Positions 1 through 64,000 of a DNA stretch of 64,000 bases are shown here, piece by piece. The DNA is taken from positions 9,559 through 73,558 of the forward strand of contig DATIPT010000037.1 of the NCBI GenBank assembly GCA_035471625.1, given 5' to 3'. The notes below the pieces were generated by a model. It saw only the letters and a list, made by a program, of their open reading frames with translations. It was not told the origin of the DNA and made no database searches. Origin of the DNA: Anaerolineales bacterium (GTDB lineage: Bacteria; Chloroflexota; Anaerolineae; Anaerolineales; E44-bin32). The position numbers were made by a program, and so were the translations under genes. How positions within the stretch are numbered: position 1 is the first letter of the stretch; each line of letters starts with the position of its first letter.

Positions 1-2
1 CG

Positions 3-368
3 ACCTTGGTTGATTACGATGGCTTTCTCCTTGCCAGTTATCCGCCCGAAGCGCAGTTCGATCCGACCCAGGCCGCCGCAGCCACGGCGCACATGCTGGT
101 CGCCGGTGAGCGAGCGCGGCAGGAAATTGAACTCGGCAAGTGGCGCTTCACCCTGATGGTCGGCTCCGAGATGCAGCACCTGGCGGTGGCCATCAATCGC
201 GAGTGCGTCCTGGCCATCGGCATGGGTCCGATGGCGCCCCTCGCCACGGCGATGAACGCTGTGCGCGAGATCATCCCGGACCTCTCGCGAGATCTCGACC
301 TGGCCTCCCGCAAGTACACCGAGACCAATACGATCCTCTGGCGCCCGGGAGACTTGCGTCCGCGCTAG
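3..368 (+). CDS. Roadblock/LC7 (MglB-like) domain protein, 5' end probably outside window
   Basis: The frame is open to the window edge. The pattern LVDYDGFLLAS...AAAATAHML...GKWRFTLMVGSEMQHLAVAINRECVLAI fits the Roadblock/LC7 fold. Assignment is from memory of the family only. Confidence 0.45.
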   Translation, partial: TLVDYDGFLLASYPPEAQFDPTQAAAATAHMLVAGERARQEIELGKWRFTLMVGSEMQHLAVAINRECVLAIGMGPMAPLATAMNAVREIIPDLSRDLDLASRKYTETNTILWRPGDLRPR

Positions 369-380
369 GTGACCGCTCCC

Positions 381-417
381 AAACAAAGCCCCGGCCCACA
401 GGCCGGGGCTCTTGTTT
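381..417. terminator. Bidirectional intrinsic terminator between convergent genes
   Basis: A 10-bp perfect stem AGCCCCGGCC/GGCCGGGGCT (387-396 / 401-410) with a CACA loop. It is flanked by AAACAAA upstream and CTTGTTT downstream. Confidence 0.7.
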
Positions 418-438
418 CCCCGGGGGAGAACCTGTCGT

Positions 439-2616
439 CTAGTGGATCAGGGCCGCTTGATCCTTGATCGCGCCGCGCCCGATCAACGGTTGGTCCGTCT
501 CCGGATCTCGCCCTGGCGGGGGCTCGATCGGGGTGATACTCACGGCGCACACTTTGAAATCGGGAATCTTGGCGCGGGGGTCGAGCCGGTCGCTGGTCAG
601 AACGTTGGCGGCGGCCTCGACGAAATGGAAGGGCACGAAGACCACTCCCTGCGGCGAACGGTCCGTCACCAGCGCCCGCATCTGGACCGCCCCTCGGCGG
701 GAAGCGACTTGAAGCCAGTCCCCGGTCTCCACACCCAACCGTTCGGCGTCGTCCGGGCTTAGTTCGGCGGTTGCCTCCGGCCAGATCTCATCCAGTTTGG
801 AGCGTCGGCTGAGCGTGCCGCCGTGCCAGTGATAGAGCACCCGCCCGGTGGACAGCAGGAACGGATACTCGTCATCCGGTAGCTCGCTCTCTGTCCCGAA
901 CTCGAGCGTCCAGAACTTGCCTCGGCCGCGAGGGAAGGAGTCTTGGAACAGGTATGGCGAGCCCGGGTGTTCGAAGGATGGACAGGGCCAATGGACGCCG
1001 CCTTCTCGCTCGAGTCGAGCGTAGTCGATCCCGGCGAAATCCGGCGTCAGCTGCCGCATCTCCTCCCAGATCTCAGAAGGGTGCGCGTAGCTCCACCCGG
1101 CGCTCTCCTGCTGGCCGAGGCCGGCCTCTAGGCGAAGAGCCAGGTCGCACAGGATTCGCCAATCCGGACGACTGGCGCCGACCGGCGGCAAGGCTTGCCG
1201 GACCCGCTGAATGCGGCGATCGGAATTGGTGAAGGTCCCGTCCTTTTCAGCGAACGAGACCGAAGGGAGCAGGACATCGGCCATCCGGCCTGTGGTATTG
1301 ATGAAAATGTCCTGGCACACCAGCAGGTCGAGCTTCTCGAGCACATGCTGGGCGTGACTCAAGTTGGGTTCGCTCGTGAGCGGATCTTCCCCCATGACGT
1401 ACCAGGCGCGCACCGCCCCGGCCTCGACGGCGTTGACGAGCTCGGTGATCATCAGCCCGGGCTCAGCCGGCAAGCGGTCCCGCCGCCATGCCCGGGCGAA
1501 GCGGGCATTGACCTCGGGATCCTCGACCCGCTGGTAGGCCGTGAAACAATACGGGAGCCCTCCACTGTCGGAGCAGCCTTGGACGTTGTTCTGCCCGCGC
1601 AACGGATTGAGCCCGGTTCCTTCGCGGCCCACGTGGCCGCACATCAGCGCCAGGTTCGTGATCGCCAGCGTGTTGTCCGTTCCGTGTGTGCTTTGGCTGA
1701 TGCCCATCCCCCAGTAGACCGACGCCGCCTTCGCCGTCGCGTACATCCGGGCCGCTGCCCGGATATCGCCCGCCGGAACCCCGGTCTCGGCCTCGGCCCA
1801 CTCGGGTGTGAACGGCTCAAGCGACTCTACGTAGTCCGAGAAACCCTCCGTCCGCTGCTCGATGAAAGCCGGGTTGTAGAGCCTCTCGTCAACGACCACG
1901 TGGGCCATGGCCTGCCACAGGGCGACGTCGGTCCCTGGTCGCTGGCGCAACCAGAGGGTGGCAAAGTCCGTCATCTCGACTTTGCGGGGGTCGATCACGA
2001 TCAGGCGGGCACCGTTCTGGCGGACGGCGCGCTTCAAGAAGTTGGCGATGACGGGATGGGTCTCCGTCGTGTTCGATCCGGTGACAATGAACGTATCGAG
2101 GTTCTCCATCTCGGCGATTGAGTTGCTCATGGCGCTCGAACCGATGGCCAGTTGCAGGCCGGCAACGCTCCCGGCATGGCACAGGCGGGAACAGTGGTCG
2201 ACGTTGTTCGTCCCCACGACAGCGCGCGCCAGCTTCTGGAGCAGGTAGTTGTCCTCGTTGGTCGCCTTGGCACAAGCGAAGAAGGCGACGCTATCCGGAC
2301 CATGCTTTGCCGCAGTGCGTGCCAGACGCGCGGCGACGTACTCGATCGCCTCCTCCCAGCTGACCTCCCGCCACACCGGCGGGGCCGACCGAGGCTCGTC
2401 GAGATTCGCTCGGATCAAGGGCATGCGCAGACGATCCGGATGAGACGTGAAGTCCGTTCCAAACCGGCCCTTGACGCAGAGCATCCCGTAATTGGGTGCG
2501 GAGTCGAAGGGGGCGGTTGTCCTGACGATGGCTTCGTCGCGCACGTGGAGGTCGATCTGGCACCCCACGCCGCAGAACGGACAGGTTGTACGGATCTCTT
2601 GGAGTGTGGGGCTCAT
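439..2616 (-). CDS. fdhA: Formate dehydrogenase alpha-subunit-like molybdopterin oxidoreductase, Cys-type
   Basis: N-terminal 4Fe-4S motif TTCPFCGVGCQ...LCVKGRFG. The active-site stretch VDHCSRLCHAGSV has Cys-His where Sec-His sits in FdhF-type enzymes. The track start (GTG 2640) overlaps a TATAGT -10 box, so ATG 2616 (MSPTLQEIR) is preferred. Confidence 0.8.
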   Translation of the reverse strand: MSPTLQEIRTTCPFCGVGCQIDLHVRDEAIVRTTAPFDSAPNYGMLCVKGRFGTDFTSHPDRLRMPLIRANLDEPRSAPPVWREVSWEEAIEYVAARLARTAAKHGPDSVAFFACAKATNEDNYLLQKLARAVVGTNNVDHCSRLCHAGSVAGLQLAIGSSAMSNSIAEMENLDTFIVTGSNTTETHPVIANFLKRAVRQNGARLIVIDPRKVEMTDFATLWLRQRPGTDVALWQAMAHVVVDERLYNPAFIEQRTEGFSDYVESLEPFTPEWAEAETGVPAGDIRAAARMYATAKAASVYWGMGISQSTHGTDNTLAITNLALMCGHVGREGTGLNPLRGQNNVQGCSDSGGLPYCFTAYQRVEDPEVNARFARAWRRDRLPAEPGLMITELVNAVEAGAVRAWYVMGEDPLTSEPNLSHAQHVLEKLDLLVCQDIFINTTGRMADVLLPSVSFAEKDGTFTNSDRRIQRVRQALPPVGASRPDWRILCDLALRLEAGLGQQESAGWSYAHPSEIWEEMRQLTPDFAGIDYARLEREGGVHWPCPSFEHPGSPYLFQDSFPRGRGKFWTLEFGTESELPDDEYPFLLSTGRVLYHWHGGTLSRRSKLDEIWPEATAELSPDDAERLGVETGDWLQVASRRGAVQMRALVTDRSPQGVVFVPFHFVEAAANVLTSDRLDPRAKIPDFKVCAVSITPIEPPPGRDPETDQPLIGRGAIKDQAALIH

Positions 2617-2688
2617 CCCGTCGCTTCCAATGGGGTCCACTATAGCCCAACCCTCCGAACCTTGACAAGGTCGGTCCAGATAAAGCGA

Positions 2689-2713
2689 GCCGGGTTCCCA
2701 ACGGGAACCCGGC
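2689..2713 (-). terminator. Terminator hairpin downstream of the SPFH gene
   Basis: GCCGGGTTCC/GGGAACCCGGC stem with a 4-nt loop. On the minus strand it is followed by TCGCTTTATCT. Confidence 0.55.
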
Positions 2714-2739
2714 CCGCCCTGCTGCAGACGTTTGATAGC

Positions 2740-3753
2740 CTACTCTTGCGGCAGGGACGGCAACGGAAGCAGGAACGGGTTGTCGTTCGGGACAAGCATC
2801 ACCTGGATTCCCGGGCCGAGCTTCTGGACGTAGGTGTACGTGATCAGGTCTGGACTGGTTCGCAGCGCGGCGGCGATCAATTCGAGGGCCTTGGCCTCGG
2901 CATCGGCCTCGATCAGGCGTGCCTCGGCCCGACCTTCGGCGGCGATCACGGCGGCGTCCGCCTGGCCCTGGGCCGTCTGGCGAGCCTGCTCGGCCTCCTG
3001 GCGGCGCTGCTCGACGACGAGGCGCGCCTGCTGTGCCTGCTGCTCGGCGATTTGCTTCTGTTCGACGGAGGCGGCATACTCAGGCGAGAAAGTGATGTTT
3101 CGCAGGACGAAGTCGACCAAGACCAAGCCGTTGTCGGCCAGCTTGTCGGAGAGCTCGAGCAGGATTCGATCCTTGAACGCGTCCCGCTCGGAGGTCACGA
3201 TCTGCTCCACGGCGTACTGGGAAGCGGCATCGCGGATGATGCCCCGCGCCTGGGGCCGAACCACCTCCGTGGAGTATCGACTCTTCCACTGGATGTGAAC
3301 GTCGATGACCTCGTCTGGATCGATGGAAAAGATCACGGAGCCGTCGATGAAGACCTCCTGGCCGTCGGACGTCCGGGCCGTCACCTCGAGGTCATCCGAG
3401 GGGCCGCTCCCCTCGGCGATCGTCATGGTGTAGATCTGCCGCGAAATCGGATAGATGACCACGTTCTCGAAGAAGGGAACGATCCATCGCAGGCCGGGTT
3501 GGAGCACATCCTCCCGGTACCCCTTCGGCGCCAGGGCCGAAATAACCACCCCCCGCTCCTCCGGCTGGACGAAGACCAGGCCGGCGCTGACCACGGTCAG
3601 CAGCGTCGCCAGAACGATCATCCCCAAGACGAGCGCGGCGGCCGACTTGACCGGACGACCGCGCCCCACGCGTAGCACGACCAAGGCGATCACCGCAAGG
3701 CTTCCAAGCCAGGCGAAAGTTGCCAGGGCTCGCATGATCTCAGCAACGTTCAT
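2740..3753 (-). CDS. SPFH/band-7 (prohibitin/HflK-C-like) membrane protein
   Basis: N-terminal TM helix, an SPFH core, and a coiled-coil tail rich in AEQQAQQARL/EAEQARQ. The SD AGGAGGG lies upstream of the ATG, and a TATAAT -10 sits on the minus strand at about 3795-3800. Confidence 0.8.
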   Translation of the reverse strand: MNVAEIMRALATFAWLGSLAVIALVVLRVGRGRPVKSAAALVLGMIVLATLLTVVSAGLVFVQPEERGVVISALAPKGYREDVLQPGLRWIVPFFENVVIYPISRQIYTMTIAEGSGPSDDLEVTARTSDGQEVFIDGSVIFSIDPDEVIDVHIQWKSRYSTEVVRPQARGIIRDAASQYAVEQIVTSERDAFKDRILLELSDKLADNGLVLVDFVLRNITFSPEYAASVEQKQIAEQQAQQARLVVEQRRQEAEQARQTAQGQADAAVIAAEGRAEARLIEADAEAKALELIAAALRTSPDLITYTYVQKLGPGIQVMLVPNDNPFLLPLPSLPQE

Positions 3754-3871
3754 AGCACCCTCCTGTCAGAGTTGAGATCCGTTTCGACCGTAGCATTATA
3801 CCGAGCCGGGGCTTCCGTCCCCGACGACAGGCTGACGGGAGGCCGCTTCCCGTCGGACTCCGCGCGAGGGG

Positions 3872-5998
3872 TCAGTCGCAGAAGAGGTCGAAGACGGTGT
3901 CGTACATCGAGTCGGACAACGCGTAGCCTGGGGGCCTATCGACCAACAACGCCTGGCATGCCCGTCGTCGGTTGACAGAGACGGCGTTGATCTTGGATGC
4001 GACGGCCTCGAGTTCCGATCGCATTTCAAGGAACGCATACGCTCTGGCGAAAGGAATCCACTCCACCCCCACAAGGGGCTTGAGCCCCCTTTCGGACGCC
4101 TCTTGGGCAAGGCCGGGGACCCTCTCGAATTCCCCTCGCTGCAAGGCGAGTTCGGCCTTCTGGAAGAAGTAGCACCAGCCGTGATCGGGCTCCGGGCCGA
4201 AGAGCCACTCCGGGACTGAAGCGCCCGAGGCGTCGGCGTGGATCTGGTCAATACGCGAATGTGGTGCTGCGATCTGAATCACCAGAGGATCATCCGGAAC
4301 GAGAAGCGGCGCCTGTCCGTCAAGGATCCGGACGCAGGCTCCCGGCAGCGTTTGGGCCGCCACGACAAGCTTGCCGAAGTCGGTGGGGACAGAGTGCGTC
4401 CGGTAGGCGCCTCGGCCGTGGTCCTCGCCGGATGTGATCTCATCCAACGACGTATCAGGATACGCAACCGCCGAATAGGAATAGGGAACGGGAACCTCTC
4501 GCGGGATCCCGACCGCGTAGATCAGATTGGCGGGGCCCCAGACGATACTGACGTCATCCGCATAGGAGAAGGACGGGTACTTGACGAAGAATGTCGTACC
4601 AGGCTGAAAGCCCGGCGCCCTCCAAGCCACCTGCCGCCAGAACTGCGCAGTCTCCTCCTGCTCGACCAGGGCCCAAGTCGCGATGGCGCGGTGAGTCAGC
4701 GTCGCCGCCGCCAGGAGTCCCGCCAAGATCAAGAGAGAGACGACTCTCGACCGCAGGAGCTGCAGACTCGCCACGAGCACAACTGACGCGGCGAGGGAGC
4801 CTGGCAGCGCGTAGTGCGAATAGGCGCTGAACGTGATCACGCGGTTGGCAACGACGACGGGCACCGCGGCGGCAAGCGCACCCAAGGCACCGATCACGAG
4901 CGCCTCCATCCACACTGTGCCATCCCGGAGATCGGCCGACGCTTCCCGGGCGGCAGGCTGCACGGATCGCCGGATGCTCCAGAGACGATGCAGCCCGATG
5001 GCCCCCACGACGGCTAGCGCGGCGAGGAAAGCCTTCCCGAGGTCCGCCAGGCGCAAGCCATAGAGTTCCTCACTCAGGGGAACCCCCCAGGCGAAGATGA
5101 CCAGGTTCGTCCAGCTCCGGATCAGGTTGACGCCCCAGCGCAAGGTCGTGAGCACAGGCTCCTGGAGCAACACCCCCAGCTGGACCGCGACGTCTGTTTC
5201 GGATCGTCCACCTTCAAAGACAAGAAGCCGCCACGCCAGAAAGCCGAGCGGGATCAGGGCTGCGGGCAGCCAGGCCTTGAGAGAGGTGGTGAACCTGGAA
5301 CGAGCCTTCTCTTGGACTTCCAACCCTCCTACCACAACAAAGACGCACAGGAACCGGAAGAGCTCAATCCCGATGGCGTACTCGACGAGGGCCAGATACG
5401 TCCATCCGGTAGCGATCGACGCGACCCAGTAGAGGGCCTGGGCGCGAGGCGTCCGTGCCCGGACCGCAGCCAACGTCAGTCCAATCGACAACACCTGCAG
5501 GAACAGGCTGAGCATCATCGGCAGGTACTCGATGCCTGCGACCCACCACAGGTATCCAGGGTACAGGGCGAAGAGCAGCGCTCCCCATAGCGGTGCGCTT
5601 CTCTTGCCGGGCCACAGCTGGGAGAAGACCCAGTAGGCCGCGAAGGCTGAGCCTAGTCGAAGTCCGAAGGAAATCAGGTGATAAGGGAGCGGATTCGGGC
5701 CGAAAGCGGAGAAGAGCGCGGAGAACAGTATTCCCCTCGCCGGTCTGTCAATGCTGAACATCTCCAGGAAGACGGACGGACCGGCAGAAATCCCGTCTAG
5801 CATGTAGTACCAGTCGTCTCTGTAGTACGTCAGAACAGTGGCGGCAGGTAGGAAGACGAAGGCTACGGTAGCTGCGAGGAACAGCAGGCCGGGAAGATCC
5901 TTCGATCGGCGCAGAGAGGCAACGATCCCATGGGATCCCACGTATTGGGCAGGCCTTCTACGCGGACCTTGCGTCGTCGTCATTGAGTTGGCGCCCAC
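3872..5998 (-). CDS. Large polytopic membrane protein, possible GT-C-type glycosyltransferase with a C-terminal soluble domain
   Basis: More than 10 hydrophobic segments over the first ~470 aa and a YYRDDWYY loop near the N-terminus. The start is uncertain: the track start overlaps dtd by 41 nt, and GTG 5941 is an alternative. Function is inferred from topology only. Confidence 0.4.
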
Positions 5999-6431
5999 GC
6001 TCCAGCACGATTGTCACCGGCCCGTCGTTCTCGATCTCGACCAGCATGTGGGCACCAAACTCCCCGAGCTTCGCCGGCACACCCCAGCGCGTCAGGCCCT
6101 CGGCGAAGGCCCGGACAAGCGGCTCGGCCTCGGTCGGGTCGGCGGCGTCGAGGAAGCTGGGCCGACGACCCTTGCGCGTGTCGGCCAGCAGCGTGAATTG
6201 CGACACCACCAGCGCTTCCCCGCCGACCTCAACAAGCGAACGGTTCATCTTCCCATCGGGATCTTCGTAGATACGCAGTTGGGCCGTCTTCTCGGCCAGC
6301 CAGCCGGCCTCATCCGCCGTGTCGCCGCGCGCAACCCCCACAAGGATCACGGCCCCGGGGCCGATGGCCGCCACCGCGCGGTCGCCCACGGAGACACGAC
6401 CGCGGCGGGCCCGCTGAATCACGAGGCGCAT
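5958..6431 (-). CDS. dtd: D-aminoacyl-tRNA deacylase
   Basis: MRLVIQRA...[17 protein letters not shown]...[22 protein letters not shown] are canonical Dtd motifs. Confidence 0.9.
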
Positions 6432-6443
6432 GCCAGGCCGCGT

Positions 6444-7433
6444 CTAGGGAAGCCCTACCGCGTCACGCACTTCGGCCATTGTCGCCTGGGCGATCGCCCG
6501 GGCCCGGCTCGCTCCGTCAGCGAGAACGTCGGCAACGCGTTCCGGATCCCGCGCCAGTTCCTCTCGACGAGCACGGAACGGTTCGAGGTGCTTGTTCAGG
6601 TTGGCGGCAAAGATCTGCTTGCAGTCCACGCAGCCAATCCCCGCCCGGCGACACTCCACGTTGATCCGGGCAACTTCCTCGGCCGGCGTGAAGACCCCGT
6701 GCAAAGAGAAGACGTTGCATACATCCGGATTGCCGGGATCGGACCGGCGCTTCCGGGCAGGATCGGTGACCATCGTCATCACCCGGGCCACGGTCTCCTC
6801 GGGGGTCGCCGCCAGCTCGATGTGGTTGTTCAGGCTCTTGCTCATCTTCTGCTGGCCGTCGGTGCCCAGAACCTTGGGGACCTCGGTCGCTTTCATCTCC
6901 GGCTCGACCAGGACCTTCCGGCCGACACGGTAGTTGAAGGATCGAACGATCTCGCGGGCGAACTCCAGGTGGGGCGCCTGGTCGACCCCTACCGGCACGA
7001 TACCGGCCTTGTAGAGGGCGATGTCGGCCGTCATCAGGACGGGGTAGCCGACCAGTCCATAGTTGACGTTGTGCGGCTGCTGTCGCGCCTTCTCCTTGAA
7101 CGTCGGGAGGTCGGTCAGCTTGCCTAGCGGCGTCACCATGGAGAGGATGGTGTGAAGCTCCGTCACTTCGGGAACGTGCGACTGAACGAAGACGATCGAC
7201 TCGTCCGGGCGAATGCCGGCCGCCAGGAAGTCGAGAACCATCTCGCGCGTGTTCTCCCGCAGCGACACGGTGTCCTCGAGCGTCGTCAGCGCGTGCAGGT
7301 CGACGACGCAGTAGACACACTCGTAGTCGTCCTGCAAGGCGACGTAGTTCTGGATCGCCCCGAGGTAGTTCCCCAGATGCTGGCGTCCGGTGGGACGCGC
7401 CCCGGAGAACACCCGGGTCTTCTGTTTGGCCAC
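6444..7433 (-). CDS. trpS: Tryptophan--tRNA ligase
   Basis: Class I aaRS signature GxxHLGNYLG plus KMSKS, with a TrpRS-length protein. The GTG start directly abuts the stop of the upstream selenoprotein gene, and the SD GGGGAGGG lies inside that gene's 3' end. Confidence 0.92.
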   Translation of the reverse strand: MAKQKTRVFSGARPTGRQHLGNYLGAIQNYVALQDDYECVYCVVDLHALTTLEDTVSLRENTREMVLDFLAAGIRPDESIVFVQSHVPEVTELHTILSMVTPLGKLTDLPTFKEKARQQPHNVNYGLVGYPVLMTADIALYKAGIVPVGVDQAPHLEFAREIVRSFNYRVGRKVLVEPEMKATEVPKVLGTDGQQKMSKSLNNHIELAATPEETVARVMTMVTDPARKRRSDPGNPDVCNVFSLHGVFTPAEEVARINVECRRAGIGCVDCKQIFAANLNKHLEPFRARREELARDPERVADVLADGASRARAIAQATMAEVRDAVGLP

Positions 7434-7682
7434 CTACGAACCCTCCCCGAGGATCTTCCCGACCAAGGACACCACCTCGCCCGGTTCGGCATGCCGTCCC
7501 AGGGCGAGCTTCGAGAACACCGGCTCACCGTCGAGAGCGATCTCGAACCGCCCGCCGTCGGACGGGACGAGCTCGACCGCCTCCAGCCGAGGCTCGAAGG
7601 CCTTCAAGAGATCGGCCGCCAGACCGGAGGCCCTCTCAGTGTAGTGTCAAACGGCGCAGTATTCGATGCGGATCCGGACCAT
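7434..7682 (-). CDS. Rdx/SelW-family selenoprotein (C-x-x-U), in-frame TGA at 7647-7649 read as selenocysteine
   Basis: Absent from the ORF track. The minus-strand reading is MVRIRIEYCAV-U-HYTERASGLAADLLKAFEPRLEAVELVPSDGGRFEIALDGEPVFSKLALGRHAEPGEVVSLVGKILGEGS, 82 codons ending in TAG. It matches the SelW/Rdx layout (IEYCxxU.Y...L...G.FE...G..V.SK). A SECIS-like hairpin begins 10 nt after the TGA. Confidence 0.8.
7608..7637 (-). promoter_or_regulatory. Bacterial SECIS-like hairpin for the SelW-like gene
   Basis: RNA GAGAGGGCCUCCGGUCUGGCGGCCGAUCUC. Pairs are GAGA/UCUC, GGCC/GGCC and CC/GG, with apical loop GGUCU 22-26 nt after the UGA. E. coli fdhF has ..GCAGGUCUGC.. at a similar distance, and both have CAC as the codon after UGA. 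Confidence 0.7.
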
Positions 7683-7886
7683 CGCTTCCGCAGCCTCCTT
7701 GGGCTGGAGCGGAGTATATCGTGGGCCCACGCGAAGGCCAAGATGTGGTCAGGTTCAGCTTCCGGGGAGGCGGTTCCGTTCCTGCGGCGGCTGGGCCATC
7801 CGTTCGCATGATGAGGATAGAATGGGAGCGGGTCGAAGTCGCTTCCGTGCCCGCTCAGACCCCGAGCCCATGGGGGGAGGATCGCA

Positions 7887-8849
7887 ATGGCCAGGAAGGT
7901 CCGTCCGGTCTCGCCGCGGCTATCCGTCGTCGTCCCGATGTTCGACGAGGTCCTCGGCCTCGCCGGCTTCCACACGGCCTTGACGGAAGTGCTTTCCGGC
8001 GAACGGATGGACTACTCCATCATCTATGTGGATGACGGATCGGCCGACGGCACCGGCGAAGCCTTGGATCAGTTGGCGCGCAAAGACCGTCACATCCAGG
8101 TCCTGCACCTCAGCCGGAACTTCGGCCATCAGGCGGCCCTTTCCGCCGGCCTGGACGCCGCCGACGGAGACATCGTCGTCACGATGGATGGCGACGGCCA
8201 GCACCCCCCTTCCCTGATCCCCGAGCTCCTCGCCCTCCACCGGGCCGGATACGACGTCGTCGCCACTCAGAGGATCGATTCCCGGTTGACGCCACGGATG
8301 AAGCGATGGACCGCCGCAGCCTTCTACTGGACGATCAACCGCCTCAGCGATACGCCGATCCTCCCCGGCTCAGCGGACTTCCGGCTGATGTCCCGTGCAG
8401 CCGCCGAGGGCCTGCGCCAGATGCGGGAGTACCATCGCTTCCTGCGGGGGATGGTCTCCTGGATGGGGTTTCGAACAGTGATCGTGCCCTACGAGCCTCC
8501 GCCCCGCCTGGCCGGAAAGACGAAGTACTCGACCCGAAGGATGATCCGGCTGGCGTCCGACGCCATCTTCTCCTTCTCGCTGGCTCCCCTGCGGCTGGGC
8601 CTGGCCGTCGGGATCGGGTTCTTCTTGCTCGCCTGTCTCGAGGCCGCTTATGTCCTCAGTTTCTGGCTCCGAAACCGGGCCGACCTCCTCGTCCCAGGGT
8701 GGAGTTCCCTGATGTTCATGATCCTGATCGTCGGAGCTGTGATGACCACGCTTCTTGGATTCATCGGTATCTACACGGGCTTCATCTTCCAGGAGGTCAA
8801 GCGGCGACCGCTCTATCTGCTGCGAGACCCCGCCCCGGATCCAGAGTAG
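7887..8849 (+). CDS. Family-2 glycosyltransferase, polyprenyl-phosphate sugar transferase type (GtrB/ArnC-like)
   Basis: LSVVVPMFDE...YVDDGSADGT...DGDGQHPP catalytic motifs plus two C-terminal TM helices. The SD GGGGGGAGG lies upstream of the ATG. Confidence 0.85.
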   Translation: MARKVRPVSPRLSVVVPMFDEVLGLAGFHTALTEVLSGERMDYSIIYVDDGSADGTGEALDQLARKDRHIQVLHLSRNFGHQAALSAGLDAADGDIVVTMDGDGQHPPSLIPELLALHRAGYDVVATQRIDSRLTPRMKRWTAAAFYWTINRLSDTPILPGSADFRLMSRAAAEGLRQMREYHRFLRGMVSWMGFRTVIVPYEPPPRLAGKTKYSTRRMIRLASDAIFSFSLAPLRLGLAVGIGFFLLACLEAAYVLSFWLRNRADLLVPGWSSLMFMILIVGAVMTTLLGFIGIYTGFIFQEVKRRPLYLLRDPAPDPE

Positions 8850-9015
8850 AGGTCGGCGCCTGCCGGTTCGGGCCGGCCGACTGCCGGGCATCGGGTCTTC
8901 ATCCGGGCACGGCCGCGCTGGGTCGTCGGCGTGCGCGGACTTTCCTGCCATCTCTATGCCAGATGGTTGTGGAAAACCCCTGCGCAGTGTGAGATAATGA
9001 CGCAAGGAGGATTCT

Positions 9016-9240
9016 ATGAGGCAATTGACTAGTTTCTTGGCAGGCGCGTTCTTCGGCGCGCTGATCGGCGGAATCACCGCCCTGTTGCTGGCTCCGATGT
9101 CGGGCGAGGAACTGCGCGCCCAGGGTCGAGCCAAGTTCGAAGAGGTTTCGGAAGACGTCCGGGAGGCGTACGAGGCCCGGGTGGCCCAGCTCGAGGCCGA
9201 AGTCGCCAAGCTGCGGGCAGGGAAGAAGTCGGAAGCCTAG
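9016..9240 (+). CDS. YtxH-like small membrane-anchored protein
   Basis: FLAGAFFGALIGGITALLLAPMSGEELR followed by a charged coiled coil. The SD AAGGAGG sits 7 nt upstream, and a GATAAT -10-like box lies further upstream. Confidence 0.7.
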   Translation: MRQLTSFLAGAFFGALIGGITALLLAPMSGEELRAQGRAKFEEVSEDVREAYEARVAQLEAEVAKLRAGKKSEA

Positions 9241-9270
9241 GCAAGCGAAGTAGGCCCCGAACGAAATGTC

Positions 9271-9295
9271 GGCGGGACCCGATCAGGGTCCCGCC
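9271..9295. terminator. Bidirectional terminator between ytxH-like and protease genes
   Basis: GGCGGGACCC/GGGTCCCGCC 10-bp stem with a GATCA loop, followed by TTGATTCT. Confidence 0.7.
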
Positions 9296-9319
9296 TTGAT
9301 TCTCCGTCGAGGTCGAATC

Positions 9320-11359
9320 CTACTCGCCCGGCGTCAGGCTGTAGCGGTAGATCGCTGGCTGCCAGGTCCGACGGGCCGTCCCGGTGATGACCAGGATAGC
9401 TTCATCCGTGGCGCCCCCGACTCTCAGCGGGGCCGTCAGACGTCCTTCGGCATCGGGCGTCAGGTAGGTGACCTTCGTTTCGTCTCCCCGCTCGACCAGG
9501 GCCGCCCGATACGTTTGGGGAACCAGGTTGTACAGGCGCACGAACCCGGCGGCCTCCCAGCCCCCGTCCCCCGACTCGAAATCCTCCCCGTAGCCGATGG
9601 CGTCGATGCGGATGTCGTCCACCATCAACCCTTCGCCGTTGACGGCGGCGTCGGTCACGTACTCGAACCGGACGAGGATTTCCTTGCCGGCGAAGGCGGA
9701 TAGATCGACTCGTTCCTGGATCCACTCCGGTTCCTCCCCACCGCCACTCCGCGCGTTCCAACCCCAGCCATACGAGTTGCCGGAGGGATCCTCAGCGGTG
9801 CCGCTCGGGGTCTCGAGAATCGACCAGGTCTGACCGCCGTCGTCCGAGACAACGAGGTAGGCATAGTCCCAGCCCTCTTCGAGGTCGTACCACAACCAGT
9901 ATTCCAGGGCGACGGGGCCGGTCACGTCGCTCAGGTCGAAGGTGCGAGTCAGGGTCATGTTGGAGTCATCCCCCCGATTCGACCAAAAGGCATAGTCGCC
10001 CGACTTCGCCCCCTCGGGAAGGATCGTGACGAGCGGTGTGCCCTCGACGGCAATCCGGTAGTCCCCGGGACATGTGATCCGAATGTAGTCGACTCCAAAC
10101 TGGCCCACGCTCCGCGTCTCATCGGTGACCGGACAATCTTGTACGGTCTCGGCATAGGCCGGCCTAGGCGCCGTCGGATAGGAAACGTATGCGAAGCGAC
10201 CATCGGCGACATCCGGATCCTGGATCAAGAGCGCCAAGGCCCAATCGAGGAAGACGTCGTCCGCCGATAGGCCCGCGCCGGTGTCGGGATGGATGGCGCC
10301 CAGTTCAGTCAGGGTCTGGTCGATCGAATCGAAGCCGTTGGCAGCATGCGCAACGAGCGACTGGGTCGCTTCCGGCCCAAAACGGTCCAGGAAGTACGTC
10401 AGAATGAGGAAGGCCTGGCCATAATGACCCGACGAGTCCTCGTTGCCACCGGGCCAGTTGGAGAGGGTCTGGTCCGGCCGGTCGGCGTACACATAGTCGT
10501 GACCGCCTACGTCGAATCCATTGAGGTGCTCGGAGACCATCGAGAAGCCCTCATTGAGCCAGATGTCCTCATTCCGGTCGAGGATCCAATGGATCATGTG
10601 CTGGAACTCGTGCGCTAGGGTCGCCGCCGTGTACTCGCGGCCCAAGTCCGTGTTGTCGGCATTGAGGTAGAACATCTCATGCCCGTTCGAGTACTCTCGT
10701 GCCAGCGACGAGTACTCATCCCCGGGCGAGTAGTACCCTGCGACCGTGCTACCCAATCCGCCCGCCAACAGGATGTAGAGGTGGGGGTCGCCGTCTACCC
10801 CGGGTGACCACTCGCTGCCGAAGAACTCGCGGTTGGTGGGGTACGCCCCGGCCTCAAACTCGTCGACGAGCTGCTTCAGTTCGCCGAAATCGTAGTCCAC
10901 GCCCCGCTCGATCCAGAAGTACACGTGGTCCGTGGCGTAAGCGAGCTCGGCGTCGACCTGGAAGTTCGTTGGACCGTCGTTGTTGGTTGCCCAGAATCGT
11001 TCCACGGTCCCCAGCGGGATCGGCGCGGCGCTCTCGGCCAGGACCCGCGGAATCCCTTGCTTCCCCTCCAGCCGTTCAGCCAGGTCGATCGGGTCCGACA
11101 CTGGGACGATCACCGATCGAAGGGCGAATTCCATCGCTTCAGCCTCGGGGGGAACGTCGCGAGCACCCCAAGACGAATCGGGTACCTCGGGCGTCGGGGC
11201 CAGGGTTGGGATGAGGGGCGGCGCCGTGGCGAACCCACCGTCGGCCGCCATCCAGATCGAAGCCCCTGTCCCGATGACGACCACACACAGGCAGCACAGC
11301 AGTCCGAGAAGGACCGCCGCGGCGACCCACCAGATGGTTCGGTCTGTCTTGGATTCCAT
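9320..11359 (-). CDS. Secreted or membrane-anchored zinc metalloprotease (HExxH...E, possibly M30/hyicolysin-like)
   Basis: N-terminal TM/signal anchor. Motif TLAHEFQHMIHW followed by WLNEGFS (gluzincin third ligand), then a large beta-rich C-terminal region. The family name is from memory and tentative. Confidence 0.6.
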   Translation of the reverse strand: MESKTDRTIWWVAAAVLLGLLCCLCVVVIGTGASIWMAADGGFATAPPLIPTLAPTPEVPDSSWGARDVPPEAEAMEFALRSVIVPVSDPIDLAERLEGKQGIPRVLAESAAPIPLGTVERFWATNNDGPTNFQVDAELAYATDHVYFWIERGVDYDFGELKQLVDEFEAGAYPTNREFFGSEWSPGVDGDPHLYILLAGGLGSTVAGYYSPGDEYSSLAREYSNGHEMFYLNADNTDLGREYTAATLAHEFQHMIHWILDRNEDIWLNEGFSMVSEHLNGFDVGGHDYVYADRPDQTLSNWPGGNEDSSGHYGQAFLILTYFLDRFGPEATQSLVAHAANGFDSIDQTLTELGAIHPDTGAGLSADDVFLDWALALLIQDPDVADGRFAYVSYPTAPRPAYAETVQDCPVTDETRSVGQFGVDYIRITCPGDYRIAVEGTPLVTILPEGAKSGDYAFWSNRGDDSNMTLTRTFDLSDVTGPVALEYWLWYDLEEGWDYAYLVVSDDGGQTWSILETPSGTAEDPSGNSYGWGWNARSGGGEEPEWIQERVDLSAFAGKEILVRFEYVTDAAVNGEGLMVDDIRIDAIGYGEDFESGDGGWEAAGFVRLYNLVPQTYRAALVERGDETKVTYLTPDAEGRLTAPLRVGGATDEAILVITGTARRTWQPAIYRYSLTPGE

Positions 11360-11385
11360 GACTCTCCCAGGATCGAATTGGGCGA

Positions 11386-12795
11386 TTATATCCGGCGACG
11401 GCGGACCGGCGTCGCATCGTCCGGGGCGGCCGTCGGCAACTGGACCGAGAAGCGGCTCCCCCTCCCCGGCTCGCTTTCGGCGAGGATCCGGCCCCCGTGG
11501 GCCTCGACGATCTCACGCGAAATCGCCAACCCAAGCCCCGTGCCCCGCCCCTCACCGCCGGCGCGGGCCTTGTCGACTTGGTAGAAGCGCTCGAAGATCC
11601 GGCTCAGCTCCTCGGAGGCGATCCCCGGGCCGGCATCCTCCACTGTGACGTTGATCCAGATCCCCTGAAGGAACCCGCGCACCACGACCTTCGCGTCGGG
11701 AGGACTGTGGCGGATGGCGTTGTCCATCAGGTTCGTGAAAACCTGGGCCAACCGATCGCCATCGCCAATGACGCTGGGGAGGGGCGGGACCTCCATCTCG
11801 AGTCGGACTCGGCGCTCCGCGGCGGGCAGGCTCAACCGTTCGACGACCGCCTTCACAACCCCTCCCAGGTCGACCGGTTCCCGCGCCAGGACAACTTGCC
11901 CCGCATCCAGACGAGCCAGGTCGAGCAGATCCTCCACCAGGTGGCGAAGCCGATCCGACTCCTCGAAGATCACGGTCCCGGCGCGTCGGACCCCCGCTTC
12001 ATCCCCGGCCGCCCCATCCCGGATCGCCTGCGCGAACCCTTGGATTGAGGTGAGCGGGGTCTTGAGCTCGTGCGAAACGTTGGCGACGAAGTCCCTCTGG
12101 GACTGCTGCCCAGCTCGGACACGGTCGACCATCTCGCCGAAGGCGGCCCCAAGTTCCGCGACTTCGGACGGGCCCTGCACCTTCGTCGGAGCGACGTAGT
12201 CTCCGTCCGCCACCGAACGGGAAGCCCGGGCGAGGTCCTGGAGAGGGCGGGCGACCCAGCGGGCGATCATCCATGCCAGGACGATCGATACCACCAGGGC
12301 CACCACTCCGGCACGCACGAAGGGCCTCCCGAGATCCTCCCCCAGCAGTGTCGCCAGCCGTACTCGCGGCTTGGGCAGGATCAGAATCAGCGTCCGGCCG
12401 TCTTCGAAGGCCGTGATCGTGTACAGGAGATCGGCGTTGCCCTGCTCGAACTCGCCGCGCCCCGGCGCCCCGCTGAGCACGTCTGGCGGAGGGACGGGAT
12501 CTTCGGGAGCGCTGTCGACGACGATCACACCGGCCGATTCGACGAGAATCATCCTCCCCTGGGCAAGCTCGAGACCGCCAAGCGTCTGCCGCAGGCGGCC
12601 GGCGCCTTGTCCGAACACCCCGCGCGTCTCGCGCTGGGCGAGCACTCGAGAAACCAGGTCCATTCTCCGGTAGGCGTCCTGCACCGCGACCGGGTTGCCC
12701 GCCAGAAAGACCGCCAGGCTGGTGGCGAGCAGCGCGAGCACCAGCCCGGCGACGAGCAGGTAGGTCAGCAGGAGACGGGATTGCAGGGACCGCAT
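11386..12795 (-). CDS. Sensor histidine kinase (2 TM, HAMP, HisKA, HATPase_c)
   Basis: H-box FVANVSHELKTPLTSIQGF. N/G boxes NLMDNAIRHS and GTGLGLAISREIV. Confidence 0.9.
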   Translation of the reverse strand: MRSLQSRLLLTYLLVAGLVLALLATSLAVFLAGNPVAVQDAYRRMDLVSRVLAQRETRGVFGQGAGRLRQTLGGLELAQGRMILVESAGVIVVDSAPEDPVPPPDVLSGAPGRGEFEQGNADLLYTITAFEDGRTLILILPKPRVRLATLLGEDLGRPFVRAGVVALVVSIVLAWMIARWVARPLQDLARASRSVADGDYVAPTKVQGPSEVAELGAAFGEMVDRVRAGQQSQRDFVANVSHELKTPLTSIQGFAQAIRDGAAGDEAGVRRAGTVIFEESDRLRHLVEDLLDLARLDAGQVVLAREPVDLGGVVKAVVERLSLPAAERRVRLEMEVPPLPSVIGDGDRLAQVFTNLMDNAIRHSPPDAKVVVRGFLQGIWINVTVEDAGPGIASEELSRIFERFYQVDKARAGGEGRGTGLGLAISREIVEAHGGRILAESEPGRGSRFSVQLPTAAPDDATPVRRRRI

Positions 12796-12799
12796 GGGA

Positions 12800-13480
12800 C
12801 TACGTCACGAGTTTGTAGCCAACGCCGGTGACGGTCTCGATCCGCACGGCCTGACTGCCTTCGAGCCGCTTGCGCACGTGGGCGACGTGAACGTCGACTG
12901 TCCGGGTTTGCCCGTAGAAGTCGTATCCCCAGACCAGGTTGAGGAGTTGCTCCCTGGTCAGGACGAGACCTCGATGCTCCGCCAGCGTCCGGAGGAGGTC
13001 GAACTCCTTGGCGCGCATCCCCACCGGTTCCTCGGCGACGCGGACTTCCCGCCGGCCTGGGTCGATGACGACATCGCCCACCCGGATCGGAGCCGACCCC
13101 GACGGTACCGGCCGATCGGCGCGCCGCAAGATCGCTTTCACCCGGGCCACCAGTTCCCGCGGGTTGAACGGCTTCGTCATGTAGTCGTCGGCTCCCAGCT
13201 CGAGGCCAACGATCTTGTCGACGTCGTCATCGCGGGCGGTCAGCATCAGGATCGGGACCTCGGAGTCGGCCCGGATCCGACGACAGACCTCCCATCCGTC
13301 CACCTCGGGGAGCATCAAGTCCAGGACGATCAGCGATGGAGAGGATCGGGCGGTCTGTTCGAGGGCCGACCGTCCGTCGCCGGCCGCCTCGACGTTGAAG
13401 CCTTCCCGCTCGAGGTAGAGCCGCGCCAAGTCGATGATGTGGGTTTCATCGTCGACGACGAGGATCCGCTCGCCCGCCAT
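12800..13480 (-). CDS. OmpR-family response regulator
   Basis: MAGERILVVDDE...LDLMLP receiver domain plus a winged-helix C-terminus (VDVHVAHVRKRL..GVGYKL). ATG 13480 is chosen because the longer track ORF would overlap ridA. Confidence 0.9.
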   Translation of the reverse strand: MAGERILVVDDETHIIDLARLYLEREGFNVEAAGDGRSALEQTARSSPSLIVLDLMLPEVDGWEVCRRIRADSEVPILMLTARDDDVDKIVGLELGADDYMTKPFNPRELVARVKAILRRADRPVPSGSAPIRVGDVVIDPGRREVRVAEEPVGMRAKEFDLLRTLAEHRGLVLTREQLLNLVWGYDFYGQTRTVDVHVAHVRKRLEGSQAVRIETVTGVGYKLVT

Positions 13481-13487
13481 ATCGCCG

Positions 13488-13901
13488 TCAGTCGCCGTGA
13501 GCCTCGGGGACAATGGCCACGGCTTCGATCTCAACCGCCGCGCCGCCGGGCAGGGCTGCGACCTGAATCGTCGACCTGGCCGGTGGATCGGTGACGAAGA
13601 AGGTCGCGTACGCGGCGTTCATGACGGCAAACTGGCCCAGGTCCGTCAAGAACACCGTCGTCTTGATGACGTTCGCGAGCGAAGTTCCACCTGCCCGAAG
13701 TGTGTTGCCGAGGTTCGTGAGAGCCTGACGCGTCTCAGCCTCGACCCCGCCCGGAACGAGCTTTCCCGTCGCCGGATCGTTTCCGATTGTGCCGGAGCAG
13801 AAGACCCAGCGGCCCGTGCGAACGCCATGCGAGTAGGGGCCAAGGGGTTTGGGCGCGTTCTGAGGCAGGAGCACTTCCCGTCGACTTGAGTCCATGGGCA
13901 T
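13488..13901 (-). CDS. ridA: RidA/YjgF-family reactive-intermediate deaminase
   Basis: PLGPYSHGV...VFCSGTIG...IKTTVFLTDL...PARSTIQVAALP..AAVEIEAVA. Confidence 0.85.
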   Translation of the reverse strand: MPMDSSRREVLLPQNAPKPLGPYSHGVRTGRWVFCSGTIGNDPATGKLVPGGVEAETRQALTNLGNTLRAGGTSLANVIKTTVFLTDLGQFAVMNAAYATFFVTDPPARSTIQVAALPGGAAVEIEAVAIVPEAHGD

Positions 13902-13949
13902 CCTCCGTGGCCGCCAGGGCGATTGTACAGCCCGAGCAGCCGTCAGCGA

Positions 13950-16445
13950 TCAGGCTCCGCTACCAGGTGTCGACGACACGACGATGTTGACCAGCTTCCC
14001 CGGCACGTACACGACCTGGCGGGGAGTCTTGCCGCCGAGGTGCTTGCGAACGGTTTCGGAGGCCAGGGCCTGTCGTTCGGCTTCCGCCCGGTCGACATCG
14101 GCCGGGACGGAGATCCGGTCACGCACTTTCCCATTCACCTGGACGACGAGGATGATCTCGTCTTCGGCGAGGGCGGCCGGATCGAAGGTCGGCCAGGACT
14201 GCTGATGGATCGAGTACGGCTTCCCAAGCCGGGCCCACAGTTCTTCGGCCACATGCGGGGTCGCTGGAGCCATCAGCAACAGTAGGACTTCGACCGCTTT
14301 CCTGAACTCCGGCGAGCCCGCCAGGCCGGACGACCGCGCTTCGGCCAAGGCATTGGTGAGCTCCATGAGGCCCGAGATGACCGTGTTGAATTCGAAGGCC
14401 TCCAAATCGTTCGTGGCCTGGCGGATGATGCGATGCACGTGGCGCCGGAGGGCGCGTTCCCCGGCCGGATCCGACGCTCGCTCCTGCCCGGCCGTCTCCA
14501 ACGCCAGCGACCACACCCGGTGGAGCCAGCGCACCACCCCCTGGATGTTGTCGTCGCTCCACGGCCCGCCTTCCGCCCAGCGGTAGCCGAACATCAGGTA
14601 GGCCCGGACGACGTCGGCGCCATAGCTGCTCACCTGCTCGTCGGGGTCGATCACGTTGCCGCGCGACTTGCTCATGCGCTGTCCGTCGGGCCCCAGGATC
14701 TGGCCCTGGTTGCGCAGCTGGAGCATCGGCTCGTTGCCCTCCGTGATTCCCATGTCGCGCAGGGCCTTGTGGAAGAACCGCGTGTAGATCAGATGCATCG
14801 TGGCGTGTTCGATCCCGCCGGTGTAGGTGTCGACCGGCATCCAGTAGTCGTACTCCTCCGGGTCGAACGGCGCTTCGGCGTTGCGCGGACTCAGGTAGCG
14901 CAAGTGGTACCACGACGAACACATGAAGGTGTCCATCGTGTCGGTATCGCGTTCGGCCGGCTTGTTGCATATCGGGCAGGTGGTGTGGCGCCACGTCGGA
15001 TGTAGCTTGAGCGGCGACTCACCGGTCGGACGCCACTCGACGTCGTCGGGCAGCAGGACGGGCAGCTGATCCTCGGGCACCGGAACCTGCCCATGCTCTG
15101 GGCAGTAGACGATCGGGATCGGAGCCCCCCAGTAGCGCTGTCGCGAGATCAACCAGTCACGCAGGCGATAGCCCACGGCGGCCTCCCCGACGCCGCGTTG
15201 TTCCAGGTACTCCGTGGTGCGGGCGACGGCGCGGTCGGCCGTCGTCCCGCTCAACGGACCGGAGTTGACCATCGCACCATACGACGGGACGGCCTCCCTC
15301 ATGGCGGCGCCGTCCAATGCCTCGGTACCCTCAGGCCGGATCACCGGACGGACCTCCAGACCGAACCTGCGGGCAAACTCGAAGTCGCGCTGGTCGTGAG
15401 CCGGCACAGCCATGATCGCGCCGGTGCCGTAGCTAAGCAGCACGTAGTCGGCAATCCAGACCGGGATCCGCTCTTCGTTGACCGGGTTGACGGCATAGCC
15501 GCCGGTGAAGACCCCGGTCTTCTCCTTGTCGGCGGCTTCGCGCTGGATATCCGACTGGCGCAGCGTCTGCTGCACGTAGGCCTCCACGGCGGCCGCCTGT
15601 TCCGGGGTGGTCAGCGACTGGACCAGCGGATGCTCGGGCGCCAGCACCATGAAGGTCGCGCCCCACAGCGTGTCGGGGCGGGTGGTGAAGACTTCGATCG
15701 GATCCCCCGCCTCCGTGCGGAAGCGGACATTGGCGCCCTGACTGCGTCCGATCCAATTTGTCTGCAGCACCCGCACCGATTCCGGCCAGTCGATATCATC
15801 GAAGCGGAGAAGTTCGTCGGCGTATTGGGTGATGCGGAAGAACCACTGCTCCAGGTCTTTCTTGATCACCGGAGTCTTGCATCGCTCGCAGACACGCTCC
15901 TCGCCGATCACCTGCTCGCGCGCCAGGGTGGTGTTGTCCTTGGGGCACCAGTCCACCGGCGCCATCTTCTTGTAGGCCAGGCCGTTTTCGAACATCTTGA
16001 GGAAGAACCACTGGGTCCAGCGGTAGTAGGCCGGGTCGGCCGAAATCGCCTCGCGTTCCCAGTCCCACATGGCTCCCATCGTACGCAGCTGGCGGCGCAT
16101 GTTCTCGACGTTGCGATAGGTCCAGTCCTTGGGATGGATACCGCGCTCAATCGCGGCGTTCTCCGCCGGCAGGCCAAAAGCATCGAAGCCGATGGGGAAG
16201 GTGACGTTGAACCCGCGCATGCGGAGATAGCGGGCGCGGGCGTCCGACGGCCCCATGGCGAACCAGTGGCCGATGTGCAGGTCGCCGGAGGTGTAGGGGA
16301 GCATCGTCAGGAAGTAGAACTTGGGTCTGGCCTGGTCGACGCGGGCGCTGTAGAGTTGGTCCGCCTCCCAGCGGGCCTGCCAGCGCGGTTCGATCTCGGC
16401 CGGGTCGTAGCGGTCGATCCTCGCCCTATCCTTTGCCTTCGCCAT
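13950..16445 (-). CDS. leuS: Leucine--tRNA ligase
   Basis: YFLTMLPYTSGDLHIGH (HIGH) and QRMSKSRGN (KMSKS), with a LeuRS-specific CP1 domain and C-terminus. ATG 16445 is preceded by the SD GGAGG. The track's 49-codon extension runs into the T-box leader. Confidence 0.93.
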   Translation of the reverse strand: MAKAKDRARIDRYDPAEIEPRWQARWEADQLYSARVDQARPKFYFLTMLPYTSGDLHIGHWFAMGPSDARARYLRMRGFNVTFPIGFDAFGLPAENAAIERGIHPKDWTYRNVENMRRQLRTMGAMWDWEREAISADPAYYRWTQWFFLKMFENGLAYKKMAPVDWCPKDNTTLAREQVIGEERVCERCKTPVIKKDLEQWFFRITQYADELLRFDDIDWPESVRVLQTNWIGRSQGANVRFRTEAGDPIEVFTTRPDTLWGATFMVLAPEHPLVQSLTTPEQAAAVEAYVQQTLRQSDIQREAADKEKTGVFTGGYAVNPVNEERIPVWIADYVLLSYGTGAIMAVPAHDQRDFEFARRFGLEVRPVIRPEGTEALDGAAMREAVPSYGAMVNSGPLSGTTADRAVARTTEYLEQRGVGEAAVGYRLRDWLISRQRYWGAPIPIVYCPEHGQVPVPEDQLPVLLPDDVEWRPTGESPLKLHPTWRHTTCPICNKPAERDTDTMDTFMCSSWYHLRYLSPRNAEAPFDPEEYDYWMPVDTYTGGIEHATMHLIYTRFFHKALRDMGITEGNEPMLQLRNQGQILGPDGQRMSKSRGNVIDPDEQVSSYGADVVRAYLMFGYRWAEGGPWSDDNIQGVVRWLHRVWSLALETAGQERASDPAGERALRRHVHRIIRQATNDLEAFEFNTVISGLMELTNALAEARSSGLAGSPEFRKAVEVLLLLMAPATPHVAEELWARLGKPYSIHQQSWPTFDPAALAEDEIILVVQVNGKVRDRISVPADVDRAEAERQALASETVRKHLGGKTPRQVVYVPGKLVNIVVSSTPGSGA

Positions 16446-16479
16446 TTCGCCTCCTACGGCGGATCGTCGTCCGCCGGCC

Positions 16480-16792
16480 AACACAAAGCCCCTCCGCCAT
16501 ACAGGGACGGAGGGGCCTCCGTGGTACCACCCTGCTTTCCCCTGCACCGGACCGGTTCTCAATACAACTCGATCCGCGCGCCGGGCTCGCATCCGCGCTA
16601 CCGGGCGGACCCGCCGCCGGCTAGTTCTCGTCTCACCGGCGGAGCCTGTCCTGCTTCAGGGCTGGCAGAACGGCAGGCGAGTTCGGCCTTCGACGGATGC
16701 GCAGGTCAGATCTTGCCCGTCTGGTGCTCGGCAGGCACCTTGCCGGGCTTGCACGGTCCCCGGCTCGCTGGCGATCGGCCTACTGCTCCTGC
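16480..16792 (-). promoter_or_regulatory. T-box riboswitch leader (Leu, specifier CUG) controlling leuS
   Basis: The minus strand shows a Stem I base GCAGG...CCUGC with AGCAGUA on the 5' side. The 3' side reads AAGAU-CUG-A (specifier CUG at 16707-16709), matching the glyQS layout AAGAA-GGC-A. The T-box core AGGGUGGUACCACGG lies at 16519-16533. The terminator stem GCCCCUCCG/CGGAGGGGC (16488-16516) is followed by UUUGUGUU. Confidence 0.85.
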
Positions 16793-16879
16793 CTTGGCCT
16801 GATTGGCCTTCGGCTTTCGACTTTCCGCACTTGCCCATCTTGGCTGACTGCCGAAAGAAGGATGCCGACGGCTCGTGAT

Positions 16880-16955
16880 TGGTGGACCCAGTGGGATTCG
16901 AACCCACGACCTTCTCAATGCCATTGAGACGCGCTCCCAACTGCGCTATGGGCCC
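16880..16955 (-). tRNA. tRNA-Ala (anticodon GGC), CCA encoded
   Basis: The cloverleaf folds by hand: acceptor GGGCCCA/UGGGUCC with the G3:U70 Ala identity pair, anticodon loop AUGGCAU and T-loop GGGUUCGAAUCCC. Confidence 0.9.
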
Positions 16956-16973
16956 AATGGATGCAAGCGATTG

Positions 16974-16979
16974 AGTATA
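16974..16979 (-). promoter_or_regulatory. -10 box (TATACT) for tRNA-Ala(GGC)
   Basis: The minus strand reads GCGGTATACT, followed by 18 nt and then the tRNA 5' end. Confidence 0.45.
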
Positions 16980-17021
16980 CCGCGCCGGGCGCGACCCGAC
17001 AAGACACGCCTCGTCGGTACG

Positions 17022-17051
17022 CTGCGGGCGGGCCCGCAGGCCCGCCCGCAG
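17022..17051 (-). terminator. GC-rich hairpin downstream of the TM-helix-repeat gene
   Basis: A 13-bp perfect stem CTGCGGGCGGGCC/GGCCCGCCCGCAG with a 4-nt loop. There is no clear U tract. Confidence 0.5.
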
Positions 17052-17082
17052 ATCGAACCAAAAGTCGGGTTCGGGACCGGGT

Positions 17083-18570
17083 TCAGGACCTCCGACGCAT
17101 CGACGCCAGCCAACGTTCGATCTCCTTGGCGGCGATGTCTCGGCCCCCCAGCCCGAAGGCCAGCGCAGCGGCGACCGCGATCGCCCCGAGGACGATCCCG
17201 AACGCCAGGTTGACGATGTCCTCGGCGATACCCAGCTGGCGGAGCGCCAGCGAGCCGCCGAAGACGATGATCGCGACCCGGGCCGCGGGCGCCAGGACGC
17301 CGGCCTGCGAACCGCCGGTGCTCCGGATCACCCGGTCGGCCAGCGAAGCCAGATACAGCGCGATCCCGAAGATGATCAGGGCGACCAGGACCTGTCCGGC
17401 CAGTCCGAGGAACTCGGCTGCCAGAGTCGCCAGGATGGTGAACCCGACCATTTCCGCGGCCTGAACGACCGCCAGGATCATGACCGCGACGGTCGTCAGG
17501 TACCCGACGATCTGGGACGGCGTTTGCGTGACCCCGCTGATCGTCGGTTCCAGTCCGATCCAGCTCAAGACTTTGTCGAAGCCGATCCCCGTCAGGGCAC
17601 TGGTGACAAAGTTGCCGACCACCCGCGCCACCGCATAGGCAATCCCCAGGAGCACGAACGCGCCGAAGATCGCCGGGATGGCGGTGAAGACGACGGTCAG
17701 CATCTCGGAGATCGGCGCCGTGATGGCCTCGATCGCCAGGGCGTTCAAGGCTGCTGTGACCACCGGGATCAAAGCCAGGACGTAGACGATCGTCCCGATG
17801 ACGGTCGACAGCTTCACGCCGCCCAGACCGGTCGAAAGACCGATGCTGTCGCCGAACCGATCGACCCCCGTCCCGGCCAACAGATTGACCAGGATCTGGC
17901 GGACGATCCGGGCGGCGATCCAGCCGAAGAGCAGGATCAGGGCCGCCGCGAGCAGGTTCGGCAGGTAGCCCAGGATCTGGTTGACCATCCCCTCGACGGG
18001 TCCAAGCAGACCCTGCAGGTTCAGGGCGCCGAGGATGGCCGGCAAGAAGAGGACGAACACCAGCCAGTAGGCGACATTGCCCAAGGTGGTCCCCAGCGGG
18101 GCTCGCGCCGTATCGAGTTCGGCCTGTGAAGTCAAACGTTCTTCCAGACGGGTCGCCGAGAGGAGGCGCGTGATGATGAACCGCACGGCACTGGCGATGA
18201 TCCAAGCGATCACCAGCAGGACCACGGCTCCGAGAAGGACTGGCAGGAACCCCAGAATCTGGTCGAGCATGGTGTTGATCGGGGAGGCGGCTTCGGCGAG
18301 GTTGAGCGTCTGCAGGAACGCGACCAGAACAAAGAGCATGATGAGCCAGAAGACCGCGGTGCCGATCCACGCCGTCATGCGCAAGGGGGGACCATCCCCG
18401 AGTGCGCCGTAGAGGCGCTCGTCCAGACGTGCCCGTCGCAAGACCGCGCGGACGATCGCCGAAATGATCCATGCGATCAGCCAGCCGCCGATCAGGATCC
18501 CGATGGCCGCCAGGGCGGTCAGAACCGATCCGCCGAGGCTCGCCACCAACTCTTGAAGGACTTGATCCAT
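17083..18570 (-). CDS. Membrane protein with conserved TM-helix repeats (mechanosensitive-channel-related family)
   Basis: Repeated segments of the type ..L..I..A..IL..GW..A.....V.. occur throughout. ATG 18570 is preceded by the SD GGGAGGAAGAAGC. The alternative-frame 562-aa ORF was rejected. Confidence 0.6.
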   Translation of the reverse strand: MDQVLQELVASLGGSVLTALAAIGILIGGWLIAWIISAIVRAVLRRARLDERLYGALGDGPPLRMTAWIGTAVFWLIMLFVLVAFLQTLNLAEAASPINTMLDQILGFLPVLLGAVVLLVIAWIIASAVRFIITRLLSATRLEERLTSQAELDTARAPLGTTLGNVAYWLVFVLFLPAILGALNLQGLLGPVEGMVNQILGYLPNLLAAALILLFGWIAARIVRQILVNLLAGTGVDRFGDSIGLSTGLGGVKLSTVIGTIVYVLALIPVVTAALNALAIEAITAPISEMLTVVFTAIPAIFGAFVLLGIAYAVARVVGNFVTSALTGIGFDKVLSWIGLEPTISGVTQTPSQIVGYLTTVAVMILAVVQAAEMVGFTILATLAAEFLGLAGQVLVALIIFGIALYLASLADRVIRSTGGSQAGVLAPAARVAIIVFGGSLALRQLGIAEDIVNLAFGIVLGAIAVAAALAFGLGGRDIAAKEIERWLASMRRRS

Positions 18571-18897
18571 GCTTCTTCCTCCCTTGGATGAACCCCCCGC
18601 CAGGCGTTCGGTCGGCCTGACCAGGCCTGTCCATCCCTTGCGAGGCGCGGTCCTCCGCAACCTCTCAGGTACGCTGCTTCGTCAGCCGACGGAGCGGCGC
18701 CAGACGCGGCTCCTCCGAAGGTTAAGAACCCCCTTGGCCGGGTGCCGCTTCGCGGAGATGTGCGCTCTTGCTCGGGAACTTGGCAGTCTCGTCGGACCCG
18801 CTGGACCAGACGGCCTTCTGGCCGCTCTGGCCAGAACACCGGGGGCCCCGGTCGGACCCCTATCACGCCGGCGCGGCCGCGTTTCGGCTGTCGCAGG

Positions 18898-18970
18898 TGG
18901 ACCTGGCGGGATTCGAACCCGCGACCTCTTCAGTGCGATTGAAGCGCGCTCCCAACTGCGCTACAGGCCC
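18898..18970 (-). tRNA. tRNA-Ala (anticodon CGC), CCA not fully encoded
   Basis: Acceptor GGGCCUG/CAGGUCC with G3:U70, anticodon loop AUCGCAC and T-loop GGGUUCGAAUCCC. The D-arm is identical to the other tRNA-Ala. Confidence 0.9.
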
Positions 18971-18981
18971 GCGATTTCGGG

Positions 18982-18990
18982 AGTATACCA
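18982..18990 (-). promoter_or_regulatory. Extended -10 promoter (TGgTATACT) for tRNA-Ala(CGC)
   Basis: The minus strand reads TGGTATACT, followed by 11 nt and then the tRNA 5' end. Confidence 0.55.
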
Positions 18991-19243
18991 TGCAGCCTGC
19001 CGGGCCCCAGCCAGGCACACCTTCTGCCGCCAAACTTCGTCCACCGGCTGACAGGCGCACTCGTCCCCGAGCCGCATCCTCGGGATGGTGATCGTGCCTC
19101 CTGGCGAGAGCGTCGCGGTGAGCACCAACGTGCCTCCAGTGCTCTGGTCATAGAAGCTGTAGGTCTCCCCGTCCCTCCGCCCTCCCCCAGCCTTCAATCC
19201 CGACTGGCCCGCGGTTTCGCCTGCTACCGGGATTCGTCGGCAC

Positions 19244-19249
19244 TATAAT
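19244..19249 (+). promoter_or_regulatory. -10 box TATAAT upstream of the M24 peptidase gene
   Basis: GGCACTATAATCC is followed by the SD CAGGAGG and ATG 19272. Confidence 0.5.
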
Positions 19250-19271
19250 CCGCCTGTTCCCAGGAGGTCGT

Positions 19272-20378
19272 ATGAGCCAGCGGTTGGAACGGCTTCTCAC
19301 GCGGATGAAGGCCGACGGCCTCGACGCCGTCGCCGTGATCCCCGGCCCGACGTTCATCTATCTCACCGGACTGAGCTTCCACCTGATGGAACGCCCCGCC
19401 GTGCTCCTGATCCGCGACGGGCACAAGCCGGTGCTCGTCCTGTCGGAATTCGAGCGGTCGAAGGCGGATCGATCATCCATCGCCCTCGAGACTCAAACGT
19501 ACGGGGAGGATCCCGGCCGCTGGCCGGACGCCTTCGCTGCGGCCGCCCGCCGACTCGACCTGGCCGGGGCGCGGATCGGCGTCGAACCCCTCCGGATGCG
19601 GGTCCACGAGCTGCGCTTCCTGGAAGGGGCGGCCCCGACAGCCGAGGTCGTCGCCGCCAGCGGCTTGTTCGAATCGTTGCGAATCGTCAAGGATCCGGAC
19701 GAACTTGATTCCATGCGGCGGGCCGTAGCGATCGCCGAGACGGCGGTCGAGTCCACGCTGCCACTCCTGCGCCTTGGGATGACCGAGAAGGAGATCGCCG
19801 CCGAGCTCACGCTGCAGCTGCTCCGAGGAGGCTCTGAGACCGAGCTCCCATTTCAGCCGATCGTCGCCACCGGACCGAACAGCGCGCTCCCGCACTGGGT
19901 GCCTGGAGATCGAACGACCGCTCCCGGCGATCTGCTGATCATCGACTGGGGTGCGACGGTCGAGGGCTACATCTCCGACATCACCCGGACCTTCTCCGTC
20001 GGCAATCCCGACCAAAGGGCCAAGGAAATCCACAAGGTCGTCCACCAGGCCAACGCGACGGGTCGCGCCGCCGTGCGCCCCGGGGCGAGCGGCGCCGACG
20101 TCGACGAAGCCACCCGGAAGGTGATTGCCGACGCCGGCTTCGGGGAGTTCTTCCTCCATCGAACCGGACATGGGATCGGAATGGAGGCCCACGAACCGCC
20201 CTACATCCGCGACGGCAACCTGGCCGTCCTGGAGGCGGGCATGACGTTCACCGTCGAACCAGGGATCTATCTGCCCGATTTCGGCGGCGTCCGGATCGAG
20301 GACAATCTCGTCATGACCAACGCCGGTGGAGAAACGATGACGTCGCTGCCGCGCGAGCTGCGGACCATCTGCGATTGA
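19272..20378 (+). CDS. M24-family Xaa-Pro aminopeptidase/dipeptidase
   Basis: Creatinase-like N-domain plus pita-bread metal ligands (DWGATVEGYISDITRT, HRTGHGIGMEAHE, EPGIY, RIED). Confidence 0.88.
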   Translation: MSQRLERLLTRMKADGLDAVAVIPGPTFIYLTGLSFHLMERPAVLLIRDGHKPVLVLSEFERSKADRSSIALETQTYGEDPGRWPDAFAAAARRLDLAGARIGVEPLRMRVHELRFLEGAAPTAEVVAASGLFESLRIVKDPDELDSMRRAVAIAETAVESTLPLLRLGMTEKEIAAELTLQLLRGGSETELPFQPIVATGPNSALPHWVPGDRTTAPGDLLIIDWGATVEGYISDITRTFSVGNPDQRAKEIHKVVHQANATGRAAVRPGASGADVDEATRKVIADAGFGEFFLHRTGHGIGMEAHEPPYIRDGNLAVLEAGMTFTVEPGIYLPDFGGVRIEDNLVMTNAGGETMTSLPRELRTICD

Positions 20379-20405
20379 AGACCGAGGCGCGCCGAGCCCA
20401 ATAGC

Positions 20406-21572
20406 ATGACACGCGATCTTCGTCTTCTTGCCGCGTCCCTCTTGTGCTGGGGAATCGGCGAAGGGCTCTTCTTCTACCTGCAGCCGGTCTACCTCGCACA
20501 ACTCGGCGCCGACCCGGTGCAGGTTGGGTTCATCCTTGGCCTGGCCGGCGCGGCGATGACCGTCACCCATATCCCGGCCGGGCTGCTGGCAGACCGGTTC
20601 GGCCGGAAAGCGATGATGGGCACGGCCTGGATCTTCGGCACGGTGGCGACCGTCCTGATGGCTCTGGCGACCAGCCTGTGGGTCTTTGTCGGTGCCCTGG
20701 TCCTGTACTATCTAACATCGTTCGTCATGGCACCGATGTCGAGCTACGTCGCGTCGGCCCGCGGATCCTGGACCACGGGTCGGGCGCTCACAACGATCTC
20801 GGCCGCCTTCAACGCCGGTGCCGTCATCGGCCCTCTCCTGGGAGGCCTGCTGGCCGCCCAGGCCGGCATCCGACCTCTGTTTGGCGTCGCGACGGTCCTC
20901 TTCGTGGGTTCCACCATCCTGATGTTCCTCCTTCGCCCCCAGCCGATTGAGTCTCATCCTGGAGAAGCCCGCTTCCGCTCCCTGGCAGGAAATCGGAAAG
21001 CCCGCCGGATTCTGGCTGTGATCTTTGTCGTCTTGTTCGCCGTCACTCTGAGTTGGCCGTTGACGCCTCTCTACCTGAACGAGGTTCGAGGCCTTCCGGT
21101 GGCGCAGGTCGGCGCGCTCGGCTCGCTTTTCGCACTGGGGATCGTCGTCTTCAGCCTGGCCTTGGGCCGGATCCGGGCCCGGCGCGGCTCCATGATCGGG
21201 CAAGGAATCGTCGCCGGGGCCAATCTCCTGTTGTGGCAAGGCCTGGCCATGCCGGCGTACGCTGCCGGGTACTTCTTGAGCGGAGCGTCTCGCGCCACCC
21301 GTAGCCTGCTCAGCGCCCAGATGGAAAACGTCGTCGAGCGAGCCAACCTCGGACTCTCGTTCGGTGTGGCCGAGACGGTGTCCTCCAGCGCACTCATCGT
21401 CGGTCCCCTGATCGCCGGCTTGATGTATCGGGTGGACCCGGCATCGCCCTACCCGATCAGTGTGCTCTTGATCGCTGTCTCCGTTGGGGTCTCGGCGCGA
21501 TTCCTGCCCTCGGATGATGTGAGCGTCCCGGCCGAACAGCCACATCCCAGACTGGAGGGGTTCCATGAATGA
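20406..21572 (+). CDS. MFS transporter
   Basis: About 12 TM segments and the MFS loop motif LADRFGRK. Confidence 0.8.
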   Translation: MTRDLRLLAASLLCWGIGEGLFFYLQPVYLAQLGADPVQVGFILGLAGAAMTVTHIPAGLLADRFGRKAMMGTAWIFGTVATVLMALATSLWVFVGALVLYYLTSFVMAPMSSYVASARGSWTTGRALTTISAAFNAGAVIGPLLGGLLAAQAGIRPLFGVATVLFVGSTILMFLLRPQPIESHPGEARFRSLAGNRKARRILAVIFVVLFAVTLSWPLTPLYLNEVRGLPVAQVGALGSLFALGIVVFSLALGRIRARRGSMIGQGIVAGANLLLWQGLAMPAYAAGYFLSGASRATRSLLSAQMENVVERANLGLSFGVAETVSSSALIVGPLIAGLMYRVDPASPYPISVLLIAVSVGVSARFLPSDDVSVPAEQPHPRLEGFHE

Positions 21573-22530
21573 ATGGCTCTGGGGAACGGAGTGGATCGTC
21601 GCCCTGCAATCGGCCACCGGCGGTGCGCTCGACGGCCTGATGGCATCGTTCAGCTTCTTCGGTACGGAGATGTTCTACCTGCTGGTGATGCCAGCGATTC
21701 TGTGGTGCTATGACGCCGGGCTTGGCATCCGCACCGGAGTCCTCCTGTTGGGCGGTTCCAGTCTCAACGCGACCCTGAAGCTTGCCCTGGGGCTGCCGCG
21801 CCCGTTCTGGGTCGATCCCGCGGTTCAGGCCCCACAGCCAGAATCGTCCTTCGGCCTCCCCTCAGGTCACGCCCAGAACGCCGTGGCGGTCTGGGGATAT
21901 CTCGCGTATCGTCTCCGCCGCTGGTGGGCGACAGTCCTGGCGATCGTCTTGATCCTGGGGATCTCGCTCTCTCGGCCCTACCTGGGGGTCCATTTCGCTG
22001 CCGACGTCCTGGCCGGCTGGGTGGTCGGAGGGATTGTGCTCCTGGTCTACCTCCTCGTCGAGGCTCCCGTGGCGCAATGGCTCCGGCGCCAACAACTCGC
22101 GGTCCGCTTGATCGCCGCCGGCGTGGGATCGATCAGCCTGGTGGTGATCGGAGGGCTTGTCTATCAAGCCGTGATGGACCGAACCGTGCCGGCGGAATGG
22201 ATCGAGAACTACCTGCGGGCCGTTCCAGATGCGGAAGGGTTCGAGGCGCTTTCCCCCAGCGGGCTGATCGGCGCGGCCGGGGCCTTGTTCGGCTTCGCCC
22301 TCGGCGCCGTTCTCCTCGACGCCTGGGGCCGCTTCGACGCACGCCGTGGGGACGGATGGCGGAAGGTGACGCGCTTCGTAGTGGGAGTCCTGGGGGTCCT
22401 TGCCCTGTTCATGGGCCTGGCCGCGGTCTTCCCCGAGGGGGAGATGTTCCGCTACCTGCGCTACGCCCTGGTCGGGTTCTGGATCGCGTACGGGGCACCG
22501 CGGGCGTTCGGGGTCCTACGGATCGGCTAG
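21565..22530 (+). CDS. PAP2-family membrane phosphatase
   Basis: Motifs KLALGLPRP, PSGHAQ and SRPYLGVHFAADV. It overlaps the MFS gene by 8 nt. Confidence 0.85.
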   Translation: MNEWLWGTEWIVALQSATGGALDGLMASFSFFGTEMFYLLVMPAILWCYDAGLGIRTGVLLLGGSSLNATLKLALGLPRPFWVDPAVQAPQPESSFGLPSGHAQNAVAVWGYLAYRLRRWWATVLAIVLILGISLSRPYLGVHFAADVLAGWVVGGIVLLVYLLVEAPVAQWLRRQQLAVRLIAAGVGSISLVVIGGLVYQAVMDRTVPAEWIENYLRAVPDAEGFEALSPSGLIGAAGALFGFALGAVLLDAWGRFDARRGDGWRKVTRFVVGVLGVLALFMGLAAVFPEGEMFRYLRYALVGFWIAYGAPRAFGVLRIG

Positions 22531-22548
22531 AGGCTGGTCCCCGGGGTC

Positions 22549-22944
22549 TCACGTCCCCGCGTCGTCGAGGGAAGAGTCCACCACTCGTTCCATCTCACGC
22601 CACAGAAACCAATGGCCGGCCCGGTCGCCGGCGGAGTCTGGGGCGCGATCGTAGTACAGGTCGTAGACGCCTTCGCTCGTTCGAACCCTGAAGTAGAACC
22701 GCCCCACCCCCCACGAGCCGCGGCGGATGGCGGTTTCGATGTGGGCCGGCTTCATGTTCGCCGCCATCCGCCCGCGCCGCTCATAGCGGGCCCAAACCGA
22801 GATCACTTCCTGGACGGTGAACGTTCGGCCCTCCCATTCGAACGAATCGGGAGGGCCGGGCTTCTTGCTCTGGGCCGGGGGACGGCGATGGAAGACGGCG
22901 ACCTCCGCGCCGATGAAACGAATCGGCCGCCAGGTCTCGCTCAC
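22549..22944 (-). CDS. Hypothetical conserved small protein
   Basis: ORF with normal composition just downstream of the EF-G-like gene. It has an FEWEGRTFTV...YFRVRT..GVYDLYYD beta-rich pattern. I do not recognise the family with confidence. Confidence 0.4.
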   Translation of the reverse strand: MSETWRPIRFIGAEVAVFHRRPPAQSKKPGPPDSFEWEGRTFTVQEVISVWARYERRGRMAANMKPAHIETAIRRGSWGVGRFYFRVRTSEGVYDLYYDRAPDSAGDRAGHWFLWREMERVVDSSLDDAGT

Positions 22945-22990
22945 CAGATCCGACTTCCTGCGATCGTCAAGGCCGCAGGAAGCTTGAGGC

Positions 22991-25069
22991 TCACTCCTCG
23001 TCCTCTTCCTTGCCGGCGTCCTTCTTGCGGGCAGCGATGATCCCTTCCGCTACATGCGCCGGGACGACCTCGTAGTTGGAGAACGACATCGTGAAGACGC
23101 CCCGCCCGCCCGTTACCGAACGGAGCTCGCTCGTGTAGCGCAGCATCTCGGCATGCGGCACCTTCGCCGTAACGATGCTCCGGCCGCGCTCGGTCTCCAT
23201 CCCCTGAACCCGCGCCCGCCGCGTGTTCAGGTCGCCGAGGACATCGCCCATGTGCTCTTCGGGGACCGTCACCCGGACGTCCATGATCGGCTCGAGCAGG
23301 ACCGGGCCGGCGTCGCGAAAGGCCGCCTTGAAGGCCTCCCGTCCGGCGGTCTCAAAAGCGACCGCCTTGGAGTCGACCGGGTGCTCCTTGCCATCGGTGA
23401 CCGCCACCCTCACGTTCTCGACCGGGTAGCCGGCGATGACGCCGCCCTTGAGGACGCCGCGTACGCCTTTTTCGATGGCCGGCATGAAGCTGTTGGAGAT
23501 CGCGCCGCCGAAGACCTCGTTCACGAACTCGAAGTCCTCTTCGGGGTTCGGCTCGATCCGCATGTGGACTTCGGCGAACTGCCCGGCGCCGCCGGTCTGC
23601 TTCTTGTGGCGGTGGGCGGCCTCACCGCTTCGGGTGATGGTTTCCCGATACGAGACGCGCGGCGTCTCGGTCTGCAACCCGACCTGGAACTTGTTCTCGG
23701 CCTTGCGGATGGCGACATCGATATGCTGATCGCCCATCCCCTGGAGGATCGTCTGGTTGGTGCTGGCCTCCTGGTGCCAGGAGAGGGTTGGGTCTTCTTC
23801 GCACAGGCGCGTCAGCGAGGCCCCCATCTTGGTCGAGTCGGCCTGGGTCTTGGGGAGCACGGCCACGGCGTACAAGGCGTTCGGGTACTCGGGCACGGGG
23901 ACGAGGATCCGCTGCGCCTTATCGCCCAGCGTGTCTCCGGTCCCGGCGGCCGCCAGCTTGGCCACGGTTCCGATGTCGCCCGCATGCAGCTTCTGGACCG
24001 GAATCTGTTCCTTGCCGCGCATCACATGCAAGTTGCCGAGCCGCTCTTCGGCTCCCTTGGTGTGGTTCCACAAGCGGCTATCCGAGGCGAGGCTCCCAGA
24101 AAAGACGCGCAGGTAGGTCAGCTTCCCCACGAAGGGGTCGGCCGTCGTCTTCCAAACGTACACGGCCAACGGTCCGGCGTCGGACCCGGTAAGTTCCACT
24201 TCCCCCGAGGGTCCCTCGCCACGGACCGGGGGCGCCTCGCCCGGTGACGGAAACCATTCGATGATGGAGTCCAGCAGCGGTAGCGCACCGATCCCGGCGG
24301 TCCCGGCGGCGACGAAGACCGGCACCACACGGCCCGACCGGACGGCCTGACGAAAGCCCTTGGCGATCTCTTCGGCCGAGAGCTCCTCCCCGCCAAGGTA
24401 CTTCTCGAGCAGGGAGTCATCGCCCTCGGCGGCCGCTTCGACCACGACGATCCGGGCGTCTTCGGCCTCCGAGCGCAGGTCCTCCGGGACCTCGCCAATC
24501 TCCTTGCCGTCGCCGAGGCGGACCTTCATCGTCAGCAGGTCGAGGGCGCCCTTGAAGCCGGCCTTCTCGCCCACCGGGAGCTGGACCGGAACGAATGCCG
24601 TCTCGCTGGAAAGGCTGCGGACGGACTCCAAGGCCCTGGCGAAGCTGGCGTTGTCGCGATCCATCTTGCTGATGACGACGAAGCGAGGCAAAGAGAGCTG
24701 GTCGCAGTACCCCCAGACCACCTCCGTCCCAACTTCGACCCCGGAGACGGCGTCGATCAAGACGACCGCGCCTTCCACGACACGCAGGGCGGAGATCACC
24801 TCGCCGACAAAGTCGGTGTAGCCGGGCGTGTCGAGCAGGTTGATCTTGGTGTCGGTGTGCTCGAGCGGGACGACAGCGGTAGAGAGGGAGAGCTTGCGGC
24901 GGACTTCCTCTTCCTCGAAGTCGGAGGCGGTGTTTCCCTCCTCGACCTTTCCCATGCGGGTCGTCACTCCGGTGGCAAAGAGCGCAGCCTCGACCAGCGA
25001 TGTCTTGCCCGCGCCGCCATGCGAAACCAGCGCGACATTCCGGAGATGATCGGTCGCGTATTCCTTCAT
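22991..25069 (-). CDS. fusA: Elongation factor G family GTPase (stand-alone paralogue, not in an rps/str context)
   Basis: G1 SHGGAGKTS, G3 DTPGYTDF, and EF-G domains II-V (e.g. GDTLGD, HPVDSK). Confidence 0.88.
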   Translation of the reverse strand: MKEYATDHLRNVALVSHGGAGKTSLVEAALFATGVTTRMGKVEEGNTASDFEEEEVRRKLSLSTAVVPLEHTDTKINLLDTPGYTDFVGEVISALRVVEGAVVLIDAVSGVEVGTEVVWGYCDQLSLPRFVVISKMDRDNASFARALESVRSLSSETAFVPVQLPVGEKAGFKGALDLLTMKVRLGDGKEIGEVPEDLRSEAEDARIVVVEAAAEGDDSLLEKYLGGEELSAEEIAKGFRQAVRSGRVVPVFVAAGTAGIGALPLLDSIIEWFPSPGEAPPVRGEGPSGEVELTGSDAGPLAVYVWKTTADPFVGKLTYLRVFSGSLASDSRLWNHTKGAEERLGNLHVMRGKEQIPVQKLHAGDIGTVAKLAAAGTGDTLGDKAQRILVPVPEYPNALYAVAVLPKTQADSTKMGASLTRLCEEDPTLSWHQEASTNQTILQGMGDQHIDVAIRKAENKFQVGLQTETPRVSYRETITRSGEAAHRHKKQTGGAGQFAEVHMRIEPNPEEDFEFVNEVFGGAISNSFMPAIEKGVRGVLKGGVIAGYPVENVRVAVTDGKEHPVDSKAVAFETAGREAFKAAFRDAGPVLLEPIMDVRVTVPEEHMGDVLGDLNTRRARVQGMETERGRSIVTAKVPHAEMLRYTSELRSVTGGRGVFTMSFSNYEVVPAHVAEGIIAARKKDAGKEEDEE

Positions 25070-25185
25070 CGGTTGATGAGCCTCCCGCGGGGTGTCGTGG
25101 GTCGAATTCTAAGGGATGAGAGGAGGGCTGTCAAAGGATTCGGTTCGCGACGAGCGACCCTCACGCGCCGAGGCAACCTCGTGAA

Positions 25186-25194
25186 TGATAGAAT
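25186..25194 (+). promoter_or_regulatory. Extended -10 promoter (TGaTAGAAT) giving a near-leaderless transcript
   Basis: TGATAGAAT ends 9 nt before ATG 25204, and there is no SD in between. Confidence 0.55.
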
Positions 25195-25203
25195 CGTCAT
25201 GCC

Positions 25204-25689
25204 ATGGCGTCCGTGGTCAACCAGTACTCCTTCCTCCTCGCCGGCATTGGCGCGCTGGCTCTGCTGGCGGCCATCCTGTTCCGCGATGGCATCAAGTCCG
25301 GCGACTTCCTGGCCCTGGGCGCCCTGACCCTCGGTCTGGCGCTTGCCTATGGCCTGCTCCGCCCCGGCCAGGGGACGGCCGATACGACCGACGCCGTCCG
25401 GGCCGAAATCGGCAAGGGCACCCCAGTCCTGCTTGAATTCCAGAGCCCCTTCTGACTCGGCTGCATGGCGGTCAGACCCGTCGTGGACGGAGTCGAGCTT
25501 GAGTACGAGGGCAAGATGAAGGTCATCCGACTCAACGTCCAACATCCCGCCACGCGCCCGCTGGCGGAGGCCTACCGATTCCAGTACACGCCGACGTTTG
25601 TCCTGCTCGGCCCCGACGGGACCGAGCTATGGCGCTCGGTCGGCGCGCTCGATCCCGAGGCCGTTCGAGACAGCCTGGGGTCCCCTTGA
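25204..25689 (+). CDS. Membrane-anchored thioredoxin-fold selenoprotein (U-x-x-C), in-frame TGA at 25453-25455 read as selenocysteine
   Basis: Track ORFs 25204..25455 and 25465..25689 are in the same frame. The joined product has 2 TM helices, then PVLLEFQSPF-U-LGC-MAVRPVVDGVELEYEGKMKVIRLNVQ...YTPTFVLLGPDG. That is a thioredoxin layout with the TGA at the first redox Cys. Confidence 0.75.
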
Positions 25690-26243
25690 GGCGACGCCTC
25701 CGATTTGAATGGAAATACTGGAAAGGCCGTCCAGCATGGGATAGCGGCATCACGCCGCCGGAAGTCCTCTCCTACCTGGCGGATCGCGCCCCAGGCCGTG
25801 CGATCGATCTCGGATGCGGGACCGGCACGAACGCGATCACCCTGGCCGCCGCCGGGTGGCAGGTCACGGCCGTCGACTTCTCCTCAAGGGCTCTCGCCAC
25901 AGCCCGGCGCAAGGCCCGAGCGGCCGGCGCGGACATCCGGTTTCTGCACCGGAGCGTCACCCACCTGGGGGACATTGGTGGTCCCTTCGACCTGGCCCTC
26001 GACATCGGATGCTTCCACAGCCTGGGTGCCGCAGATCGATCCAGCTACGGGCGCGAGGTCGCCCGCCTGGTGCAGCCTGGCGGGACCTTGCTTCTGTACG
26101 CCTTCATCGATCCGGAAGGCGGTTGGCCGGCCGAGGACGACGTCCGGGCCGCGTGCGAGCCCGCTTTCGAGCTCGATGCCCTTCAGCGCGGTGAGTTTGA
26201 GGGCAGACCCTCGGGATGGTTCTGGTGGACTCGCAGGCCGTGA
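25686..26243 (+). CDS. Class I SAM-dependent methyltransferase (TehB/TPMT-like small-molecule type)
   Basis: Motif I AIDLGCGTGTNAITLAAAGWQVTAVDFS and post-I/II motifs. A TTG start at 25686 overlaps the upstream TGA (cTTGAgg). The longer track ORF would overlap the selenoprotein gene. Confidence 0.75.
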   Translation: MRRRLRFEWKYWKGRPAWDSGITPPEVLSYLADRAPGRAIDLGCGTGTNAITLAAAGWQVTAVDFSSRALATARRKARAAGADIRFLHRSVTHLGDIGGPFDLALDIGCFHSLGAADRSSYGREVARLVQPGGTLLLYAFIDPEGGWPAEDDVRAACEPAFELDALQRGEFEGRPSGWFWWTRRP

Positions 26244-27214
26244 AACGGCGAGTGTTTGTCCTCTTCCTCGACGGCGTAGGGCTGGGCGTCGCCGATCCGG
26301 AACGGAACCCGTTTTCCGTCGCGCGAACGCGTCACATCCGTGAGGCCCTGGGAGGACAACCGCTCCTGCAGGCCAGCGCCCCGTGTGTAGGGCCGCAGGC
26401 GACACTGGTCTCGATCGACGCCTGCCTCGAGATGCCCGGCGATCCCCAGTCGGCCTCCGGGCAGGCTGCGCTCCTGACCGGCCGGAACGTCCCGCAGGAG
26501 ATCGGCGGGCACTATGGGCCCAAGCCCAACCCGCCGATCGCCGGGATCCTGCGGGAGGGCAACCTGTTCACCGAGGTTGTCCGCCGCGGCGGCACGGCAG
26601 GCCTGCTCAACGCCTATCCGCCGAGGTACTTCGAAATGATCGAGAGCGGCCGCCGCCTGTATTCGTCGATTCCTTTGGCGCTCGACGCCGCCGGGCTTCC
26701 GCTCCGCACGGCGACCGACATCCAAGAGGGCGTCGCCTTGTCGGCCGACTTCACCGGGAAGGGCTGGTCGGAGCAACCCGGCTTTCCTCCAGTGCCGATC
26801 TATGCGCGCGCCGAATCGGGCGGGAAGATGGCCGACCTCGCCCGCCAGTTCGACCTGTCGTGGTTCGACTTCTGGCCCAGCGACGTCGCCGGGCATCGTT
26901 CCAAGATGGCCCAGGCGGTCGAGCTCGTCGAGCATCTGGATGAGGTCCTCGGCGGATTCCTGGAGGCCTGGCGCGACGGCCCAGACTTGGCCCTGATCAC
27001 CTCCGACCACGGCAACCTGGAGGACCTCTCCGATCGCGGTCATACCCGCAACCCTGTCCCCGGCATCTTGATCGGTCCGGCCGATCTGCGGGCCGAACTC
27101 GCGCCACGCCTCCGGCGCCTGACGGACTTCTACGACGTCATTCTCGACGTGCTGTTTGGGAATGGACCGTCTCGCCACCATGGCGACGAGCCGGTCCCGG
27201 TTCGGCCTCCTTGA
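26240..27214 (+). CDS. Metalloenzyme-superfamily protein (phosphopentomutase / cofactor-independent PGM / alkaline-phosphatase-like)
   Basis: N-terminal FVLFLDGVGLG and C-terminal LITSDHGNLEDLSDRGHTRNPVP metal-ligand motifs. A GTG at 26240 overlaps the upstream stop (GTGA). Confidence 0.65.
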   Translation: MKRRVFVLFLDGVGLGVADPERNPFSVARTRHIREALGGQPLLQASAPCVGPQATLVSIDACLEMPGDPQSASGQAALLTGRNVPQEIGGHYGPKPNPPIAGILREGNLFTEVVRRGGTAGLLNAYPPRYFEMIESGRRLYSSIPLALDAAGLPLRTATDIQEGVALSADFTGKGWSEQPGFPPVPIYARAESGGKMADLARQFDLSWFDFWPSDVAGHRSKMAQAVELVEHLDEVLGGFLEAWRDGPDLALITSDHGNLEDLSDRGHTRNPVPGILIGPADLRAELAPRLRRLTDFYDVILDVLFGNGPSRHHGDEPVPVRPP

Positions 27215-27240
27215 CGCTCCTTCGCGCCGCACGGTAAGAT
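27211..27240 (+). promoter_or_regulatory. Sigma70-type promoter (TTGACG - 18 nt - TAAGAT)
   Basis: The -35 lies at 27211-27216 and the -10 at 27235-27240, 18 nt before ATG 27259. Confidence 0.55.
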
Positions 27241-27258
27241 GACGTTGGTCGATAGGCG

Positions 27259-27744
27259 ATGCCAGTTGACGGCGATCTTCTTCGGGAGCTGATGCGGCAA
27301 TGGGCCACTGGCGTGACGCTCGTCACCGTCCAGGGTGGAGACGGACCCCACGGGATGACCGTCAGCTCCTTCACCTCCCTGTCGCTCGATCCTCCACTCA
27401 TCCTGATCTCTCTAGAGAAGGGCTCTCGCACGCACCAGATGGTGAGTGACACCGGTCGGTTTGCCGTAGTCTTGCTACACGTGGGGCAGCAATCCATCGC
27501 CGAGCGATTCGCCGGGGGAATCCCCGACAGTCGGGCGCGCTTCGACGGGATGCCCTACCGCCTATCGGCCGGCGGATCTCCGATCCTCGACGACGGGCTG
27601 GCCTATCTGGACTGCCGGGTCGCCGAATCCTTTGGGGCTGGAACCCACACAATCTTCATCGGCGAGGTCCTCGGCGGCGAGGTCACTGGCGACGCCGCTC
27701 CGCTGCTCTACTTCAATCGGAGCTACCGGCAGCTCGGCCCATGA
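27259..27744 (+). CDS. Flavin reductase-like FMN-binding protein
   Basis: LMRQWATGVTLVTV...HGMTVSSFTSLSLDPPLILISL is the split-barrel flavin reductase signature. Confidence 0.85.
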   Translation: MPVDGDLLRELMRQWATGVTLVTVQGGDGPHGMTVSSFTSLSLDPPLILISLEKGSRTHQMVSDTGRFAVVLLHVGQQSIAERFAGGIPDSRARFDGMPYRLSAGGSPILDDGLAYLDCRVAESFGAGTHTIFIGEVLGGEVTGDAAPLLYFNRSYRQLGP

Positions 27745-27754
27745 GGCCCGCGCA

Positions 27755-28321
27755 GTGGCCGGCTCCCTGAGTCCCAGCGAACGATCCGCCTTGCTGAGCC
27801 TGGCGCGACGGGCCGTTGGACTGGCCGCCGAGCGACAACCGCTTCCCCCCATCGATCCGGGCGCCTTCTCCGCCTCCCTTCAGGAGGCCGGGTGCTCGTT
27901 CGTCACCCTGACCCGCCAGGGCGCACTCCGCGGCTGCATCGGCGGGCTCGAGCCACTGCTTCCCCTGGTCGAGGACGTCTGGCAACATGCGTACGCCGCA
28001 GCGCGGGAGGACCCGCGCTTCGCGCCGGTCTCACCCGACGAGCTCGGCCAGATCGCGATCGAGATCTCCCGGCTGACCCCGGCCGCCCCCCTCGCTGGCC
28101 CGCTCGACCAGATCCCCTCGGCGCTCCACCCGGGAATCGACGGGGTCATCCTCCAGCAGGGCCGCCAGCGAGCAACTTTCCTTCCCCAAGTCTGGGAGAA
28201 GATCGAAGACCCCGAGGTCTTCCTCGACATGTTGGCGGACAAGGCCGGGTTGCCGCGGAGCGCCTGGCGCACCGGGGATGCCGAAGTCTTGGTGTACCAG
28301 GTGGAGTCCTTCGAGGAGTAG
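27755..28321 (+). CDS. AMMECR1-domain protein (AmmeMemoRadiSam system protein A-like)
   Basis: GCSFVTLTRQGALRGCIGGLEP...REDPRFAPV...ATFLPQVWE. The GTG 27755 start was chosen to avoid overlap with the flavin reductase gene, and the start remains uncertain. Confidence 0.8.
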   Translation: MAGSLSPSERSALLSLARRAVGLAAERQPLPPIDPGAFSASLQEAGCSFVTLTRQGALRGCIGGLEPLLPLVEDVWQHAYAAAREDPRFAPVSPDELGQIAIEISRLTPAAPLAGPLDQIPSALHPGIDGVILQQGRQRATFLPQVWEKIEDPEVFLDMLADKAGLPRSAWRTGDAEVLVYQVESFEE

Positions 28322-28382
28322 GTCGAGGTCGCGGCCGCTCCAGCGGGCTGGCGCCCGCCGGGGGCCGCCGGCCGAGTTTCCG

Positions 28383-28649
28383 CTAGATCTGCTCGAAATG
28401 GGCGACCGGGAGCACGAAGACCGTCACCCGGCTATGATCCTCTGCATCCGACTCGGCGAGCGAGGCCCGCAGGGTATCCAGCGCTTCGTCGACGCGATCA
28501 TCCGCCAGCCCGATCATCAGGGTCGTGTTCCCGCGGCGCAGGAAACCGCCGGTCGTCGCCAATCGGGTAACCCCGATCTTCCGCTCGACGAGCATCGGCA
28601 ACGCCTTCTCGGCATCGTCATCGTGCATCACCGCCAGGATCATCTTCAA
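28383..28649 (-). CDS. DarA/YaaQ-like (DUF970, cyclic-di-AMP receptor family) PII-like protein
   Basis: ILAVMHDDDAEKALPMLVERKIGVTRLATTGGFLRRGNTTLMIGL matches the YaaQ core (..ATKLASTGGFL..GNTT..IG). A TTG 28649 start overlaps the antiporter stop, and ATG 28643 is an alternative. Confidence 0.75.
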   Translation of the reverse strand: MKMILAVMHDDDAEKALPMLVERKIGVTRLATTGGFLRRGNTTLMIGLADDRVDEALDTLRASLAESDAEDHSRVTVFVLPVAHFEQI

Positions 28650-30553
28650 GGGATCAGCTCCTCATAGCGTTCGACATCGAACGCGAAGACCGTCGCTCCA
28701 CCGACCCGCACTTGCGATGACGCCCCATTCGGTCCGAAGGGTGCCGGGCTGAATTCGAAGCGCTCGCGACAAACGCTTCGGAGTGATTCGACTGCGGCCG
28801 ACAGCTTCCCGTCCGGCACACCGAGTAGAAGGACGTGATTCGGGCGGCGCAGGAAGCCCCCCGTGCTCCGCATGTGCGTGGCCGTGATGCCGCGCGCCGC
28901 CAGCGCGCTCGTGGCCGATTCGAGATCTCGGGCCTGGACGACAGCCGCCACCAGATGGCGCACCGGAACGACCTCTCGCCGCTCCCAGATCATGGACGAC
29001 CACATGGCTGCGCCGGCCTCGAGGGCCACGTCGACCTCGGCCACAAGTTCCTCATAGGTCTCATCCGAGATCACGCCATCCCGAACGAGATTGGCCAGAC
29101 TCGAGCGCTGCGCCCGCAGTCCCTCGCGACGTGCCGTCTCGAGTTCTTCGGCCTCCACGTCGGGCGCATCTTCAATGACGTCCTTCACGGCGCCCGTCAG
29201 GGCTTCAATGCGACGCCCAAGGATCCTTCGGATGCGCTCCCAACTGTGAGACGAGACCAGGCCGTCATCATGCAGACCTTCGAGGTGCTTGTAGCTCGCC
29301 CGGACCGCCAGGGCGCGGGCATGCCGGCGCTCATACTCGATCTCATCCTCGGTTCGCTCGATGAGCTTCAGACGCCGAACGAGCCATTCCATCGAAAGAC
29401 CCTGGCCGACGAGCGTGAACAGCACGACACCGAAGGTCATGACCAGCACCACTTGCCGGTCGGCCCCAAAGGTGCCGGGCAGGCTCAACGCCAACGCCAG
29501 GGCGATCGCGCCGCGCAACCCGCCCCAGAACATCACATGGCGCCAGCGTTCAGGGATCGCCCGCCCGAGGCGCGAGAGCCCATAGATCCCGACCGCCCGG
29601 CTGATCAGGACCCCGCCGATGGCCCACAGGATCAGGCCCCAGTTGCCGATCAGGCCCGGGATATCGATCTCGAGTCCGATCATCAGGAAGACGATCGAGT
29701 TCGCCAGGAAGGCGACATACTCCCAGAAGTTGAGGACCACGATCCGGGTCGTCGGCGACATTTCGCGTGACGCCAGGTTGCCGTTCACCAATCCGGCGCC
29801 GACAACGGCCAACACGCCGCTGACGTGTAGTTGCTCGGCGACCAGATAGGTCCCGAACGCCAGCACGGTCGTCAGCGTCGTCTCGACCAGGTAGTCGTCG
29901 ATCGCACCGATTAGCCGGGAGACGACCCACCCCAGCGCCAGCCCGACGATCACACCTCCGCCGGCCACGATGATGAAATCGAATAGGCCGTCGATCAAGC
30001 TCACTTCCCCGGTCAGTAGGGCCACCAGGGCCAGCTGGAAAAGAACGATCGCCGTCCCGTCGTTGAACAGGCTCTCCCCTTCCAGCATGACCTCGAGGCG
30101 CTTGGGGGCGCCGAGCCGGCGGAAGATCGCCACAACCGAGACCGGGTCGGTCGCGGCGATGAGCGCCCCGAACACCAGCGCGCTTCCCAGCGCCAGGCCG
30201 CCGCCGTAGTGGACGACCCCCCCGACGATCAACATCGTCAGGATGACGCCGGGTACCGCCAGGACAAAGATCGTCCACAGATTCTTGCGCAGCTTGTCGA
30301 GGTTGAGATGGAACGCCGCCTCGAAGACCAGCGGAGGAATCAGCAGGAAGAGAATCAGTTCGGACGTCAGGTTCATCCGGATCGGGGATCGGAACGATAG
30401 CGCCACGCCGGCCAGGACGAGCGCCACCGTGTAGGGGATCCGGAAGCGGCGGACCGCCAGGGCGACGACCGAAACGATCAGGAGCAGCTCCAGGATCAGG
30501 GTCTCGGTCTGCAGGAGTTCGGTCATGAGGGTCGGCCAGCGCTCAGCGCGCAA
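28646..30553 (-). CDS. CPA1 (NhaP-type) Na+/H+ antiporter fused to a C-terminal DarA/YaaQ-like domain
   Basis: About 12 TM segments with ATDPV and FNDG motifs, a cytoplasmic helical linker, then ..LVAAVVQARDLESATSALAARGITATHMRSTGGFLRRPNHVLLLGV.. This is paralogous to the adjacent standalone DarA-like protein. The start is TTG 30553 or ATG 30526. Confidence 0.8.
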   Translation of the reverse strand: MRAERWPTLMTELLQTETLILELLLIVSVVALAVRRFRIPYTVALVLAGVALSFRSPIRMNLTSELILFLLIPPLVFEAAFHLNLDKLRKNLWTIFVLAVPGVILTMLIVGGVVHYGGGLALGSALVFGALIAATDPVSVVAIFRRLGAPKRLEVMLEGESLFNDGTAIVLFQLALVALLTGEVSLIDGLFDFIIVAGGGVIVGLALGWVVSRLIGAIDDYLVETTLTTVLAFGTYLVAEQLHVSGVLAVVGAGLVNGNLASREMSPTTRIVVLNFWEYVAFLANSIVFLMIGLEIDIPGLIGNWGLILWAIGGVLISRAVGIYGLSRLGRAIPERWRHVMFWGGLRGAIALALALSLPGTFGADRQVVLVMTFGVVLFTLVGQGLSMEWLVRRLKLIERTEDEIEYERRHARALAVRASYKHLEGLHDDGLVSSHSWERIRRILGRRIEALTGAVKDVIEDAPDVEAEELETARREGLRAQRSSLANLVRDGVISDETYEELVAEVDVALEAGAAMWSSMIWERREVVPVRHLVAAVVQARDLESATSALAARGITATHMRSTGGFLRRPNHVLLLGVPDGKLSAAVESLRSVCRERFEFSPAPFGPNGASSQVRVGGATVFAFDVERYEELIP

Positions 30554-31829
30554 ACCACGGGTAGGCCACCGCCATCGCCAGGCTGGCGATCGCCAGGGTG
30601 ACGATCATCACCGGGAGGCCGCGTCGATTCCAGAGCGGCGACTTGATCGGCTCCTGGGTGCGGCGGGAGGCTTCGACAACGACGACGTTCGCCGTCGATC
30701 CGATGATCGTCCCGTTCCCTCCGAAGCCGGCGCCGAACGCGAGGGCCCACCACAGCGGGTTCACGCTGGCTCCGGCCAGACCCAGTCTCTGGATCACGGG
30801 AATCATGGCCACGGTCACCGGGACGTTGTCCACCAGGGCGGAGAGGATCGCCACAAACCACATCAATCCGATGGCCGCCAGGATCGGCTGCCCTCCCGCC
30901 AACCCGGCTACGGTTTCGCCCACCAGGTCCAGAACGCCGGCCGCCTCGAGGCCCCCGACCATGACGAACAGACCGCCAAAGAAGACCAGGACGGACCACT
31001 CGACGGATTCAAGCGTTTCCGTGATCGACGGCCGGACCCACAGCAGAGCGAGACCGGCTGCGGAAAGGGCGATCAAGGATGAGCTCGCTTGGAGGATGTC
31101 CTGCAGGAAGAAGAGCATCACAGCCAGTCCCAAGACGGCCAAGACCTTGACGGCGGTCCTCCGGTCCCGCAAGGCTTCCTGCGGGTCCAGTCGCTCGAGC
31201 ACGGTCGGATCCTTCGGTCGATTGGCCAGTTCGCGCCGGAAGAGCCAGAGGAGCAGGCCCAACGCCGCCGCCCACGCCACGATCACCACCGGGAGTGCGT
31301 GAGTCAGGAAGTCGTTGAAGGTCAAACCGGCGGCCGAGCCAATCAGTATGTTGGGTGGATCGCCGATCAAGGTCGCCACCCCTCCGGTGTCCGAGAGGAG
31401 GGCGATGGCGATCAAGAACGGGATGGGGGAAATACCGAGGATCTCGCTGATCAAGATCATCAGGGGTGCGACCAACACTACGGTGGTCACGTTGTCGAGG
31501 AACATCGAGACCACCGTCGTCACCAGACCCAGGAAGACCAGCAACAGGACGGGATTGCCCTTGGAGCGCCAGGCCGCCATTGTCGCCACGTACTCGAAGA
31601 ACCCGGTGGGCTTGAGCAAGGCGACCAGCAGCATCATCCCCAAGAGAAGCCCGAGTGTCTCAAAATCGAGGGATTCGATCGCCAGGTCCTCGTTGTAGAA
31701 ACCGAGAACCTTCCCGGCTATGACCATCGCCGCCGCGCCAGCGAAGCCCACGATCGCTCGGTCGAGCCTTTCGCTGAGGATCAGGCCGATGGCGACCACG
31801 AAGACAACCGACGAGACGATCAATGCCAC
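30543..31829 (-). CDS. ArsB/NhaD-superfamily (CitMHS/YbiR-like) ion permease
   Basis: About 11 TM segments with the internal-repeat architecture of ArsB/NhaD permeases. The GTG start overlaps the CBS gene stop (TAGTG). Confidence 0.7.
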   Translation of the reverse strand: MALIVSSVVFVVAIGLILSERLDRAIVGFAGAAAMVIAGKVLGFYNEDLAIESLDFETLGLLLGMMLLVALLKPTGFFEYVATMAAWRSKGNPVLLLVFLGLVTTVVSMFLDNVTTVVLVAPLMILISEILGISPIPFLIAIALLSDTGGVATLIGDPPNILIGSAAGLTFNDFLTHALPVVIVAWAAALGLLLWLFRRELANRPKDPTVLERLDPQEALRDRRTAVKVLAVLGLAVMLFFLQDILQASSSLIALSAAGLALLWVRPSITETLESVEWSVLVFFGGLFVMVGGLEAAGVLDLVGETVAGLAGGQPILAAIGLMWFVAILSALVDNVPVTVAMIPVIQRLGLAGASVNPLWWALAFGAGFGGNGTIIGSTANVVVVEASRRTQEPIKSPLWNRRGLPVMIVTLAIASLAMAVAYPWFAR

Positions 31830-32305
31830 TAGGACGCCCCGCTCTGCGGCTCACTCGCCGACTTCAGGAAGCCCACGCCGACATCGACCCACGAGGCCAG
31901 CCCCACCAGACGCCCTTCCCCGTTGACGACGGGGAGGTCGTGCAAGTTGTGCTGCCGCATGAAGGCGTGGGCCCGTAGCAGGCCGGAGCCGACCTCGACG
32001 GCGAGCGGCTCCGCCATGATGTCTCGCACCGGCGCGGCACGGACTTCCTCCGGGATCTTCCCCATTTCCAACCGGCCAAAGTCCTGGACGAAGTCGTAGT
32101 CCTCGACCATGGCGACAAACGCCGGGAGGACCAGCTCCAGTAGATCGCGCAGGCGGACGATGCCGATCAAGACCCCCTCGGCATTCACGACCGGCAGTAT
32201 CCCGATCCGATTCCCAATGAGCAGATCGATCGCTTCCTGGAGACGACCCTGATGGCCGATCGAGACTACTTCCCGCTTCATGACTGACTCGATGAGCATG
32301 GTCAC
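31829..32305 (-). CDS. Stand-alone CBS-pair protein (DarB/CbpB-like architecture)
   Basis: 158 aa containing two CBS motifs (..VVSIGHQGRLQEAIDLLIGNRIGILPVVN.. and ..PLAVEVGSGLLRAHAFMRQHNLHDLPVVN..). It is the first gene of the transport operon. Confidence 0.75.
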   Translation of the reverse strand: MTMLIESVMKREVVSIGHQGRLQEAIDLLIGNRIGILPVVNAEGVLIGIVRLRDLLELVLPAFVAMVEDYDFVQDFGRLEMGKIPEEVRAAPVRDIMAEPLAVEVGSGLLRAHAFMRQHNLHDLPVVNGEGRLVGLASWVDVGVGFLKSASEPQSGAS

Positions 32306-32389
32306 CTGCCTGTCGGACCCGTGTCGCGCGCCGCGCTCCGGACTATGTATACCCCATTTGCGGATCGAGCTGGCCGGCCTGGGGGAACC

Positions 32390-34807
32390 CTATCCTGTTG
32401 AAACCTTCGACTCGCTCTCATGGCCCGAACCCTCGACCGTCTCCACGAGCATCGGCTCGGCCCCGCGGACACGCGCTGTGACACCCGACGGGAAGGTCAC
32501 CAGGCACGCCGCTGGCTCACGCTCAACTTCCAGACCACGCCAGCGCAAGTTCACCTTTTCTCCAAGATGCGATTCGCCGGCGACCTCCAGGGAGGTTGGA
32601 GACCGCAGGCTCACGCCCAGGACGTCGAGGAATCCGGAGAGCGGCGGGAGGCCAGCGGCGTGGTGGCGCGGGCCCAGGCCTGTGCGCCGCGCCGCATCAT
32701 ACGAGTGCCGAATCGCCTGAGCCTCTCGGAGACCCGCGACGATAGTCGTCATCAGCCGGTCGAGCACATCAGCCGCCTCCCGGCGGTACCCGTAGCGCAC
32801 GAGCGCCTCGATCATCAGCGTATTCAGCATTACCGAGATCACGTCGGACCGGGGGTCCGGCGAGCCGTTCGACCCCGGCTCGTGGAGCGGACTCAGGCGC
32901 AACCCCCCCGGAGCGAGGTAGCGATCGGAACGCATCATCGTCTCCACGATCCGTCTCGCCTGCTCCGGCTCGACCATGCCCGCCCACAACGGCAACAGGA
33001 GGGTGAGATCCTCTTGATCGAGATCGAGTGTCGCGAGGGTCCATGCGGCATCCGGAGGGATCCCGCGTACTTCGACCGTCTCGACTGCGGCGAAGACCAG
33101 ATCGGTCGTAGCCGAGCCCTCGTTCAGGAATCGGCGGAAGCGACGGGCGTTGAGCGTCTCCACCCGGATCCTTCCCGATTCCAGCCGACCGCGGATCCGC
33201 ACCCGCGCTTGTTCGATGTCGCCGGAAGCGGCTTGGATGTGGACCGACAAGCGGCTCGCCTCGCGCAGCCGCCCGCTACCCTTTTCGTTGCCCGGACCCG
33301 TTCCCTGGGCGGCGACCTCGTATGCGCTGGTGCGGTGAGTCTCGCGTTCGATCCGGACAAAGCTCCCTCGCTCTTCGGACCAGGCCCGTGGCAGGAGCGC
33401 ACGCAGTTGACCGCGCCGGCGGACGAGTTCCTGGGCGATCTCGCCTCGACCGAGCCGCCGGGCGATCTCCTCAAGAGAGGCAGCTTCCCGGTACAGGAGC
33501 GCGAGCAGCGCCGGATCCTCGACGACCGTCGTGTCGATCCAGGGGGTCTCGCCGTCCGGGCTCCACCTCAATGGCCACGGGGGATGGGCGGCATGATCCC
33601 ACTCCGGCCATCCATCTCCGTCGCGGTCGTGCGGAGGCGAGAACCACACGCGGAAGAACGGCCACAGGGCGCGGAACCCTTCGGCGAGGAAAGCGTCGTC
33701 CTGCAAAACGTCATGAACCCGAAGCGTCAAGGTCGCAAGGATCGGCGGGCACAGGGTGCGGGCCCGTTGGCCAGCCGGACCCGGACGGGCATCGATCGCG
33801 CCATCGGCCGTCTGGGCGTTCCAGAAACCGCGCAAGACCTCTGCCCCCACATCCGGCGCCGCAGGCAGAAGCTGCCGGACGATGAAGTAGGCTTCCAGCG
33901 CCGAAGGCCCGACCCAGCTCTCGTCATAGTCGCGTCCATCCCCACTGACCGAGTAGCCGCGTTCGGGCGTCCTCTCCAAGACCAGGCTTCGCAGCGGCGT
34001 GAGGATCCCCGGGCCAACAAGGGCATTCAGGGCACTCTGCTGCGCAAAGTGGAAGGCCGAATCCCACTCGGGGTTCCCGCTTTGCACCTCGACCCAGCGC
34101 CCATGCAGCCGCTCCAACCGGGCGACCTCCGAGTCCCATGGCCTTGCGGCGGCTTCCTTCGCCTGGGCAAAGGACTCCTCTCCGCTTCGAAGGGCGGCTT
34201 CGGCCCAAGTGAAGGAGCGGTGGGCTCCCGGGGCCAGATCGGCGCGGACGATCAGGGCCGAGGTTGCCCCCGGATCTTCAATGGCGCCACCCGAAAGGAA
34301 GACCACCGGCTCGAGATCGGCGCTCCTCCCGGCCAGAGTCGTCACCCCGGAGAACGATCGGGGCAACATCCCTTGGCCTCCCGGAAGCGGGCGCAGTTGT
34401 CCGTGCAGCCCAAGACGGACCGGCCGGAAGTGATCCGTCGTGTTGACCAGGGTCAGGCGGCCAGAGAGGGTTTGTGAATCCTGCACCCTGACCTCTGCCA
34501 CGACGTCCAGCCCGGCCAATGGCGAGAAGCTAAGCCTCATGTAGGACGGAAGAATCGCCTCCAGGAGCGGCGGTCTGGCGAAGACCTGCGGGTCGGATGC
34601 GATCGGCCCGCCGATCCCGAAGCTGGGGAAGACTCGCAGACCGACGGCGCGCCGCCCGAAGGCGGTCTCCATCGCCAACGCCGGAGGTTCGCCGCCGCTG
34701 ACAAGTTCCCAGATGTGGTCGTCGGCGTAATCGGTCGGCCCGCGCAGGGCGTCGGCGGCGATGCGCAGGACAACGGGGCCGGCAAGGGGGATCGGCTCCA
34801 AGGACAC
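32390..34807 (-). CDS. Large cytoplasmic protein, possible (alpha/alpha)6-barrel glycoside-hydrolase-like enzyme
   Basis: The central region ..FFRVWFSPPHDRDGDGWPEW.. and the helical repeats resemble GH63/GDE-type barrels. I did not recognise catalytic residues. Confidence 0.3.
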   Translation of the reverse strand: MSLEPIPLAGPVVLRIAADALRGPTDYADDHIWELVSGGEPPALAMETAFGRRAVGLRVFPSFGIGGPIASDPQVFARPPLLEAILPSYMRLSFSPLAGLDVVAEVRVQDSQTLSGRLTLVNTTDHFRPVRLGLHGQLRPLPGGQGMLPRSFSGVTTLAGRSADLEPVVFLSGGAIEDPGATSALIVRADLAPGAHRSFTWAEAALRSGEESFAQAKEAAARPWDSEVARLERLHGRWVEVQSGNPEWDSAFHFAQQSALNALVGPGILTPLRSLVLERTPERGYSVSGDGRDYDESWVGPSALEAYFIVRQLLPAAPDVGAEVLRGFWNAQTADGAIDARPGPAGQRARTLCPPILATLTLRVHDVLQDDAFLAEGFRALWPFFRVWFSPPHDRDGDGWPEWDHAAHPPWPLRWSPDGETPWIDTTVVEDPALLALLYREAASLEEIARRLGRGEIAQELVRRRGQLRALLPRAWSEERGSFVRIERETHRTSAYEVAAQGTGPGNEKGSGRLREASRLSVHIQAASGDIEQARVRIRGRLESGRIRVETLNARRFRRFLNEGSATTDLVFAAVETVEVRGIPPDAAWTLATLDLDQEDLTLLLPLWAGMVEPEQARRIVETMMRSDRYLAPGGLRLSPLHEPGSNGSPDPRSDVISVMLNTLMIEALVRYGYRREAADVLDRLMTTIVAGLREAQAIRHSYDAARRTGLGPRHHAAGLPPLSGFLDVLGVSLRSPTSLEVAGESHLGEKVNLRWRGLEVEREPAACLVTFPSGVTARVRGAEPMLVETVEGSGHESESKVSTG

Positions 34808-34890
34808 GCTGCGATTCTACGGGGACTGGCGCGCCGGGCCAAGCGGCAGCCACTCCCTGCGGGCGGTGCGAAAGAAGGAGGTTTTGCCCG

Positions 34891-34899
34891 TGCTAGAAT
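34891..34899 (+). promoter_or_regulatory. Extended -10 promoter (TGcTAGAAT) for the MaoC gene
   Basis: TGCTAGAAT is followed by the SD GGAGG and ATG 34921. Confidence 0.55.
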
Positions 34900-34920
34900 G
34901 GCCGCCCCGGAGGAACCTGC

Positions 34921-35394
34921 ATGGACGCCATTCCTGTCCTCCCCGTCGGCAAGTATTTCGAGGAGTTCGAGCTCGGTCAGAAGATCCGAACCCCTGCCCG
35001 CACCGTCACGGAGGCCGACGTCGTGGCCTTCGCCGGGCTCTCCGGCGACTTCAATTCAATTCACACCGACGACGTCTACGCCCGATCATCGGCCTTCGGC
35101 CAGCGCGTCGCCCACGGTCTGCTGGGGCTCTCGATCGCCTCTGGCCTGGCCGTCCGCACTGGGATCCTGGAGGGAACGGTCCTCGCCTTCCGCGAGATCT
35201 CCGAGTGGAAGTTCAGTCTTCCGATCTACCTGGGCGACACGATCCACGCGGTCCTCGAGATCGACGACGTGAAGCCGCTGCCGCGCCTCGGGGGCGGCTC
35301 TGTCGGCCTGACATTCGATGTCGTCAACCAGGACGAAAAGACCGTCATGAAAGGGCGGTGGGTCGTCTTGGTTCAGTCGCGCCCGCCGGCCTGA
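34921..35394 (+). CDS. MaoC-family (R)-specific enoyl-CoA hydratase/dehydratase
   Basis: Hot-dog fold signature FAGLSGDFNSIHTD......AFGQRVAHGLL. Confidence 0.85.
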   Translation: MDAIPVLPVGKYFEEFELGQKIRTPARTVTEADVVAFAGLSGDFNSIHTDDVYARSSAFGQRVAHGLLGLSIASGLAVRTGILEGTVLAFREISEWKFSLPIYLGDTIHAVLEIDDVKPLPRLGGGSVGLTFDVVNQDEKTVMKGRWVVLVQSRPPA

Positions 35395-35548
35395 CAGGCG
35401 GCTCCGGCGCACGCGCTTCTTTCTTTCCTCCACCGCCATCGGCTCGCGCCTCCCACCAGGCCCTGTGGCTTCCCCTCGGCGACGCAAGGATGAGTGTCCA
35501 GTGAGCCTTCCCGGCGGGGACTACCCTCGTCCAGGGAGCGGTGATAGC

Positions 35549-38509
35549 ATGCCAGGCAGGATGGACCCTGAAGAGCCGCTGCCGGCGGACGCCCCCCAGA
35601 AGCCCTTCGGCCCTGGAGCCGAGACTCCCGACGCGTCCCCCACGATCCCCGATCCCCTGGGACCGACCGCCCTTCCCCAGCGGGTGACCGCGCGTGACGT
35701 TGGCGCAACCAAGGTCACGCCGGCGGCGTTCGTCCCTCCGCCGCGGCGGCCACGTCGCCGGAGCATGCCCACCGGCGGCGGTGGATGCCTGCTGCGCATG
35801 GCGATCATCGCCGTCTTCCTCTTGGCGGCCGTGGTGATCCTGGGACTCAGCGTTGCCGTCTTCCAGTACTTCTCTCTCGCCGCGACGCTCCCCTCCGTCG
35901 AGGATCTGCAGTCCCACGCCGCACAGTTTGAGACAACCCGCATCCTCGATCGTGACGGAAACCTGTTGTACGAGATCCTCGATCCCCAGGCCGGTCGGCG
36001 CACGTATACACCGATCGATGAGATGTCGCCGTACATCCTGGCGGCCGTCATCTCAACCGAGGACTCCCAGTTCTACAGTCACCCGGGCTTCGACCCTCTG
36101 GCGATCGCCCGGGCCGTGTGGGAGAACCTTGTATCGAGCGGTGAGGGCCCGGGTGCTTCGACCATCACGCAGCAGATTGCCCGCAACCTGCTGTTCACGC
36201 GGGAGGAAGCGTCAGAGCGCTCGGCACTGCGCAAGATCCGCGAAATCCTCCTGGCGGCCGAGATCACGCGGCGGTACAGCAAGGACGAGATCCTCGAGCT
36301 TTACCTGAATCAGGTCTACTTCGGCAACCTGGCGTACGGGATCGAGGCCGCCGCCGAGACGTACTTCGACACCACCGCCGATCGGTTGACCCTGAGCCAG
36401 GCCTCGTTCCTGGCGGGCCTGATCCAGGCGCCGTCGGTCTACGATATCTACTCCAACCGCGAGGCGACCCTGCTCCGGCACCGCCAGATCCTCGGATTGA
36501 TGGCGATCACCTCGGACCAGCAGGGCTGCATCGCCGTGTCGAATGCGCCTGAGCCGGTCTGCGTGACGCCGGAAGCGGCCGGCGCCGCCGCAGCCGGAAT
36601 CGAGAATTTCACCTTCCCCGAGCCCGACATCGCCATCCGCGATCCCCACTGGGTGCAGTTTATCCGGGAGGAACTCGAACGGCGCTTCGATCCCCAGACG
36701 ATCTACCGCTCCGGCTTCACGGTGCATACGTCCCTCGATCCGGAGATCCAGGACCTGGCCGAGGAAGCGGTGCGCACGCATGTCTCCGCCCTGGCCGAGC
36801 ACAACGCCAGCAACGGCGCGTTGGTGGCCATCCGGCCCGCGACCGGCGAGATCCTGGCGATGGTCGGGTCGGCCGATTTCTACAACGAGGCGATCGATGG
36901 ACAGGTCAACATGGCGGTCGCCCCGCGCCAGCCGGGATCGTCGATCAAGCCTCTGACCTATGCCGCCGCGTTTGAAAAGGGATGGACCCCGGCGACGTTG
37001 ATCTGGGATGTCCCGTCGGAATTCCCGCCATCCGGGAATCCGAATGACCCGCGCGAGCCGTACAAGCCGGTCAACTACGACCGCAAGTTCCACGGGCCGG
37101 TGACGGCGAGGACCGCTCTGGGATCCTCCTACAACATCCCGGCCGTCAAGACGCTCGACTTCGTCGGGATCTATGACAACCCCGAGACCCCTCTGGAAGA
37201 CGGCCTGGTGTCGTTCGCCCGCCGTCTCGGAATCACGACGCTCGACCGGGACGACTACGGCTTGGCCTTGACTCTCGGCGGCGGCGATGTCTCTTTGCTC
37301 GAACTCACCGGCGCGTACGCCGTGTTCGCCAACAACGGGGGCCGCGTGCCTCCTGTGGGGATCACCCGCATCGAGGACTCGCGCGGCGAGGTCATCTTCG
37401 AATACGAGCCGCCGGCCGACGACCCGGTCGTCAGCCCCGAACACGCGTACCTGATCACCTCGATCCTGGCCGACAACGGCGCCCGCACGCCGGCGTTTGG
37501 CCCCAACTCGATCCTGCGCCTCCCCTTCGACGCGGCCGTCAAGACCGGCACGACCAACGATTTCCGTGACAACTGGACGCTGGGATATACCCCCGACCTG
37601 GCGGTCGGCGTGTGGATCGGCAACGCCGACTACACCCCGATGGATGACATCTCGGGCGTCGCCGGCGCTGGTCCGATCTGGAATCAGGTCATGCAGGGAG
37701 CCATCCCGATCGTCGCTCCCGGCGGCCCAAGCGGCTTCTCTCGCCCACCGGGGATCATCGAACGCGTCGTATGCGCCGTGTCAGGCGCCGAGCCCTCCGA
37801 ATGGTGCCCGGCCCAGCGCATCGAGTTCTTCGCAGAGGATCAGCCGCCTCTCTCGAAGGAGAAAGACCTCTGGCAAAAGCCGTGGGTCGACTCTTTTAGC
37901 CTGCTCCTGGCCTCGAGCGCCTGCGCCGACTACGCCACGCAGAAGTTCGGCTTGGATGTCTCCGATCCCTGGGCCCGCAAGTGGCTCGAGGAGGATGAAC
38001 AGGGGAAGCGCTGGGCGGAAGAGCACGGCTTCGAAGACGAAAAGGTCTTCTTCGTCCCGCAGGACGTCTGCACGGAAGACACCCCCCGCCCGGTCGTCGG
38101 CTTTACGGGTCCGCCGGAGGGGACCGTGCTCTCGACCAGCCCAATCGCCCTCTTCGGCCAGGCCGACTCGCCGATCGACTTTCAGGATTGGATCATCGAG
38201 GCCGGGATCGGCGACGATCCTGGCTCCTGGCCCGATATCGGCCGCGGCGAAGAGCCCGTCCGGCAGCCCGGCCACCTGATGGACTGGGATCCGCAGGGCT
38301 ACCCAAATGGGCCGATCACGCTGCGCCTTACGGTCCGCAACAAGGCCGGCGGCAAGGCCTCCGACGTGCTCCATCTCCGCCTGAACCTTCCCGCCCCCAC
38401 GGCAACGCCAACTTCCACGCCGACGCCGACGTTCACGCCCACCCATACGCCCACACCAACAGCGACTTCGACCTCCACCCCGACGCCCACGCACTCCCCG
38501 ACACCGTGA
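35549..38509 (+). CDS. Class A penicillin-binding protein (GT51 transglycosylase + transpeptidase) with a long C-terminal extension
   Basis: GT51 motifs EDSQFYSHPGFD and RKIRE. Transpeptidase motifs SSIKP, SSYN and KTGTTND. ATG 35549 is preferred (GGGAG upstream), and the track start is GTG 35465. Confidence 0.88.
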   Translation: MPGRMDPEEPLPADAPQKPFGPGAETPDASPTIPDPLGPTALPQRVTARDVGATKVTPAAFVPPPRRPRRRSMPTGGGGCLLRMAIIAVFLLAAVVILGLSVAVFQYFSLAATLPSVEDLQSHAAQFETTRILDRDGNLLYEILDPQAGRRTYTPIDEMSPYILAAVISTEDSQFYSHPGFDPLAIARAVWENLVSSGEGPGASTITQQIARNLLFTREEASERSALRKIREILLAAEITRRYSKDEILELYLNQVYFGNLAYGIEAAAETYFDTTADRLTLSQASFLAGLIQAPSVYDIYSNREATLLRHRQILGLMAITSDQQGCIAVSNAPEPVCVTPEAAGAAAAGIENFTFPEPDIAIRDPHWVQFIREELERRFDPQTIYRSGFTVHTSLDPEIQDLAEEAVRTHVSALAEHNASNGALVAIRPATGEILAMVGSADFYNEAIDGQVNMAVAPRQPGSSIKPLTYAAAFEKGWTPATLIWDVPSEFPPSGNPNDPREPYKPVNYDRKFHGPVTARTALGSSYNIPAVKTLDFVGIYDNPETPLEDGLVSFARRLGITTLDRDDYGLALTLGGGDVSLLELTGAYAVFANNGGRVPPVGITRIEDSRGEVIFEYEPPADDPVVSPEHAYLITSILADNGARTPAFGPNSILRLPFDAAVKTGTTNDFRDNWTLGYTPDLAVGVWIGNADYTPMDDISGVAGAGPIWNQVMQGAIPIVAPGGPSGFSRPPGIIERVVCAVSGAEPSEWCPAQRIEFFAEDQPPLSKEKDLWQKPWVDSFSLLLASSACADYATQKFGLDVSDPWARKWLEEDEQGKRWAEEHGFEDEKVFFVPQDVCTEDTPRPVVGFTGPPEGTVLSTSPIALFGQADSPIDFQDWIIEAGIGDDPGSWPDIGRGEEPVRQPGHLMDWDPQGYPNGPITLRLTVRNKAGGKASDVLHLRLNLPAPTATPTSTPTPTFTPTHTPTPTATSTSTPTPTHSPTP
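38390..38506 (+). repeat. Pro/Thr-rich low-complexity coding repeat at the PBP C-terminus
   Basis: PAPTATPTSTPTPTFTPTHTPTPTATSTSTPTPTHSPTP, encoded by reiterated ACN-CCN codons. Confidence 0.8.
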
Positions 38510-38727
38510 CGCCCAGACCCGAGGCGCGTCGATCCCCTTAGAGGCGGCCCCCTTCGTCCCCCCATGTCCTTGCATGGCATGTCCAACACGTACGGGGTGC
38601 TCGGTGCGTGTTGGAGACTTCGGCGATGCCTCGGCGACCTTCCCTGTCTCCAGAATCGAATCTCACCCTACAATGTTGAGAGGGTTTCCCGGCCCGAGGG
38701 CGGCCGGGCTCCAGGAGGAGGTCTTCC

Positions 38728-39216
38728 ATGCGAAGATCGAGGTTGTTCGCGCTTCTATTCACGGCCGCCATCGTCGCGGGCGCCTGTACCTCCGCCCCTC
38801 CGGCTCCCGCGGACGAAGACGCCGCCCGCCAGTTGATGATGGAGTTCTTCTCGTTGCTACACAACGGGGAGTACGAGCGGGCCGCGGCGCTCTACGGCGG
38901 CTCCTATGACGAACTGTCCTCCAAGAACCCAGACACCGATCCGGCGGACGGCGCCGGTCTGTTCCGGAACGGCTGCACGCTGAACGGGTATCGCTGCCTG
39001 AAGGTCCTCGAGGCCGAGCCGACAGACTCGACCGGGGTCGACGATTTCACCTTCACCGTCCGCTTCCAGAGCGATGACGGGACGCCTTTCGTCCTAGGGC
39101 CCTGCTGCGGGGCGACCGCGACCGAGCAGCCCCCGGTGGAGGTCTTCCGCGTCGTCGTCCACCGGGCGGAGGATGGATCCTTTCTCGTGATGACCCTGCC
39201 GGTATACGTCCCCTGA
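38728..39216 (+). CDS. Putative lipoprotein of unknown function
   Basis: Signal peptide with lipobox LFTAAIVAGAC. The SD AGGAGGAGG lies upstream, and a TACAAT -10-like box lies at 38669-38674. Confidence 0.55.
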   Translation: MRRSRLFALLFTAAIVAGACTSAPPAPADEDAARQLMMEFFSLLHNGEYERAAALYGGSYDELSSKNPDTDPADGAGLFRNGCTLNGYRCLKVLEAEPTDSTGVDDFTFTVRFQSDDGTPFVLGPCCGATATEQPPVEVFRVVVHRAEDGSFLVMTLPVYVP

Positions 39217-39295
39217 GGGCGGGCGGAGGCGCTGAGTAACGCCTGACGACAGGAGCCCCGACCCGGGCGCACGTTCTCTATCGGTGCATCCCGCC

Positions 39296-39624
39296 ATGAG
39301 ACCATCGACCGAGGGCCATCGCGCATTGGTCTTCGACCGGTTCGGAGGCGCAGCGCTGGCCGTTGCCTTGGGGCTGTTCCTCGCGGCGGCGATCCGACTT
39401 TCGCCGACGTCGTCTGGGACGCGCCCAACCGAGTGACGCTCACCGACGAAGACGGCGGTCGTTGGAAGTACAACTTCCTCCCGCGCAACCTTTGGCCCAT
39501 CGACGAGCAAAAGAGGAACGACGGTCGCATCCCCGTTCTCAGCATTCTGCCAGGAACCTTCGAACGCCATCGATATCCGCCTGGCCGACGAGGGGTCCCA
39601 ATCCGCAGTCCTACCTGCAGCTAG
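39296..39624 (+). pseudogene. Possible frameshifted remnant of a small membrane-anchored protein gene
   Basis: ATG 39296 opens a frame encoding a TM helix (GGAALAVALGLFLAAAIRL) that stops at 39434. The -1 frame then carries a protein-like stretch ADVVWDAPNRVTLTDEDGGRWKYNFLPRNLWPIDEQKRNDGRIPVLSILPGTFE with no upstream ATG. Confidence 0.3.
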
Positions 39625-41825
39625 AGTAGAGGAAGCTGGGGGTCCTCGCGTTCGGGCGGGTCGATCCCCAGGCGGTCTGAGAAGTTGTGGGGCCCGACCG
39701 AGGCATCTGCCGCCAGCCTGCGGATATGCCGGAACTTGACAATCTGCCCTCCGCCAGCCAGCCAATTGCGCAGGCGTGGATCGCGTCGCGCTCGTTCGGC
39801 GATGAGCGAAGCGCGACCGCCGGGGAGGACGACAACGTGGGGCTGAGCCAGCGGGCCGCCGAGGACCACCGCCAGGCTGGCCCTGTCCTGCACGCGGAAG
39901 TGGAAACCTGGACGCGGCGAGTCCTCCCAGGCGATCTCCTCTCCGGCGCGCACTTCGAAGCCCAGACGCACCCCAAGTTGCTGCAGGAGCTCGCGGATCT
40001 CCATCATGTCGGCCTCACGTCGCGCGGCCCGGTCTTCCTCCCGCAGGTCCCAACGTCCATCTTCATCTTCAACCCCGTAGGATTCCAGACAGGCGGTCAG
40101 CAACCGACGGTCGGGCGTCTGCAAGCCGCGCAGCGCGTTGCAGACGCCTACGTCCATGGCCTGGAACGTGATCCCCGGCTCGGAACGAAGCAATCCCAGG
40201 ACGAGCGATTCGACGCGGTCCGAAAGCGGTGAGGCCGCGTCGCCCGCTTCGGCAAGCCAGTACTGCCCGCTCTCCAACTCCAGTCGCGGTTCGAGTCGCT
40301 CGAGACGACCCCCGGAGACCAGCATCCGCTCCATTTCGTCGGTGAGCCGGGTCAGCGGCGGCGCATCGTCCGCAGCCCACAACTCCGCCAGGGTTTGGCG
40401 ACGAGCCAGTTCCAGGGAGGCGGAAGCGTGCAGGTAGCCGTAGCCCGCAGGCTCCCCCAGATCGCGTAGGGCGCGCTCGGCGGCTTCGGCCACCACCTTC
40501 GCCATCGGAGTCTCGTCCTTGGCTCGATGCCGGGAAGATTCCCACGTCAGAAACGCCTGTCCGTCGGCGAGGCGTACGGCATGCCCACGCAACCGGTATC
40601 CAGCGGCGTCCATCCCTGCCAGAGCTGCGGCCAGGAAGCCGTGCTCGGCCTCCGGGACGAACGCGGCCACGGTCGCGCCCTCCCCCTGCCGCCGGACGAG
40701 CGCGCCGAAAGCACCTCGGAGGGCCGCCGCATGCCAGGTCCAGTCGTAGCGTCGACGGCGCAAGACGATCCTGATGGGGTCTGCAGCGTCGCGACCCCAC
40801 AACCACGATGTCCACAGCGCGGAGAGCGTCCAGAAAGCCTGGTTCGGTCTTGGCAGAGCCGTCAGGATCCGGGGCGTCTGATCGGGCAAAGTGTCGTCCA
40901 GCTCCCGGATCGGCCCCGGGAAGATCGCCAGTACGCCGGGCCGGAGCGGCTCCGGACTCGGCCAGGGACGTGCTTCGACCCCCGGCGGTTCGAAGCGCCA
41001 TTCTTCAACCGCCCGCTCCAGCGCCCTCCAGACGTTCGTCTCCCGAAACCGCGGCGAGGCCACGAGTTGTTTCGGCCTGGCCCTCGTCTCCGGATGCCCC
41101 CAGAGCCCGTTGACCGCATCGAAGGTCGAGAGCAGCAGCGCCTGGGCCGCCTGCCGCTGGCGGCCCGAGAACTCGATCTGATCCATCTTCTGCAGTACCG
41201 TGATCAGCGCGTACAGGGCGCGCGACGGATAGACCTCCAGAGCCGCTTCGACATGTTCTCGATCGGGATCATCGCCAGGCGTGGCGCGCTCGGCGGCCAG
41301 GGCGCGCGCCAGGCCGCGCCCCGCGGTTTCAGCGGCCCTTTCCTTGTCGGCCGCCGTCGTTGGGTCCTCCCCGCTGTGCTGGCATGAACCGCACCCATAC
41401 GCTTTCAAGACCGGAACGTCCGTCTCTCGGTCCCAGACGAAGTAGTCGACGACGACCTCCGAACCGCAGGCCTCGCAGGTCGAGCGGTACAAGTCGAGCA
41501 AGAATGGTTCGAGGCGCCCGTCATCTTTGGCAGCCGAAGCCAGCTGGGCCAGGGCTGCGCGCAGATCGGACGCGTCGAGGGGATCAAGCCGCAACTCCAG
41601 GATGAAACGGGTCACCGGATTGCTGACGGCTACGATCGCGCCCCGTGCCCGGCCGGCCTCGATGGCCAACATCGGCGAAACCCCGAATGGATCGAGGAGC
41701 CACCCGTCTGGGTACGGGTAGCCCTGCAGGAACTGGTCGACGGAACCGCGCTCGACCGGCGGGAGGAAGCGGGCCAGCGGCCCTGGACGTGACGCCGGAA
41801 CGCCCGGCGGGTATGCGAGATCCAT
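39621..41825 (-). CDS. Large hypothetical protein, degenerate Zn-ribbon DNA-methylase-like (COG1743-type) N-terminus
   Basis: LLDPFGVSPMLAIEAGRARGAIVAVSNPV resembles the motif-I region of Zn-ribbon methylases, but the glycine-rich SAM loop is lost. It has a CxxC...CxxC ribbon (CEAC..CGSC). The ATG lies 7 nt downstream of a TATACT box. Confidence 0.35.
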   Translation of the reverse strand: MDLAYPPGVPASRPGPLARFLPPVERGSVDQFLQGYPYPDGWLLDPFGVSPMLAIEAGRARGAIVAVSNPVTRFILELRLDPLDASDLRAALAQLASAAKDDGRLEPFLLDLYRSTCEACGSEVVVDYFVWDRETDVPVLKAYGCGSCQHSGEDPTTAADKERAAETAGRGLARALAAERATPGDDPDREHVEAALEVYPSRALYALITVLQKMDQIEFSGRQRQAAQALLLSTFDAVNGLWGHPETRARPKQLVASPRFRETNVWRALERAVEEWRFEPPGVEARPWPSPEPLRPGVLAIFPGPIRELDDTLPDQTPRILTALPRPNQAFWTLSALWTSWLWGRDAADPIRIVLRRRRYDWTWHAAALRGAFGALVRRQGEGATVAAFVPEAEHGFLAAALAGMDAAGYRLRGHAVRLADGQAFLTWESSRHRAKDETPMAKVVAEAAERALRDLGEPAGYGYLHASASLELARRQTLAELWAADDAPPLTRLTDEMERMLVSGGRLERLEPRLELESGQYWLAEAGDAASPLSDRVESLVLGLLRSEPGITFQAMDVGVCNALRGLQTPDRRLLTACLESYGVEDEDGRWDLREEDRAARREADMMEIRELLQQLGVRLGFEVRAGEEIAWEDSPRPGFHFRVQDRASLAVVLGGPLAQPHVVVLPGGRASLIAERARRDPRLRNWLAGGGQIVKFRHIRRLAADASVGPHNFSDRLGIDPPEREDPQLPLL

Positions 41826-41832
41826 CGAATCG

Positions 41833-41838
41833 AGTATA
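41833..41838 (-). promoter_or_regulatory. -10 box TATACT for a leaderless transcript of the 734-aa gene
   Basis: The minus strand reads CCGTATACTCGATTCGATG, with 7 nt between the box and the ATG. Confidence 0.5.
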
Positions 41839-41863
41839 CGGCAGGGTGGCGTCCCTGTTCACC

Positions 41864-41892
41864 TTGCCTGCAGGCCCACGAACCCTTACACT
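41864..41892 (+). promoter_or_regulatory. Sigma70-type promoter (TTGCCT - 17 nt - TACACT), leaderless
   Basis: The -10 ends 7 nt before ATG 41900. Confidence 0.5.
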
Positions 41893-41899
41893 GAATCGC

Positions 41900-43129
41900 A
41901 TGCCCCGGCATCCACTCACCCTCTCGCTCGTGATCCTTGGCCTGGCCGCCCTTGCCGCCTGCTCCGGCGCGCCACCCCTTCCGCCTCCCGTTCTGCCAGA
42001 CCCGTCGTCCGAGCCCCTTCAGCCCCCGGCAGGTTGTCCTTCCGACGGTACCGCGACGTTGGCGCCTGACCTTGACCCGGTCGACGCGGTGACCGCCTAC
42101 CTCAATGCCAGGGGCAATCCGCTCGACCTGGCCCAGGAGTTGTACGACCTCGGTTGGGTCGCGCCTCTATCGGCCTTCATCCAAACCGATCTCGACGGCG
42201 ACGGCCTCGCCGAGATCGCAGTCGGATTGAGCGCGCCGCCGGACTCCGAGTCCGATCTGGGCCTCGCGGCCATCTATGTGTGGCGCTGCCACGACGGCAC
42301 CTACGTGGCGGCGGAAGCCGTCTCCCAAGGACCGCTTCCCTACGGAGCCCCGGTCCTGCAAGAGGCGACCGACCTTACCGGCGATGGCCTTCCGGAGCTC
42401 ATTGCCTACCACCCGCTCTGCGGTGCTCATACGTGCTTCGCCGACTACCTCGTCCTGCAATGGGACGGACAGACAACCGTCAATCGTTTGGTGGGGCCAA
42501 GCGATGATCTTCCCTCACCGGAATGGTCAGCGGAGCGCGCCCTTCCCGGCCGCCCCTCGGAGATCTCCATTGCTGGACGCGGGGTGAGCTCGGTAGGGGC
42601 CGGGCCCTACCGGATCGTGACGCGCACTTGGGAGTGGGATGCCGGCGAGGAGGCCTTCATTCCGAGAGCCGATGTCGTCGAGCCGCCCCGCTACCGGATT
42701 CATGCCGTCCACGACGCCGATGCGGCGTTCGACCGAGGGGACCTTCCCGGGTCCTTGGCGCTGTACGAGCGAGTCCTCAACGACCATTCACTCCTCGAAT
42801 GGCCGTCGATGGGTGGCGGCCGAGAAGCCCTCGAGGCCTACGCCGCCTACCGCAGTGTGTTTGTCTATCTCTTCTCGGATTTTCCGGCGGCCGCCGAGGC
42901 CGAATTCGAGGCGAGGTTTGAGGGCACCGGTCTCGAGAACTCCCCTTATGGCGAGCTGGCTCGCTTGTTGCTGACACGCTTCGCCGAAGTCGATCTCGAG
43001 GCGGCGTGCGCGCAGGTTCGCCAGAGGGTCTCGGCAGATCCTGGATCCTTCCTCGGGGCTCTGGAATACGGGTACGAGAACAAGGCCTACACTGCGGACG
43101 ACTTCTGCCGCCCCCCTTTGGGCCGATGA
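41900..43129 (+). CDS. Lipoprotein with FG-GAP/VCBS-like DxDGDG repeats and a helical C-terminal region
   Basis: Lipobox LAALAAC. Repeats include TDLDGDGLAEIAV and TDLTGDGLPELIAY. The upstream part of the track ORF (from 41645) lacks coding character. Confidence 0.55.
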   Translation: MPRHPLTLSLVILGLAALAACSGAPPLPPPVLPDPSSEPLQPPAGCPSDGTATLAPDLDPVDAVTAYLNARGNPLDLAQELYDLGWVAPLSAFIQTDLDGDGLAEIAVGLSAPPDSESDLGLAAIYVWRCHDGTYVAAEAVSQGPLPYGAPVLQEATDLTGDGLPELIAYHPLCGAHTCFADYLVLQWDGQTTVNRLVGPSDDLPSPEWSAERALPGRPSEISIAGRGVSSVGAGPYRIVTRTWEWDAGEEAFIPRADVVEPPRYRIHAVHDADAAFDRGDLPGSLALYERVLNDHSLLEWPSMGGGREALEAYAAYRSVFVYLFSDFPAAAEAEFEARFEGTGLENSPYGELARLLLTRFAEVDLEAACAQVRQRVSADPGSFLGALEYGYENKAYTADDFCRPPLGR

Positions 43130-44271
43130 GCAGGCCAGCAGCGATGCCGATCCCGATCGCACGCTTCCGAGACGACCTGGCCCCGACGATGGCTGATCTG
43201 GAGACGATGGTCAGGATGGAGTCCCCGACCACAACCAAGGCGTTGATCGACGACCTGGGCGCCTGGCTCGGCGCCCAGGTCGAAAGTCTGGGGTTCTCGG
43301 TCGAACGAATCCCCGAGGCGAAGGCCGGCGATCATTGGCTGTGCCGCTCCAGCGCCGAAAGAGGCGGGATCCTCCTGCTCCACCACCTCGACACGGTCTA
43401 TCCGGCCGGCACCCTGGCCACGACGTCGTGGCGTCTCGAGGCCGGACGGGCCTTCGGCCCCGGCGTGCTCGATATGAAGGGCGGCATCGCCGTGACCCTG
43501 GCGGCGCTCCGTGGCCTTCGGGCACACGGCCTCGAGCCGTCGAGGCCAGTACTGTGCCTCTTCACCTCCGACGAGGAAACCGGTAGCCGATCGTCACGCT
43601 CGTTGATCGAGGCGCTGGCCAGGTCGGTCGATCTGATCCTTTGCCTCGAGCCGGCCTTGCCGGACGGCGGCCTCAAGACCCAGCGCAAGGGGACGGGGAT
43701 CTTCCAGGTGGAGACGTTCGGTCGTGCCGCCCACGCGGGTAACAACCCCGAGGCCGGTGTGCACGCGATCGAGGAGATGGCCCACCAGATCCCGGCCATC
43801 CACGCGCTGGCCTCCCCCTCAGCTGGAACGACGGTCAGTGTCGGCGTGATTCGCGGCGGGACGCGCACCAACGTGATCCCCGCAAGTTGCCTGGCGAAGC
43901 TCGATGTGCGCGTCGCCGACCCGAACGAGCGACCGAGGATCGACGCCGGCCTGGCGGCGTTGCGCCCGATGGTCGAAGGCGCCCGGATCGAAGTTCGCGG
44001 CGGGTGGAATCGCCCTCCGATGCCTCGCACGCCGGCGATCGCTGGCGCCTTCGAGCAAGCGCGGCAGATCGCCGACACGATCGGGATCCAGCTCACCGAG
44101 GGAGGAGCCGGAGGCGGATCCGACGCCAACTTCGTCGCAGCGCTGGGGCTTCCGGTCCTGGACGGCCTCGGCCCGATCGGCGACGGCGCCCACTCGACGG
44201 ACGAGTATGTCGAGATCGAGTCTTTGGCGCCGCGCGCCGCACTCCTGGCGGCCTTGCTTACGGACTGGTAG
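43126..44271 (+). CDS. M20-family metallopeptidase (carboxypeptidase G2/glutamate carboxypeptidase-like)
   Basis: LLLHHLDTV, GPGVLDMKGG, SDEETGS and GGSDANF motifs. An ATGA overlap joins it to the upstream gene. Confidence 0.85.
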   Translation: MSRPAAMPIPIARFRDDLAPTMADLETMVRMESPTTTKALIDDLGAWLGAQVESLGFSVERIPEAKAGDHWLCRSSAERGGILLLHHLDTVYPAGTLATTSWRLEAGRAFGPGVLDMKGGIAVTLAALRGLRAHGLEPSRPVLCLFTSDEETGSRSSRSLIEALARSVDLILCLEPALPDGGLKTQRKGTGIFQVETFGRAAHAGNNPEAGVHAIEEMAHQIPAIHALASPSAGTTVSVGVIRGGTRTNVIPASCLAKLDVRVADPNERPRIDAGLAALRPMVEGARIEVRGGWNRPPMPRTPAIAGAFEQARQIADTIGIQLTEGGAGGGSDANFVAALGLPVLDGLGPIGDGAHSTDEYVEIESLAPRAALLAALLTDW

Positions 44272-45517
44272 GGGGTCTCCCCAGCGCGGTCAGCAAATCG
44301 GCGTAGTCGTTCATCCGCGCCATTCGCCGCAGGAACGCCGCCGGAGAGTCGCTCGCCTTCCACAGCTCACGAACAGCTTCCCCAACCGGGTCGGCGCCGG
44401 CGGCGCTCTCAGGATCGTCGGCATACGCGCCATGGAAGGCAAAGTACGCCTGGTTCAAGCGGCGGACGACATACCCGTTCTCCACCAGCCGCTGGCGCCG
44501 CGCCTCCATGTAGTCCTCAGCTTCTTCCACCTTCCCGTCGGCCAGCAGGCGATCGACTTCCAGACGGGTCTCATGCATCTCGGCGTTGAAGTCGAATGCC
44601 TGCGGATCCGGAGACGATACCGGCCGCGCCGGCGCCGGAGGCGGGGGAAGGTACTCCGGGTAGTACCGCTCGACGACGGCACGGCCCAGTGCCTCCCCCA
44701 CCAAGGAGGCGACGGTCTCGTTCATCGTGCGCGTTTCCGGGGAGGCGTCGTAGGCCCATCCGAGCGGTCGGAGCGTCAGGTAGTTGTGGACCCACTCGTG
44801 GAGGACAACTTCGCTCAGCCACGCGAGGCCGGTCGTCTCCTGAACCATGGTCGGGTAGGTTCCGATGCCGCCGATCGGAACGACGAGCGCCGAGACCCGG
44901 AGGTCTTGTTCGACGGCCTGCTCGAGGGCGATCTGTTCCTCCATCGTCAACTCGGGCACCAACTGGATCAAGGCGTCCTGGCGGATCGTCTCCCGCGGCG
45001 AAATCACCAGCGCCAGCGGGAGCTGCGAGAGGTGGAATGAGACCGGCGGGAAGGGCGCGCCCAGGCCCGCCAGACCCGAGGCGGCCACGACGACGCTGGC
45101 CTGTTCCTGCAGCACGGCCTCGACGGCGGGCTGGAGATCCCCGATCTGCCGGCGCAGGTCGGCCAGCTCCGCTTGCAGCTTGACGGCCGCCTGACCGGGG
45201 TCGGTCACGGCCGGATCGGAGTAGATGCGTTCGATTTCGCCTTCCAGACCCCTGGCCCGTTCCAAGAGCCGGACATAGTCCCTCACCAGGCCGCCGCGCT
45301 CGGGCTCGGTCAGGTATCCGGCCTGCCCTCGGCTGGCCTGCTCAAGCTTCACCCCGATCGCCCCCAGAGTCCATCCGGCAAAGTCGAACTCGATCGGAGC
45401 CGTGAACCGCTGGGCACGGTCCGCCGTCTCGCGGTTCGGGCGCTGGCTTCCAGCAACCAGGATCAGGACCAGGAGGATCGACACTCCTACCGAGACGATC
45501 CGTGTCAAGAGTCGCAT
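44258..45517 (-). CDS. Membrane-anchored putative zinc metalloprotease (HExxH)
   Basis: N-terminal TM helix (SVGVSILLVLILVAG) and the motif VVLHEWVHNY. ATG 45517 was chosen. Confidence 0.45.
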   Translation of the reverse strand: MRLLTRIVSVGVSILLVLILVAGSQRPNRETADRAQRFTAPIEFDFAGWTLGAIGVKLEQASRGQAGYLTEPERGGLVRDYVRLLERARGLEGEIERIYSDPAVTDPGQAAVKLQAELADLRRQIGDLQPAVEAVLQEQASVVVAASGLAGLGAPFPPVSFHLSQLPLALVISPRETIRQDALIQLVPELTMEEQIALEQAVEQDLRVSALVVPIGGIGTYPTMVQETTGLAWLSEVVLHEWVHNYLTLRPLGWAYDASPETRTMNETVASLVGEALGRAVVERYYPEYLPPPPAPARPVSSPDPQAFDFNAEMHETRLEVDRLLADGKVEEAEDYMEARRQRLVENGYVVRRLNQAYFAFHGAYADDPESAAGADPVGEAVRELWKASDSPAAFLRRMARMNDYADLLTALGRPPTSP

Positions 45518-45600
45518 GCCGGCATCATAACCGAGGACGGTTGGGTGGGATCGATGCCCGCTGTCGGCCACGCCGCCCGGTTCCAGCCGGGACCCCCGCG

Positions 45601-45609
45601 TGCTATAAT
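45601..45609 (+). promoter_or_regulatory. Extended -10 promoter (TGcTATAAT) upstream of the epimerase gene
   Basis: Exact TGnTATAAT sequence, 46 nt before ATG 45656. Confidence 0.6.
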
Positions 45610-45620
45610 CCCCTTCCGCT

Positions 45621-45645
45621 GGCGGCCATCGGGCCGCCTTTCTCG
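45621..45645 (+). promoter_or_regulatory. Promoter-proximal terminator-like hairpin in the epimerase 5' UTR
   Basis: GGCGGCC-AUCG-GGCCGCC (7 perfect bp) followed by UUUCUCG, located between the -10 box and the start codon. Confidence 0.4.
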
Positions 45646-45655
45646 ACAGTCAGGC

Positions 45656-46594
45656 ATGAATTTCCTCGTAACCGGCGCCGCCGGGTTTCTCGGATCGTCG
45701 CTTGCCAACCGGCTGGCACACGAAGGCCACCAGGTGCGCGGTCTCGACGACCTCTCCGCCGGGGATCCCCAGCGGTTGGACGCCGACGTGCTCTTCACGC
45801 GCGGCGAAGTCACCGATCGACCCAAGCTCTGGACGCTGCTCCAAGATATCGACTGCGTCTACCATCTGGCGGCTCGGGTATCCGTGCCGGAGTCGGTCTT
45901 GTATCCCCGCGAGTACAACGCCGTCAACGTCGGCGGGACGGTCAGCGTGATGGAGGCGATGCGGGATGTGGGCGTCAAGCGCGTCGTCTTGATCTCCTCG
46001 GGTGCGGTCTACGGCGACCAGGGAACCCAGCCATTGCGCGAGGATGCTGTGCCCAATCCTCGCTCGCCGTATGCCGTGTCGAAGCTCGCCGCCGAGTACT
46101 ACGTCCGGACGATCGGTGCCCTGTGGGGGATCGAAACCGTGGCGCTGCGGGTGTTCAACGCCTATGGCCCGGGCCAGCCGATCCCGGCCGCCCATCCGCC
46201 AGTGGTCCCGCACTTCCTGCGCCAGGCAGTCCGGGCCGGCACGATCGTCATCCACGGCCAAGGGACACAGACACGTGACTTCATCTACGTTGACGACGTC
46301 GTCGAAGCGATGGTCGCCGCCGCGACCGCCCCGACGATCGACCGCCTGGTAATCAATGTGGGCCGAGGCGAGGCCACCTCGATCCGCAGCCTGGCCCAAA
46401 CCGTCCTGGAGGTTGTCGGATCGAGCGCCGAGTGGATCTACAAGGAATCCCAGGAACCGGGGCCATCGATGATGTGCGCCGATCTCACTTTGGCCTCCAA
46501 GAAGCTCGGGTTCTCACCTCGCGTCAGCCTCGAGGATGGATTGCGGCGCACGATCACCCGCGATCCTCGCTTCGAAGCGGCGCGCGCCGGGTAG
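45656..46594 (+). CDS. NAD-dependent sugar-nucleotide epimerase/dehydratase (GalE-like SDR)
   Basis: MNFLVTGAAGFLGS Rossmann motif and the YAVSK catalytic motif. The track's 161-codon N-terminal extension was rejected. Confidence 0.88.
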   Translation: MNFLVTGAAGFLGSSLANRLAHEGHQVRGLDDLSAGDPQRLDADVLFTRGEVTDRPKLWTLLQDIDCVYHLAARVSVPESVLYPREYNAVNVGGTVSVMEAMRDVGVKRVVLISSGAVYGDQGTQPLREDAVPNPRSPYAVSKLAAEYYVRTIGALWGIETVALRVFNAYGPGQPIPAAHPPVVPHFLRQAVRAGTIVIHGQGTQTRDFIYVDDVVEAMVAAATAPTIDRLVINVGRGEATSIRSLAQTVLEVVGSSAEWIYKESQEPGPSMMCADLTLASKKLGFSPRVSLEDGLRRTITRDPRFEAARAG

Positions 46595-46603
46595 CCGGAG
46601 GCG

Positions 46604-47215
46604 ATGACCGGCCGCCGGATCCCCCGCGCCTTCTTTCGCCGTCGGACGCTGGAAGTCGCCCGCGATCTGCTCGGTCAGCGGCTGGTCCGCCTCGAGCGGG
46701 GCCGGCGCCTCAGCGGCTGGATCATCGAGACCGAGGCCTACGTCGGCCAGGCCGACCTCGGCTGCCACGCCCGAGTCGGGAGGACGGATCGCAACCGCTC
46801 GATGTGGGGTCCGCCCGGCCACGCCTATGTGTACTTCACCTACGGGATGCACTGGTGCCTTAACGTCGTGACCGAGCCCGAGGGCGAACCGGCCGCCGTC
46901 CTGATCCGCGGGTTGATTCCATCGGAGGGCATGTCGCAGATGCGGCGGCGGCGTCCGGCAGGCCGGGCCCTGGCCGACGGGCCGGCCAAGCTGTGCCAGG
47001 CCCTCGGGCTGGATCGGGCCTGGGACGGTCATGACCTGTGCCGGAAAGATTCGCGACTCTTCATCGAGCGCGCCCCCGATCTCCCGGCGCACCGCATCCG
47101 GCGCAGCCCGCGCGTCGGGCTCGACCGCGTCCCGGAACCTTGGAAGAGCAAGCCCTGGCGGTTTCGGATCGCCGGGGATCTACAAACCCTGCTGCCACAG
47201 GAGGAGCTTGCATGA
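46604..47215 (+). CDS. mpg: DNA-3-methyladenine glycosylase (Mpg/AAG family)
   Basis: LGQRLVR...IIETEAY...D.GCHA...GHAYVYFTYGMHWCLNVV. Confidence 0.88.
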   Translation: MTGRRIPRAFFRRRTLEVARDLLGQRLVRLERGRRLSGWIIETEAYVGQADLGCHARVGRTDRNRSMWGPPGHAYVYFTYGMHWCLNVVTEPEGEPAAVLIRGLIPSEGMSQMRRRRPAGRALADGPAKLCQALGLDRAWDGHDLCRKDSRLFIERAPDLPAHRIRRSPRVGLDRVPEPWKSKPWRFRIAGDLQTLLPQEELA

Positions 47216-48006
47216 ACCGTTTGCTGGAGGGGAAGACGGCGCTGGTCTTCGGTGTGGCCAACGACCACTCCATCGCCTGGGGGATCTCCCAGGCGCTTCA
47301 CGCCCAGGGCGCCCGGCTAGCCTTCTCCTACGCCGTTGAAAGCCTCGAGCGCCGCGTCCGACCCCTGGCTGAATCGCTGGGCTCGACCTTCGTCGAGCCG
47401 TGCGACGTCTCGAGCGACGAACAGATCGAGGCGCTCTTTGCCAAGGCCGCCACCGAGTTAGGAACGATCGACATCCTGATCCACGCCGTCGCCTTTGCCG
47501 GACGGGAGGAACTCAGTCGACCGTTCTATCTGACCAGTCGCGCCGGTTTCATGAACACCCTCGATATCAGCGCCTATTCGCTGACCGCCCTCACCCGGGC
47601 GGCCCTGCCGCTCATGAAGAACGGCGGATCGGTCCTTACCCTGACGTACTACGCATCCGAGAAGGTCTTCCCCAACTACAATGTGATGGCCGTCGCCAAG
47701 GCGGCCCTGGAGGCCTCGGTTCGTTACCTGGCCGCCGAACTCGGCGAGAAGGGGATCCGAGTCAACGCCATCTCCGCCGGCCCTGTACGCACCCTTTCGG
47801 CGGCCGGCGTCGCCGGGTTCAAACGGATGCACCGGGAATTCGCACAATACAACCCCCTCCGCCGGGGCATCACGATCGAAGACCTGGGACACACCGCAGT
47901 CTGGCTGTGTTCAGACATGTCGTCGGCGATCACGGGGGAGATCGTCTTCGTCGACTCCGGCTACAATATCCTCGGGGTGGTGATCCCCGAAGACGAGAGC
48001 GATTGA
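47212..48006 (+). CDS. fabI: Enoyl-[acyl-carrier-protein] reductase (NADH)
   Basis: GKTALVFGVANDHSIAWGI...YNVMAVAKAALE...NAISAGPVRTL. An ATGA overlap joins it to mpg. Confidence 0.9.
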   Translation: MNRLLEGKTALVFGVANDHSIAWGISQALHAQGARLAFSYAVESLERRVRPLAESLGSTFVEPCDVSSDEQIEALFAKAATELGTIDILIHAVAFAGREELSRPFYLTSRAGFMNTLDISAYSLTALTRAALPLMKNGGSVLTLTYYASEKVFPNYNVMAVAKAALEASVRYLAAELGEKGIRVNAISAGPVRTLSAAGVAGFKRMHREFAQYNPLRRGITIEDLGHTAVWLCSDMSSAITGEIVFVDSGYNILGVVIPEDESD

Positions 48007-48015
48007 TCCTGATCG

Positions 48016-49176
48016 ATGATTGAGCGCGGGCGTCGCGCCCTGTTCCCACGCTACGAAGGTGAGGAGCGCACCTTCCGGCTGCGGCTGGGCCGCTTGGTCG
48101 TCCGCGCCGGCGCCGCCGTCTTCATCGCCTGGGTTGGCGCCACCATTGTGCTCGGTCTCCTCGGCCAGGAGCCTCTCGTTCCTATCCTTCCGGTGGAAAT
48201 CGGCGCCGCGGCCCTGGTGGCCTCGGTTCTGATTGCCGCAGCCCTCCTCCTGACGCGCGGGCGCTTGCTCTGGGCCGGGTATCTGCTCTCGGTCGCGTTC
48301 CTCGCGTACCCGGCCTTCCGTCTCCTCTCCGACCCGGCCCACCTGTTCTTCGCCAGCCCCATCCTCCTGATCTCTGTGCTTGTGGCCGGCGCCACGGTGA
48401 GCCCCGCCGCCGGGTACTTGTTTGCGGCGGCCTCGATGGCGGTCAACATCTCCGCCTGGAGCCAGGCCTCTCGGCTTCCCTCGGATCTCCCCGTCCCCCT
48501 GACCGCCGAAACCGGGATCGCCTTCTTGATCGCTCAGGGCATCACGCTTTTCCTCACGGCCTTCTTGCTCCACGCGTTTACCGGCGAGGCCCAAAGCACG
48601 ATCGTCCAACTCAACCGTCAGGCCGCCCAGATGACCGAGCTCGCCCACACCGACCCGCTCACGGGCCTGGCGAACCGGCGCTGGCTGCTCGAGCTGCTCG
48701 AACGGGAGTTCCTGCGCGCCCGACGCCATCGCCGGCCTCTGAGCCTGATCTATCTCGACCTCGACGGCTTCAAGCTGGTGAACGACCGCTTCGGACACCT
48801 CTTCGGCGACGGGATCCTGCGAAGCGCGGCGCGATCGATGCAGGCGGTCCTGCGCGGTTCCGACCTGCTGGCGCGGGTCGGCGGCGATGAATTCGCCGTC
48901 CTCCTGCCGGAGACCGACCTCTCGGGCGCCGAGAAGGTCGCTGCCAAGTTCCACCGCGCCCTGGCCGCCTCGACTCGCCCGTACGGCGCCGAGTTGCCAC
49001 CGCTTTCGTTCTCTGCCGGGATCTGCCAGCTTCAGGAGGATGATCGCACGATCGACGACATCCTGGTCCGGGCGGATGACGCCCAGTACCTGGCCAAGGC
49101 CGTCGGCCCGGGCACCATCCGGACTCAGGCGGCCCTCGAGACTCGGCCCAACCTCGCCGGCGAAAAATCCGTATGA
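48016..49176 (+). CDS. Membrane-bound diguanylate cyclase (GGDEF)
   Basis: About 6 N-terminal TM helices. The C-terminal GGDEF domain has RxxD (RRHRRPLS), DLDGFKLVND and GGDEFAVLL. Confidence 0.88.
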   Translation: MIERGRRALFPRYEGEERTFRLRLGRLVVRAGAAVFIAWVGATIVLGLLGQEPLVPILPVEIGAAALVASVLIAAALLLTRGRLLWAGYLLSVAFLAYPAFRLLSDPAHLFFASPILLISVLVAGATVSPAAGYLFAAASMAVNISAWSQASRLPSDLPVPLTAETGIAFLIAQGITLFLTAFLLHAFTGEAQSTIVQLNRQAAQMTELAHTDPLTGLANRRWLLELLEREFLRARRHRRPLSLIYLDLDGFKLVNDRFGHLFGDGILRSAARSMQAVLRGSDLLARVGGDEFAVLLPETDLSGAEKVAAKFHRALAASTRPYGAELPPLSFSAGICQLQEDDRTIDDILVRADDAQYLAKAVGPGTIRTQAALETRPNLAGEKSV

Positions 49177-49631
49177 TCCATCAGGCCGATCTCGCCCTTT
49201 CGACTCGCGGCGATGCCGACATCCATGATCTGACCGACCAGGTCGACCGCCTGATCGCGGCCAGCGGGTTGCACGAAGGCCTGGTGACGCTCTTCACGCC
49301 GTCCTCGACCAGCGCCCTGACGACGATCGAGTTCGAGCAAGGTGCCCTGGACGATCTCCGCCGGGCCCTCGACCAGATCGCACCGCCCGATGGCGAGTAC
49401 CGTCACAACCTCCGCTGGGGCGACGGCAACGGCCATGCTCACTTGCGGGCGGCCTTGCTCGGGCCGTCGCTGGCGATCCCGATCCGGGGCGGGCAGATGA
49501 CCCTCGGAACCTGGCAGCAGATCATCTTCATCGACTTCGACGTTCGCCCCCGCCGCCGCACCGTCATCGTCCAAATCATCGGAGATTCCTCCGGAGAGGA
49601 TCGTCCACGTCGCCGGAGGAAGAGCGAGTGA
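49173..49631 (+). CDS. YjbQ/UPF0047 family protein (secondary thiamine-phosphate synthase enzyme family)
   Basis: ..GLVTLFTPSSTSALTTIEFE...GNGHAHLRAALLGPS...GTWQQIIFIDFD. Confidence 0.85.
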   Translation: MIHQADLALSTRGDADIHDLTDQVDRLIAASGLHEGLVTLFTPSSTSALTTIEFEQGALDDLRRALDQIAPPDGEYRHNLRWGDGNGHAHLRAALLGPSLAIPIRGGQMTLGTWQQIIFIDFDVRPRRRTVIVQIIGDSSGEDRPRRRRKSE

Positions 49632-50473
49632 CCCGAACCCTGCTGGCGGTCCTGGCCCACCCCGACGACGAGACCTTTGGCACCGGGGGCACGCTCGCCC
49701 TCTACGCCTCACGCGGCGTCGAGGTCCATCTCATTTGCGCCACGCGCGGCGAGGTCGGCACCGTCGATCCGGAGCTGCTCAAAGGCCACGCCTCCATCGG
49801 CGAGCTGCGCCAGCACGAGCTTGAGTGCGCCGCGGAGCACCTCGGCCTAGCCGGCGTCCACTTCCTCGACTATCGAGACTCGGGCATGCCGGGATCCGCC
49901 GATAATCATCACCCTGCCGCGCTGGCAGCAGCCCCGGTCGAGCAGGTCGCCGGCAAGGTTGCCGAATGGATCCGGCGCCTGAAGCCGCAGGTCGTGATCA
50001 CCTTCGATCCCATTGGCGGCTACCGCCACCCAGACCACATCGCCATCCACCAAGCGACCGTCCTCGCCGTCGAATCGGCCGGGGACCCGAGCGGGAGCCC
50101 GGACGGACTTCCCCCGCACCGAGCCGACAAGCTCTACTTCAGCACCTTCCGCCGGCCCTGGCTCCGCCACGGAATCCGTCTGCTCCGTCTCTTCGGACAG
50201 GATCCCCGCCATTGGGGGCGCAACAAGGATATCGATCTCGTTGATATCGCCCAGAGTCAGTTTCCGGTCCACGCCTGGATCGACATTCGCCCGGTCGCCG
50301 ATCGCAAACAGCGCGCCACTGCCTGCCACGCCAGCCAAGCCATGCCGCGGCCGAGGGGGATCGCACGCTACTTCTTCCGGTTCTCGGAGGCTGAAGAAGT
50401 CTACATGCGAGCCCGCCCTGAGCCGACCGCCGGCCTGCGCGAACGCGATCTCTTCGAAGGCGTTTCCGGGTAG
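49628..50473 (+). CDS. PIG-L/LmbE-family N-acetylglucosaminyl deacetylase
   Basis: LLAVLAHPDDETFGTGGTLA and HPDH motifs. A GTGA overlap joins it to yjbQ. Confidence 0.85.
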   Translation: MTRTLLAVLAHPDDETFGTGGTLALYASRGVEVHLICATRGEVGTVDPELLKGHASIGELRQHELECAAEHLGLAGVHFLDYRDSGMPGSADNHHPAALAAAPVEQVAGKVAEWIRRLKPQVVITFDPIGGYRHPDHIAIHQATVLAVESAGDPSGSPDGLPPHRADKLYFSTFRRPWLRHGIRLLRLFGQDPRHWGRNKDIDLVDIAQSQFPVHAWIDIRPVADRKQRATACHASQAMPRPRGIARYFFRFSEAEEVYMRARPEPTAGLRERDLFEGVSG

Positions 50474-50556
50474 GCGCTCCCGACCATCGCCACGTCGGCT
50501 CGCGGACCCACGATTGCGTCCATATCATCCGACGACCAACTCCGGAATCCCGCCCA

Positions 50557-50565
50557 TGGTAAGAT
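50557..50565 (+). promoter_or_regulatory. Extended -10 promoter (TGgTAAGAT) upstream of glgP
   Basis: ATGGTAAGAT lies 43 nt before ATG 50609. Confidence 0.45.
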
Positions 50566-50608
50566 TCCCCGTCCTCGCCTTCTTCGCCGCACTCCCGCGC
50601 GGCGCGTT

Positions 50609-52750
50609 ATGACAGAACCTGAGACCACCCTCCCCAACGAGTTCCACCTGCCCACCCGCCTTCGTCGTCTGCCCGATCTCGCGTACAACCTGTGGTGGAC
50701 ATGGTATCGGGGCGCCGACCGGGTCTTCCGCTGGCTTGACCGCGAAGCGTGGGATCTGGCGGGCCACAACCCGGTCACCTTCCTGCGCCAGGCCCGGCCG
50801 GAGATTCTCAAGGCCGCGACCCGCAATCGGGTGTACCTCGAGCAGTACGACAGCGTCGTCCGTGCCTTCGACGCCTACATGGCCGGCGGGGGCCAAGCCT
50901 GGTACCCGTCTACGTACCCGGACCGGGTCGAGGGCCCGATCGCCTACTTCTCCACAGAGTTCGGCCTCCACGAGTCCTTGCCCATCTACGCCGGAGGCCT
51001 GGGTGTGCTCTCCGGCGATCACCTCAAGGAGGCCAGCGATCTCGGGATGCCCGTCGTCGCCCTGGGATTCCTGTACACCCAGGGGTACTTCCGACAACGC
51101 ATCACCGAGGATGGGTGGCAGGAGGCTGAGTACACGCCGCTCAGCTTCACCGACCTCCCTGTCCGGCCGGTGCTCGATCAGGTCGGCGCTCCCCTGACGG
51201 TCTCCGTCGATCTCCCGGGGAGGTCCGCCCAGGCGCGCCTGTGGAAGATCCAGATCGGCCGCGTTCCACTCTACCTCCTCGACAGCAACATCGATTCCAA
51301 CCAGCCGTCCGACCGTGAGCTAACCGCCCGCCTGTACACCAGCGATCTCGAGAGTCGGATCTCCCAGGAGGTTCTGCTGGGCCTGGGCGGGGTACGCGCC
51401 TTGCGGGCCCTGGGGTACAACCCGGCGGTCTGGCACATGAATGAAGGCCACTCGTCCTTCCTCTCCCTCGAGCGCTTGCGCGAACTCGTCGCTGCCGGCC
51501 GATCCTTCGAAGAGGCCTTCGACCGCGTCCGCAGCGCGACCGTCTTCACGACTCACACACCCGTCCCCGCCGGGCACGACGAATTCCCGCTTTGGCTGAT
51601 CGACAAGCATTTCGGTTCCTTCTGGCCGCAACTCGGGTTGGATCGCGACGCCTTCATCGATCTTGCGCGTTACCAACAGCCCTGGGGCGAAACGTTCAGC
51701 ATGGCTATCCTGGCGCTGCGCTTCTCAGCGCTTCGCAACGGCGTATCCGAGCTGCATGGCGAGGTGGCGCGGCGGATGTGGTCGTTCGTGTGGCCCGACC
51801 GCCCCGAAACCGAGGTCCCGATCAGTCACATCACCAACGGGGTCCACACCGGGACCTGGCTGGCGCGCCGGATGGGCGACCTCTACGATCGCTACCTCGG
51901 CCCGGGTTGGCTCGAACGCGTCGATGATCCCGCAATCTGGCGAGGCGCCGATCACATTCCCGACACGGAACTGTGGGAGGTCCGCCGGCACCTGAAACGC
52001 AAGCTGGCGGCGGCGATGCGCGACCGCTCACGTCGGCTGTGGCTGGCCCGGCGCCTCCACCCGGTCCAGGTGATTGCCAGCGGCGCGCTGCTCGACCCGT
52101 ACGCCCTGACCATCGGATTCGCCCGCCGCTTCGCCACCTACAAGCGGGCCCACCTGCTTTTCCACGACTTCGATCGCCTGCTACGCCTGCTCCATCGACC
52201 GGGGATGCCCCTGCAAGTCATCTACGCTGGAAAGGCCCATCCGGCCGACGAGCCGGGGAAGCGTCTGATCCAAGAGGTCTACCACAGGGTCAAACAGGCG
52301 GAGACCGGCGGCCGTTTGGTCTTCGTCGAAGACTACGACATGGACCTGGCCCGCTACCTCGTCCAGGGCGTGGATGTCTGGCTCAACACACCTCGCCGGC
52401 CGAATGAAGCCTGCGGCACCTCCGGTCAGAAGGCCGCCCTGAACGGCGCCCTGAACGTTTCGGTTCTGGACGGCTGGTGGCGGGAGGGCTACGATGGACA
52501 GAACGGCTGGGCGATCGGCGGCGACGAGGACACCCAGGACGATGAGGCCGACGCCGATGCCCTCTACCGGCTGCTGGAGGACGAGGTCTTGCCCCTCTAC
52601 TACCTCGAGCGCTCCACCGACGAGATCCCCAACGAATGGCTCGGCCGGGTGCGCCAGTCGATCCAGACTCTGGCGCCGCAGTTCAGCATGCGCCGGATGG
52701 TTCGCGAGTACGTTCATCAGATGTATCACCCGGCCCGGATGGAGGCTTGA
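50609..52750 (+). CDS. glgP: Alpha-glucan phosphorylase (GT35, short bacterial/archaeal type)
   Basis: AYFSTEFGLHESLPIYAGGLGVLSGDHLK, EGHSSF, TVFTTHTPV and the PLP-site region GTSGQKAALNG. Confidence 0.9.
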   Translation: MTEPETTLPNEFHLPTRLRRLPDLAYNLWWTWYRGADRVFRWLDREAWDLAGHNPVTFLRQARPEILKAATRNRVYLEQYDSVVRAFDAYMAGGGQAWYPSTYPDRVEGPIAYFSTEFGLHESLPIYAGGLGVLSGDHLKEASDLGMPVVALGFLYTQGYFRQRITEDGWQEAEYTPLSFTDLPVRPVLDQVGAPLTVSVDLPGRSAQARLWKIQIGRVPLYLLDSNIDSNQPSDRELTARLYTSDLESRISQEVLLGLGGVRALRALGYNPAVWHMNEGHSSFLSLERLRELVAAGRSFEEAFDRVRSATVFTTHTPVPAGHDEFPLWLIDKHFGSFWPQLGLDRDAFIDLARYQQPWGETFSMAILALRFSALRNGVSELHGEVARRMWSFVWPDRPETEVPISHITNGVHTGTWLARRMGDLYDRYLGPGWLERVDDPAIWRGADHIPDTELWEVRRHLKRKLAAAMRDRSRRLWLARRLHPVQVIASGALLDPYALTIGFARRFATYKRAHLLFHDFDRLLRLLHRPGMPLQVIYAGKAHPADEPGKRLIQEVYHRVKQAETGGRLVFVEDYDMDLARYLVQGVDVWLNTPRRPNEACGTSGQKAALNGALNVSVLDGWWREGYDGQNGWAIGGDEDTQDDEADADALYRLLEDEVLPLYYLERSTDEIPNEWLGRVRQSIQTLAPQFSMRRMVREYVHQMYHPARMEA

Positions 52751-52753
52751 CCA

Positions 52754-53281
52754 TTGTTGACGGCCCTCGCCCTCTCCCCGGTAGGGGTCGCCCTGGCGAT
52801 CTTCCTCTTGCGCGTCTGCGACATGACGCTCGACACGATGCGCGTCTTGTTCATCGTGCGCGGCAAGCGCCCGGTTGTCTGGTTCCTGGGTTTCTTCCAG
52901 TCAGCGATCTGGATCGTGGCCATCAGCAGCGTCCTCGGCCACCTCGGCAATCCGCTGGCCTGGATCGGGTATGCCGCCGGATTCGCGACCGGGAATGTCG
53001 TCGGGATGACGATCGAAGATCGTCTGGCGGTCGGCCACCGCCACTTGCGAGTCATCAGCAGCCACCGCGGCTTGCAGGTGACCGCCGCCGTGCGCCAGGC
53101 CGGATACGCCGTCACCGAGGTTGATGGGCGCGGCCGCGACGGGCCGGTACTCGTGATCAACGCCAGCGTTCGACGCCGGGACCTGAACCGCCTGCGCGGG
53201 CTGATCCGGGAGGCGGATCCGGAGGCCTTCATCGCCGTCGAGGAAGTCCTCCCGCTCCACCGCGGCTTCTTCCGCTCCTAG
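52754..53281 (+). CDS. UPF0316 membrane protein (DUF5698 TM domain + DUF2179), paralogue 1
   Basis: FLLRVCDMTLDTMRVLFIVRGKRPVVWFLGFF plus a C-terminal soluble domain. It is 3 nt downstream of glgP. Confidence 0.7.
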   Translation: MLTALALSPVGVALAIFLLRVCDMTLDTMRVLFIVRGKRPVVWFLGFFQSAIWIVAISSVLGHLGNPLAWIGYAAGFATGNVVGMTIEDRLAVGHRHLRVISSHRGLQVTAAVRQAGYAVTEVDGRGRDGPVLVINASVRRRDLNRLRGLIREADPEAFIAVEEVLPLHRGFFRS

Positions 53282-53291
53282 CCCCGGTACG

Positions 53292-53828
53292 ATGCTCGCC
53301 TACGCCCCTTGGCTGTCACCCCTCGACGCCCTGCCCCCGGTGGCCATCCCCCTCGCGGTCTTCTTGCTGCGGGCGCTCGATCTGACCCTTTCGACGCTGC
53401 GGATGTTGGCCGTCGTTCGAGGTCGACCCTTGCTCGCCTGGGTCCTCGGGTTTTTTGGGGCGCTACTTTTCGTCTCCGCCGTCGCCGGGGTCTTAACGGC
53501 GCTGAACGGCTGGAGCCTGCTGGCGTATGCGGCGGGCTATGCCACTGGCAGCTTCGTCGGGATGACCGTCGAACGGCGTCTGGCTCCCGGGCGCAGCCTG
53601 CTGCGGATCTTCACCCCGGCTGCCGGCCAGGCGATCTCGGACGCCCTCCACGCCGCCGGGCTGGGAGCCACGTGGATCCGGGCCCACCCGCCCGGCGGCG
53701 ACCTCGTGCTTTGCTACGCGCGGCGCCGCGACGTGCCCCGGGTGCGTGATTTGATCGCCTCGGTCGACCCGACCTGCGACGTTACCAGCGAGAACGTCCG
53801 CTGGCTGCGCGGCGGCTGGCACGTCTGA
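53292..53828 (+). CDS. UPF0316 membrane protein, paralogue 2
   Basis: FLLRALDLTLSTLRMLAVVRGRPLLAWVLGFF is collinear with paralogue 1. Confidence 0.7.
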   Translation: MLAYAPWLSPLDALPPVAIPLAVFLLRALDLTLSTLRMLAVVRGRPLLAWVLGFFGALLFVSAVAGVLTALNGWSLLAYAAGYATGSFVGMTVERRLAPGRSLLRIFTPAAGQAISDALHAAGLGATWIRAHPPGGDLVLCYARRRDVPRVRDLIASVDPTCDVTSENVRWLRGGWHV

Positions 53829-53912
53829 GCCGCCTACCTTCGGTGCCTTCGGCCGTCACACCCTGACCTCAGTCCTACTTTCCCATCGAAGGCACAGCCG
53901 CGCAGCGCGATG

Positions 53913-53942
53913 ATTGCAGGGGCAACACCCTGCGGGTATAAT
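53913..53942 (+). promoter_or_regulatory. Sigma70-type promoter (TTGCAG - 18 nt - TATAAT)
   Basis: The -35 lies at 53913-53918 and the -10 at 53937-53942, about 75 nt upstream of ATG 54017. Confidence 0.6.
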
Positions 53943-54016
53943 CCCGCAACCCACTCTGCGGTCTCCGCATCGGGCGCAATCGAACGGCCGCAGGACAAAC
54001 CGATCGACAGGGTGCC

Positions 54017-54832
54017 ATGGCCGTCAAGGGCAACTTGCGTGACTTCAGTGTCACGCAGCTTTTCAACCTCATCAACTTGGCGCGCAAGACGGGCACCCTG
54101 ACGATTGAAGGCCCGTCGGAAGCCGCCTGGGTTTCCTTCAACACCGGGAAACTGATCTACGCGCAGCTTGGCAGCGAGGATGGCTCGCTGGTCGGGATCC
54201 TGTCGCGTGGCGGCAAGCTCAACCCCCGGCAGATCCAGCTGATCCGCTCCAACGCCGGGGACAAAAACGACAAAGAGCTCGGCCTGCTGCTCATCAACGC
54301 CGGGTACCTCTCCCAGCAGGACGTCCTGGCCGGAATCCGGGAGCACCTGCTCGAGATCGTGTACCGGCTCTTCACCTGGTCGGAAGGCCACTTCCGCTTC
54401 GACAACGACGTCCTCCCACCGGAGGATCGGATCACCCTGCGCCTAGACCTCGAAAACATCATCATGGAGGGCAGCCGCCGCCTCCAGGAGCACGAGCAGC
54501 TCGTCGAGGAGCTTCCCAATCTCGACATGGCGCTCAACTTCGTCGAGCGGCCCGGTGCCAACATCCGCGACGTCAACCTCAACGTCCAGGAATGGAAGGT
54601 CGTCTCGTACATCAATCCCAAGAACACCATTCGCCAAATCGGCAAGGCGAACAAGATGAGCGATATGGAGATCCGCCGGATTGTATTCGGGCTGCTGCAG
54701 GCCGGCCTTGTGGAGGTCGTCCGGCCGGAGGGCATGCCGTTGCCGCCGCAGGCCCCCAAGCTGCCACCCGTCGACAAGGAAAAGCAGACGACGCTCGTCG
54801 AGCGATTGATCAGTCGTATCCGGACGATCTAG
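54017..54832 (+). CDS. DUF4388 (PATAN-type) domain protein
   Basis: The N-terminus GNLRDFSVTQLFNLINLARKTGTLTIEG is the DUF4388 signature. The C-terminal half is helical. Confidence 0.75.
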   Translation: MAVKGNLRDFSVTQLFNLINLARKTGTLTIEGPSEAAWVSFNTGKLIYAQLGSEDGSLVGILSRGGKLNPRQIQLIRSNAGDKNDKELGLLLINAGYLSQQDVLAGIREHLLEIVYRLFTWSEGHFRFDNDVLPPEDRITLRLDLENIIMEGSRRLQEHEQLVEELPNLDMALNFVERPGANIRDVNLNVQEWKVVSYINPKNTIRQIGKANKMSDMEIRRIVFGLLQAGLVEVVRPEGMPLPPQAPKLPPVDKEKQTTLVERLISRIRTI

Positions 54833-54845
54833 TCGAGGCGCAATT

Positions 54846-55379
54846 ATGCAAACCGTCAAGATGGTGGTCACCGGGCCGTTCAACGCAGGCAAGACCGCCT
54901 TCATCCAATCGGTCAGCGAGATCGACGTCGTCTCCACCGAACGCAAGATTTCCACCGAAGCCGAACGGATCAAGGAGACCACGACCGTCGCCATGGACTT
55001 CGGCCGGATCACGGTCGATGACGACCTCGTGCTGTACCTGTTTGGGACGCCCGGGCAGAAGCGCTTTGACTTCATGTGGGAGATCCTCTCCGAGGGGATG
55101 CTCGGCTTCATCGTCATGGTCGACAGTTCCCGGCCCGAGACCTTCCGCGAGGCCAAGGGCATCCTACAGACCTTCCGCGCCTACGCCCCGACGCCCTACG
55201 TCGTGGCCGCCAATAAGCAAGACAAGGAAGACGCATGGGCAGTCGAGGACTTGCGCATCGCTCTGAAGCTCGACAGCAAGGTCAAGATGCTGCCGTGCAC
55301 CGCGTCCGACAAGGAGATGGTCAAGAAGGTCCTGCTGGAACTGCTCTATAGCATCCTGGAGGAGATGAAGGGGAAGTAG
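54846..55379 (+). CDS. Small Ras-like GTPase (COG2229 / CvnD-MglA-related)
   Basis: P-loop GPFNAGKT, switch region TTVAMDFG, G3 GTPGQKRF and G4 NKQD. Confidence 0.85.
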   Translation: MQTVKMVVTGPFNAGKTAFIQSVSEIDVVSTERKISTEAERIKETTTVAMDFGRITVDDDLVLYLFGTPGQKRFDFMWEILSEGMLGFIVMVDSSRPETFREAKGILQTFRAYAPTPYVVAANKQDKEDAWAVEDLRIALKLDSKVKMLPCTASDKEMVKKVLLELLYSILEEMKGK

Positions 55380-55477
55380 GCGGTTTCCTTTTGGCGTACG
55401 TCCCGCTCTCCCCGCCGGCAAGGGGCCTGGGCGAGCACCTTGACCCGCCCGCCGCAATCAGGATAGACTAGAGACAC

Positions 55478-55575
55478 CAACGCAAACGGGGAGCCCGGCG
55501 CGCCGGGCTGAGAGGAGGGGTTCGCGGCCCTCGACCCGAGGAACCTGATCCGGATAATGCCGGCGTAGGGATGGC
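55478..55575 (+). promoter_or_regulatory. TPP (THI-box) riboswitch aptamer
   Basis: GGGGAGC..CTGAGAGG..ACCCGAGGAACCTGATCCGGATAATGCCGGCGTAGGGA contains the conserved CUGAGA and ACCUGAUCCGGAUAAUGCCGGCG..GGGA cores. Confidence 0.9.
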
Positions 55576-55590
55576 ACCAAGCGGCATCCG

Positions 55591-55617
55591 AGCCACTCCC
55601 TGCGCAAGGGAGTGGCT
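55591..55617 (+). promoter_or_regulatory. Riboswitch expression-platform hairpin (terminator and/or SD sequestrator)
   Basis: A 10-bp stem AGCCACUCCC/GGGAGUGGCU with a 7-nt loop, followed by UUCGUG. The 3' arm contains the only SD (GGGAG) and the first GTG. Confidence 0.65.
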
Positions 55618-55620
55618 TTC

Positions 55621-56271
55621 GTGTCGGCAAAGACCGCCGTCATCCTGGCCAACGGCGAATTGGGGGATTTCCAATCCCTCTCGCCCCGCCTCGCAGCCGC
55701 CCAGCCCGATCTTGTCATCGCTGCCGACGGCGGGGCCCGGTATGCCCCCGGGCTCGGATTGCACCTCGATGTCGTCATCGGCGACCTCGACTCGGCCTCC
55801 GGCGATCCTGGGGTCGAGGTCGTCCGTTTTCCGCCGGACAAGGACGAGACCGACCTCGAACTTGCACTGTTGCACGCCCTGTCGCGTGGCGCCGAGAGAA
55901 TCGTCCTGCTGGGTGCGATCGGAGGCCGCCTCGATATGACGCTGGCGAGCACGTTGCTGCTGCTCCATCCGGAAATCACCCACCAGCAAGTCGCCATCTG
56001 GCACGGGTCTGAAACGGCCTATGTGCTTCGTCCCCCCGGGGGGACGATCAGCGGGGCCCCTGGCGACCGCGTCAGTCTGATCCCGCTGGCCGGTGAGGTC
56101 AGCGGCGTATCCACCGAAGGGCTCCAGTTCCGGTTGCGCGGCGGGACGCTCGCGCCCGGCCCGGGGCGCGGCATCAGCAATCGGATGACCGCCACATCCG
56201 CAGAGGTCCGCTTGGAGGCCGGAGTCCTCCTGATGGTCCATTCTCCGGGACCCCCGAAGGACCCGGCGTGA
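55621..56271 (+). CDS. thiN: Thiamine diphosphokinase
   Basis: VILANGE..., VIGDLDS, PPDKDETDLELAL and LLGAIGGRLD are TPK motifs. GTG 55621 sits 8 nt after GGGAG, and the track start GTG 55612 lies inside the hairpin. Confidence 0.85.
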   Translation: MSAKTAVILANGELGDFQSLSPRLAAAQPDLVIAADGGARYAPGLGLHLDVVIGDLDSASGDPGVEVVRFPPDKDETDLELALLHALSRGAERIVLLGAIGGRLDMTLASTLLLLHPEITHQQVAIWHGSETAYVLRPPGGTISGAPGDRVSLIPLAGEVSGVSTEGLQFRLRGGTLAPGPGRGISNRMTATSAEVRLEAGVLLMVHSPGPPKDPA

Positions 56272-57104
56272 TGAAGCCTCGCGGCGGCAGTCTCGACCCG
56301 ACCCCGGTGCGCGCCCGGCGCTGGATCCGGCAGGTCACCCCTCCGATCATCGTCCTCGGCCTCGCCGTCGTCGCCTGGATGGCGACCGCCCGAGCGACCG
56401 GCCTTCCAGCGTTCATTCTCCCCTCCCCAGGCCAGGTGGTGCTCGCCGGTTGGGAAACTCGTCAGGCGCTCCTGGCGGCTCTCGGAGCCACACTGAGCGA
56501 GACGGCCGTTGGGCTGCTGATCGCCGTGACCATGGCGGCCGCACTCGCAGCGGTGATGGACTTCTCCTCCTGGCTGCGACGCGCCCTGTATCCACTCCTG
56601 GTGGCCTCTCAGACGGTCCAGATCCTGGCAATCGCCCCGCTTCTGATCATCTGGTTCGGCTTCGGGCTGACCTCCAAGGTCTTGATCGTGGTGCTGATTT
56701 GCTTCTTCCCCCTGACGTTGAGCATGGCCGACGGGCTGGCCTCGGCCGACCCGGACCTGGTGGCCCTGTACCGGGCGATGGGCGCTCGGCGGACCCAGCT
56801 GTGGCGGATGATTCGCCTCCCGGCCGCGCTCCCGGCGTTCTTCTCGGGCTTGAAGATCGCCGTGACGTATTCCGTCGTCGGTGCGACGATCGGCGAGTGG
56901 GTCGGAGGGACACAGGGCCTGGGCCTGTACATGCTGCGCTCAAAGAACGCCCTGGCGACGGATCAGGTGTTCGTCGCCATTCTGGTCACCTCCGCCGTTA
57001 GCATCAGTCTGTTCCTCCTGGTGACCGCGATCGAGCGCGCCGCGTTGCCCTGGTACTTCACGTCAGAACGGCAGGAGCATTGGGAAGAGACGGGTATCTT
57101 CTGA
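56268..57104 (+). CDS. thiX: ABC transporter permease (NitT/TauT family), ThiX-type by context
   Basis: 6 TM segments with an EAA-like loop (LYRAMGARRTQLWRMIRLPAALP). A GTGA overlap joins it to thiN, downstream of the TPP riboswitch. Confidence 0.7.
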   Translation: MMKPRGGSLDPTPVRARRWIRQVTPPIIVLGLAVVAWMATARATGLPAFILPSPGQVVLAGWETRQALLAALGATLSETAVGLLIAVTMAAALAAVMDFSSWLRRALYPLLVASQTVQILAIAPLLIIWFGFGLTSKVLIVVLICFFPLTLSMADGLASADPDLVALYRAMGARRTQLWRMIRLPAALPAFFSGLKIAVTYSVVGATIGEWVGGTQGLGLYMLRSKNALATDQVFVAILVTSAVSISLFLLVTAIERAALPWYFTSERQEHWEETGIF

Positions 57105-57144
57105 GGCGCTGACCGATCGTGAGCCTCGGGATTGGAGTTGTTCG

Positions 57145-58125
57145 ATGAACGCACGCTTGTTCGCAATCGGCATGGTGCTCGTGCTTACCGGGTGCGTCCC
57201 GGCCGCGGCTCCATCCGCCCCGCCGGCAACCCCGGTCACCGTGATGCTCGACTGGGTCCCCAACACCAATCACACCGGTCTGTTTGTGGCTGCCGATCAG
57301 GGCTACTTCGCCGAGGAGGGCCTGGAGGTGGAAATCATTCAGCCCGGCGAGGTGTATGCCGAGCAGGCCGTCGCCGGTGGAGCCGCCGACTTCGGGATCA
57401 GCTTCCAGGAGCAGGTGACCCTGGCTCGCGCCGACGACGTCCCGATCGTCTCGATCGCCGCCGTTCTGCAACACAACACCTCGGCCTTCGCGTCTCGGGC
57501 CGAGCTCGGCGTTGAGTCACCGGCCGACTGGGAAGGCCTGCGGTATGGATCCTTTGGCAGCCCGTTCGAGAGACCGACGCTTGAAGGCCTGATGTCATGC
57601 GCCGGCGGCGACGTCGAGCGCTTGGAGATCGTCGAGACCGGGTTCACCGACCCGCTCGCCCTGCTCCAGAGCAAGCAGATCGATCTGGCATGGATCTTCT
57701 ACGGCTGGCAGGGGATCCAGGCCGAGATGCTCGAACTCGATCTCGACCTGGTCATGATGGCGGACCACTTCGATTGCATTCCCGACTACTACACCCCGGT
57801 CCTGATCGCCAGCGAGGCGACGCTCGCCGGGAGGCCGGAACTTGCACGGGGCTTCCTGCGGGCGACGGCACGCGGCTACACTTTCGCCGCCGAGAACCCG
57901 GAGCAGGCCGTCGAGGCTCTCCTGAAGGCCGCGCCGGAACTCGACCGTGAGCACGCCCTCGCCAGCCAGCGCTGGATTTCACCCCGGTACCGGGCGGAAA
58001 GCCCGCGCTGGGGCACGCAGACGCTCGCCGCCTGGCAGGGCTACGCCGACTGGATGCTCCGGAACGGTATCCTGACGGCGCCGTTCGAGGCCTCCGGGGC
58101 GTTCACGGCGGAGTTTCTACCCTGA
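57145..58125 (+). CDS. thiY: NMT1/THI5-like substrate-binding lipoprotein, ThiY-type (pyrimidine-moiety binding)
   Basis: Lipobox LVLTGC and the LDWVPNTNHTGLFVA signature of THI5/ThiY proteins. Confidence 0.75.
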   Translation: MNARLFAIGMVLVLTGCVPAAAPSAPPATPVTVMLDWVPNTNHTGLFVAADQGYFAEEGLEVEIIQPGEVYAEQAVAGGAADFGISFQEQVTLARADDVPIVSIAAVLQHNTSAFASRAELGVESPADWEGLRYGSFGSPFERPTLEGLMSCAGGDVERLEIVETGFTDPLALLQSKQIDLAWIFYGWQGIQAEMLELDLDLVMMADHFDCIPDYYTPVLIASEATLAGRPELARGFLRATARGYTFAAENPEQAVEALLKAAPELDREHALASQRWISPRYRAESPRWGTQTLAAWQGYADWMLRNGILTAPFEASGAFTAEFLP

Positions 58126-58904
58126 CCGGTCAGCCTTCGCCTCCCAAGCTCGAGCTCATCGAGGTCAGCAAGGCGTTCCACGCCGATGGACGGCAGTTCG
58201 AGGCCCTCCAGGGCGTCACCTTCTCGATCGCGGCCGGCGAGTTCGTCACGATCGTCGGCCCATCCGGAAGTGGCAAGAGCACCCTCTTCAACCTGATCGT
58301 GGGCTTGATGCAGCCGGATGAGGGGGAGATCCGCGTCGACGGACGGGCGCTCGTCGATCGCATCGGACGGTTCGGATTCATGCCCCAGCGCGACCTGCTT
58401 CTCCCGTGGAGGAACGTGCTCGACAACGTGATCACTCCGCTCGAGTTGAAGGGGACCGAGCGCCCGGAGGCTCGGCGGCGGGCCTTGGAGCTGTTGCCGC
58501 GCTTCGGCCTGGAAGGATTCGAGGCGGTCTACCCGGCGGCCCTCTCCGGCGGGATGCGCCAACGAGCCGCCCTCCTCCGCTCGGTCCTCAGCGACAGCGA
58601 CACCCTGCTGCTCGACGAACCGTTTGGGGCCCTCGATGCCCTCACCCGGAGACAGATGCAGGACTGGTTGCTCGGGCTCTGGGCGGAGTACCGTCAGACG
58701 GTGCTGTTCATCACCCACGACGTGGACGAGGCCGTCTACCTTGCCGACCGTGTGATCGCCCTCTCGGCCCGTCCCGGCCATGTGGCCCGCCAGGTCACGA
58801 TCGATCTCCCGCGACCGCGCGAAGCGCGCATGGTCGGATGGCCGCAGTTCGGCCAGTCAGTCGCCACGCTGCTGCTCAGCCTTGGAGTGGAGAGCACGCC
58901 ATGA
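58122..58904 (+). CDS. thiZ: ABC transporter ATP-binding protein, ThiZ-type; probable CTG start
   Basis: Walker A GPSGSGKS is encoded at 58257-58280, upstream of the first ATG/GTG/TTG (58299). The frame is open, with CTG 58122 overlapping the thiY stop (cCTGA) and GGCGGAG 8 nt upstream. The signature LSGGMRQR and Walker B LLLDEP are present. Confidence 0.7.
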   Translation: MTGQPSPPKLELIEVSKAFHADGRQFEALQGVTFSIAAGEFVTIVGPSGSGKSTLFNLIVGLMQPDEGEIRVDGRALVDRIGRFGFMPQRDLLLPWRNVLDNVITPLELKGTERPEARRRALELLPRFGLEGFEAVYPAALSGGMRQRAALLRSVLSDSDTLLLDEPFGALDALTRRQMQDWLLGLWAEYRQTVLFITHDVDEAVYLADRVIALSARPGHVARQVTIDLPRPREARMVGWPQFGQSVATLLLSLGVESTP

Positions 58905-59389
58905 ACCCGGGGGATCGCATCGTCGTCCACAAGCTCAACGAGCAAGGCGTCGAAGTCTGGACCTACGCCGGCCGCATCCTGGGCGCGACCCCGACCACCA
59001 TCACCCTCGAAGCCTCCTTCAACGGCCCCGAGTCGGATTTCCACGGACTGCCCCTCCGCCAGGGCGATCGTTTCGTTGAGACCTTCCACAGCGATCGGGG
59101 ATACAACATCTTCGCCATTCACGACGCGGAGGACGCTCAGTTCAAGGGCTGGTACTGCAACATCACCCGGCCGGCCGTCTTCAGCGACGGTCACATCCAC
59201 GCCGAAGACCTCGCCCTCGACCTGATCGTCCTACCCGACGGCGAAACGATCGTCCTGGACGAGGACGAATTCGGATCCCTGGATCTGGCCGATGACGAGC
59301 GGAAGGCCGCGTTGGAAACGCTGGCGAGGCTCAGGGAGTGGGCGCGCCAGCGCGCGGGCCCTTTCACGACCAATCCCCCGCCCGGCTGA
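58901..59389 (+). CDS. DUF402-family protein (nucleoside di/triphosphatase / FomD-like phosphohydrolase fold)
   Basis: ..GWYCNITRPA...EDLALDLIVLPDG..VLDEDEF.. is the DUF402 core. An ATGA overlap joins it to thiZ. The track's 165-codon N-terminal extension was rejected. Confidence 0.75.
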   Translation: MNPGDRIVVHKLNEQGVEVWTYAGRILGATPTTITLEASFNGPESDFHGLPLRQGDRFVETFHSDRGYNIFAIHDAEDAQFKGWYCNITRPAVFSDGHIHAEDLALDLIVLPDGETIVLDEDEFGSLDLADDERKAALETLARLREWARQRAGPFTTNPPPG

Positions 59390-59431
59390 TCCTGACAATG
59401 CGCGGGCGGCCCGGGCTCCGAGGATGCTGCG

Positions 59432-59464
59432 GCCGGCACCCTTGATCTTCCTCAGGGTGCCGGC
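59432..59464. terminator. Hairpin between convergent operons
   Basis: A 10-bp stem GCCGGCACCC/GGGTGCCGGC with a 13-nt loop. Confidence 0.55.
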
Positions 59465-59490
59465 CGATTGCGACGATCGGTCGTTTGGGG

Positions 59491-59673
59491 CTAGACCAGA
59501 ACCCCGCTCACTCGAACGGTCAATCCAAGAAGCTGATCTCCGAAGGTGTACAGATACCAGCCTGCGGCGCAGCACATCGTGATCAGGCAACAGAACACGA
59601 CCAGCGCGAGGATGACCAGCAGCCAGTTCCGGCTTCGGGGCTGGCCCTCCTGCCCGGTGGACGCAGTGCTCAT
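59491..59673 (-). CDS. Small single-TM protein (60 aa)
   Basis: A strong SD GAAGGAGAG lies 6 nt upstream of the ATG. It has a Cys-rich TM helix, WLLVILALVVFCCLITMCCAAGWYLY. Confidence 0.55.
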   Translation of the reverse strand: MSTASTGQEGQPRSRNWLLVILALVVFCCLITMCCAAGWYLYTFGDQLLGLTVRVSGVLV

Positions 59674-59709
59674 GTGATCTCTCCTTCGCGGCTCCGCTGC
59701 TCCACCTTT

Positions 59710-60054
59710 TCAGGCCAGCACGATGGGCGCGACGAGGCCATAGGTGTCGATCGACGAGATGATCCCCATCGGCAGGATGATGAAGATCAGGCAGGCAATG
59801 CAGATTCCGATCACGCCCAAGCCGATGCCGATCCACCCCATGATCACTCCGGCGAAGGCCATCCCGTCGCCGCTCTGCGTGCCCCCGCTCGCAGCGATCT
59901 CCCGTCGGGCGATGTTGCCCGTAATCACGGCCGCGATGCTCCCGATGAAGGGAAACATCGTCAGGCCGAGGATCCCGGCTATCAGACTGACCCAGGCCAT
60001 CGAATGGGTCGGTACCGGGGTCGTACTTGGGGTCGAAGACTGAGTCATCGTCAT
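59710..60054 (-). CDS. DUF4190-like small membrane protein
   Basis: Two TM helices with AWVSLIAGILG...GSIAAVITGNIARREI...GVIMGWIGIGL. Confidence 0.6.
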   Translation of the reverse strand: MTMTQSSTPSTTPVPTHSMAWVSLIAGILGLTMFPFIGSIAAVITGNIARREIAASGGTQSGDGMAFAGVIMGWIGIGLGVIGICIACLIFIILPMGIISSIDTYGLVAPIVLA

Positions 60055-60072
60055 CCTCCTCCAGGAGCAAGA

Positions 60073-60651
60073 TCAGGCGGTTCCGGTCGGTGCGGCATTC
60101 GCCCGGCGCCATAGCCACCAGACGAACAGCGAGGTCAGAATGATCACGAAAGCTGCGATGATCACCGGCACGACGATCGCCGCGATCGAGATCAGGGCGG
60201 CGACGACATCCTCGGCGATGCTCACCGGAATGTTGCCCACCCCTCCGGTTGTCGCCGTGACGGCCGGTCGGACGGCGGCAGCCTTGGCGGTGTGGACGCC
60301 GCCGGCGACGAGCAGGCCGGCAATCATCGCCACGATTGGGTGGATGTTGGTCACGGCACCGGTGCTGGCGGCGAACAGGATCGCCCCTGCGGCGGGCCGG
60401 ACAAAGGTCTGGATCGCATCGTTGACATTGTTGACGGCCGGCGCCTTGTCGGCGAAGAACTCGATCAAGGTCAGGACCGCCAGGGCCCCGATCACCCACC
60501 AGCTCGTCAGGGCATCCCACGGCGAGCTCAAGGTGAACCAGGTCGTGAACCGCCCGAGCAGAGCAACGATCAATAACGGGATGTAGGCATTCAGGCCGGC
60601 ACTCGCGGCCAGTCCGAAAGCCGTCAGGATTCCACTGGCGGCATCCATCAT
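60073..60651 (-). CDS. DUF4126-family membrane protein
   Basis: GLAASAGLNAYIPLL...EFFADKAPAVNNVNDAIQTFVRP... ATG 60651 is preceded by AGGAGG and overlaps the upstream stop (ATGA). Confidence 0.7.
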   Translation of the reverse strand: MMDAASGILTAFGLAASAGLNAYIPLLIVALLGRFTTWFTLSSPWDALTSWWVIGALAVLTLIEFFADKAPAVNNVNDAIQTFVRPAAGAILFAASTGAVTNIHPIVAMIAGLLVAGGVHTAKAAAVRPAVTATTGGVGNIPVSIAEDVVAALISIAAIVVPVIIAAFVIILTSLFVWWLWRRANAAPTGTA

Positions 60652-61478
60652 GCGCCTCCTAGGGTGAAACCAGCCCACGTGCCGGTCAGGGCAAGACGGG
60701 CGGCGTCGAGCAAACCGATCTGCAGGATCGCCAGGCCCAGGCCGACGGCCAACGGCACGGCTACCTCCGCCAACGAGCCGGCCCGGTTCTCCTGGCGCAG
60801 CAGGAGCAGGGCGACCACGCCGTACACGAGAGTCAGGATCAAGACCACACCTCCGGCGCTCAGCAGCGCCAACGGATAGAGCACGATCGGATTCTCGCTC
60901 AGGACGAGCGCCACGACGGTGGCGGCAGGCAGGAGCAGGATCCCGATCTCCCGCAGGGATCCGACCACCGGCTCCTTCTTCCATTCGCGCCAGGCGTTCT
61001 GGTTGAAACCCGCGACCACCAGGACCCCGAGGCTCAGCCCCATCAGCGTTCCGGTGACCAAGCGGAGCACATTGTTCGGTTCATAGGCATGCGGGGCGCC
61101 CGGGATCAGGGTCAGATAGGAGTTCAAACCATCGATCGCCCAGACGGCCGCGAATAGGCCAAAGACCGCGAACAGCCCCGGGCGCGGGAAGCCCCCATGG
61201 CGGCCACGCCCCAGCGCCACGAGGGTCCCGATGGCGACGAGCGCGCCCAAGTACATGCCGCTGCATCGAGCGCAGAGCGGGAGGGCGCGCGTCCCCAGGT
61301 GGAACGAGCGCAGATCAATCCGGTGACACACGGCGTACCCGATCGCATCGGCTTTCCCCAGCAACCCCGCTGGGGTCAGCACCAGCCACGCGACCAAGAC
61401 CAGAGCGACCGGCACGAACAACGCCGCCCGCCCAGGGGTGAGTCGGACCGGCTGCGGGACGGAGAGATCCGCGTCCAT
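60648..61478 (-). CDS. DUF2085-family membrane protein
   Basis: YAVCHRIDLRSF...LPLCARCSGMYLG is the DUF2085 signature. A TATAAT box lies 8 nt upstream of the ATG. Confidence 0.7.
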   Translation of the reverse strand: MDADLSVPQPVRLTPGRAALFVPVALVLVAWLVLTPAGLLGKADAIGYAVCHRIDLRSFHLGTRALPLCARCSGMYLGALVAIGTLVALGRGRHGGFPRPGLFAVFGLFAAVWAIDGLNSYLTLIPGAPHAYEPNNVLRLVTGTLMGLSLGVLVVAGFNQNAWREWKKEPVVGSLREIGILLLPAATVVALVLSENPIVLYPLALLSAGGVVLILTLVYGVVALLLLRQENRAGSLAEVAVPLAVGLGLAILQIGLLDAARLALTGTWAGFTLGGA

Positions 61479-61486
61479 AGTCGGGA

Positions 61487-61492
61487 ATTATA
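61487..61492 (-). promoter_or_regulatory. -10 box TATAAT for a leaderless DUF2085 operon transcript
   Basis: The minus strand reads GACTATAATTCCCGACTATG. Confidence 0.5.
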
Positions 61493-61523
61493 GTCGAACG
61501 ACTCTCCCGAGCCTGACCATTCC

Positions 61524-61551
61524 TTGACGGTCTCCTCCCGGGCGGTATAAT
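61524..61551 (+). promoter_or_regulatory. Sigma70-type promoter (TTGACG - 16 nt - TATAAT) for tRNA-Asn
   Basis: The -10 ends 10 nt before the tRNA 5' end. Confidence 0.7.
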
Positions 61552-61561
61552 CCGCGCACAT

Positions 61562-61634
61562 TCCTCGGTAGCTCAATCGGCAGAGCGGGCGGCTGTTAAC
61601 CGCTAGGTTCCAGGTTCGAGTCCTGGCCGAGGAG
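61562..61634 (+). tRNA. tRNA-Asn (anticodon GTT), CCA not encoded
   Basis: Acceptor UCCUCGG/CCGAGGA, anticodon loop CUGUUAA and T-arm CCAGGUUCGAGUCCUGG. Confidence 0.9.
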
Positions 61635-61847
61635 CCTCTCCTCTTCATCCCGTCCCTCCCATTCTCCGATCGCCCTCGACCACCGTGCCCGGTTGCACGA
61701 CCTCTCCTTGCGGCGGTGCCCACGGTCATGCTTTCCGCTCTCATCGATCTCTTATAGGCAGGTTACACGGGCGTTACATCGGGCCGCTACCCTCCGGCCA
61801 TACCACGTCGGAGACGCGGACTCTCCGACTCGTTGCGGAGGTTGAAC

Positions 61848-62300
61848 ATGAAACGACTTTGGAAAGTTGGGCTCCTCCTGGCGCTCGTGGCGGCTTTGAG
61901 CGTGGCCGTCGTCGGCACGGCCGCCGCTCAGGAGGACGATCCCGAGACCCCGCCCTTCGGTGGGCGCGGCCTTGGGCTCCTGTGGGGTGGCGGCTGGGAG
62001 ATCTTCGACACCGTCGCCGAGACCCTGAAGCTGACCCCGGTCGAGCTCTTCACCGAGCTGCACGGTGGAAAGACGCTCGAAGAGGTGTCAGAGGCGCAGG
62101 GTGTGGATTTCGAATCCCTGCAGGACGTGATCCACTCTTCCCGCCAGGCGCAGCACCGGGAACGGATCGAACAGGCCGTGCAGGACGGCAAGTTGACGCG
62201 AGAGCAGGCGAACTGGATGCTGGAAGGACTTGAACTGGGGCTTGGACGCCTTGGCCGAGGCCTCCGGCACGGGTTCGGCCCTCCGCCGGTGACGGAGTAG
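61848..62300 (+). CDS. Secreted hypothetical protein
   Basis: Signal peptide KRLWKVGLLLALVAALSVAVVGTAAAQ. ATG 61848 is preceded by GCGGAGG. The mature part is helical. Confidence 0.5.
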   Translation: MKRLWKVGLLLALVAALSVAVVGTAAAQEDDPETPPFGGRGLGLLWGGGWEIFDTVAETLKLTPVELFTELHGGKTLEEVSEAQGVDFESLQDVIHSSRQAQHRERIEQAVQDGKLTREQANWMLEGLELGLGRLGRGLRHGFGPPPVTE

Positions 62301-62306
62301 CTGGAC

Positions 62307-62346
62307 GGAGGCCGTCGAGCAGGGGCGACTCGGCTCGACGGCCTCC
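62307..62346. terminator. Strong hairpin between convergent genes
   Basis: A 14-bp perfect stem GGAGGCCGTCGAGC/GCTCGACGGCCTCC with a 12-nt loop. Confidence 0.65.
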
Positions 62347-62438
62347 CCAGTGGCAGGACCGTCAGGGTTCGAAGAGCCTGGTCGCGACGTTGAAGGCCGC
62401 CGCCGAGAACCAGAAGTGGTTGACCGACACGATCGGGG

Positions 62439-62957
62439 TCAGGCGCGAATCCGCGAGGGGGCCGTCCACCGCACGCCCGAGGACGTCCCACTCGCTTCGA
62501 GTCTCGTTGTCGAGTGGGCGACCGTCCTCCGAAGAGAACGCAAGGGTTCGATCCTCGAGGACTCGTGAGAGGGCGGCGGCCGTACCGATGTCCCGTCCGC
62601 CGCGACCTCCATCGAGTCCCCATGGATCGCCACGGCGGTCAGCGCGTCCCGCTGTCGGTTGGTCAGCTCCTCGTCCAGCATCCGCCCAACCAAGACCAGC
62701 GCCTCGGACTGCTCCGCTGCCCGCTCGGTCGTCTCAGGGGCCCCACCGAACACTCCTGTCCCGCTGGGATCGACCAGCGATTCGAGCGAGACATCCCCCC
62801 ACCGTTGGCGCCGCAACTCGGTGAGGGCGATCCGCAGGGCGATCTTGTTGGCCCAAGTGGTGAAACGGCTCCACCCCTCGAACGTATCGAGCCGCTCGAG
62901 AATCCGGAGCAGCGCCTCCTGATCCGGCTGGGTGCGGCTCGCCACTGTCATTCCCAC
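62439..62957 (-). CDS. ECF sigma-factor-like protein, apparently lacking region 2.1/2.2 (possible remnant)
   Basis: It contains FEGWSRFTTWANKIALRIALTELRRQRW (region 2.3-2.4) and LTNRQRDALTAVAIHGDSMEVAA (region 4). Only about 11 residues precede the region where ECF sigmas normally have 40 or more, and the region 4.2 helix is divergent. Confidence 0.45.
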   Translation of the reverse strand: MGMTVASRTQPDQEALLRILERLDTFEGWSRFTTWANKIALRIALTELRRQRWGDVSLESLVDPSGTGVFGGAPETTERAAEQSEALVLVGRMLDEELTNRQRDALTAVAIHGDSMEVAADGTSVRPPPSHESSRIEPLRSLRRTVAHSTTRLEASGTSSGVRWTAPSRIRA

Positions 62958-63025
62958 TTCCGGGAGCGAACTCTGAGGCGCGTGCGGGAGACGGAAAGCC
63001 GTCCCTGAGCCGGGTCCCTGCCGAT

Positions 63026-64000
63026 CTACTTGTCCCGCAACAACCGGGACGAGTTGGCCATGATCCCCAGATCGGGGATCGATTGGGCCGCCGCCGCCAG
63101 GGCCGGCGGAAGGATCCCGAGGGCCGCCAGGGTCAGCCCGACGGCGTTGAAGGCGATGGTGAACAGGAGGTTGCCGCGCACGATACGCATCGTCCGGCGC
63201 GCAACCCGTACCGCCTCCGGAACGAGACGCCAGTCGTCGCGCAGGAGGGCGATGTCGGAAGCCTCAGCCGCGACCGCCGCCCCCGCGGTTCCGACAGCGA
63301 TCCCGACGTCGGCCTGGGCCAATGCCGGGGCATCGTTGATCCCGTCCCCGACCATCATCACCCGCCGCCCGCCCGCCTGAAGCTCGCGAACGTAGGCGAT
63401 CTTGTCTTGCGGCAGTAGGTCGGCCCGGTACGGAAGATCCAGATCGTTCGCCACCGCCAGGGCAGCGCCTGCCCGGTCGCCCGTGACTACTTCCAGGTGG
63501 TCGAAGCCCATGGCGCGCAGCTCGGCGACCGCTTCGCCGACTTCGGGTCGCTCGGCATCGGCTGCGGCCAGGATCCCGACCGGATGGCCGTCGAGCGAGA
63601 CGTGCAGCAACGTATAGCCTAGGTCTTCCAGCCTGCGGATCTCACCATTCCTGGCGGCATCCGGCAGCAGGCGATCACTCCCGACTTCAACTCTCCGTCC
63701 TCCGACGACGGCACGGACGCCGTGCCCGGGGATCGCTTCGAACGTCTCGGGAACGGCAATCTGCAGCCGGCGCGCTTCGGCCGCCGCGCGGACGGCGCGC
63801 GCCAGAGGATGCTCCGAATACCGCTCGGCGGCGGCAGCAATCGAAAGGACGTCGTCCTGGGAGATTCCCAGGGCGACGACCTCACGGATCTCGGGCCGGC
63901 CCAAGGTGAGGGTGCCCGTCTTGTCGAACAGCGCCACCCGCGCCCGGTCGAGCGCCTCGATCGCCCGGCCTCCTTTGATCAACAAGCCGCGACGGGCGGC
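63026..64000 (-). CDS. Heavy-metal-translocating P1B-type ATPase, C-terminal part (N-terminus beyond window)
   Basis: DKTGTLT phosphorylation motif, the hinge VGDGINDAPALAQADVGIA and the final two TM helices. The frame is open to the window end. Confidence 0.9.
   Translation of the reverse strand, partial: AARRGLLIKGGRAIEALDRARVALFDKTGTLTLGRPEIREVVALGISQDDVLSIAAAAERYSEHPLARAVRAAAEARRLQIAVPETFEAIPGHGVRAVVGGRRVEVGSDRLLPDAARNGEIRRLEDLGYTLLHVSLDGHPVGILAAADAERPEVGEAVAELRAMGFDHLEVVTGDRAGAALAVANDLDLPYRADLLPQDKIAYVRELQAGGRRVMMVGDGINDAPALAQADVGIAVGTAGAAVAAEASDIALLRDDWRLVPEAVRVARRTMRIVRGNLLFTIAFNAVGLTLAALGILPPALAAAAQSIPDLGIMANSSRLLRDK

Follow-up and report, generated by a model that had tools for sequence, protein, structure and literature searches.

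SelW-like selenoproteins with a CxxU motif were described in bacteria in 2005 and were more abundant in the Sargasso Sea data than any other selenoprotein family; their SECIS element was reported as a stem-loop right after the UGA, whose small apical loop contains G (PMC1088965). Such proteins have been catalogued in several phyla, and their Cys forms are rare (PMC1794560). The Chloroflexi are known for the Sec-decoding trait and for unusual 8/4 tRNA-Sec species (PMC1794560, PMC5322559, PMC5389517). In this work, a 64-kb stretch of DNA from the MAG of an Anaerolineales bacterium (64,000 nucleotides, referred to as the window) was analyzed, for which a gene of this family, interrupted by an in-frame TGA, had been proposed from the DNA letters (the original prediction). 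The interval 7434-7682 on the minus strand very probably is a functional gene that encodes a small selenoprotein of the SelW-like type (Rdx family).

Compared with the described bacterial SelW-like CxxU selenoproteins (PMC1088965, PMC1794560), the predicted product is similar in its size of about 80 residues and in having the CxxU motif just past strand 1. The UGA is likewise followed by an immediate stem-loop with a small G-containing apical loop, Cys homologues are likewise few, and a redox function is likewise presumed. The locus differs from them in its host, which belongs to the Anaerolineales (Chloroflexota), in its conserved position just upstream of trpS-dtd, and in the presence of two SECIS registers, with 11-nt and 14-nt spacers, within the clade of the window.

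Frame, signals and fold of the SelW-like gene

Direct translation of the minus strand from 7682 to 7434 gave MVRIRIEYCAV*HYTERASGLAADLLKAFEPRLEAVELVPSDGGRFEIALDGEPVFSKLALGRHAEPGEVVSLVGKILGEGS*, which starts with MVRIRIEYCAV*HYTERASGL and finishes with GEGS*. The frame comprises 82 codons plus TAG and carries the motif C9-A-V-U12; the in-frame UGA is codon 12 and lies at 7647-7649 (minus strand). This translation confirmed the 82-codon minus-strand frame of the original prediction, with its TGA at codon 12. Seven independent metagenome contigs from different samples carried the same TGA, an identical full read-through translation and the same 48 nt past the TGA.

Upstream of the ATG, a Shine-Dalgarno-like AAGGAGG was read at 7694-7700 (minus strand), 11 nt 5′ of the start codon. 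A consensus scan found a promoter-like site at 7713-7741 (minus strand), consisting of TTGGCC (-35), a 17-nt spacer and TATACT (-10), with 9 of 12 consensus matches. Direct reading placed TATACT at 7713-7718, so that both AAGGAGG and TATACT stand where they had been predicted, and the scan arrived independently at TTGGCC-17-TATACT running from 7741 to 7713 on the minus strand. In the region 3600-8000, two promoter-like sites were found on both strands together versus 0.3 expected, and the selW site was the sole one on the minus strand. From these signals, the selW gene probably has its own promoter and Shine-Dalgarno sequence.

The codon-position GC of the selW frame was 0.70/0.43/0.84, similar to that of trpS, and the real genes of the window showed values of about 0.68/0.43/0.84. 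At this locus, the list of open reading frames contained only a 57-residue TTG-started tail (7434-7607) together with two ORFs that lie in a different frame or on the opposite strand. For the listed ORFs 7152-7811 (plus strand) and 7604-7975 (minus strand), the codon-position GC was 0.82/0.44/0.70 and 0.56/0.66/0.73, respectively, and no Pfam match to either was found. Both are regarded as artefacts because they have no Pfam match and a non-genic codon-position GC, which agrees with how they had been judged before.

For HMM scoring, the U of the protein was replaced by C. The read-through translation, for which a run of the Rdx profile had been suggested, scored 70.5 bits on Pfam Rdx (PF10262; cutoff 22.6, E = 1.4e-19), and the alignment covered residues 3-74 of 82, spanning the TGA. 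TIGR02174 (CXXU_selWTH) gave 55.1 bits (cutoff 34.2), and the NCBIfam equivalog NF041051 (SelTWH_Campy, Campylobacter) gave 75.9 bits, under its cutoff of 88. On these profile scores, the predicted selW product is a member of the Rdx family and not an NF041051 equivalog. Matches to the solved bacterial Rdx proteins 2fa8, 3dex, 2ojl, 2p0g, 2obk and 2oka had E values of 3e-9 to 2e-6, and C-A-V-U was aligned onto the C-T-Q-C of 2fa8 and 3dex (Y-C-A-V-U-H versus Y-C-T-Q-C-N).

A structure model was made from the natural Cys homologue P0002 (63% identical), as a stand-in for the window protein. The AF2 model had a pLDDT of 88.5 and the topology beta-alpha-beta-beta-beta-alpha, with strand 1 formed by residues 2-9 and helix 1 starting past the redox motif. 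A Foldseek search with this model returned SelW-related structures first (TM 0.84-0.88), then mouse SelW (TM 0.71), and then thioredoxins. The model suggests that the selW product adopts a thioredoxin-like fold with CxxU at the junction of strand 1 and helix 1. The six solved Rdx/SelW-related proteins share this fold, at TM 0.84-0.88, and the position of the active site, whereas they carry CxxC, have about 100 residues, are 27-38% identical and lack Sec and a SECIS. Mammalian selenoprotein W (2npb) and Rdx12/SelT/SelH also have the thioredoxin-like Rdx fold and CxxU (TM 0.71); the eukaryotic SECIS, in contrast, lies in the 3′ UTR and acts via SBP2/eEFSec, and operon context is lacking there. 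The proposed SelW/Rdx membership was therefore borne out by the HMM score, by the alignment of CxxU on CxxC and by the fold.

The UGA at codon 12 and the hairpin behind it

A protein search gave 154 relatives, most of which had 57-62 residues and about 70% query coverage, as is produced when gene callers restart downstream of the TGA. At the DNA level, 81 loci were gathered, comprising one genomic locus (L001) from a Chloroflexia MAG, which was the single related locus in a scan of genome contigs, and the 80 best metagenomic loci among 573 confirmed relatives. The CxxU column held TGA in 82 of 82 sequences (81 loci and the window), and coding was conserved on both sides of it. Two full-length Cys forms were found, P0002 with C-A-P-C and P0097 with C-A-V-C. 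Both carry TGC in the DNA at the Sec column, which answers the proposed comparison with Cys orthologues. For the JGI protein P0003, which is written with 'CAVW', the underlying DNA codon was TGA.

Reassignment of TGA was considered and rejected, TGA being a common stop here. TGA ends 17 of the 34 Pfam-supported genes of the window and 27 of the 82 selW-like genes, so the standard code applies. The reading of codon 12 as a Sec codon therefore stood, with TGA in every sequence, a Cys partner in homologues and a codon that is not reassigned.

The extended hairpin GAGAGGGCCUCCGGUCUGGCGGCCGAUCUC at 7608-7637 (minus strand) folds at -14.1 kcal/mol with a GGUCU loop, exactly as it had been drawn in the original prediction. 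Conservation is confined to the 7-bp upper stem, and the lower GAGA/UCUC stem is peculiar to the window. Covariation defines a conserved SECIS core at 7614-7632, with a 7-bp stem and the GGUCU loop at 7621-7625, beginning 14 nt past the UGA. Stem pairs are numbered here with the U of UGA as 0. At pair 21-31, the window stem has a single U-C mismatch; 39 of 41 relatives show G-C or A-U there.

Of the 73 distinct sequences, 72 form a complete hairpin, each using one of two registers. Register A, that of the window, has a 14-nt spacer, pairs 17-35 to 23-29 and a loop of GGUCU, AGUUU or AGUCU. Register B, used by about half of the family, has an 11-nt spacer, as in fdhF, with pairs 14-30 to 19-25 and a loop of CGUGA, CGUGG or CGUUG. 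A G-U dinucleotide within the small apical loop is common to both. In the unselected 73-sequence alignment, each register exceeded the shuffle and slide controls. RNAalifold returned no structure on all 73 sequences, because the two registers coexist; splitting by loop sequence solved this, and the same helix was predicted on the loop-selected sequences. No earlier report of two SECIS registers within one clade was found in the literature.

Covariation in register A was measured on 41 sequences picked solely by their loop sequence. Pairing reached 90.6%, compared with 79.4% in shuffled and 15-54% in slid alignments. Compensatory changes were observed at five of the seven pairs, such as C-G/U-A (24:13) and G-C/A-U (26:13). 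The number of doubly changed cells was 47 versus 15.6 expected, a value reached by none of 500 shuffles. The base changes in the stem alter the encoded amino acids in a coupled fashion (Val...Thr/Ala, Ile...Met, Ala...Ala), which at the sequence level has the look of an RNA constraint on coding sequence.

Synonymous recodings were generated by sampling codons from the family's own codon usage. The natural sequences (n = 73) had a mean of -11.7 kcal/mol versus -8.0 kcal/mol for the recodings, and 56 of the 73 were within the most stable 20% of their own recodings. The window hairpin, at -14.1 kcal/mol, compared with a recoding mean of -8.6 kcal/mol, and 2% of its recodings were equally stable. 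Cys forms were also compared. One locus (L082) carries tandem paralogues; in the TGA copy, 7 of 7 stem positions pair around a GGUCU loop, and in the TGC copy 4 of 7 do, with GCUUU as the loop. In the Cys form P0097, the hairpin is absent (3/7 and 2/6 pairs).

The dinucleotide-shuffle z-score was -0.9 for the window hairpin; this score cannot discriminate, because the proven E. coli fdhF SECIS scores merely -0.67. No Rfam SECIS match was found in the whole window at the gathering threshold, nor in 7400-7750 at E <= 10; bacterial SECIS elements are short and diverse. The sole Rfam match was to the dauA motif at 7473-7540 (minus strand; 23.2 bits, gathering score 45, E = 0.13) and was taken as chance.

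The E. coli fdhF SECIS was compared directly with that of the window. The query GTC TGA CAC ... GCA GGT CTG CAC matched annotated fdhF in 5420 E. coli records, 5412 of them at an identity of at least 99%. Stem and loop positions were counted on the published mini-SECIS pairing, and fold prediction of fdhF reproduced that apical helix with its GGUC loop. In both elements, the UGA is followed by CAC, the loop starts with GGUC, from GGU CUG (Gly-Leu), the hairpin is located inside the coding sequence right past the UGA, and the predicted stability is similar. In contrast, the upper stem begins 11 nt past the UGA in fdhF and 14 nt past it in the window, and the loop GU occupies nt 23-24 in fdhF and nt 26-27 in the window, 3 nt or one codon further. 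Moreover, fdhF has a GGUC tetraloop and the window a GGUCU pentaloop; the window hairpin lacks the bulged U and has an internal U-C mismatch, and the host proteins are unrelated. The likeness to fdhF claimed earlier therefore holds for UGA-CAC and the GGUC loop, with the correction that the window loop stands one codon further from the UGA.

The comparative and synonymous-recoding tests support the predicted hairpin. The SECIS assignment was upheld by covariation, by stabilization through codon choice, by loss in Cys forms and by likeness to fdhF. The frame and the hairpin, whose absence from related genomes had been named as a ground for giving up the gene, were both found in relatives (TGA in 82/82, hairpin in 72/73).

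Probable selenocysteine decoding and other readings of the UGA

By analogy with the established bacterial mechanism, the hairpin 14 nt past the UGA, with its 7-bp stem and GGUCU loop, would bind SelB-GTP-Sec-tRNA(Sec) as the ribosome nears the UGA. Sec would then reach the A site, where release factor 2 competes with its delivery, and the UGA of codon 12 would be read as selenocysteine. The expected product is an 82-residue thioredoxin-like protein with Cys9-x-x-Sec12 where strand 1 ends and helix 1 starts, most likely a thiol-dependent redox protein that cycles between the selenol/thiol and the selenenylsulfide. We infer both the SelB-dependent insertion and this redox chemistry.

Sec machinery was searched for in the window. 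ARAGORN reported tRNA-Ala twice and tRNA-Asn only, with no tRNA-Sec in the 64 kb, and a Pfam survey of 39 likely genes of the window found no SelA, SelB or SelD. An EF-G homologue at 22991-25069 (minus strand) was rejected as SelB, having a complete EF-G domain set. A molybdopterin oxidoreductase at 439-2640 (minus strand) was rejected as a Sec-containing Fdh, being a single uninterrupted ORF, and an in-frame TGA at 60041 (plus strand) was rejected as a Sec candidate, its translation being of low complexity and resembling antisense noise.

A scan for TGA-interrupted coding regions, on the other hand, detected a second Sec/Cys-pair gene at 25204-25689 (plus strand), a UxxC thioredoxin. Its 161-residue product has hydrophobic helices at the N terminus, carries F-U-L-G-C in a thioredoxin domain and matched Pfam Thioredoxin across the TGA (33.2 bits, cutoff 23.5). 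About 55 homologues are full-length with CxxC, and at least seven others stop exactly at ...LLEFQSPY. Four of these fragments were followed at the DNA level; they end with TGA, the frame runs into the thioredoxin domain, and the synteny is as in the window. Because two independent Sec/Cys-pair genes occur within 64 kb, the organism very likely decodes Sec, in line with the trait described for the Chloroflexi (PMC1794560, PMC5322559, PMC5389517).

If the TGA were a genuine stop, the locus would encode an 11-residue leader peptide and a separate, N-terminally truncated 57-residue Rdx fragment starting from the TTG at 7607. Such fragments are what the gene callers of Logan, ENA and JGI produce (P0001 and the majority of the protein matches), and the Sec machinery was not found within the window. 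However, the 11 upstream codons are conserved and bear strand 1 and the catalytic Cys, so that the fragment would be left without the active site and one core strand. Full-length Cys forms exist, and the hairpin covaries and vanishes when TGA becomes TGC. A genuine stop is therefore considered extremely unlikely. Reading of the UGA without Sec, either by near-cognate tRNA-Trp or tRNA-Cys or through a local change of the code, would yield CxxW or CxxC. JGI gives W at this codon in P0003 and P0005, and the gene adjoins trpS. Against this, the TGC homologues have Cys in that column, and Cys, not Trp, is the usual partner of Sec in homologues. TGA is the normal stop in half of the genes, near-cognate reading does not require a hairpin that is conserved, covaries and presents a GU loop at the distance of a SECIS, and the other TGA-interrupted gene of the window repeats the Sec/Cys pattern at the active site of a thioredoxin. 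Read-through of this kind is hardly credible.

The copy in the window could also be a once-functional selenoprotein gene that is decaying into a pseudogene, its SECIS stem having become mismatched. The U-C mismatch at pair 21-31, set against the G-C or A-U of 39 of 41 relatives, would fit such decay, as would the core hairpin of -9.1 kcal/mol versus -14.9 kcal/mol in the closest relative (L002). The frame, however, is intact with gene-like codon-position GC, and the TGA, the translation and the 48 nt past the TGA are unchanged on the seven other contigs. The extra lower stem brings the hairpin back to -14.1 kcal/mol, better than 98% of recodings, and even the proven fdhF SECIS has imperfections and is not more stable. 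Decay of the gene is thus judged very unlikely, and a functional SelW-like selenoprotein gene is the preferred reading of the locus.

Linkage to trpS and dtd, and annotation of the gene

Downstream of selW lie trpS (tryptophan--tRNA ligase, HSR46943.1) at 6444-7433 (minus strand; Pfam tRNA-synt_1b, 210 bits; GTG start) and dtd (D-aminoacyl-tRNA deacylase, HSR46942.1) at 5958-6431 (minus strand; Pfam Tyr_Deacylase, 167.8 bits). The TAG of selW (7434-7436) abuts the GTG of trpS (7431-7433), and the Shine-Dalgarno sequence of trpS, GGGGAGGG at 7441-7448 (minus strand), lies within the last selW codons; the junction and the embedded signal had both been claimed, and both were read in the sequence. 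The linkage recurred in relatives. In 66 of the 71 other loci having at least 300 nt of downstream sequence, trpS followed selW in the same orientation, with a selW-trpS gap of at most 30 nt in 40 of these 66 and frequent overlap of stop and start. In 40 loci, dtd followed trpS or came straight after selW, the latter in the loci without trpS (L046, L052, L076 and L082). No terminator-like site was found between selW, trpS and dtd.

The next gene after dtd is a 708-residue membrane-like ORF with eight hydrophobic segments and no Pfam match, and the upstream neighbour of selW is a divergently transcribed family-2 glycosyltransferase (HSR46945.1). No match to either was found in the sequence of the other loci, few of which extend far enough for the ORF. 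The transcription unit proposed originally, selW-trpS-dtd-membrane protein, is consequently retained for trpS (66/71) and dtd (40 loci), and not for the 708-residue ORF, which was matched in no other locus, few of them reaching that far. Because the trpS/dtd linkage recurs and the flanking genes were matched in no other locus, the conserved unit, as judged from gene order, is selW-trpS-dtd with selW first. These three genes are presumably co-transcribed.

No report of such an arrangement of SelW and tryptophanyl-tRNA synthetase genes was found in the literature. That the linkage represents a functional module rather than mere synteny appears unlikely. If it did, the SelW-like protein might serve the tRNA-charging and proofreading enzymes as redox partner or protector, or the Sec-UGA at codon 12 might act as a selenium-dependent gate on the translation or transcription of trpS-dtd. 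TrpRS charges tRNA-Trp, the main near-cognate competitor at UGA, and the gate, if true, would link UGA recoding to the supply of Trp-tRNA. The cluster provides a small testable clue to SelW function and would be no surprise to a specialist.

With regard to annotation, GenBank numbering leaves HSR46944.1 between TrpS (HSR46943.1) and the glycosyltransferase (HSR46945.1). This suggests that some CDS is already annotated in the selW interval, and the description of the gene as unannotated may fail for the GenBank record. JGI names close relatives 'selT/selW/selH-like putative selenoprotein'. The selW gene itself is real but ordinary, SelW/Rdx selenoproteins having long been known in bacteria. What is modestly new is the conserved selW-trpS-dtd cluster, the two SECIS registers in one clade and the second selenoprotein gene of the window.

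The 73 codon-aligned SECIS sequences represent a clean case of RNA structure constraining protein sequence, in two registers, in which amino-acid pairs such as Val...Thr and Ile...Met co-vary and keep the SECIS stem. The practical value of the finding lies in annotation. In public databases, the selW of this clade is usually cut to a fragment of 57-62 residues or given Trp, and the second selenoprotein of the window is likewise annotated as two fragments. Correct calls of such genes bear on estimates of selenium use in the Chloroflexota.

SECIS registers and a Sec/Cys tandem pair

The SECIS hairpin of the selW family was examined in an alignment of 73 distinct sequences. Two alternative registers were found within nt 14–35 after the U of the UGA. 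In the register of the window, the spacer is 14 nt long and the loop reads (G/A)GU(C/U)U. The alternative register combines a CGUGA-type loop with a spacer of 11 nt, and this shorter spacing resembles that of fdhF. Eight of the 73 sequences could form both registers. One related locus, L082, carries two Rdx paralogues on a single contig, in the order Cys form (C-A-P-C, TGC; 1152–1400 of the locus), Sec form (C-F-T-U, TGA; ~1446–1694) and dtd. The hairpin was kept only in the Sec copy, and therefore this tandem pair provides a natural Sec/Cys control.

Gene neighborhood and database annotation of selW

The selW-trpS-dtd arrangement (5958–7682 in the window) is a conserved cluster, as judged from the related loci L001–L081 (one genomic locus and 80 metagenomic loci, the best 80 of 573 confirmed relatives) and L082. 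In 66 of 71 loci trpS lies 3′ of selW, with a gap of ≤30 nt in 40, and in the loci without trpS (L046, L052, L076, and L082) dtd directly follows selW. A literature search on selW-trpS-dtd linkage found no report of it. A weak match to the Rfam dauA ncRNA motif was also observed within the selW coding region at 7473–7540 (-). Its 23.2 bits (E = 0.13) fall below the gathering score of 45, and the match probably arose by chance in GC-rich coding sequence.

How the databases treat selW was also considered. The accession numbering from HSR46943.1 (trpS) to HSR46945.1 (glycosyltransferase) leaves room for exactly one CDS, HSR46944.1, indicating that the GenBank record has some feature annotated between these two genes (window 7434–7886). 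Among the NCBI proteins in the searched collection, neither the 57-aa selW fragment (the TTG-started tail after the TGA), nor X or C versions of the selW protein, nor either of the spurious ORFs at 7152–7811 (+) and 7604–7975 (-) was found. In the JGI protein record P0003, from locus L087, the Sec codon is rendered as Trp ("YCAVWHY") where the DNA has TGA, and translation of the L087 gene under code 11 does not give this record. The same mistranslation probably occurred in a second JGI record, P0005.

Other features of the window

A TPP riboswitch was detected at 55477–55587 (+) (Rfam RF00059, 64.6 bits), followed downstream by genes for an ABC permease (56268–57104) and an NMT1/THI5-like protein (57145–58125); together these plausibly form a thiamine-precursor uptake operon. 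The molybdopterin oxidoreductase gene at 439–2640 (-), with Fe4S4, Molybdopterin, and Molydop_binding domains, is one uninterrupted ORF of 733 residues, so that the enzyme, if Fdh-like, would not be a Sec form. A mechanosensitive-channel gene (17083–18660) lies between a pair of tRNA-Ala genes (16880–16955 and 18896–18970, both -; anticodons GGC and CGC), with leuS (13950–16592) just upstream of the pair, and a tRNA-Asn gene is located at 61562–61636.

A second selenoprotein candidate

The gene at 25204–25689 (+), with a TGA at 25453–25455, encodes a membrane-anchored, thioredoxin-like product of 161 residues, which has F-U-L-G-C at the position of Y-C-x-x-C in its homologues. When read across the TGA, its Pfam Thioredoxin score exceeds the cutoff. 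All truncated database relatives of this protein end exactly at LLEFQSPY. The four relatives examined at the DNA level all showed the TGA with an in-frame continuation, and all shared the synteny of the window (EF-G upstream, methyltransferase downstream). A conserved small hairpin, CCC(G/A)UC-GUG-GA(C/U)GG, is located ~24–38 nt 3′ of the UGA. We regard this gene as a candidate for a second selenoprotein gene in the window.

Follow-up and report, generated by a model that had tools for sequence, protein, structure and literature searches.

The segment 25204..25689 of the 64-kb stretch of DNA analysed here (the window) very probably constitutes one gene for a membrane-anchored selenoprotein with a thioredoxin (Trx) fold, in which a UGA codon is recoded to selenocysteine (Sec) by way of a downstream hairpin; that the in-frame TGA encodes Sec is almost certain. 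The product is a genuine selenoprotein, publicly mis-annotated, and it belongs to the known class of thioredoxin-fold UxxC selenoproteins. The features of the locus are collected in Table 1.

Table 1. Positions of the selenoprotein gene, its elements and its neighbours in the window
Feature	Position	Strand	Remarks
Selenoprotein gene, complete	25204..25689	+	161 codons plus stop; redox motif U84-L-G-C87; genuine TGA stop 25687-89
Extended -10-like box TGATAGAAT	25186..25194	+	9 nt upstream of ATG 25204
Two predicted transmembrane (TM) helices, helical-hairpin anchor	25228..25359	+	approximately residues 9-26 and 35-52; short K/R-rich loop between them
UGA, almost certainly read as Sec	25453..25455	+	where CxxC motifs have their first, nucleophilic Cys
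SECIS-type hairpin	25477..25491	+	stem 25478-82 / 25486-90; apical loop GUG 25483-85; 27 nt after the UGA
Outer 7-bp stem around the hairpin	25456..25497	+	25456-62 with 25497-91; seven pairs, one G-U; source genome only
Pro130 codon, T-P-T motif	25591..25593	+	equivalent of the cis-proline in thioredoxins
Class I SAM-dependent small-molecule methyltransferase	25686..26243	+	185 aa from TTG 25686; TTGA 25686-89, 4-nt overlap with the Trx stop
Alkaline-phosphatase/phosphomutase-superfamily metalloenzyme	26240..27214	+	324 aa from GTG 26240; GTGA overlap 26240-43
EF-G-like GTPase, divergent neighbour (context)	22991..25069	-	Pfam GTP_EFTU, EFG_III, EFG_IV, EFG_C
Flavin reductase (context)	27259..27744	+	Pfam PF01613, 159 bits; downstream in 13/85 loci
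AMMECR1-domain protein (context)	27755..28321	+	PF01871; downstream in 17/85 loci

Reading frame and thioredoxin fold

The open reading frames (ORFs) 25204..25455 (83 aa) and 25465..25689 (74 aa) share one frame and, as the preliminary description had stated, are separated by a TGA and three further codons. This TGA is the sole interruption of the frame, and public gene calls give the same two pieces for the locus. The joined translation is 161 aa long and contains ...PVLLEFQSPF*LGCMAVRPVVDG...YTPTFVLLG.... A sequencing error can be discounted because the exact 83-aa N-terminal product recurs, being indexed in 46 sample blocks, with 23 contigs carrying the product read. The gene's own stop is also a TGA; TGA being an ordinary stop in the source genome, recoding at 25453-55 must be local. 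A scan of the whole window for other hidden Sec codons, namely in-frame TGA flanked by coding signal, found a redox-type context only at 25453.

With Cys in place of U, the joined product passes the Pfam thresholds of PF00085 (Thioredoxin; 33.2 bits vs a threshold of 23.5, residues 66-154) and PF13098 (Thioredoxin_2; 29.8 vs 27). The TGA codon aligns to the invariant Cys of the homologues, and T129, P130 and F132 are invariant in the family alignment (A2). Compared with solved thioredoxins, the family profile scores E = 2e-15, the TGA column falling on the first Cys of WCGPC and T-P-T on the I-P-T cis-Pro segment. The structure model is that of P0001, the closest full-length Cys homologue (55% identical), instead of the window protein; AlphaFold2 gave it two TM helices and a thioredoxin fold at a pLDDT of 93.3, with Foldseek TM-scores of about 0.8 to thioredoxins. 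The CxxC at the N-terminus of helix alpha-1, the cis-Pro loop and the beta-alpha-beta-alpha-beta-beta-alpha topology are all present in the profile alignment and the homologue model. The thioredoxin arrangement with the TGA exactly at the first redox Cys, as well as the match of the joined product to a thioredoxin profile, thus turn out as anticipated.

The NCBIfam equivalogs of TrxA and TrxC remain below their cut-offs (TIGR01068, 40.8 vs 96.8; TrxC, 30.6 vs 125; TrxA, 29.5 vs 138), and none of the curated NCBIfam models of thioredoxin-like selenoproteins (SaoT NF040730, HUIPC NF047660, VPGU NF041383) matched at E <= 0.01. Likewise, the Pfam families Redoxin (PF08534) and AhpC-TSA (PF00578) gave no match at E <= 0.01, so that the protein does not class with TlpA, ResA and CcmG.

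Sec and Cys forms and the downstream hairpin

In the best 80 Anaerolineae species loci, drawn from species-representative genomes, the codon at the TGA position is TGA in 53 and TGC or TGT in 27, and the frame behind it is open and conserved in every one (80/80). The expected homologues with Cys aligned to the TGA hence exist, and two genes divided by a genuine stop are not what the family presents; an in-frame UGA aligned with Cys, with coding conserved on both sides, is one of the hallmarks by which selenoproteins are recognised. The TGA at 25453-55 is far beyond chance, since the same codon carries it in so many other species. About 55 full-length Cys homologues of some 160 aa each were found, and Anaerolineae alone supplied the homologues found. 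The motif ...EFQSP[YF] forms the very end of ten database proteins, which marks them as gene calls truncated at the TGA codon; one truncated copy is named "LPXTG cell wall anchor domain-containing protein". At least 13 Sec/Cys switches can be inferred within the family.

The hairpin downstream of the TGA follows the Sec form. A hairpin of at least 4 contiguous base pairs is present in 55 of 58 Sec loci vs 7 of 27 Cys loci (Fisher p = 8e-11), and stem pairing amounts to 88.4% vs 50.5%, respectively. Compensatory pairs occur in the Sec loci (GC31/AU23/GU3 and CG50/UA6/GC1), none being unpaired, and covariation is seen at synonymous sites (GTC-GAC 29, ATC-GAT 22, CCC-GGG 33, CCT-AGG 6, CCG-CGG 1); RNAalifold recovers the hairpin core independently in a 57-sequence consensus. 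The bSECIS model (PMC13188914) asks for a loop of 3-9 nt with G in its first two positions, a stem of 4-16 bp, a UGA-loop distance of 16-37 nt and a minimum free energy of -7.5 kcal/mol or lower. The hairpin of the window, with its GUG loop, 5-bp stem, 27-nt spacing and -9.2 kcal/mol on its own, agrees with it on all four counts; a comparison with a bacterial SECIS model is what the preliminary description had called for. With 5 bp in the window and 4-8 bp in other loci, the conserved stem is a short one, and its sequence is partly constrained by the encoded K-P-V/I-V-D-G peptide. The hairpin matches no Rfam family: a permissive scan of 25400-25560 returned chance microRNA-like matches and no SECIS family, and at gathering thresholds the matches in the whole window were confined to three tRNAs and one TPP riboswitch. 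Of the two stem-loops proposed beforehand, the inner one pairs, is conserved and covaries; the outer stem also pairs in the window sequence, giving -13.1 kcal/mol for the two stems combined, but it is not recovered in the 57-sequence RNAalifold consensus, so it is lineage-specific or fortuitous, and it was dropped as a part of the SECIS.

According to the proposed mechanism, the hairpin would serve as a bacterial SECIS recruiting SelB with Sec-tRNA(Sec), so that Sec would be inserted at the UGA instead of termination. In the 161-residue product, two N-terminal helices would anchor a classical thioredoxin fold to the membrane, and the first helix of this fold would carry the redox centre Sec84-Leu-Gly-Cys87 at its N-terminus. 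As a thiol-disulfide oxidoreductase, most likely at the outer face of the cytoplasmic membrane, the enzyme may alternate between selenol/thiol and selenenylsulfide states.

Neither the window, nor some 10 kb beyond each of its ends, nor about 0.98 Mb of related loci yielded selA, selB, selD or a tRNA-Sec gene. ARAGORN detected no tRNA-Sec in the window and 88 loci, and tblastn with E. coli sequences of SelA, SelB and SelD, a weak test, gave nothing below E = 0.1 in the 0.98 Mb of loci. The window also contains a formate-dehydrogenase (FDH)-like gene (439..2640, minus strand), with Cys at what is presumably the Sec position of Sec-FDHs. SelB has been reported in Anaerolineae, among them genomes whose FDH is of the Cys type and in which no selenoprotein is annotated (PMC4959059), and both tRNA-Sec and selenoproteins are known in Chloroflexi (PMC5389517; PMC1794560).

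The two ORFs of the automatic gene calls and the ATG at 25465 might suggest that the TGA does terminate translation, the locus then representing a pseudogene, an assembly error or two independent small genes, one for a TM stub and the other for a 74-aa fragment. Such a reading is scarcely credible, for the identical sequence stands in many independent assemblies, in 53 other species the TGA occupies precisely the codon of the catalytic Cys, the amino acids downstream being fully conserved, and the hairpin is selected at synonymous sites in the TGA forms only. Moreover, the conserved resolving Cys, 3 codons after the TGA, lies upstream of ATG 25465; that start is, as the preliminary description had it, preceded by no Shine-Dalgarno sequence, and the 74-aa piece contains no redox motif. 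Only slightly less remote is recoding of the UGA to cysteine or another standard residue, e.g. by a tRNA-Sec-like tRNA-Cys(UCA) together with a SelB paralogue. A precedent, the selC*/selB* system described in delta-proteobacteria, would likewise depend on a SECIS-like hairpin (PMC5389517); the 27 Cys-form species show that the position tolerates Cys, and the Sec machinery was not seen in the window or the related loci. However, selC*/selB* has been reported from Firmicutes, Thermodesulfobacteria, Nitrospirae and Proteobacteria, not from Chloroflexi, and it co-occurs with a full Sec system (PMC5389517); Anaerolineae are reported to possess SelB and Sec-type FDHs (PMC4959059), and it is hard to see why 53 of 80 species should keep up a UGA and a hairpin just to insert Cys when TGC or TGT would suffice. 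A single selenoprotein gene is strongly supported by the Cys/TGA homologue pairs, the covarying hairpin, the conserved spacing of the genes and the results from Pfam, PDB profiles and AlphaFold.

Membrane anchor, promoter and coupled genes

Two N-terminal membrane helices had been proposed, and they recur in the AlphaFold2 model of P0001 (helices 8-27 and 31-51). The TM1-TM2 loop (11 residues) has a mean K+R of 3.0, as compared to 0.14 in the N-tail and 1.39 after TM2, where the segment is net acidic; by the positive-inside rule alone, this distribution puts the loop inside and the thioredoxin domain probably outside the membrane.

As to the promoter, close relatives (L006, L055, L008, L012, L017, L019, L025, L034) keep TGATAnAAT at 7-10 nt upstream of the start codon, which makes a transcript with a very short or no leader plausible for the selenoprotein; in other clades the box lies about 22-25 nt upstream, together with GGAGG. 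Transcription would proceed from an extended -10 promoter, nearly leaderless, through the methyltransferase and metalloenzyme genes that follow with overlapping stop and start codons.

Both overlaps, TTGA and GTGA, lie where the preliminary description had placed them. The gap between the Trx stop and the next gene ranges from -17 to +13 nt in 66 of 80 loci, and the order Trx, methyltransferase, metalloenzyme is observed in most loci, so the coupling and the three-gene order are conserved features. Alternative in-frame starts exist for the methyltransferase (ATG 25629; gene callers take its TTG start in L002-L004) and for the metalloenzyme (ATG 26216), and neither enzyme has a signal peptide or a TM segment. 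The methyltransferase scores 72.7 bits with Methyltransf_25, 35.6 with TPMT (threshold 26) and 29.9 with TehB (threshold 20.4), the last being a partial match to the SAM-binding part (profile 21-71 of 193), and it reaches no NCBIfam equivalog threshold (TehB, 40.2 vs 218). With TehB and bacterial TPMT it has in common the class I SAM fold and a length of about 185-200 aa; its best PDB relatives are YtkW, a Methanosarcina methyltransferase, Rv0560c, a thiol methyltransferase and TehB. The label TehB/TPMT-like given beforehand agrees with the Pfam thresholds, but the TPMT and TehB scores are borderline, generic methyltransferase families score much higher and the closest solved relatives are YtkW and the Methanosarcina enzyme. 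The sole Pfam match of the metalloenzyme is PF01676 (67.4 bits, residues 210-290), and in the PDB it matches cofactor-independent phosphoglycerate mutases solely over their C-terminal metal-binding region; it stays below the cut-off for these mutases (TIGR01307, 41.8 vs 330), and the combination of phosphatase and transferase domains was not found in it. Its relatives number more than 5000, and among the 120 matches listed identities are 58-99% and the names 'hypothetical' or 'iPGM', which tell nothing further of its function.

The most constant neighbour of the Trx gene is the EF-G-like gene, upstream and divergent in 82 of 85 loci, in Sec and Cys forms alike, with a strong promoter-like site of its own (TTGACA-17-TAGAAT, 25134-25106, minus strand). 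A part for it in the recoding was rejected: it is of the EF-G type, not of the EF-Tu/SelB type, and is equally linked to Cys forms.

Two further proposals concern where the domain works and with which partners. A selenoprotein whose thioredoxin domain is cytoplasmic (N-in, loop-out) would be recycled by thioredoxin reductase and could serve the co-transcribed enzymes, themselves cytoplasmic in appearance; its nearest relatives in sequence and structure are cytoplasmic thioredoxins rather than TlpA/ResA-type proteins, and no CcdA/DsbD gene lies nearby. The charge distribution around the anchor speaks against this topology, and the Foldseek matches include DsbD-gamma, a Trx-like domain of the periplasm, so that this topology appears unlikely, though worth keeping in mind. 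Less likely still is the chalcogen or thiol-redox handling module put forward in the preliminary description, here taken to mean that the three genes are dedicated to chalcogen (Se/Te) or thiol methylation and detoxification, the selenoprotein working directly with methyltransferase and metalloenzyme. Along this line one may cite the tight stop/start coupling, the recurrent gene order, the TPMT and TehB matches of the methyltransferase and the thiol methyltransferase and TehB among its PDB relatives. Yet the block of EF-G-like gene, Trx, methyltransferase and metalloenzyme also accompanies the 27 Cys forms, and is thus not selenium-specific; the methyltransferase is missing from one clade (L008, L012, L017, L019, L034, L047, L059) and the metalloenzyme from several loci. 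Furthermore, the best methyltransferase matches are generic, NCBIfam TehB equivalogs being far below threshold, the Trx domain is predicted to be extracytoplasmic as opposed to the two enzymes, and the even greater constancy of the EF-G-like neighbour suggests class-wide synteny. With the gene block the same in Cys forms, the Trx domain probably outside and the enzymes cytoplasmic-looking, the chalcogen-handling module has therefore found no specific support.

Relation to known selenoproteins and significance

Selenocysteine thioredoxins (PF00085, UxxC; e.g. that of Treponema denticola, PMC13188914) share with the window protein the fold, Sec in place of the nucleophilic Cys, an intragenic downstream SECIS and Cys orthologues. 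The window protein differs by its two-helix anchor, by EFQSP[YF]-U-x-x-C instead of W-C/U-G-P-C, by scores far below NCBIfam TrxA/TrxC (40.8 vs 96.8) and by the restriction to Anaerolineae among the homologues found. The 'Thiol:disulfide interchange protein' selenoproteins (PF13098, UxxC; Zhang et al. 2006, PMC1794560; PMC13188914) likewise have in common the PF13098 match, UxxC and a probably extracytoplasmic location, but no delta-proteobacterial member appeared among the homologues found (reference WP_011366075.1), and the kinship is at most distant. TlpA, ResA and CcmG (DsbE) also tether a Trx-fold CxxC domain at the outer face of the cytoplasmic membrane, and database homologues include one 'TlpA family protein disulfide reductase' and one 'cytochrome c-type biogenesis protein'; those proteins, however, have a single N-terminal anchor and Redoxin/AhpC-TSA Pfam domains, whereas here a helical-hairpin anchor is found, no such Pfam match, and plain thioredoxins as best structural matches. 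As for the hairpin, it shares with the bSECISearch consensus (PMC13188914, Fig. 2A) and the E. coli fdhF SECIS the intra-ORF stem-loop, a small loop starting with G-U, the 27-nt spacing and adequate stability; on the other hand, its 3-nt loop is very small and its conserved stem short, and it has no sequence similarity to the fdhF element and no Rfam match. The preliminary description had not recognised its module as described; Trx-fold UxxC selenoproteins are an established class, and at most this subfamily is new. No new mechanism is revealed.

An 'orphan SelB' situation has been noted for Anaerolinea thermophila. Sec might be ancestral and still dominant in a class-wide Anaerolineae membrane thioredoxin, and thereby a main reason for keeping SelB despite a Cys-type FDH, with the methyltransferase and metalloenzyme, translationally coupled to it, either dependent for their expression on selenium supply via UGA read-through or forming with it an undescribed thiol/chalcogen-handling pathway; as a whole, this is a long shot.

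To conclude, a systematic annotation error is corrected, the gene being split or truncated in most Anaerolineae genomes, and the Sec machinery of a large, mostly uncultured class, in which a published single-cell study had reported a SelB gene and no annotated selenoprotein, is given a concrete selenoprotein client. With at least 13 inferred switches between Sec and Cys, and a SECIS hairpin that decays after Sec loss, the family amounts to a natural experiment, useful to address how a SECIS constrains coding sequence and why Sec is retained in a thiol-disulfide oxidoreductase.

The in-frame TGA and its hairpin

The thioredoxin-fold gene is interrupted at codon 84 by a TGA that terminates an ORF of 83 aa, and a second ORF of 74 aa starts three codons further on in the same frame. 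As the preliminary description had claimed, the two join into a product of 161 residues, namely MASVVNQYSF...PVLLEFQSPF-*-LGCMAVRPVVDG...YTPTFVLLGPDGTELWRSVG.... The TGA is no sequencing or assembly artefact, for the exact 83-aa product has index entries in 46 sample blocks and also turned up on 23 independent contigs that were read; on 23/23 of these, gene callers report one gene of 83 aa and another of 74 aa. The gene's own terminator is likewise TGA, an otherwise ordinary stop here; therefore the recoding signal must be local.

About 55 full-length homologues (~160 aa) with EFQSP[YF]-C-x-x-C came out of a protein search, together with ten proteins of 93-139 aa that stop exactly at ...EFQSP[YF]; in the DNA behind four of these ten stubs, the TGA is followed in frame by x-x-C and the remaining domain. 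A scan in which each species was represented by a single genome gave 274 relatives; the 80 best, all of them Anaerolineae/Chloroflexota MAGs, were analysed. Among these best 80 of 274 loci the motif codon is TGA in 53 and TGC or TGT in 27, the latter providing the cysteine homologues that the preliminary description had proposed to look for, and past the TGA the frame is open and conserved to its normal end in 53/53 cases. A rough neighbour-joining tree, read by Fitch parsimony, gives Sec as the root state and at least 13 Sec/Cys switches. In public annotation the subfamily is split or truncated. Two NCBI records, P0066 and P0064 (the latter at 10001..10321 of the related locus L005), are TGA-form genes cut off at the Sec codon, one of them being named 'LPXTG cell wall anchor domain-containing protein' because of its hydrophobic N-terminus.

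The TGA genes have in common a hairpin, CCCRUC-GUG-GAYGGG, whose spacing from the TGA is constant (+24 to +38). At least four contiguous pairs are formed in 55/58 Sec loci vs 7/27 Cys loci (Fisher's exact p = 8e-11), and on fixed 8-pair coordinates 88.4% of the cells are paired in the Sec alignment against 50.5% in the Cys alignment; when the partner is shifted by 1-3 columns, Sec pairing falls to 23-44%. Two pairs covary with zero unpaired cases (GC 31, AU 23, GU 3; CG 50, UA 6, GC 1), largely at synonymous positions: Val GTC is matched by Asp GAC in 29 loci, Ile ATC by Asp GAT in 22, and Pro CCC, CCT and CCG pair with a later GGG, AGG and CGG codon, respectively. GTC/ATC, GAC/GAT and the Pro codons are used freely at these positions in Cys-form genes. 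RNAalifold, run unconstrained, found the four core pairs, and Rfam holds no family matching the hairpin. The published model of the bacterial SECIS element asks for a loop of 3-9 nt with G in loop positions 1-2, a stem of 4-16 bp, a UGA-to-loop distance of 16-37 nt and an MFE <= -7.5 kcal/mol (PMC13188914). With its GUG loop, 5-bp stem, 27-nt spacing and -9.2 kcal/mol, the hairpin of the window agrees with that model on all four counts. Of the two stem-loops first noticed after the TGA, the inner one is thus conserved and covarying; the outer stem pairs here and is not conserved.

Most Cys forms have lost the hairpin. Four Cys-form loci (L041, L043, L050 and L078) retain 6-8 bp of it at +24..+38 from the Cys codon, a pattern that recent Sec-to-Cys replacement would leave; it looks like a relic of such an event.

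These comparative data leave practically no room for a genuine stop, be it in a pseudogene or between two separate genes. UGA may also be recoded to cysteine by a tRNA-Sec-like tRNA-Cys(UCA) with a SelB paralogue, as is known elsewhere (PMC5389517); that this should happen here is very improbable, for it is unreported in Chloroflexi and would make keeping both UGA and hairpin pointless. The finding of a gene that very probably encodes a selenoprotein is real, although specialists in selenoproteins would hardly be surprised by it.

Features of the locus and its surroundings (window coordinates unless stated)
Feature	Position	Strand	Remark
Formate-dehydrogenase-like oxidoreductase	439..2640	-	Fe4S4, Molybdopterin, Molydop_binding domains
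tRNA-Ala (GGC, CGC anticodons), tRNA-Asn	16880..16955, 18896..18970, 61562..61636	-, -, +	tRNA genes of the window
EF-G-like GTPase	22991..25069	-	unusual P-loop SHGGAGKTS
Promoter-like TTGACA-17-TAGAAT	25134-25106	opposite	for the EF-G-like gene
Box TGATAGAAT	25186-94		9 nt before ATG
First ORF	25204..25455		83 aa
In-frame TGA	25453-55		probable Sec84
Outer stem	25456-62/25497-91		
Second ORF	25465..25689		74 aa
SECIS-type hairpin	stem 25478-82/25486-90, loop 25483-85	+	loop GUG
Trx terminator	25687-89		TGA
Methyltransferase	25686..26243	+	junction TTGA 25686-89
Terminator-like hairpin	26237..26249	+	GCCGTGAAACGGC, then T-rich tail
Metalloenzyme	26240..27214	+	junction GTGA 26240-43
Class A penicillin-binding protein	35465..38509	+	transglycosylase + transpeptidase
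TPP riboswitch	55477..55587	+	Rfam 64.6 bits
TlpA/Redoxin-type gene	4620..5204 of L089		flank ~5 kb past the window's right end

Fold, membrane topology and promoter

With Cys written at the TGA, residues 66-154 match Pfam Thioredoxin at 33.2 bits (threshold 23.5), and the Thioredoxin_2 threshold is passed too; the protein scores far below the canonical TrxA/TrxC NCBIfam cut-offs and matches none of the curated NCBIfam thioredoxin-like selenoprotein models. A profile of full-length homologues finds solved thioredoxins (E = 2e-15); the column of the TGA falls on the first Cys of WCGPC, and the cis-proline segment is matched by T-P-T, which bears out the thioredoxin arrangement first proposed. 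The nearest full-length homologue with Cys (P0001, 55% identical to the window protein) was modelled from a 51-sequence alignment; at a mean pLDDT of 93.3 the model has two long helices at the N-terminus (8-27 and 31-51) and, after them, a thioredoxin fold. Its Foldseek matches are thioredoxins at TM-scores of ~0.8, DsbD-gamma being listed too. Mean Lys+Arg counts are 3.0 in the inter-helix loop, 0.14 in the N-tail and 1.39 in the segment after helix 2, which is net acidic. By the positive-inside rule, the basic loop between the hydrophobic helices implies that the thioredoxin domain should lie on the outer face of the membrane; an orientation towards the cytoplasm is unlikely.

The box before the ATG belongs to an extended -10-like element, TGATAnAAT. 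Close relatives keep this element 7-10 nt ahead of the start codon; other clades have it ~22-25 nt upstream, with GGAGG between box and start. For the window's clade, a transcript with no leader or almost none is therefore plausible, as judged from sequence. A consensus promoter scan left the box unscored because it has no -35 hexamer; on the opposite strand the same scan found a strong near-consensus promoter-like site for the EF-G-like gene, within the intergenic stretch 25070..25203.

Gene neighbourhood

Over 85 loci the neighbours are a divergent EF-G-like gene (82), the methyltransferase (72) and the metalloenzyme (63), alike for Sec and Cys forms, so that the gene order, whose conservation was in question, is largely kept; the EF-G-like GTPase is the most constant neighbour. 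One clade (L008, L012, L017, L019, L034, L047, L059), with the motif U-G-x-C, is without the methyltransferase gene and has the metalloenzyme directly after the thioredoxin gene, then a flavin reductase. The overlapping junctions first described in the window are present, the next gene lies at -17 to +13 nt from the thioredoxin stop in 66/80 loci, and methyltransferase and metalloenzyme overlap by 4-10 nt in 19/55; co-transcription with frequent translational coupling is thus well supported. A terminator-like hairpin coincides with the junction at which the methyltransferase stops and the metalloenzyme starts; such sites are no more numerous in the region than in shuffles, and it may be there by chance or modulate coupling.

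The second gene encodes a class I SAM methyltransferase, among whose PDB relatives are YtkW, a Methanosarcina methyltransferase, Rv0560c, a thiol methyltransferase and TehB. As to the TehB/TPMT likeness suggested earlier, the Pfam TPMT threshold is passed, and the TehB one partially, yet the best matches are generic. The third protein does belong to the metalloenzyme (alkaline-phosphatase/phosphomutase) superfamily, as first assigned; its resemblance to cofactor-independent phosphoglycerate mutases is confined to the surroundings of the C-terminal metal site, and in public records it goes by hypothetical or iPGM. The suggestion that the three genes form a chalcogen or thiol-redox module gained no specific support: nothing links either enzyme specifically to selenium, and both appear cytoplasmic while the thioredoxin domain is predicted outside, so that the idea is an unsupported hypothesis and quite improbable.

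Elsewhere in the window, the TPP riboswitch precedes a group of genes related to thiamine (thiamine pyrophosphokinase, ABC permease, NMT1/THI5-like binding protein, ABC ATPase), and the penicillin-binding protein has a long C-terminal tail of low complexity, rich in Pro, Thr and Ser (...PTATPTSTPTPTFTPTHTPTPTATSTSTPTPTHSPTP). The gene beyond the right end matches AhpC-TSA, Redoxin and Thioredoxin and has as neighbours lgt and a P-type ATPase of the copper type; an extracytoplasmic thiol-disulfide oxidoreductase of the conventional kind is thus present in the organism as well.

Probable selenocysteine use in Anaerolineae

UxxC thioredoxin-fold selenoproteins are among the best-known bacterial selenoprotein types. 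The present subfamily differs from them by its helical-hairpin membrane anchor, by the signature EFQSP[YF]-U-x-x-C and by its restriction, in the searches made, to Anaerolineae, with the Sec form in the majority. It may already be in BSepDB, a recent homology-based database of bacterial selenoproteins, under thioredoxin (PMC13326102).

No tRNA-Sec, SelA, SelB or SelD was detected in the window or ~10 kb past each of its ends, nor in ~0.98 Mb of related loci, for which tblastn was a weak test. The formate-dehydrogenase-like gene has Cys in the segment ...HCSRLCHAGS... / ...VDHCSRLCHAGS..., the site at which Sec-type formate dehydrogenases bear Sec; hence the source genome seems to use Sec in its thioredoxin and not in its formate dehydrogenase. 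The literature supports a Sec trait in the lineage: selenoproteins occur in Chloroflexi (PMC1794560), their tRNA-Sec is of the 8/4 type (PMC5389517), and a single-cell study reported Sec-specific elongation factors in Anaerolineales, with A. thermophila UNI-1 and SAG An-J10 encoding SelB and a Cys-type formate dehydrogenase with no selenoprotein annotated (PMC4959059). The Sec-thioredoxin and Cys-type formate dehydrogenase of the window match this Anaerolinea case of SelB without a Sec-type formate dehydrogenase (PMC4959059).

The finding corrects annotation across the whole class Anaerolineae, and the family is a tidy system for studying SECIS/codon co-evolution. A hidden selenoprotein of this kind would explain the presence of SelB without an annotated selenoprotein in UNI-1 and An-J10.

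Follow-up and report, generated by a model that had tools for sequence, protein, structure and literature searches.

Four minus-strand genes at positions 28383–32305 of the window, that is, of the whole 64-kb stretch of Anaerolineales DNA analyzed here, raise the question of whether a CPA1/NhaP-type cation/proton antiporter that carries a C-terminal DarA/PstA-type domain, and is followed by a gene for a free protein of the same family, could be controlled by c-di-AMP, and which of the neighboring genes would take part. An initial annotation of the sequence had read all four genes as one ion-transport operon, linked by overlapping stops and starts and containing three c-di-AMP-receptor-type modules. 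An open reading frame check of the window recovered the four genes where the annotation had placed them. In order, they encode a stand-alone CBS-pair protein of 158 aa (31829–32305; PF00571, 73 bits), a CitMHS/ArsB/NhaD-superfamily permease of 428 aa (30543–31829; PF03600, 287 bits, with an additional ArsB match), the antiporter (626 aa from ATG 30526; 28646–30526) with PF06153 at its C-terminus, and an 88-aa PF06153 protein (28383–28649). The overlaps are real between the CBS and permease genes (1 nt, TAGTG) and between the antiporter and small genes (4 nt, TTGA, where the TTG start of the small gene overlaps the antiporter stop), but for the permease and antiporter genes there is none with ATG 30526 as the start, which leaves 16 nt between them. 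We prefer this start to the alternative TTG 30553, which would yield 635 aa (28646–30553), because it agrees with both the alignment of homologues and the public annotation; the protein is a 100% match to a public 626-aa entry, 'Na+/H+ antiporter [Anaerolineales bacterium]'. A fifth co-directional gene, for an MGH1-like/trehalase-like glycoside hydrolase of 805 aa (32390–34807, minus strand; PF22422, 49 bits, and a weak Trehalase match), lies 84 nt upstream of the CBS gene, and the sole promoter-like site on the minus strand is at 34842–34814; this gene and the four downstream of it may belong to the same transcription unit.

The assignment of the antiporter to the CPA1/NhaP family is based on the Na_H_Exchanger domain (PF00999, 248 bits, residues 25–393), a TIGR00831 (a_cpa1) score above the cutoff (307.6 versus 279.6 bits), and the ATDP and ND motifs at residues 125 and 155–156, respectively. 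The transmembrane region extends to approximately residue 385 and is followed by four long cytoplasmic helices (~393–517) and then by the DarA-type domain (28646–28969), which in the AF2 model of the full-length protein (pLDDT 78) folds as beta-alpha-beta-beta-alpha-(hairpin)-beta (residues 522–617). Homologous NhaP proteins, 55–60% identical, from four other loci (L034, L047, L050 and L070) have a TrkA_C/RCK_C domain at ~526–592, that is, in the same C-terminal slot; a Pfam search did not find this domain (PF02080) in the antiporter of the window. In CpaA, KtrA/C and KhtT, c-di-AMP is known to bind to RCK_C (reviewed in PMC10636490).

The proposal that the antiporter tail and the 88-aa protein are paralogous members of the DarA/PstA family is borne out by PF06153 (CdAMP_rec) scores of 55.4 bits for the fused domain (residues 534–631) and 78.4 bits for the small protein, both above the Pfam curated cutoff of 27, and by a BLASTP match between the two (32% identity, E = 5e-15). 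Neither reaches the cutoff of the NCBIfam DarA equivalog NF058593 (63.3 bits for the fused domain and 79.3 bits for the small protein, versus 140), and therefore both are family members, not DarA orthologues by the NCBI criterion. Both sequences align to solved PstA/DarA chains, and their best sequence matches are PstA/DarA, ahead of canonical PII; for the fused domain, phmmer against PDB yields PstA/DarA matches across the full domain with E = 4e-10. The AF2 model of the small protein (pLDDT 88) shows a complete PII-like beta-alpha-beta-beta-alpha-beta fold, and its top 16 Foldseek matches in PDB are all PstA, DarA or PEPE_1480, again ahead of canonical PII.

The pocket signature of c-di-AMP binding, compared residue by residue, is likewise kept in the antiporter tail and the 88-aa protein. 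The ligand-contacting residues named from the structure of PstA, 34-GGFL-37, T28, N41, G47, T97 and F99 (PMC4475381; numbered as in S. aureus PstA), can all be found in the two sequences of the window. Among 83 sequences from five classes, T28, G34, G47 and F99 never vary, and F36 and N41 are kept in most, both window sequences included; conservation within the fused domain was taken from 37 such domains. Taking a flexible stretch of ~30 residues together with a conserved 94-GGA-96 kink as the mark of a B-loop, we found the GGA kink and ~22 residues in the fused domain, and neither in the small protein, which has an 11-residue link instead. In PstA, the kink and B-loop contact the ligand through a backbone interaction (PMC4475381). 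Arg26 is not conserved; the small protein and L. monocytogenes PstA both have Gly at this position, and the structural study of PstA considers this Arg dispensable (PMC4475381). Within the clade that has two small genes, one copy has a degenerate pocket (GGLL, T41, Y99).

The possibility that the fusion is a rarity of this one genome can be dismissed: both domains are found in 119 of the 120 best-scoring protein clusters, and the fusion occurs in at least 36 species-level Anaerolineales/Chloroflexota genomes. A small DarA gene follows the NhaP-DarA fusion in each of the 36 related loci; the distance to the antiporter stop is −3 to +4 nt, the pairing persists across antiporter divergence down to ~50% identity, and in 9 of these loci there are two small genes. 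In a tree built from the transmembrane domains, the antiporters with a fused DarA domain group together, which fits a single ancient fusion kept under selection. Since synteny is broad in the chromosomal region that holds the conserved adjacency, the co-occurrence is in part due to vertical inheritance; in 31 of 37 loci, a glycoside hydrolase gene lies upstream of the fusion, and in most relatives it lies directly upstream of the antiporter. The CBS-permease pair, however, adjoins the fusion in only 4 of the 36 loci (L001, L002, L024 and, divergently, L015; the order CBS then permease is kept in L001, L024 and L015). The conserved unit is therefore the NhaP-DarA fusion with its translationally coupled small DarA gene, two genes rather than four, and for the same reason the CBS-permease pair is a separate, lineage-specific cassette of two genes that has been inserted between those for the glycoside hydrolase and the antiporter, with the CBS protein traveling with the permease and not with the antiporter.

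Nor does the count of three receptor-type modules hold. With 26.8 bits, the CBS protein falls short of the cutoff of the CbpB/DarB model (NF041630, CBS_CbpB; 125), no DarB/CbpB chain is present among its 33 PDB matches at E <= 1e-3, and its closest solved relatives are the generic CBS proteins MJ1225, PH1780 and AcuB; it is a generic CBS pair that is not DarB/CbpB-like. The permease, placed in the CitMHS superfamily by PF03600, stays below the cutoff of every NCBIfam equivalog that could have given it a substrate: MamN (225 versus 500 bits), ArsB (110 versus 457) and NhaD (47 versus 577). Both genes, along with that of the glycoside hydrolase, are neighbors of the antiporter-sensor unit, possibly co-transcribed with it, that stand outside its mechanism.

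The long (B-loop) and short (B-loop-less) forms are two distinct old paralogue lineages, always together and in fixed order, whether as an NhaP fusion followed by a free gene, joined in a single tandem polypeptide, or encoded by two separate adjacent genes (L088). Fused domains resemble the N-terminal half of the tandem proteins in 35 of 37 cases, and free small proteins resemble the C-terminal half in 46 of 46. Tandem long-short proteins, such as a 227-aa protein with two copies of PF06153 (L071), make up at least 119 clusters. Two tandem genes adjoin bare NhaP genes (L071, L082), and no antiporter is encoded near three of the five tandem genes examined; singleton short and medium DarA genes occur in unrelated contexts (L085–L087). 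The tandem and adjacent arrangements represent Rosetta-stone-type evidence, suggesting that both forms act in one complex. In one clade, the fusion and two small proteins, S1 and S2, are three distinct paralogues that would naturally suit a 1:1:1 heterotrimer.

On balance, we consider it probable that the antiporter is gated by a tethered, probably hetero-oligomeric, PII-like nucleotide sensor with c-di-AMP as the likely ligand. On the cytoplasmic side of the antiporter, the free short subunit(s) would join the tethered long domain in a single PII-like oligomer, and a nucleotide, most likely c-di-AMP, would occupy the inter-subunit clefts lined by the GGFL T-loop, T28, N41, G47, T97 and F99. 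Binding would stiffen the T-loops and shift the sole B-loop of the assembly, which the tethered subunit carries, and this movement, transmitted via the long helical linker, would change how active the antiporter is. As with CpaA and KhtTU of Firmicutes, high c-di-AMP could by analogy be expected to stimulate K+(Na+)/H+ export. What was observed is the identity of the domains, their fold, the conserved pocket residues, the long and short forms strictly occurring together and in order, and RCK_C/TrkA_C in the corresponding slot of homologues. That the two forms co-assemble, which ligand they bind, in which direction it regulates and which cation is transported are inferences. A CPA1 antiporter is a dimer, whereas PII-like proteins form trimers, and a 1:1 ratio of long to short subunits alone does not close a trimer; both points weigh against the model. 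We also count on the negative side the missed DarA equivalog cutoff, the loss of Arg26, the small protein devoid of GGA kink and B-loop, the degenerate small copy, the tandem genes without an antiporter, the part of the conserved adjacency that is due to vertical inheritance, and the negative searches for a cyclase, a riboswitch and literature described below.

Several of these features would also suit an alternative in which the same architecture binds another ligand, such as ATP/ADP/AMP, cAMP or a metabolite, or serves as a ligand-free oligomerization or regulatory domain, and c-di-AMP plays no part. Along with the sub-cutoff DarA scores of both sequences, the lost R26 and the reduced small protein, this reading is favored by searches for other c-di-AMP-related elements: no diadenylate cyclase (DAC, PF02457) was found in the 64-kb window (motif scan, tblastn) or in ~0.9 Mb of related loci, and no c-di-AMP riboswitch in the window or 32 loci (~440 kb in all). 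In the literature examined, we found nothing on c-di-AMP in Chloroflexi or Anaerolineae, and PstA has been reported as confined to Firmicutes (PMC4475381), making a function in Chloroflexota an extrapolation. Nevertheless, the features that separate PstA from ATP-binding PII proteins are kept, namely, a short structured GGFL T-loop and the absence of both a Walker-like B-loop motif and a C-loop (PMC4475381). The best sequence and fold matches to PstA/DarA, ahead of canonical PII, also argue for c-di-AMP, and some Chloroflexota homologues are already named 'cyclic-di-AMP receptor' by NCBI. Given, further, that DAC-domain proteins occur in Chloroflexi, a different ligand or none seems to us unlikely.

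It is distinctly unlikely, in our estimate, that the small protein instead acts in trans in a GlnK-AmtB-like manner, as a soluble, homotrimeric signal protein docking on the antiporter or other targets, with the fused domains forming homo-oligomers that link antiporter dimers and no co-assembly of the two. Known DarA/PstA and PII proteins are indeed homotrimers, a PII gene next to that of its transporter target is a classical arrangement (GlnK-AmtB, SbtB-SbtA; PMC10636490), and the singleton DarA genes in unrelated contexts would be at home here; but the small protein is poorly equipped to dock alone because it lacks the long B-loop, the presumed target-binding element of the family (PMC12435418). 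The covalent joining of long and short forms in tandem proteins, always in the same order, also points to one assembly, as does the clade in which the fusion, S1 and S2 would make a natural 1:1:1 heterotrimer. As for the integrated operon of the initial annotation, in which all four genes are under c-di-AMP control through three receptor modules and a DarB-like CBS protein controls the permease, the co-directional, tightly packed genes and the binding of c-di-AMP by CBS pairs in DarB/CbpB, OpuCA and MgtE (PMC10636490) speak for it, whereas the failure of the CBS protein against the CbpB/DarB model and solved structures, and the scarcity of the CBS-permease pair next to the fusion, render it very improbable.

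In agreement with the suggestion that a DarA-type domain fused to a CPA1 antiporter had no prior description, we found no paper on such a fusion, although public catalogues already contain the architecture, named only 'Na+/H+ antiporter'. Thus, the observation that drew attention to this locus is confirmed, and its interpretation is partly supported. The fusion physically links an ion transporter to the DarA/PstA receptor family, the targets of which have long been unknown, with c-di-AMP as a putative ligand.

The tethered sensor proposed here combines traits of several known systems. With DarA (B. subtilis YaaQ) and PstA (S. aureus, L. monocytogenes), the two window sequences share PF06153, the PII-like fold, the GGFL T-loop and the pocket residues, and the fused domain also shares the GGA kink and B-loop; but known DarA/PstA proteins are stand-alone homotrimers of ~109 aa reported only from Firmicutes, whereas here, in Chloroflexota, one copy forms the C-terminus of a membrane transporter and the other is an 88-aa B-loop-less form. 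A precedent for mixed PII-type assemblies is provided by NifI1/NifI2, two co-encoded PII paralogues that form a hetero-oligomer, although these are canonical PII proteins that control nitrogenase and carry no fusion to a target. CpaA (the CPA2 antiporter of S. aureus/B. subtilis) and KhtTU are likewise cation/proton antiporters that carry or partner a cytoplasmic c-di-AMP-receptor module, and the expected physiology, K+/osmotic homeostasis, is the same, but they combine RCK_C (TrkA_C) with CPA2-type transporters, in contrast to the CPA1/NhaP antiporter and PII-like sensor found here. NhaP2/CvrA-type CPA1 antiporters with a C-terminal TrkA_C, whose architecture the four close Anaerolineales homologues mentioned above share exactly, match the transporter family and the position of the regulatory domain, but that domain is of the RCK_C fold and family rather than PII-like and needs no partner gene. 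Finally, in GlnK-AmtB and SbtB-SbtA, a PII-superfamily sensor is similarly coupled genetically to a transporter, and SbtB also binds c-di-AMP (PMC8654305); in those systems, however, a separate homotrimeric sensor plugs a trimeric transporter with its T-loops, whereas the NhaP-DarA unit has one sensor subunit covalently fused to a transporter expected to be dimeric and would need a second, loop-less paralogue, and the B-loop is its long loop.

All four minus-strand open reading frames described in the initial annotation were recovered at their reported positions. They encode a 158-aa CBS-pair protein (31829-32305; CBS, 73 bits in Pfam), a 428-aa permease (30543-31829; CitMHS, 287 bits, with weaker matches to ArsB, DASS and NhaD), an antiporter (28646-30553; Na_H_Exchanger in Pfam, 248 bits over residues 25-393) and an 88-aa small protein (28383-28649; PF06153, 78.4 bits, covering profile positions 1-61). 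The antiporter exceeds the cutoff of the NCBIfam model TIGR00831 'a_cpa1' (307.6 against 279.6 bits), the CPA1 signatures ATDP and ND are both readable in its sequence, and its C-terminus (residues 534-631) matches CdAMP_rec (PF06153) at 55.4 bits, against a cutoff of 27. The proposed paralogy between this fused domain and the small protein was borne out (32% identity, E = 5e-15). The genes had also been described as linked by overlapping stops and starts, which holds for two of the three junctions: the CBS and permease genes overlap by 1 nt (TAGTG), and the antiporter and small genes by 4 nt (ccTTGAagATG), the small protein beginning, from this TTG start, with MKMILAV, which fits the N-terminus of the family. 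The permease and antiporter genes are instead separated by 16 nt when the antiporter is read from ATG 30526, a start that yields a 626-aa protein and is backed by public annotation and by an alignment of 50 homologues.

A fifth co-directional gene, encoding an 805-aa MGH1-like (mannosylglycerate-hydrolase-like)/trehalase-like glycoside hydrolase (32390-34807, minus strand), lies upstream, with 84 nt between its end and the CBS gene. The sole promoter-like match on the minus strand lies upstream of this gene, and no intrinsic-terminator-like sites were found in the region. Elsewhere in the window, we noted a TPP riboswitch at 55477-55587 on the plus strand (Rfam RF00059, 64.6 bits, gathering score 54.3) and two putative minus-strand ORFs without a Pfam family at E <= 1e-3 (39621-41825, 734 aa; 25066-25545, 159 aa).

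A metagenome-assembled Anaerolineales bacterium (Chloroflexota) has a 626-aa 'Na+/H+ antiporter' with 100% identity to that of the window, and public catalogues thus already contain the fusion, under that name only. Searching databases for the same architecture, as the initial annotation had proposed, showed PF00999 and PF06153 together in 119 of the 120 best-scoring 90%-identity clusters. When a single genome was scanned for each species, 149 relatives were returned; among the best 80 of these, with fused and unfused classes taken from tblastn and ORF lengths, 36 carried the fusion and extended far enough downstream to be assessed, all from Anaerolineales, Anaerolineae or Chloroflexota metagenome-assembled genomes (MAGs). 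Given these many clusters and loci, the fusion is a conserved and widespread trait of one bacterial lineage. All 36 fusion loci have, beginning -3 to +4 nt from the antiporter stop, a PF06153 gene that encodes ~87 aa, and in nine of the loci examined (L022, L023, L025, L027, L032, L036, L038, L040 and L045), whose antiporters are ~51-57% identical to that of the window, two such genes, S1 and S2, follow the fusion in series. The exact 88-aa protein is absent among the catalogue matches, the best cluster being 92% identical; since the antiporter itself is present at full identity, public annotation of the contig may have overlooked the small gene or given it another start.

The CBS and permease genes do not share this constancy. 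Among the related loci, the pair adjoins the fusion only in L001, L002 (where it is partial) and L024, in the same orientation, and in L015, where it is divergent. In 31 of 37 loci, the gene immediately upstream of the antiporter is that for the glycoside hydrolase. This pattern identifies the CBS-permease cassette as a lineage-specific insertion and rules out the four-gene operon as the conserved functional unit. The surrounding region is broadly syntenic, in the order PBP, MaoC, glycoside hydrolase, NhaP-DarA, small DarA, AMMECR1/flavin reductase, metalloenzyme, methyltransferase and EF-G. The adjacency of the hydrolase would fit an osmoregulatory theme if this enzyme degrades a compatible solute; with the whole region syntenic, its link to the antiporter may be historical only. 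Nor did the reading of the CBS protein as DarB-like survive: it scores 26.8 bits against an NCBIfam CbpB/DarB equivalog cutoff of 125, its closest solved relatives are the generic CBS proteins MJ1225, PH1780 and AcuB, and no DarB/CbpB chain appears among similar solved structures at E <= 1e-3, so that what it has in common with DarB is the CBS fold and nothing more specific. Separately, a Thermomicrobiales MAG (L087:4001-5542) carries a singleton PF06153 gene (104 aa), to which NCBI gives the name 'cyclic-di-AMP receptor'; the next gene encodes a 376-aa protein whose only match, to CBS, is faint.

Both PF06153 modules can be aligned to solved PstA/DarA chains, and their pockets can be read against known contacts (S. 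aureus PstA numbering throughout). In L. monocytogenes PstA, c-di-AMP is contacted by the main chain of G47 and the 26-27 peptide bond, its ribose by T28 and N41, its phosphate by amides of the T-loop 34-GGFL-37, with F36 stacking on the adenine, and further contacts come from the backbone of the B-loop kink 94-GGA-96 and, from the neighbouring subunit, from T97 and F99; R26 is dispensable, being Gly in this protein (PMC4475381). The fused domain, hereafter called the long form, has a ~22-residue B-loop and keeps T28, GGFL, N41, G47, GGA, T97 and F99. The small protein, the short form, keeps T28, GGFL, N41, G47, T97 and F99, has G26, and lacks the B-loop and the GGA kink. Over five classes comprising 83 sequences, T28, G34, G47 and F99 are invariant, and F36 and N41 are present in most. 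The pocket is degenerate (GGLL, T41, Y99) only in S1 of the clade with two small genes, where S2 and the fused domain retain the canonical residues, a pattern that points to a pseudo-symmetric heterotrimer in which fewer sites are functional.

Structure prediction with AF2 gave the small protein (pLDDT 88.3, pTM 0.78) a complete beta-alpha-beta-beta-alpha-beta fold in which an 11-residue link replaces the B-loop, and the 16 best PDB fold matches of this model are all PstA, DarA or PEPE_1480, with canonical PII proteins ranking behind. In the model of the full-length antiporter (pLDDT 78), the transmembrane domain is followed by four long cytoplasmic helices (~393-517) and a PII-like domain (522-617) with an additional hairpin at the B-loop position. 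Against the NCBI DarA equivalog cutoff of 140 bits, the two modules score 63 and 79; both are members of the family, not demonstrable DarA orthologues.

The long and short forms also occur together away from the fusion. In one related locus (L071), a bare 537-aa NhaP is adjoined, on the opposite strand, by a gene for a 227-aa protein (5174-5857, minus strand) that matches PF06153 twice (152 bits), long domain first and short domain second. Such tandem proteins are common: an exhaustive phmmer search, with the fused domain as query, yielded 963 representatives at E <= 1e-3, about 40 of the top 150 being two-domain proteins of 206-260 aa, and a search with the L071 tandem protein yielded 367 relatives, including at least 119 clusters of ~225-232 aa (P0271-P0389), described, where named, as 'uncharacterized protein YaaQ'. 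By BLAST score, 35 of 37 fused domains were closer to the N-terminal half of the tandem protein and 46 of 46 free small proteins to its C-terminal half, scores that show long and short to be two old lineages. In a third arrangement (L088), the long (122 aa) and short (87 aa) forms are adjacent separate genes (3595-4264, plus strand). Thus, as an NhaP fusion with a free gene, as a tandem polypeptide or as two genes, long always precedes short, and this constitutes Rosetta-stone-type evidence that the two would act in one assembly. An obligatory association of tandem genes with an antiporter is ruled out, with a bare NhaP beside the tandem gene in two of the five loci examined (present in L071 and L082, not in L081, L083 or L084). 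In L088, an MFS transporter gene (4296-5609) starts 32 nt after the short gene, a possible further sensor-transporter pairing, and singleton PF06153 genes (95-106 aa) occur in unrelated contexts.

Other Anaerolineales loci encode NhaP homologues whose membrane domains are 55-60% identical and which, beyond the same helical linker, carry either nothing (~530 aa; L044, L071) or a TrkA_C/RCK_C domain at residues ~526-592 (L034:6001-7824, L047:6001-7815, L050:5191-7068, L070:6001-7848). RCK_C is an established c-di-AMP-binding domain in KtrA/C, CpaA and KhtT (PMC10636490). That RCK_C or DarA can occupy the same position shows the C-terminus of these antiporters to be a putative regulatory slot open to different nucleotide-sensor folds. 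In-situ domain swaps would be one route to this alternation, but are ruled out by genomic context and phylogeny: the TrkA_C-bearing homologues reside in other neighborhoods and, in a rough neighbour-joining tree of membrane domains, with classes assigned by tblastn, branch as a clade of their own, apart from the DarA-fused antiporters. Both observations are consistent with a single ancient DarA fusion.

We searched for c-di-AMP signalling components in the available DNA and literature. The diadenylate cyclase (DAC) motifs G[TS]RH[RK] and DGA[VIL][IVL] were not found in six frames of the window, and tblastn with a probe that we take to be the DAC domain of L. monocytogenes CdaA found no DAC gene in the window and 80 loci, a result that is uninformative because less than 1 Mb was sampled, spread across many genomes. 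Likewise, Rfam detected no c-di-AMP (ydaO-yuaA) riboswitch in the window and 32 loci (~440 kb); for both nulls, the sampling is far too thin to constitute evidence of absence. Literature searches found nothing relevant on c-di-AMP or DAC in Chloroflexi/Anaerolineae and no paper on DarA/PstA fusions.

Tentatively, and with rather limited confidence, we propose that the tethered long subunit on the CPA1 antiporter, together with one or two loop-less paralogues, forms a hetero-oligomeric PII-like c-di-AMP sensor. The tethered domain and the free short subunit(s) would assemble into one PII-like oligomer beneath the antiporter and bind a nucleotide, most likely c-di-AMP, at the subunit interfaces. 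In the clade with two small genes, a 1:1:1 heterotrimer per protomer is suggested; with one small gene, one tethered and two free subunits, or two tethered subunits of an antiporter dimer and one free, would be the candidate stoichiometries. NMR of PstA shows that ligand binding stiffens the T-loop and biases the B-loop ensemble (PMC12435418). Because only the tethered subunit has a B-loop, the signal would go through that subunit, from its B-loop via the helical linker to the transport domain. Judging from CpaA and KhtTU, the export of cations would be activated when c-di-AMP is high. We infer this mechanism as a whole, stoichiometry included, from sequence.

DarA/PstA is a conserved and structurally well-studied c-di-AMP receptor that had no known output for a decade; 'What is the function of DarA?' is among the open questions in a 2023 review (PMC10636490). 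A 2015 survey reported PstA in Firmicutes only (PMC4475381), and a July 2026 preprint proposes GlnR in S. aureus as the first DarA/PstA protein target (PMC13484208). A natural covalent fusion to a cation/proton antiporter would point, as Rosetta-stone evidence, to at least one class of DarA/PstA targets, and it agrees with c-di-AMP being central to K+/osmotic homeostasis. If our proposal is correct, the DarA/PstA family would gain its first direct transporter target and a range beyond Firmicutes, and one antiporter scaffold would be shown to accept PII-like and RCK_C sensors as interchangeable plug-in modules; placing a trimer on a dimer would, in addition, be a symmetry problem, one that the short subunits may solve. 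How PII-like domains convert ligand binding into output is still called elusive (PMC12435418), and a system with sensor and effector in one polypeptide plus one small partner, from source organisms that are uncultured, would be an experimentally tractable one in which to address it.

It is already known that c-di-AMP controls cation/proton antiporters through RCK_C and that PII-type proteins control transporters (GlnK-AmtB, SbtB-SbtA). Set beside these systems, and within the literature searched, the covalent joining of a DarA/PstA-type domain with a CPA1 antiporter, the obligatory pairing of this long form with a loop-less short paralogue, the proteins that hold both forms in tandem, annotated as 'YaaQ' only, and the alternation of DarA and RCK_C on one antiporter scaffold all appear to be undescribed.
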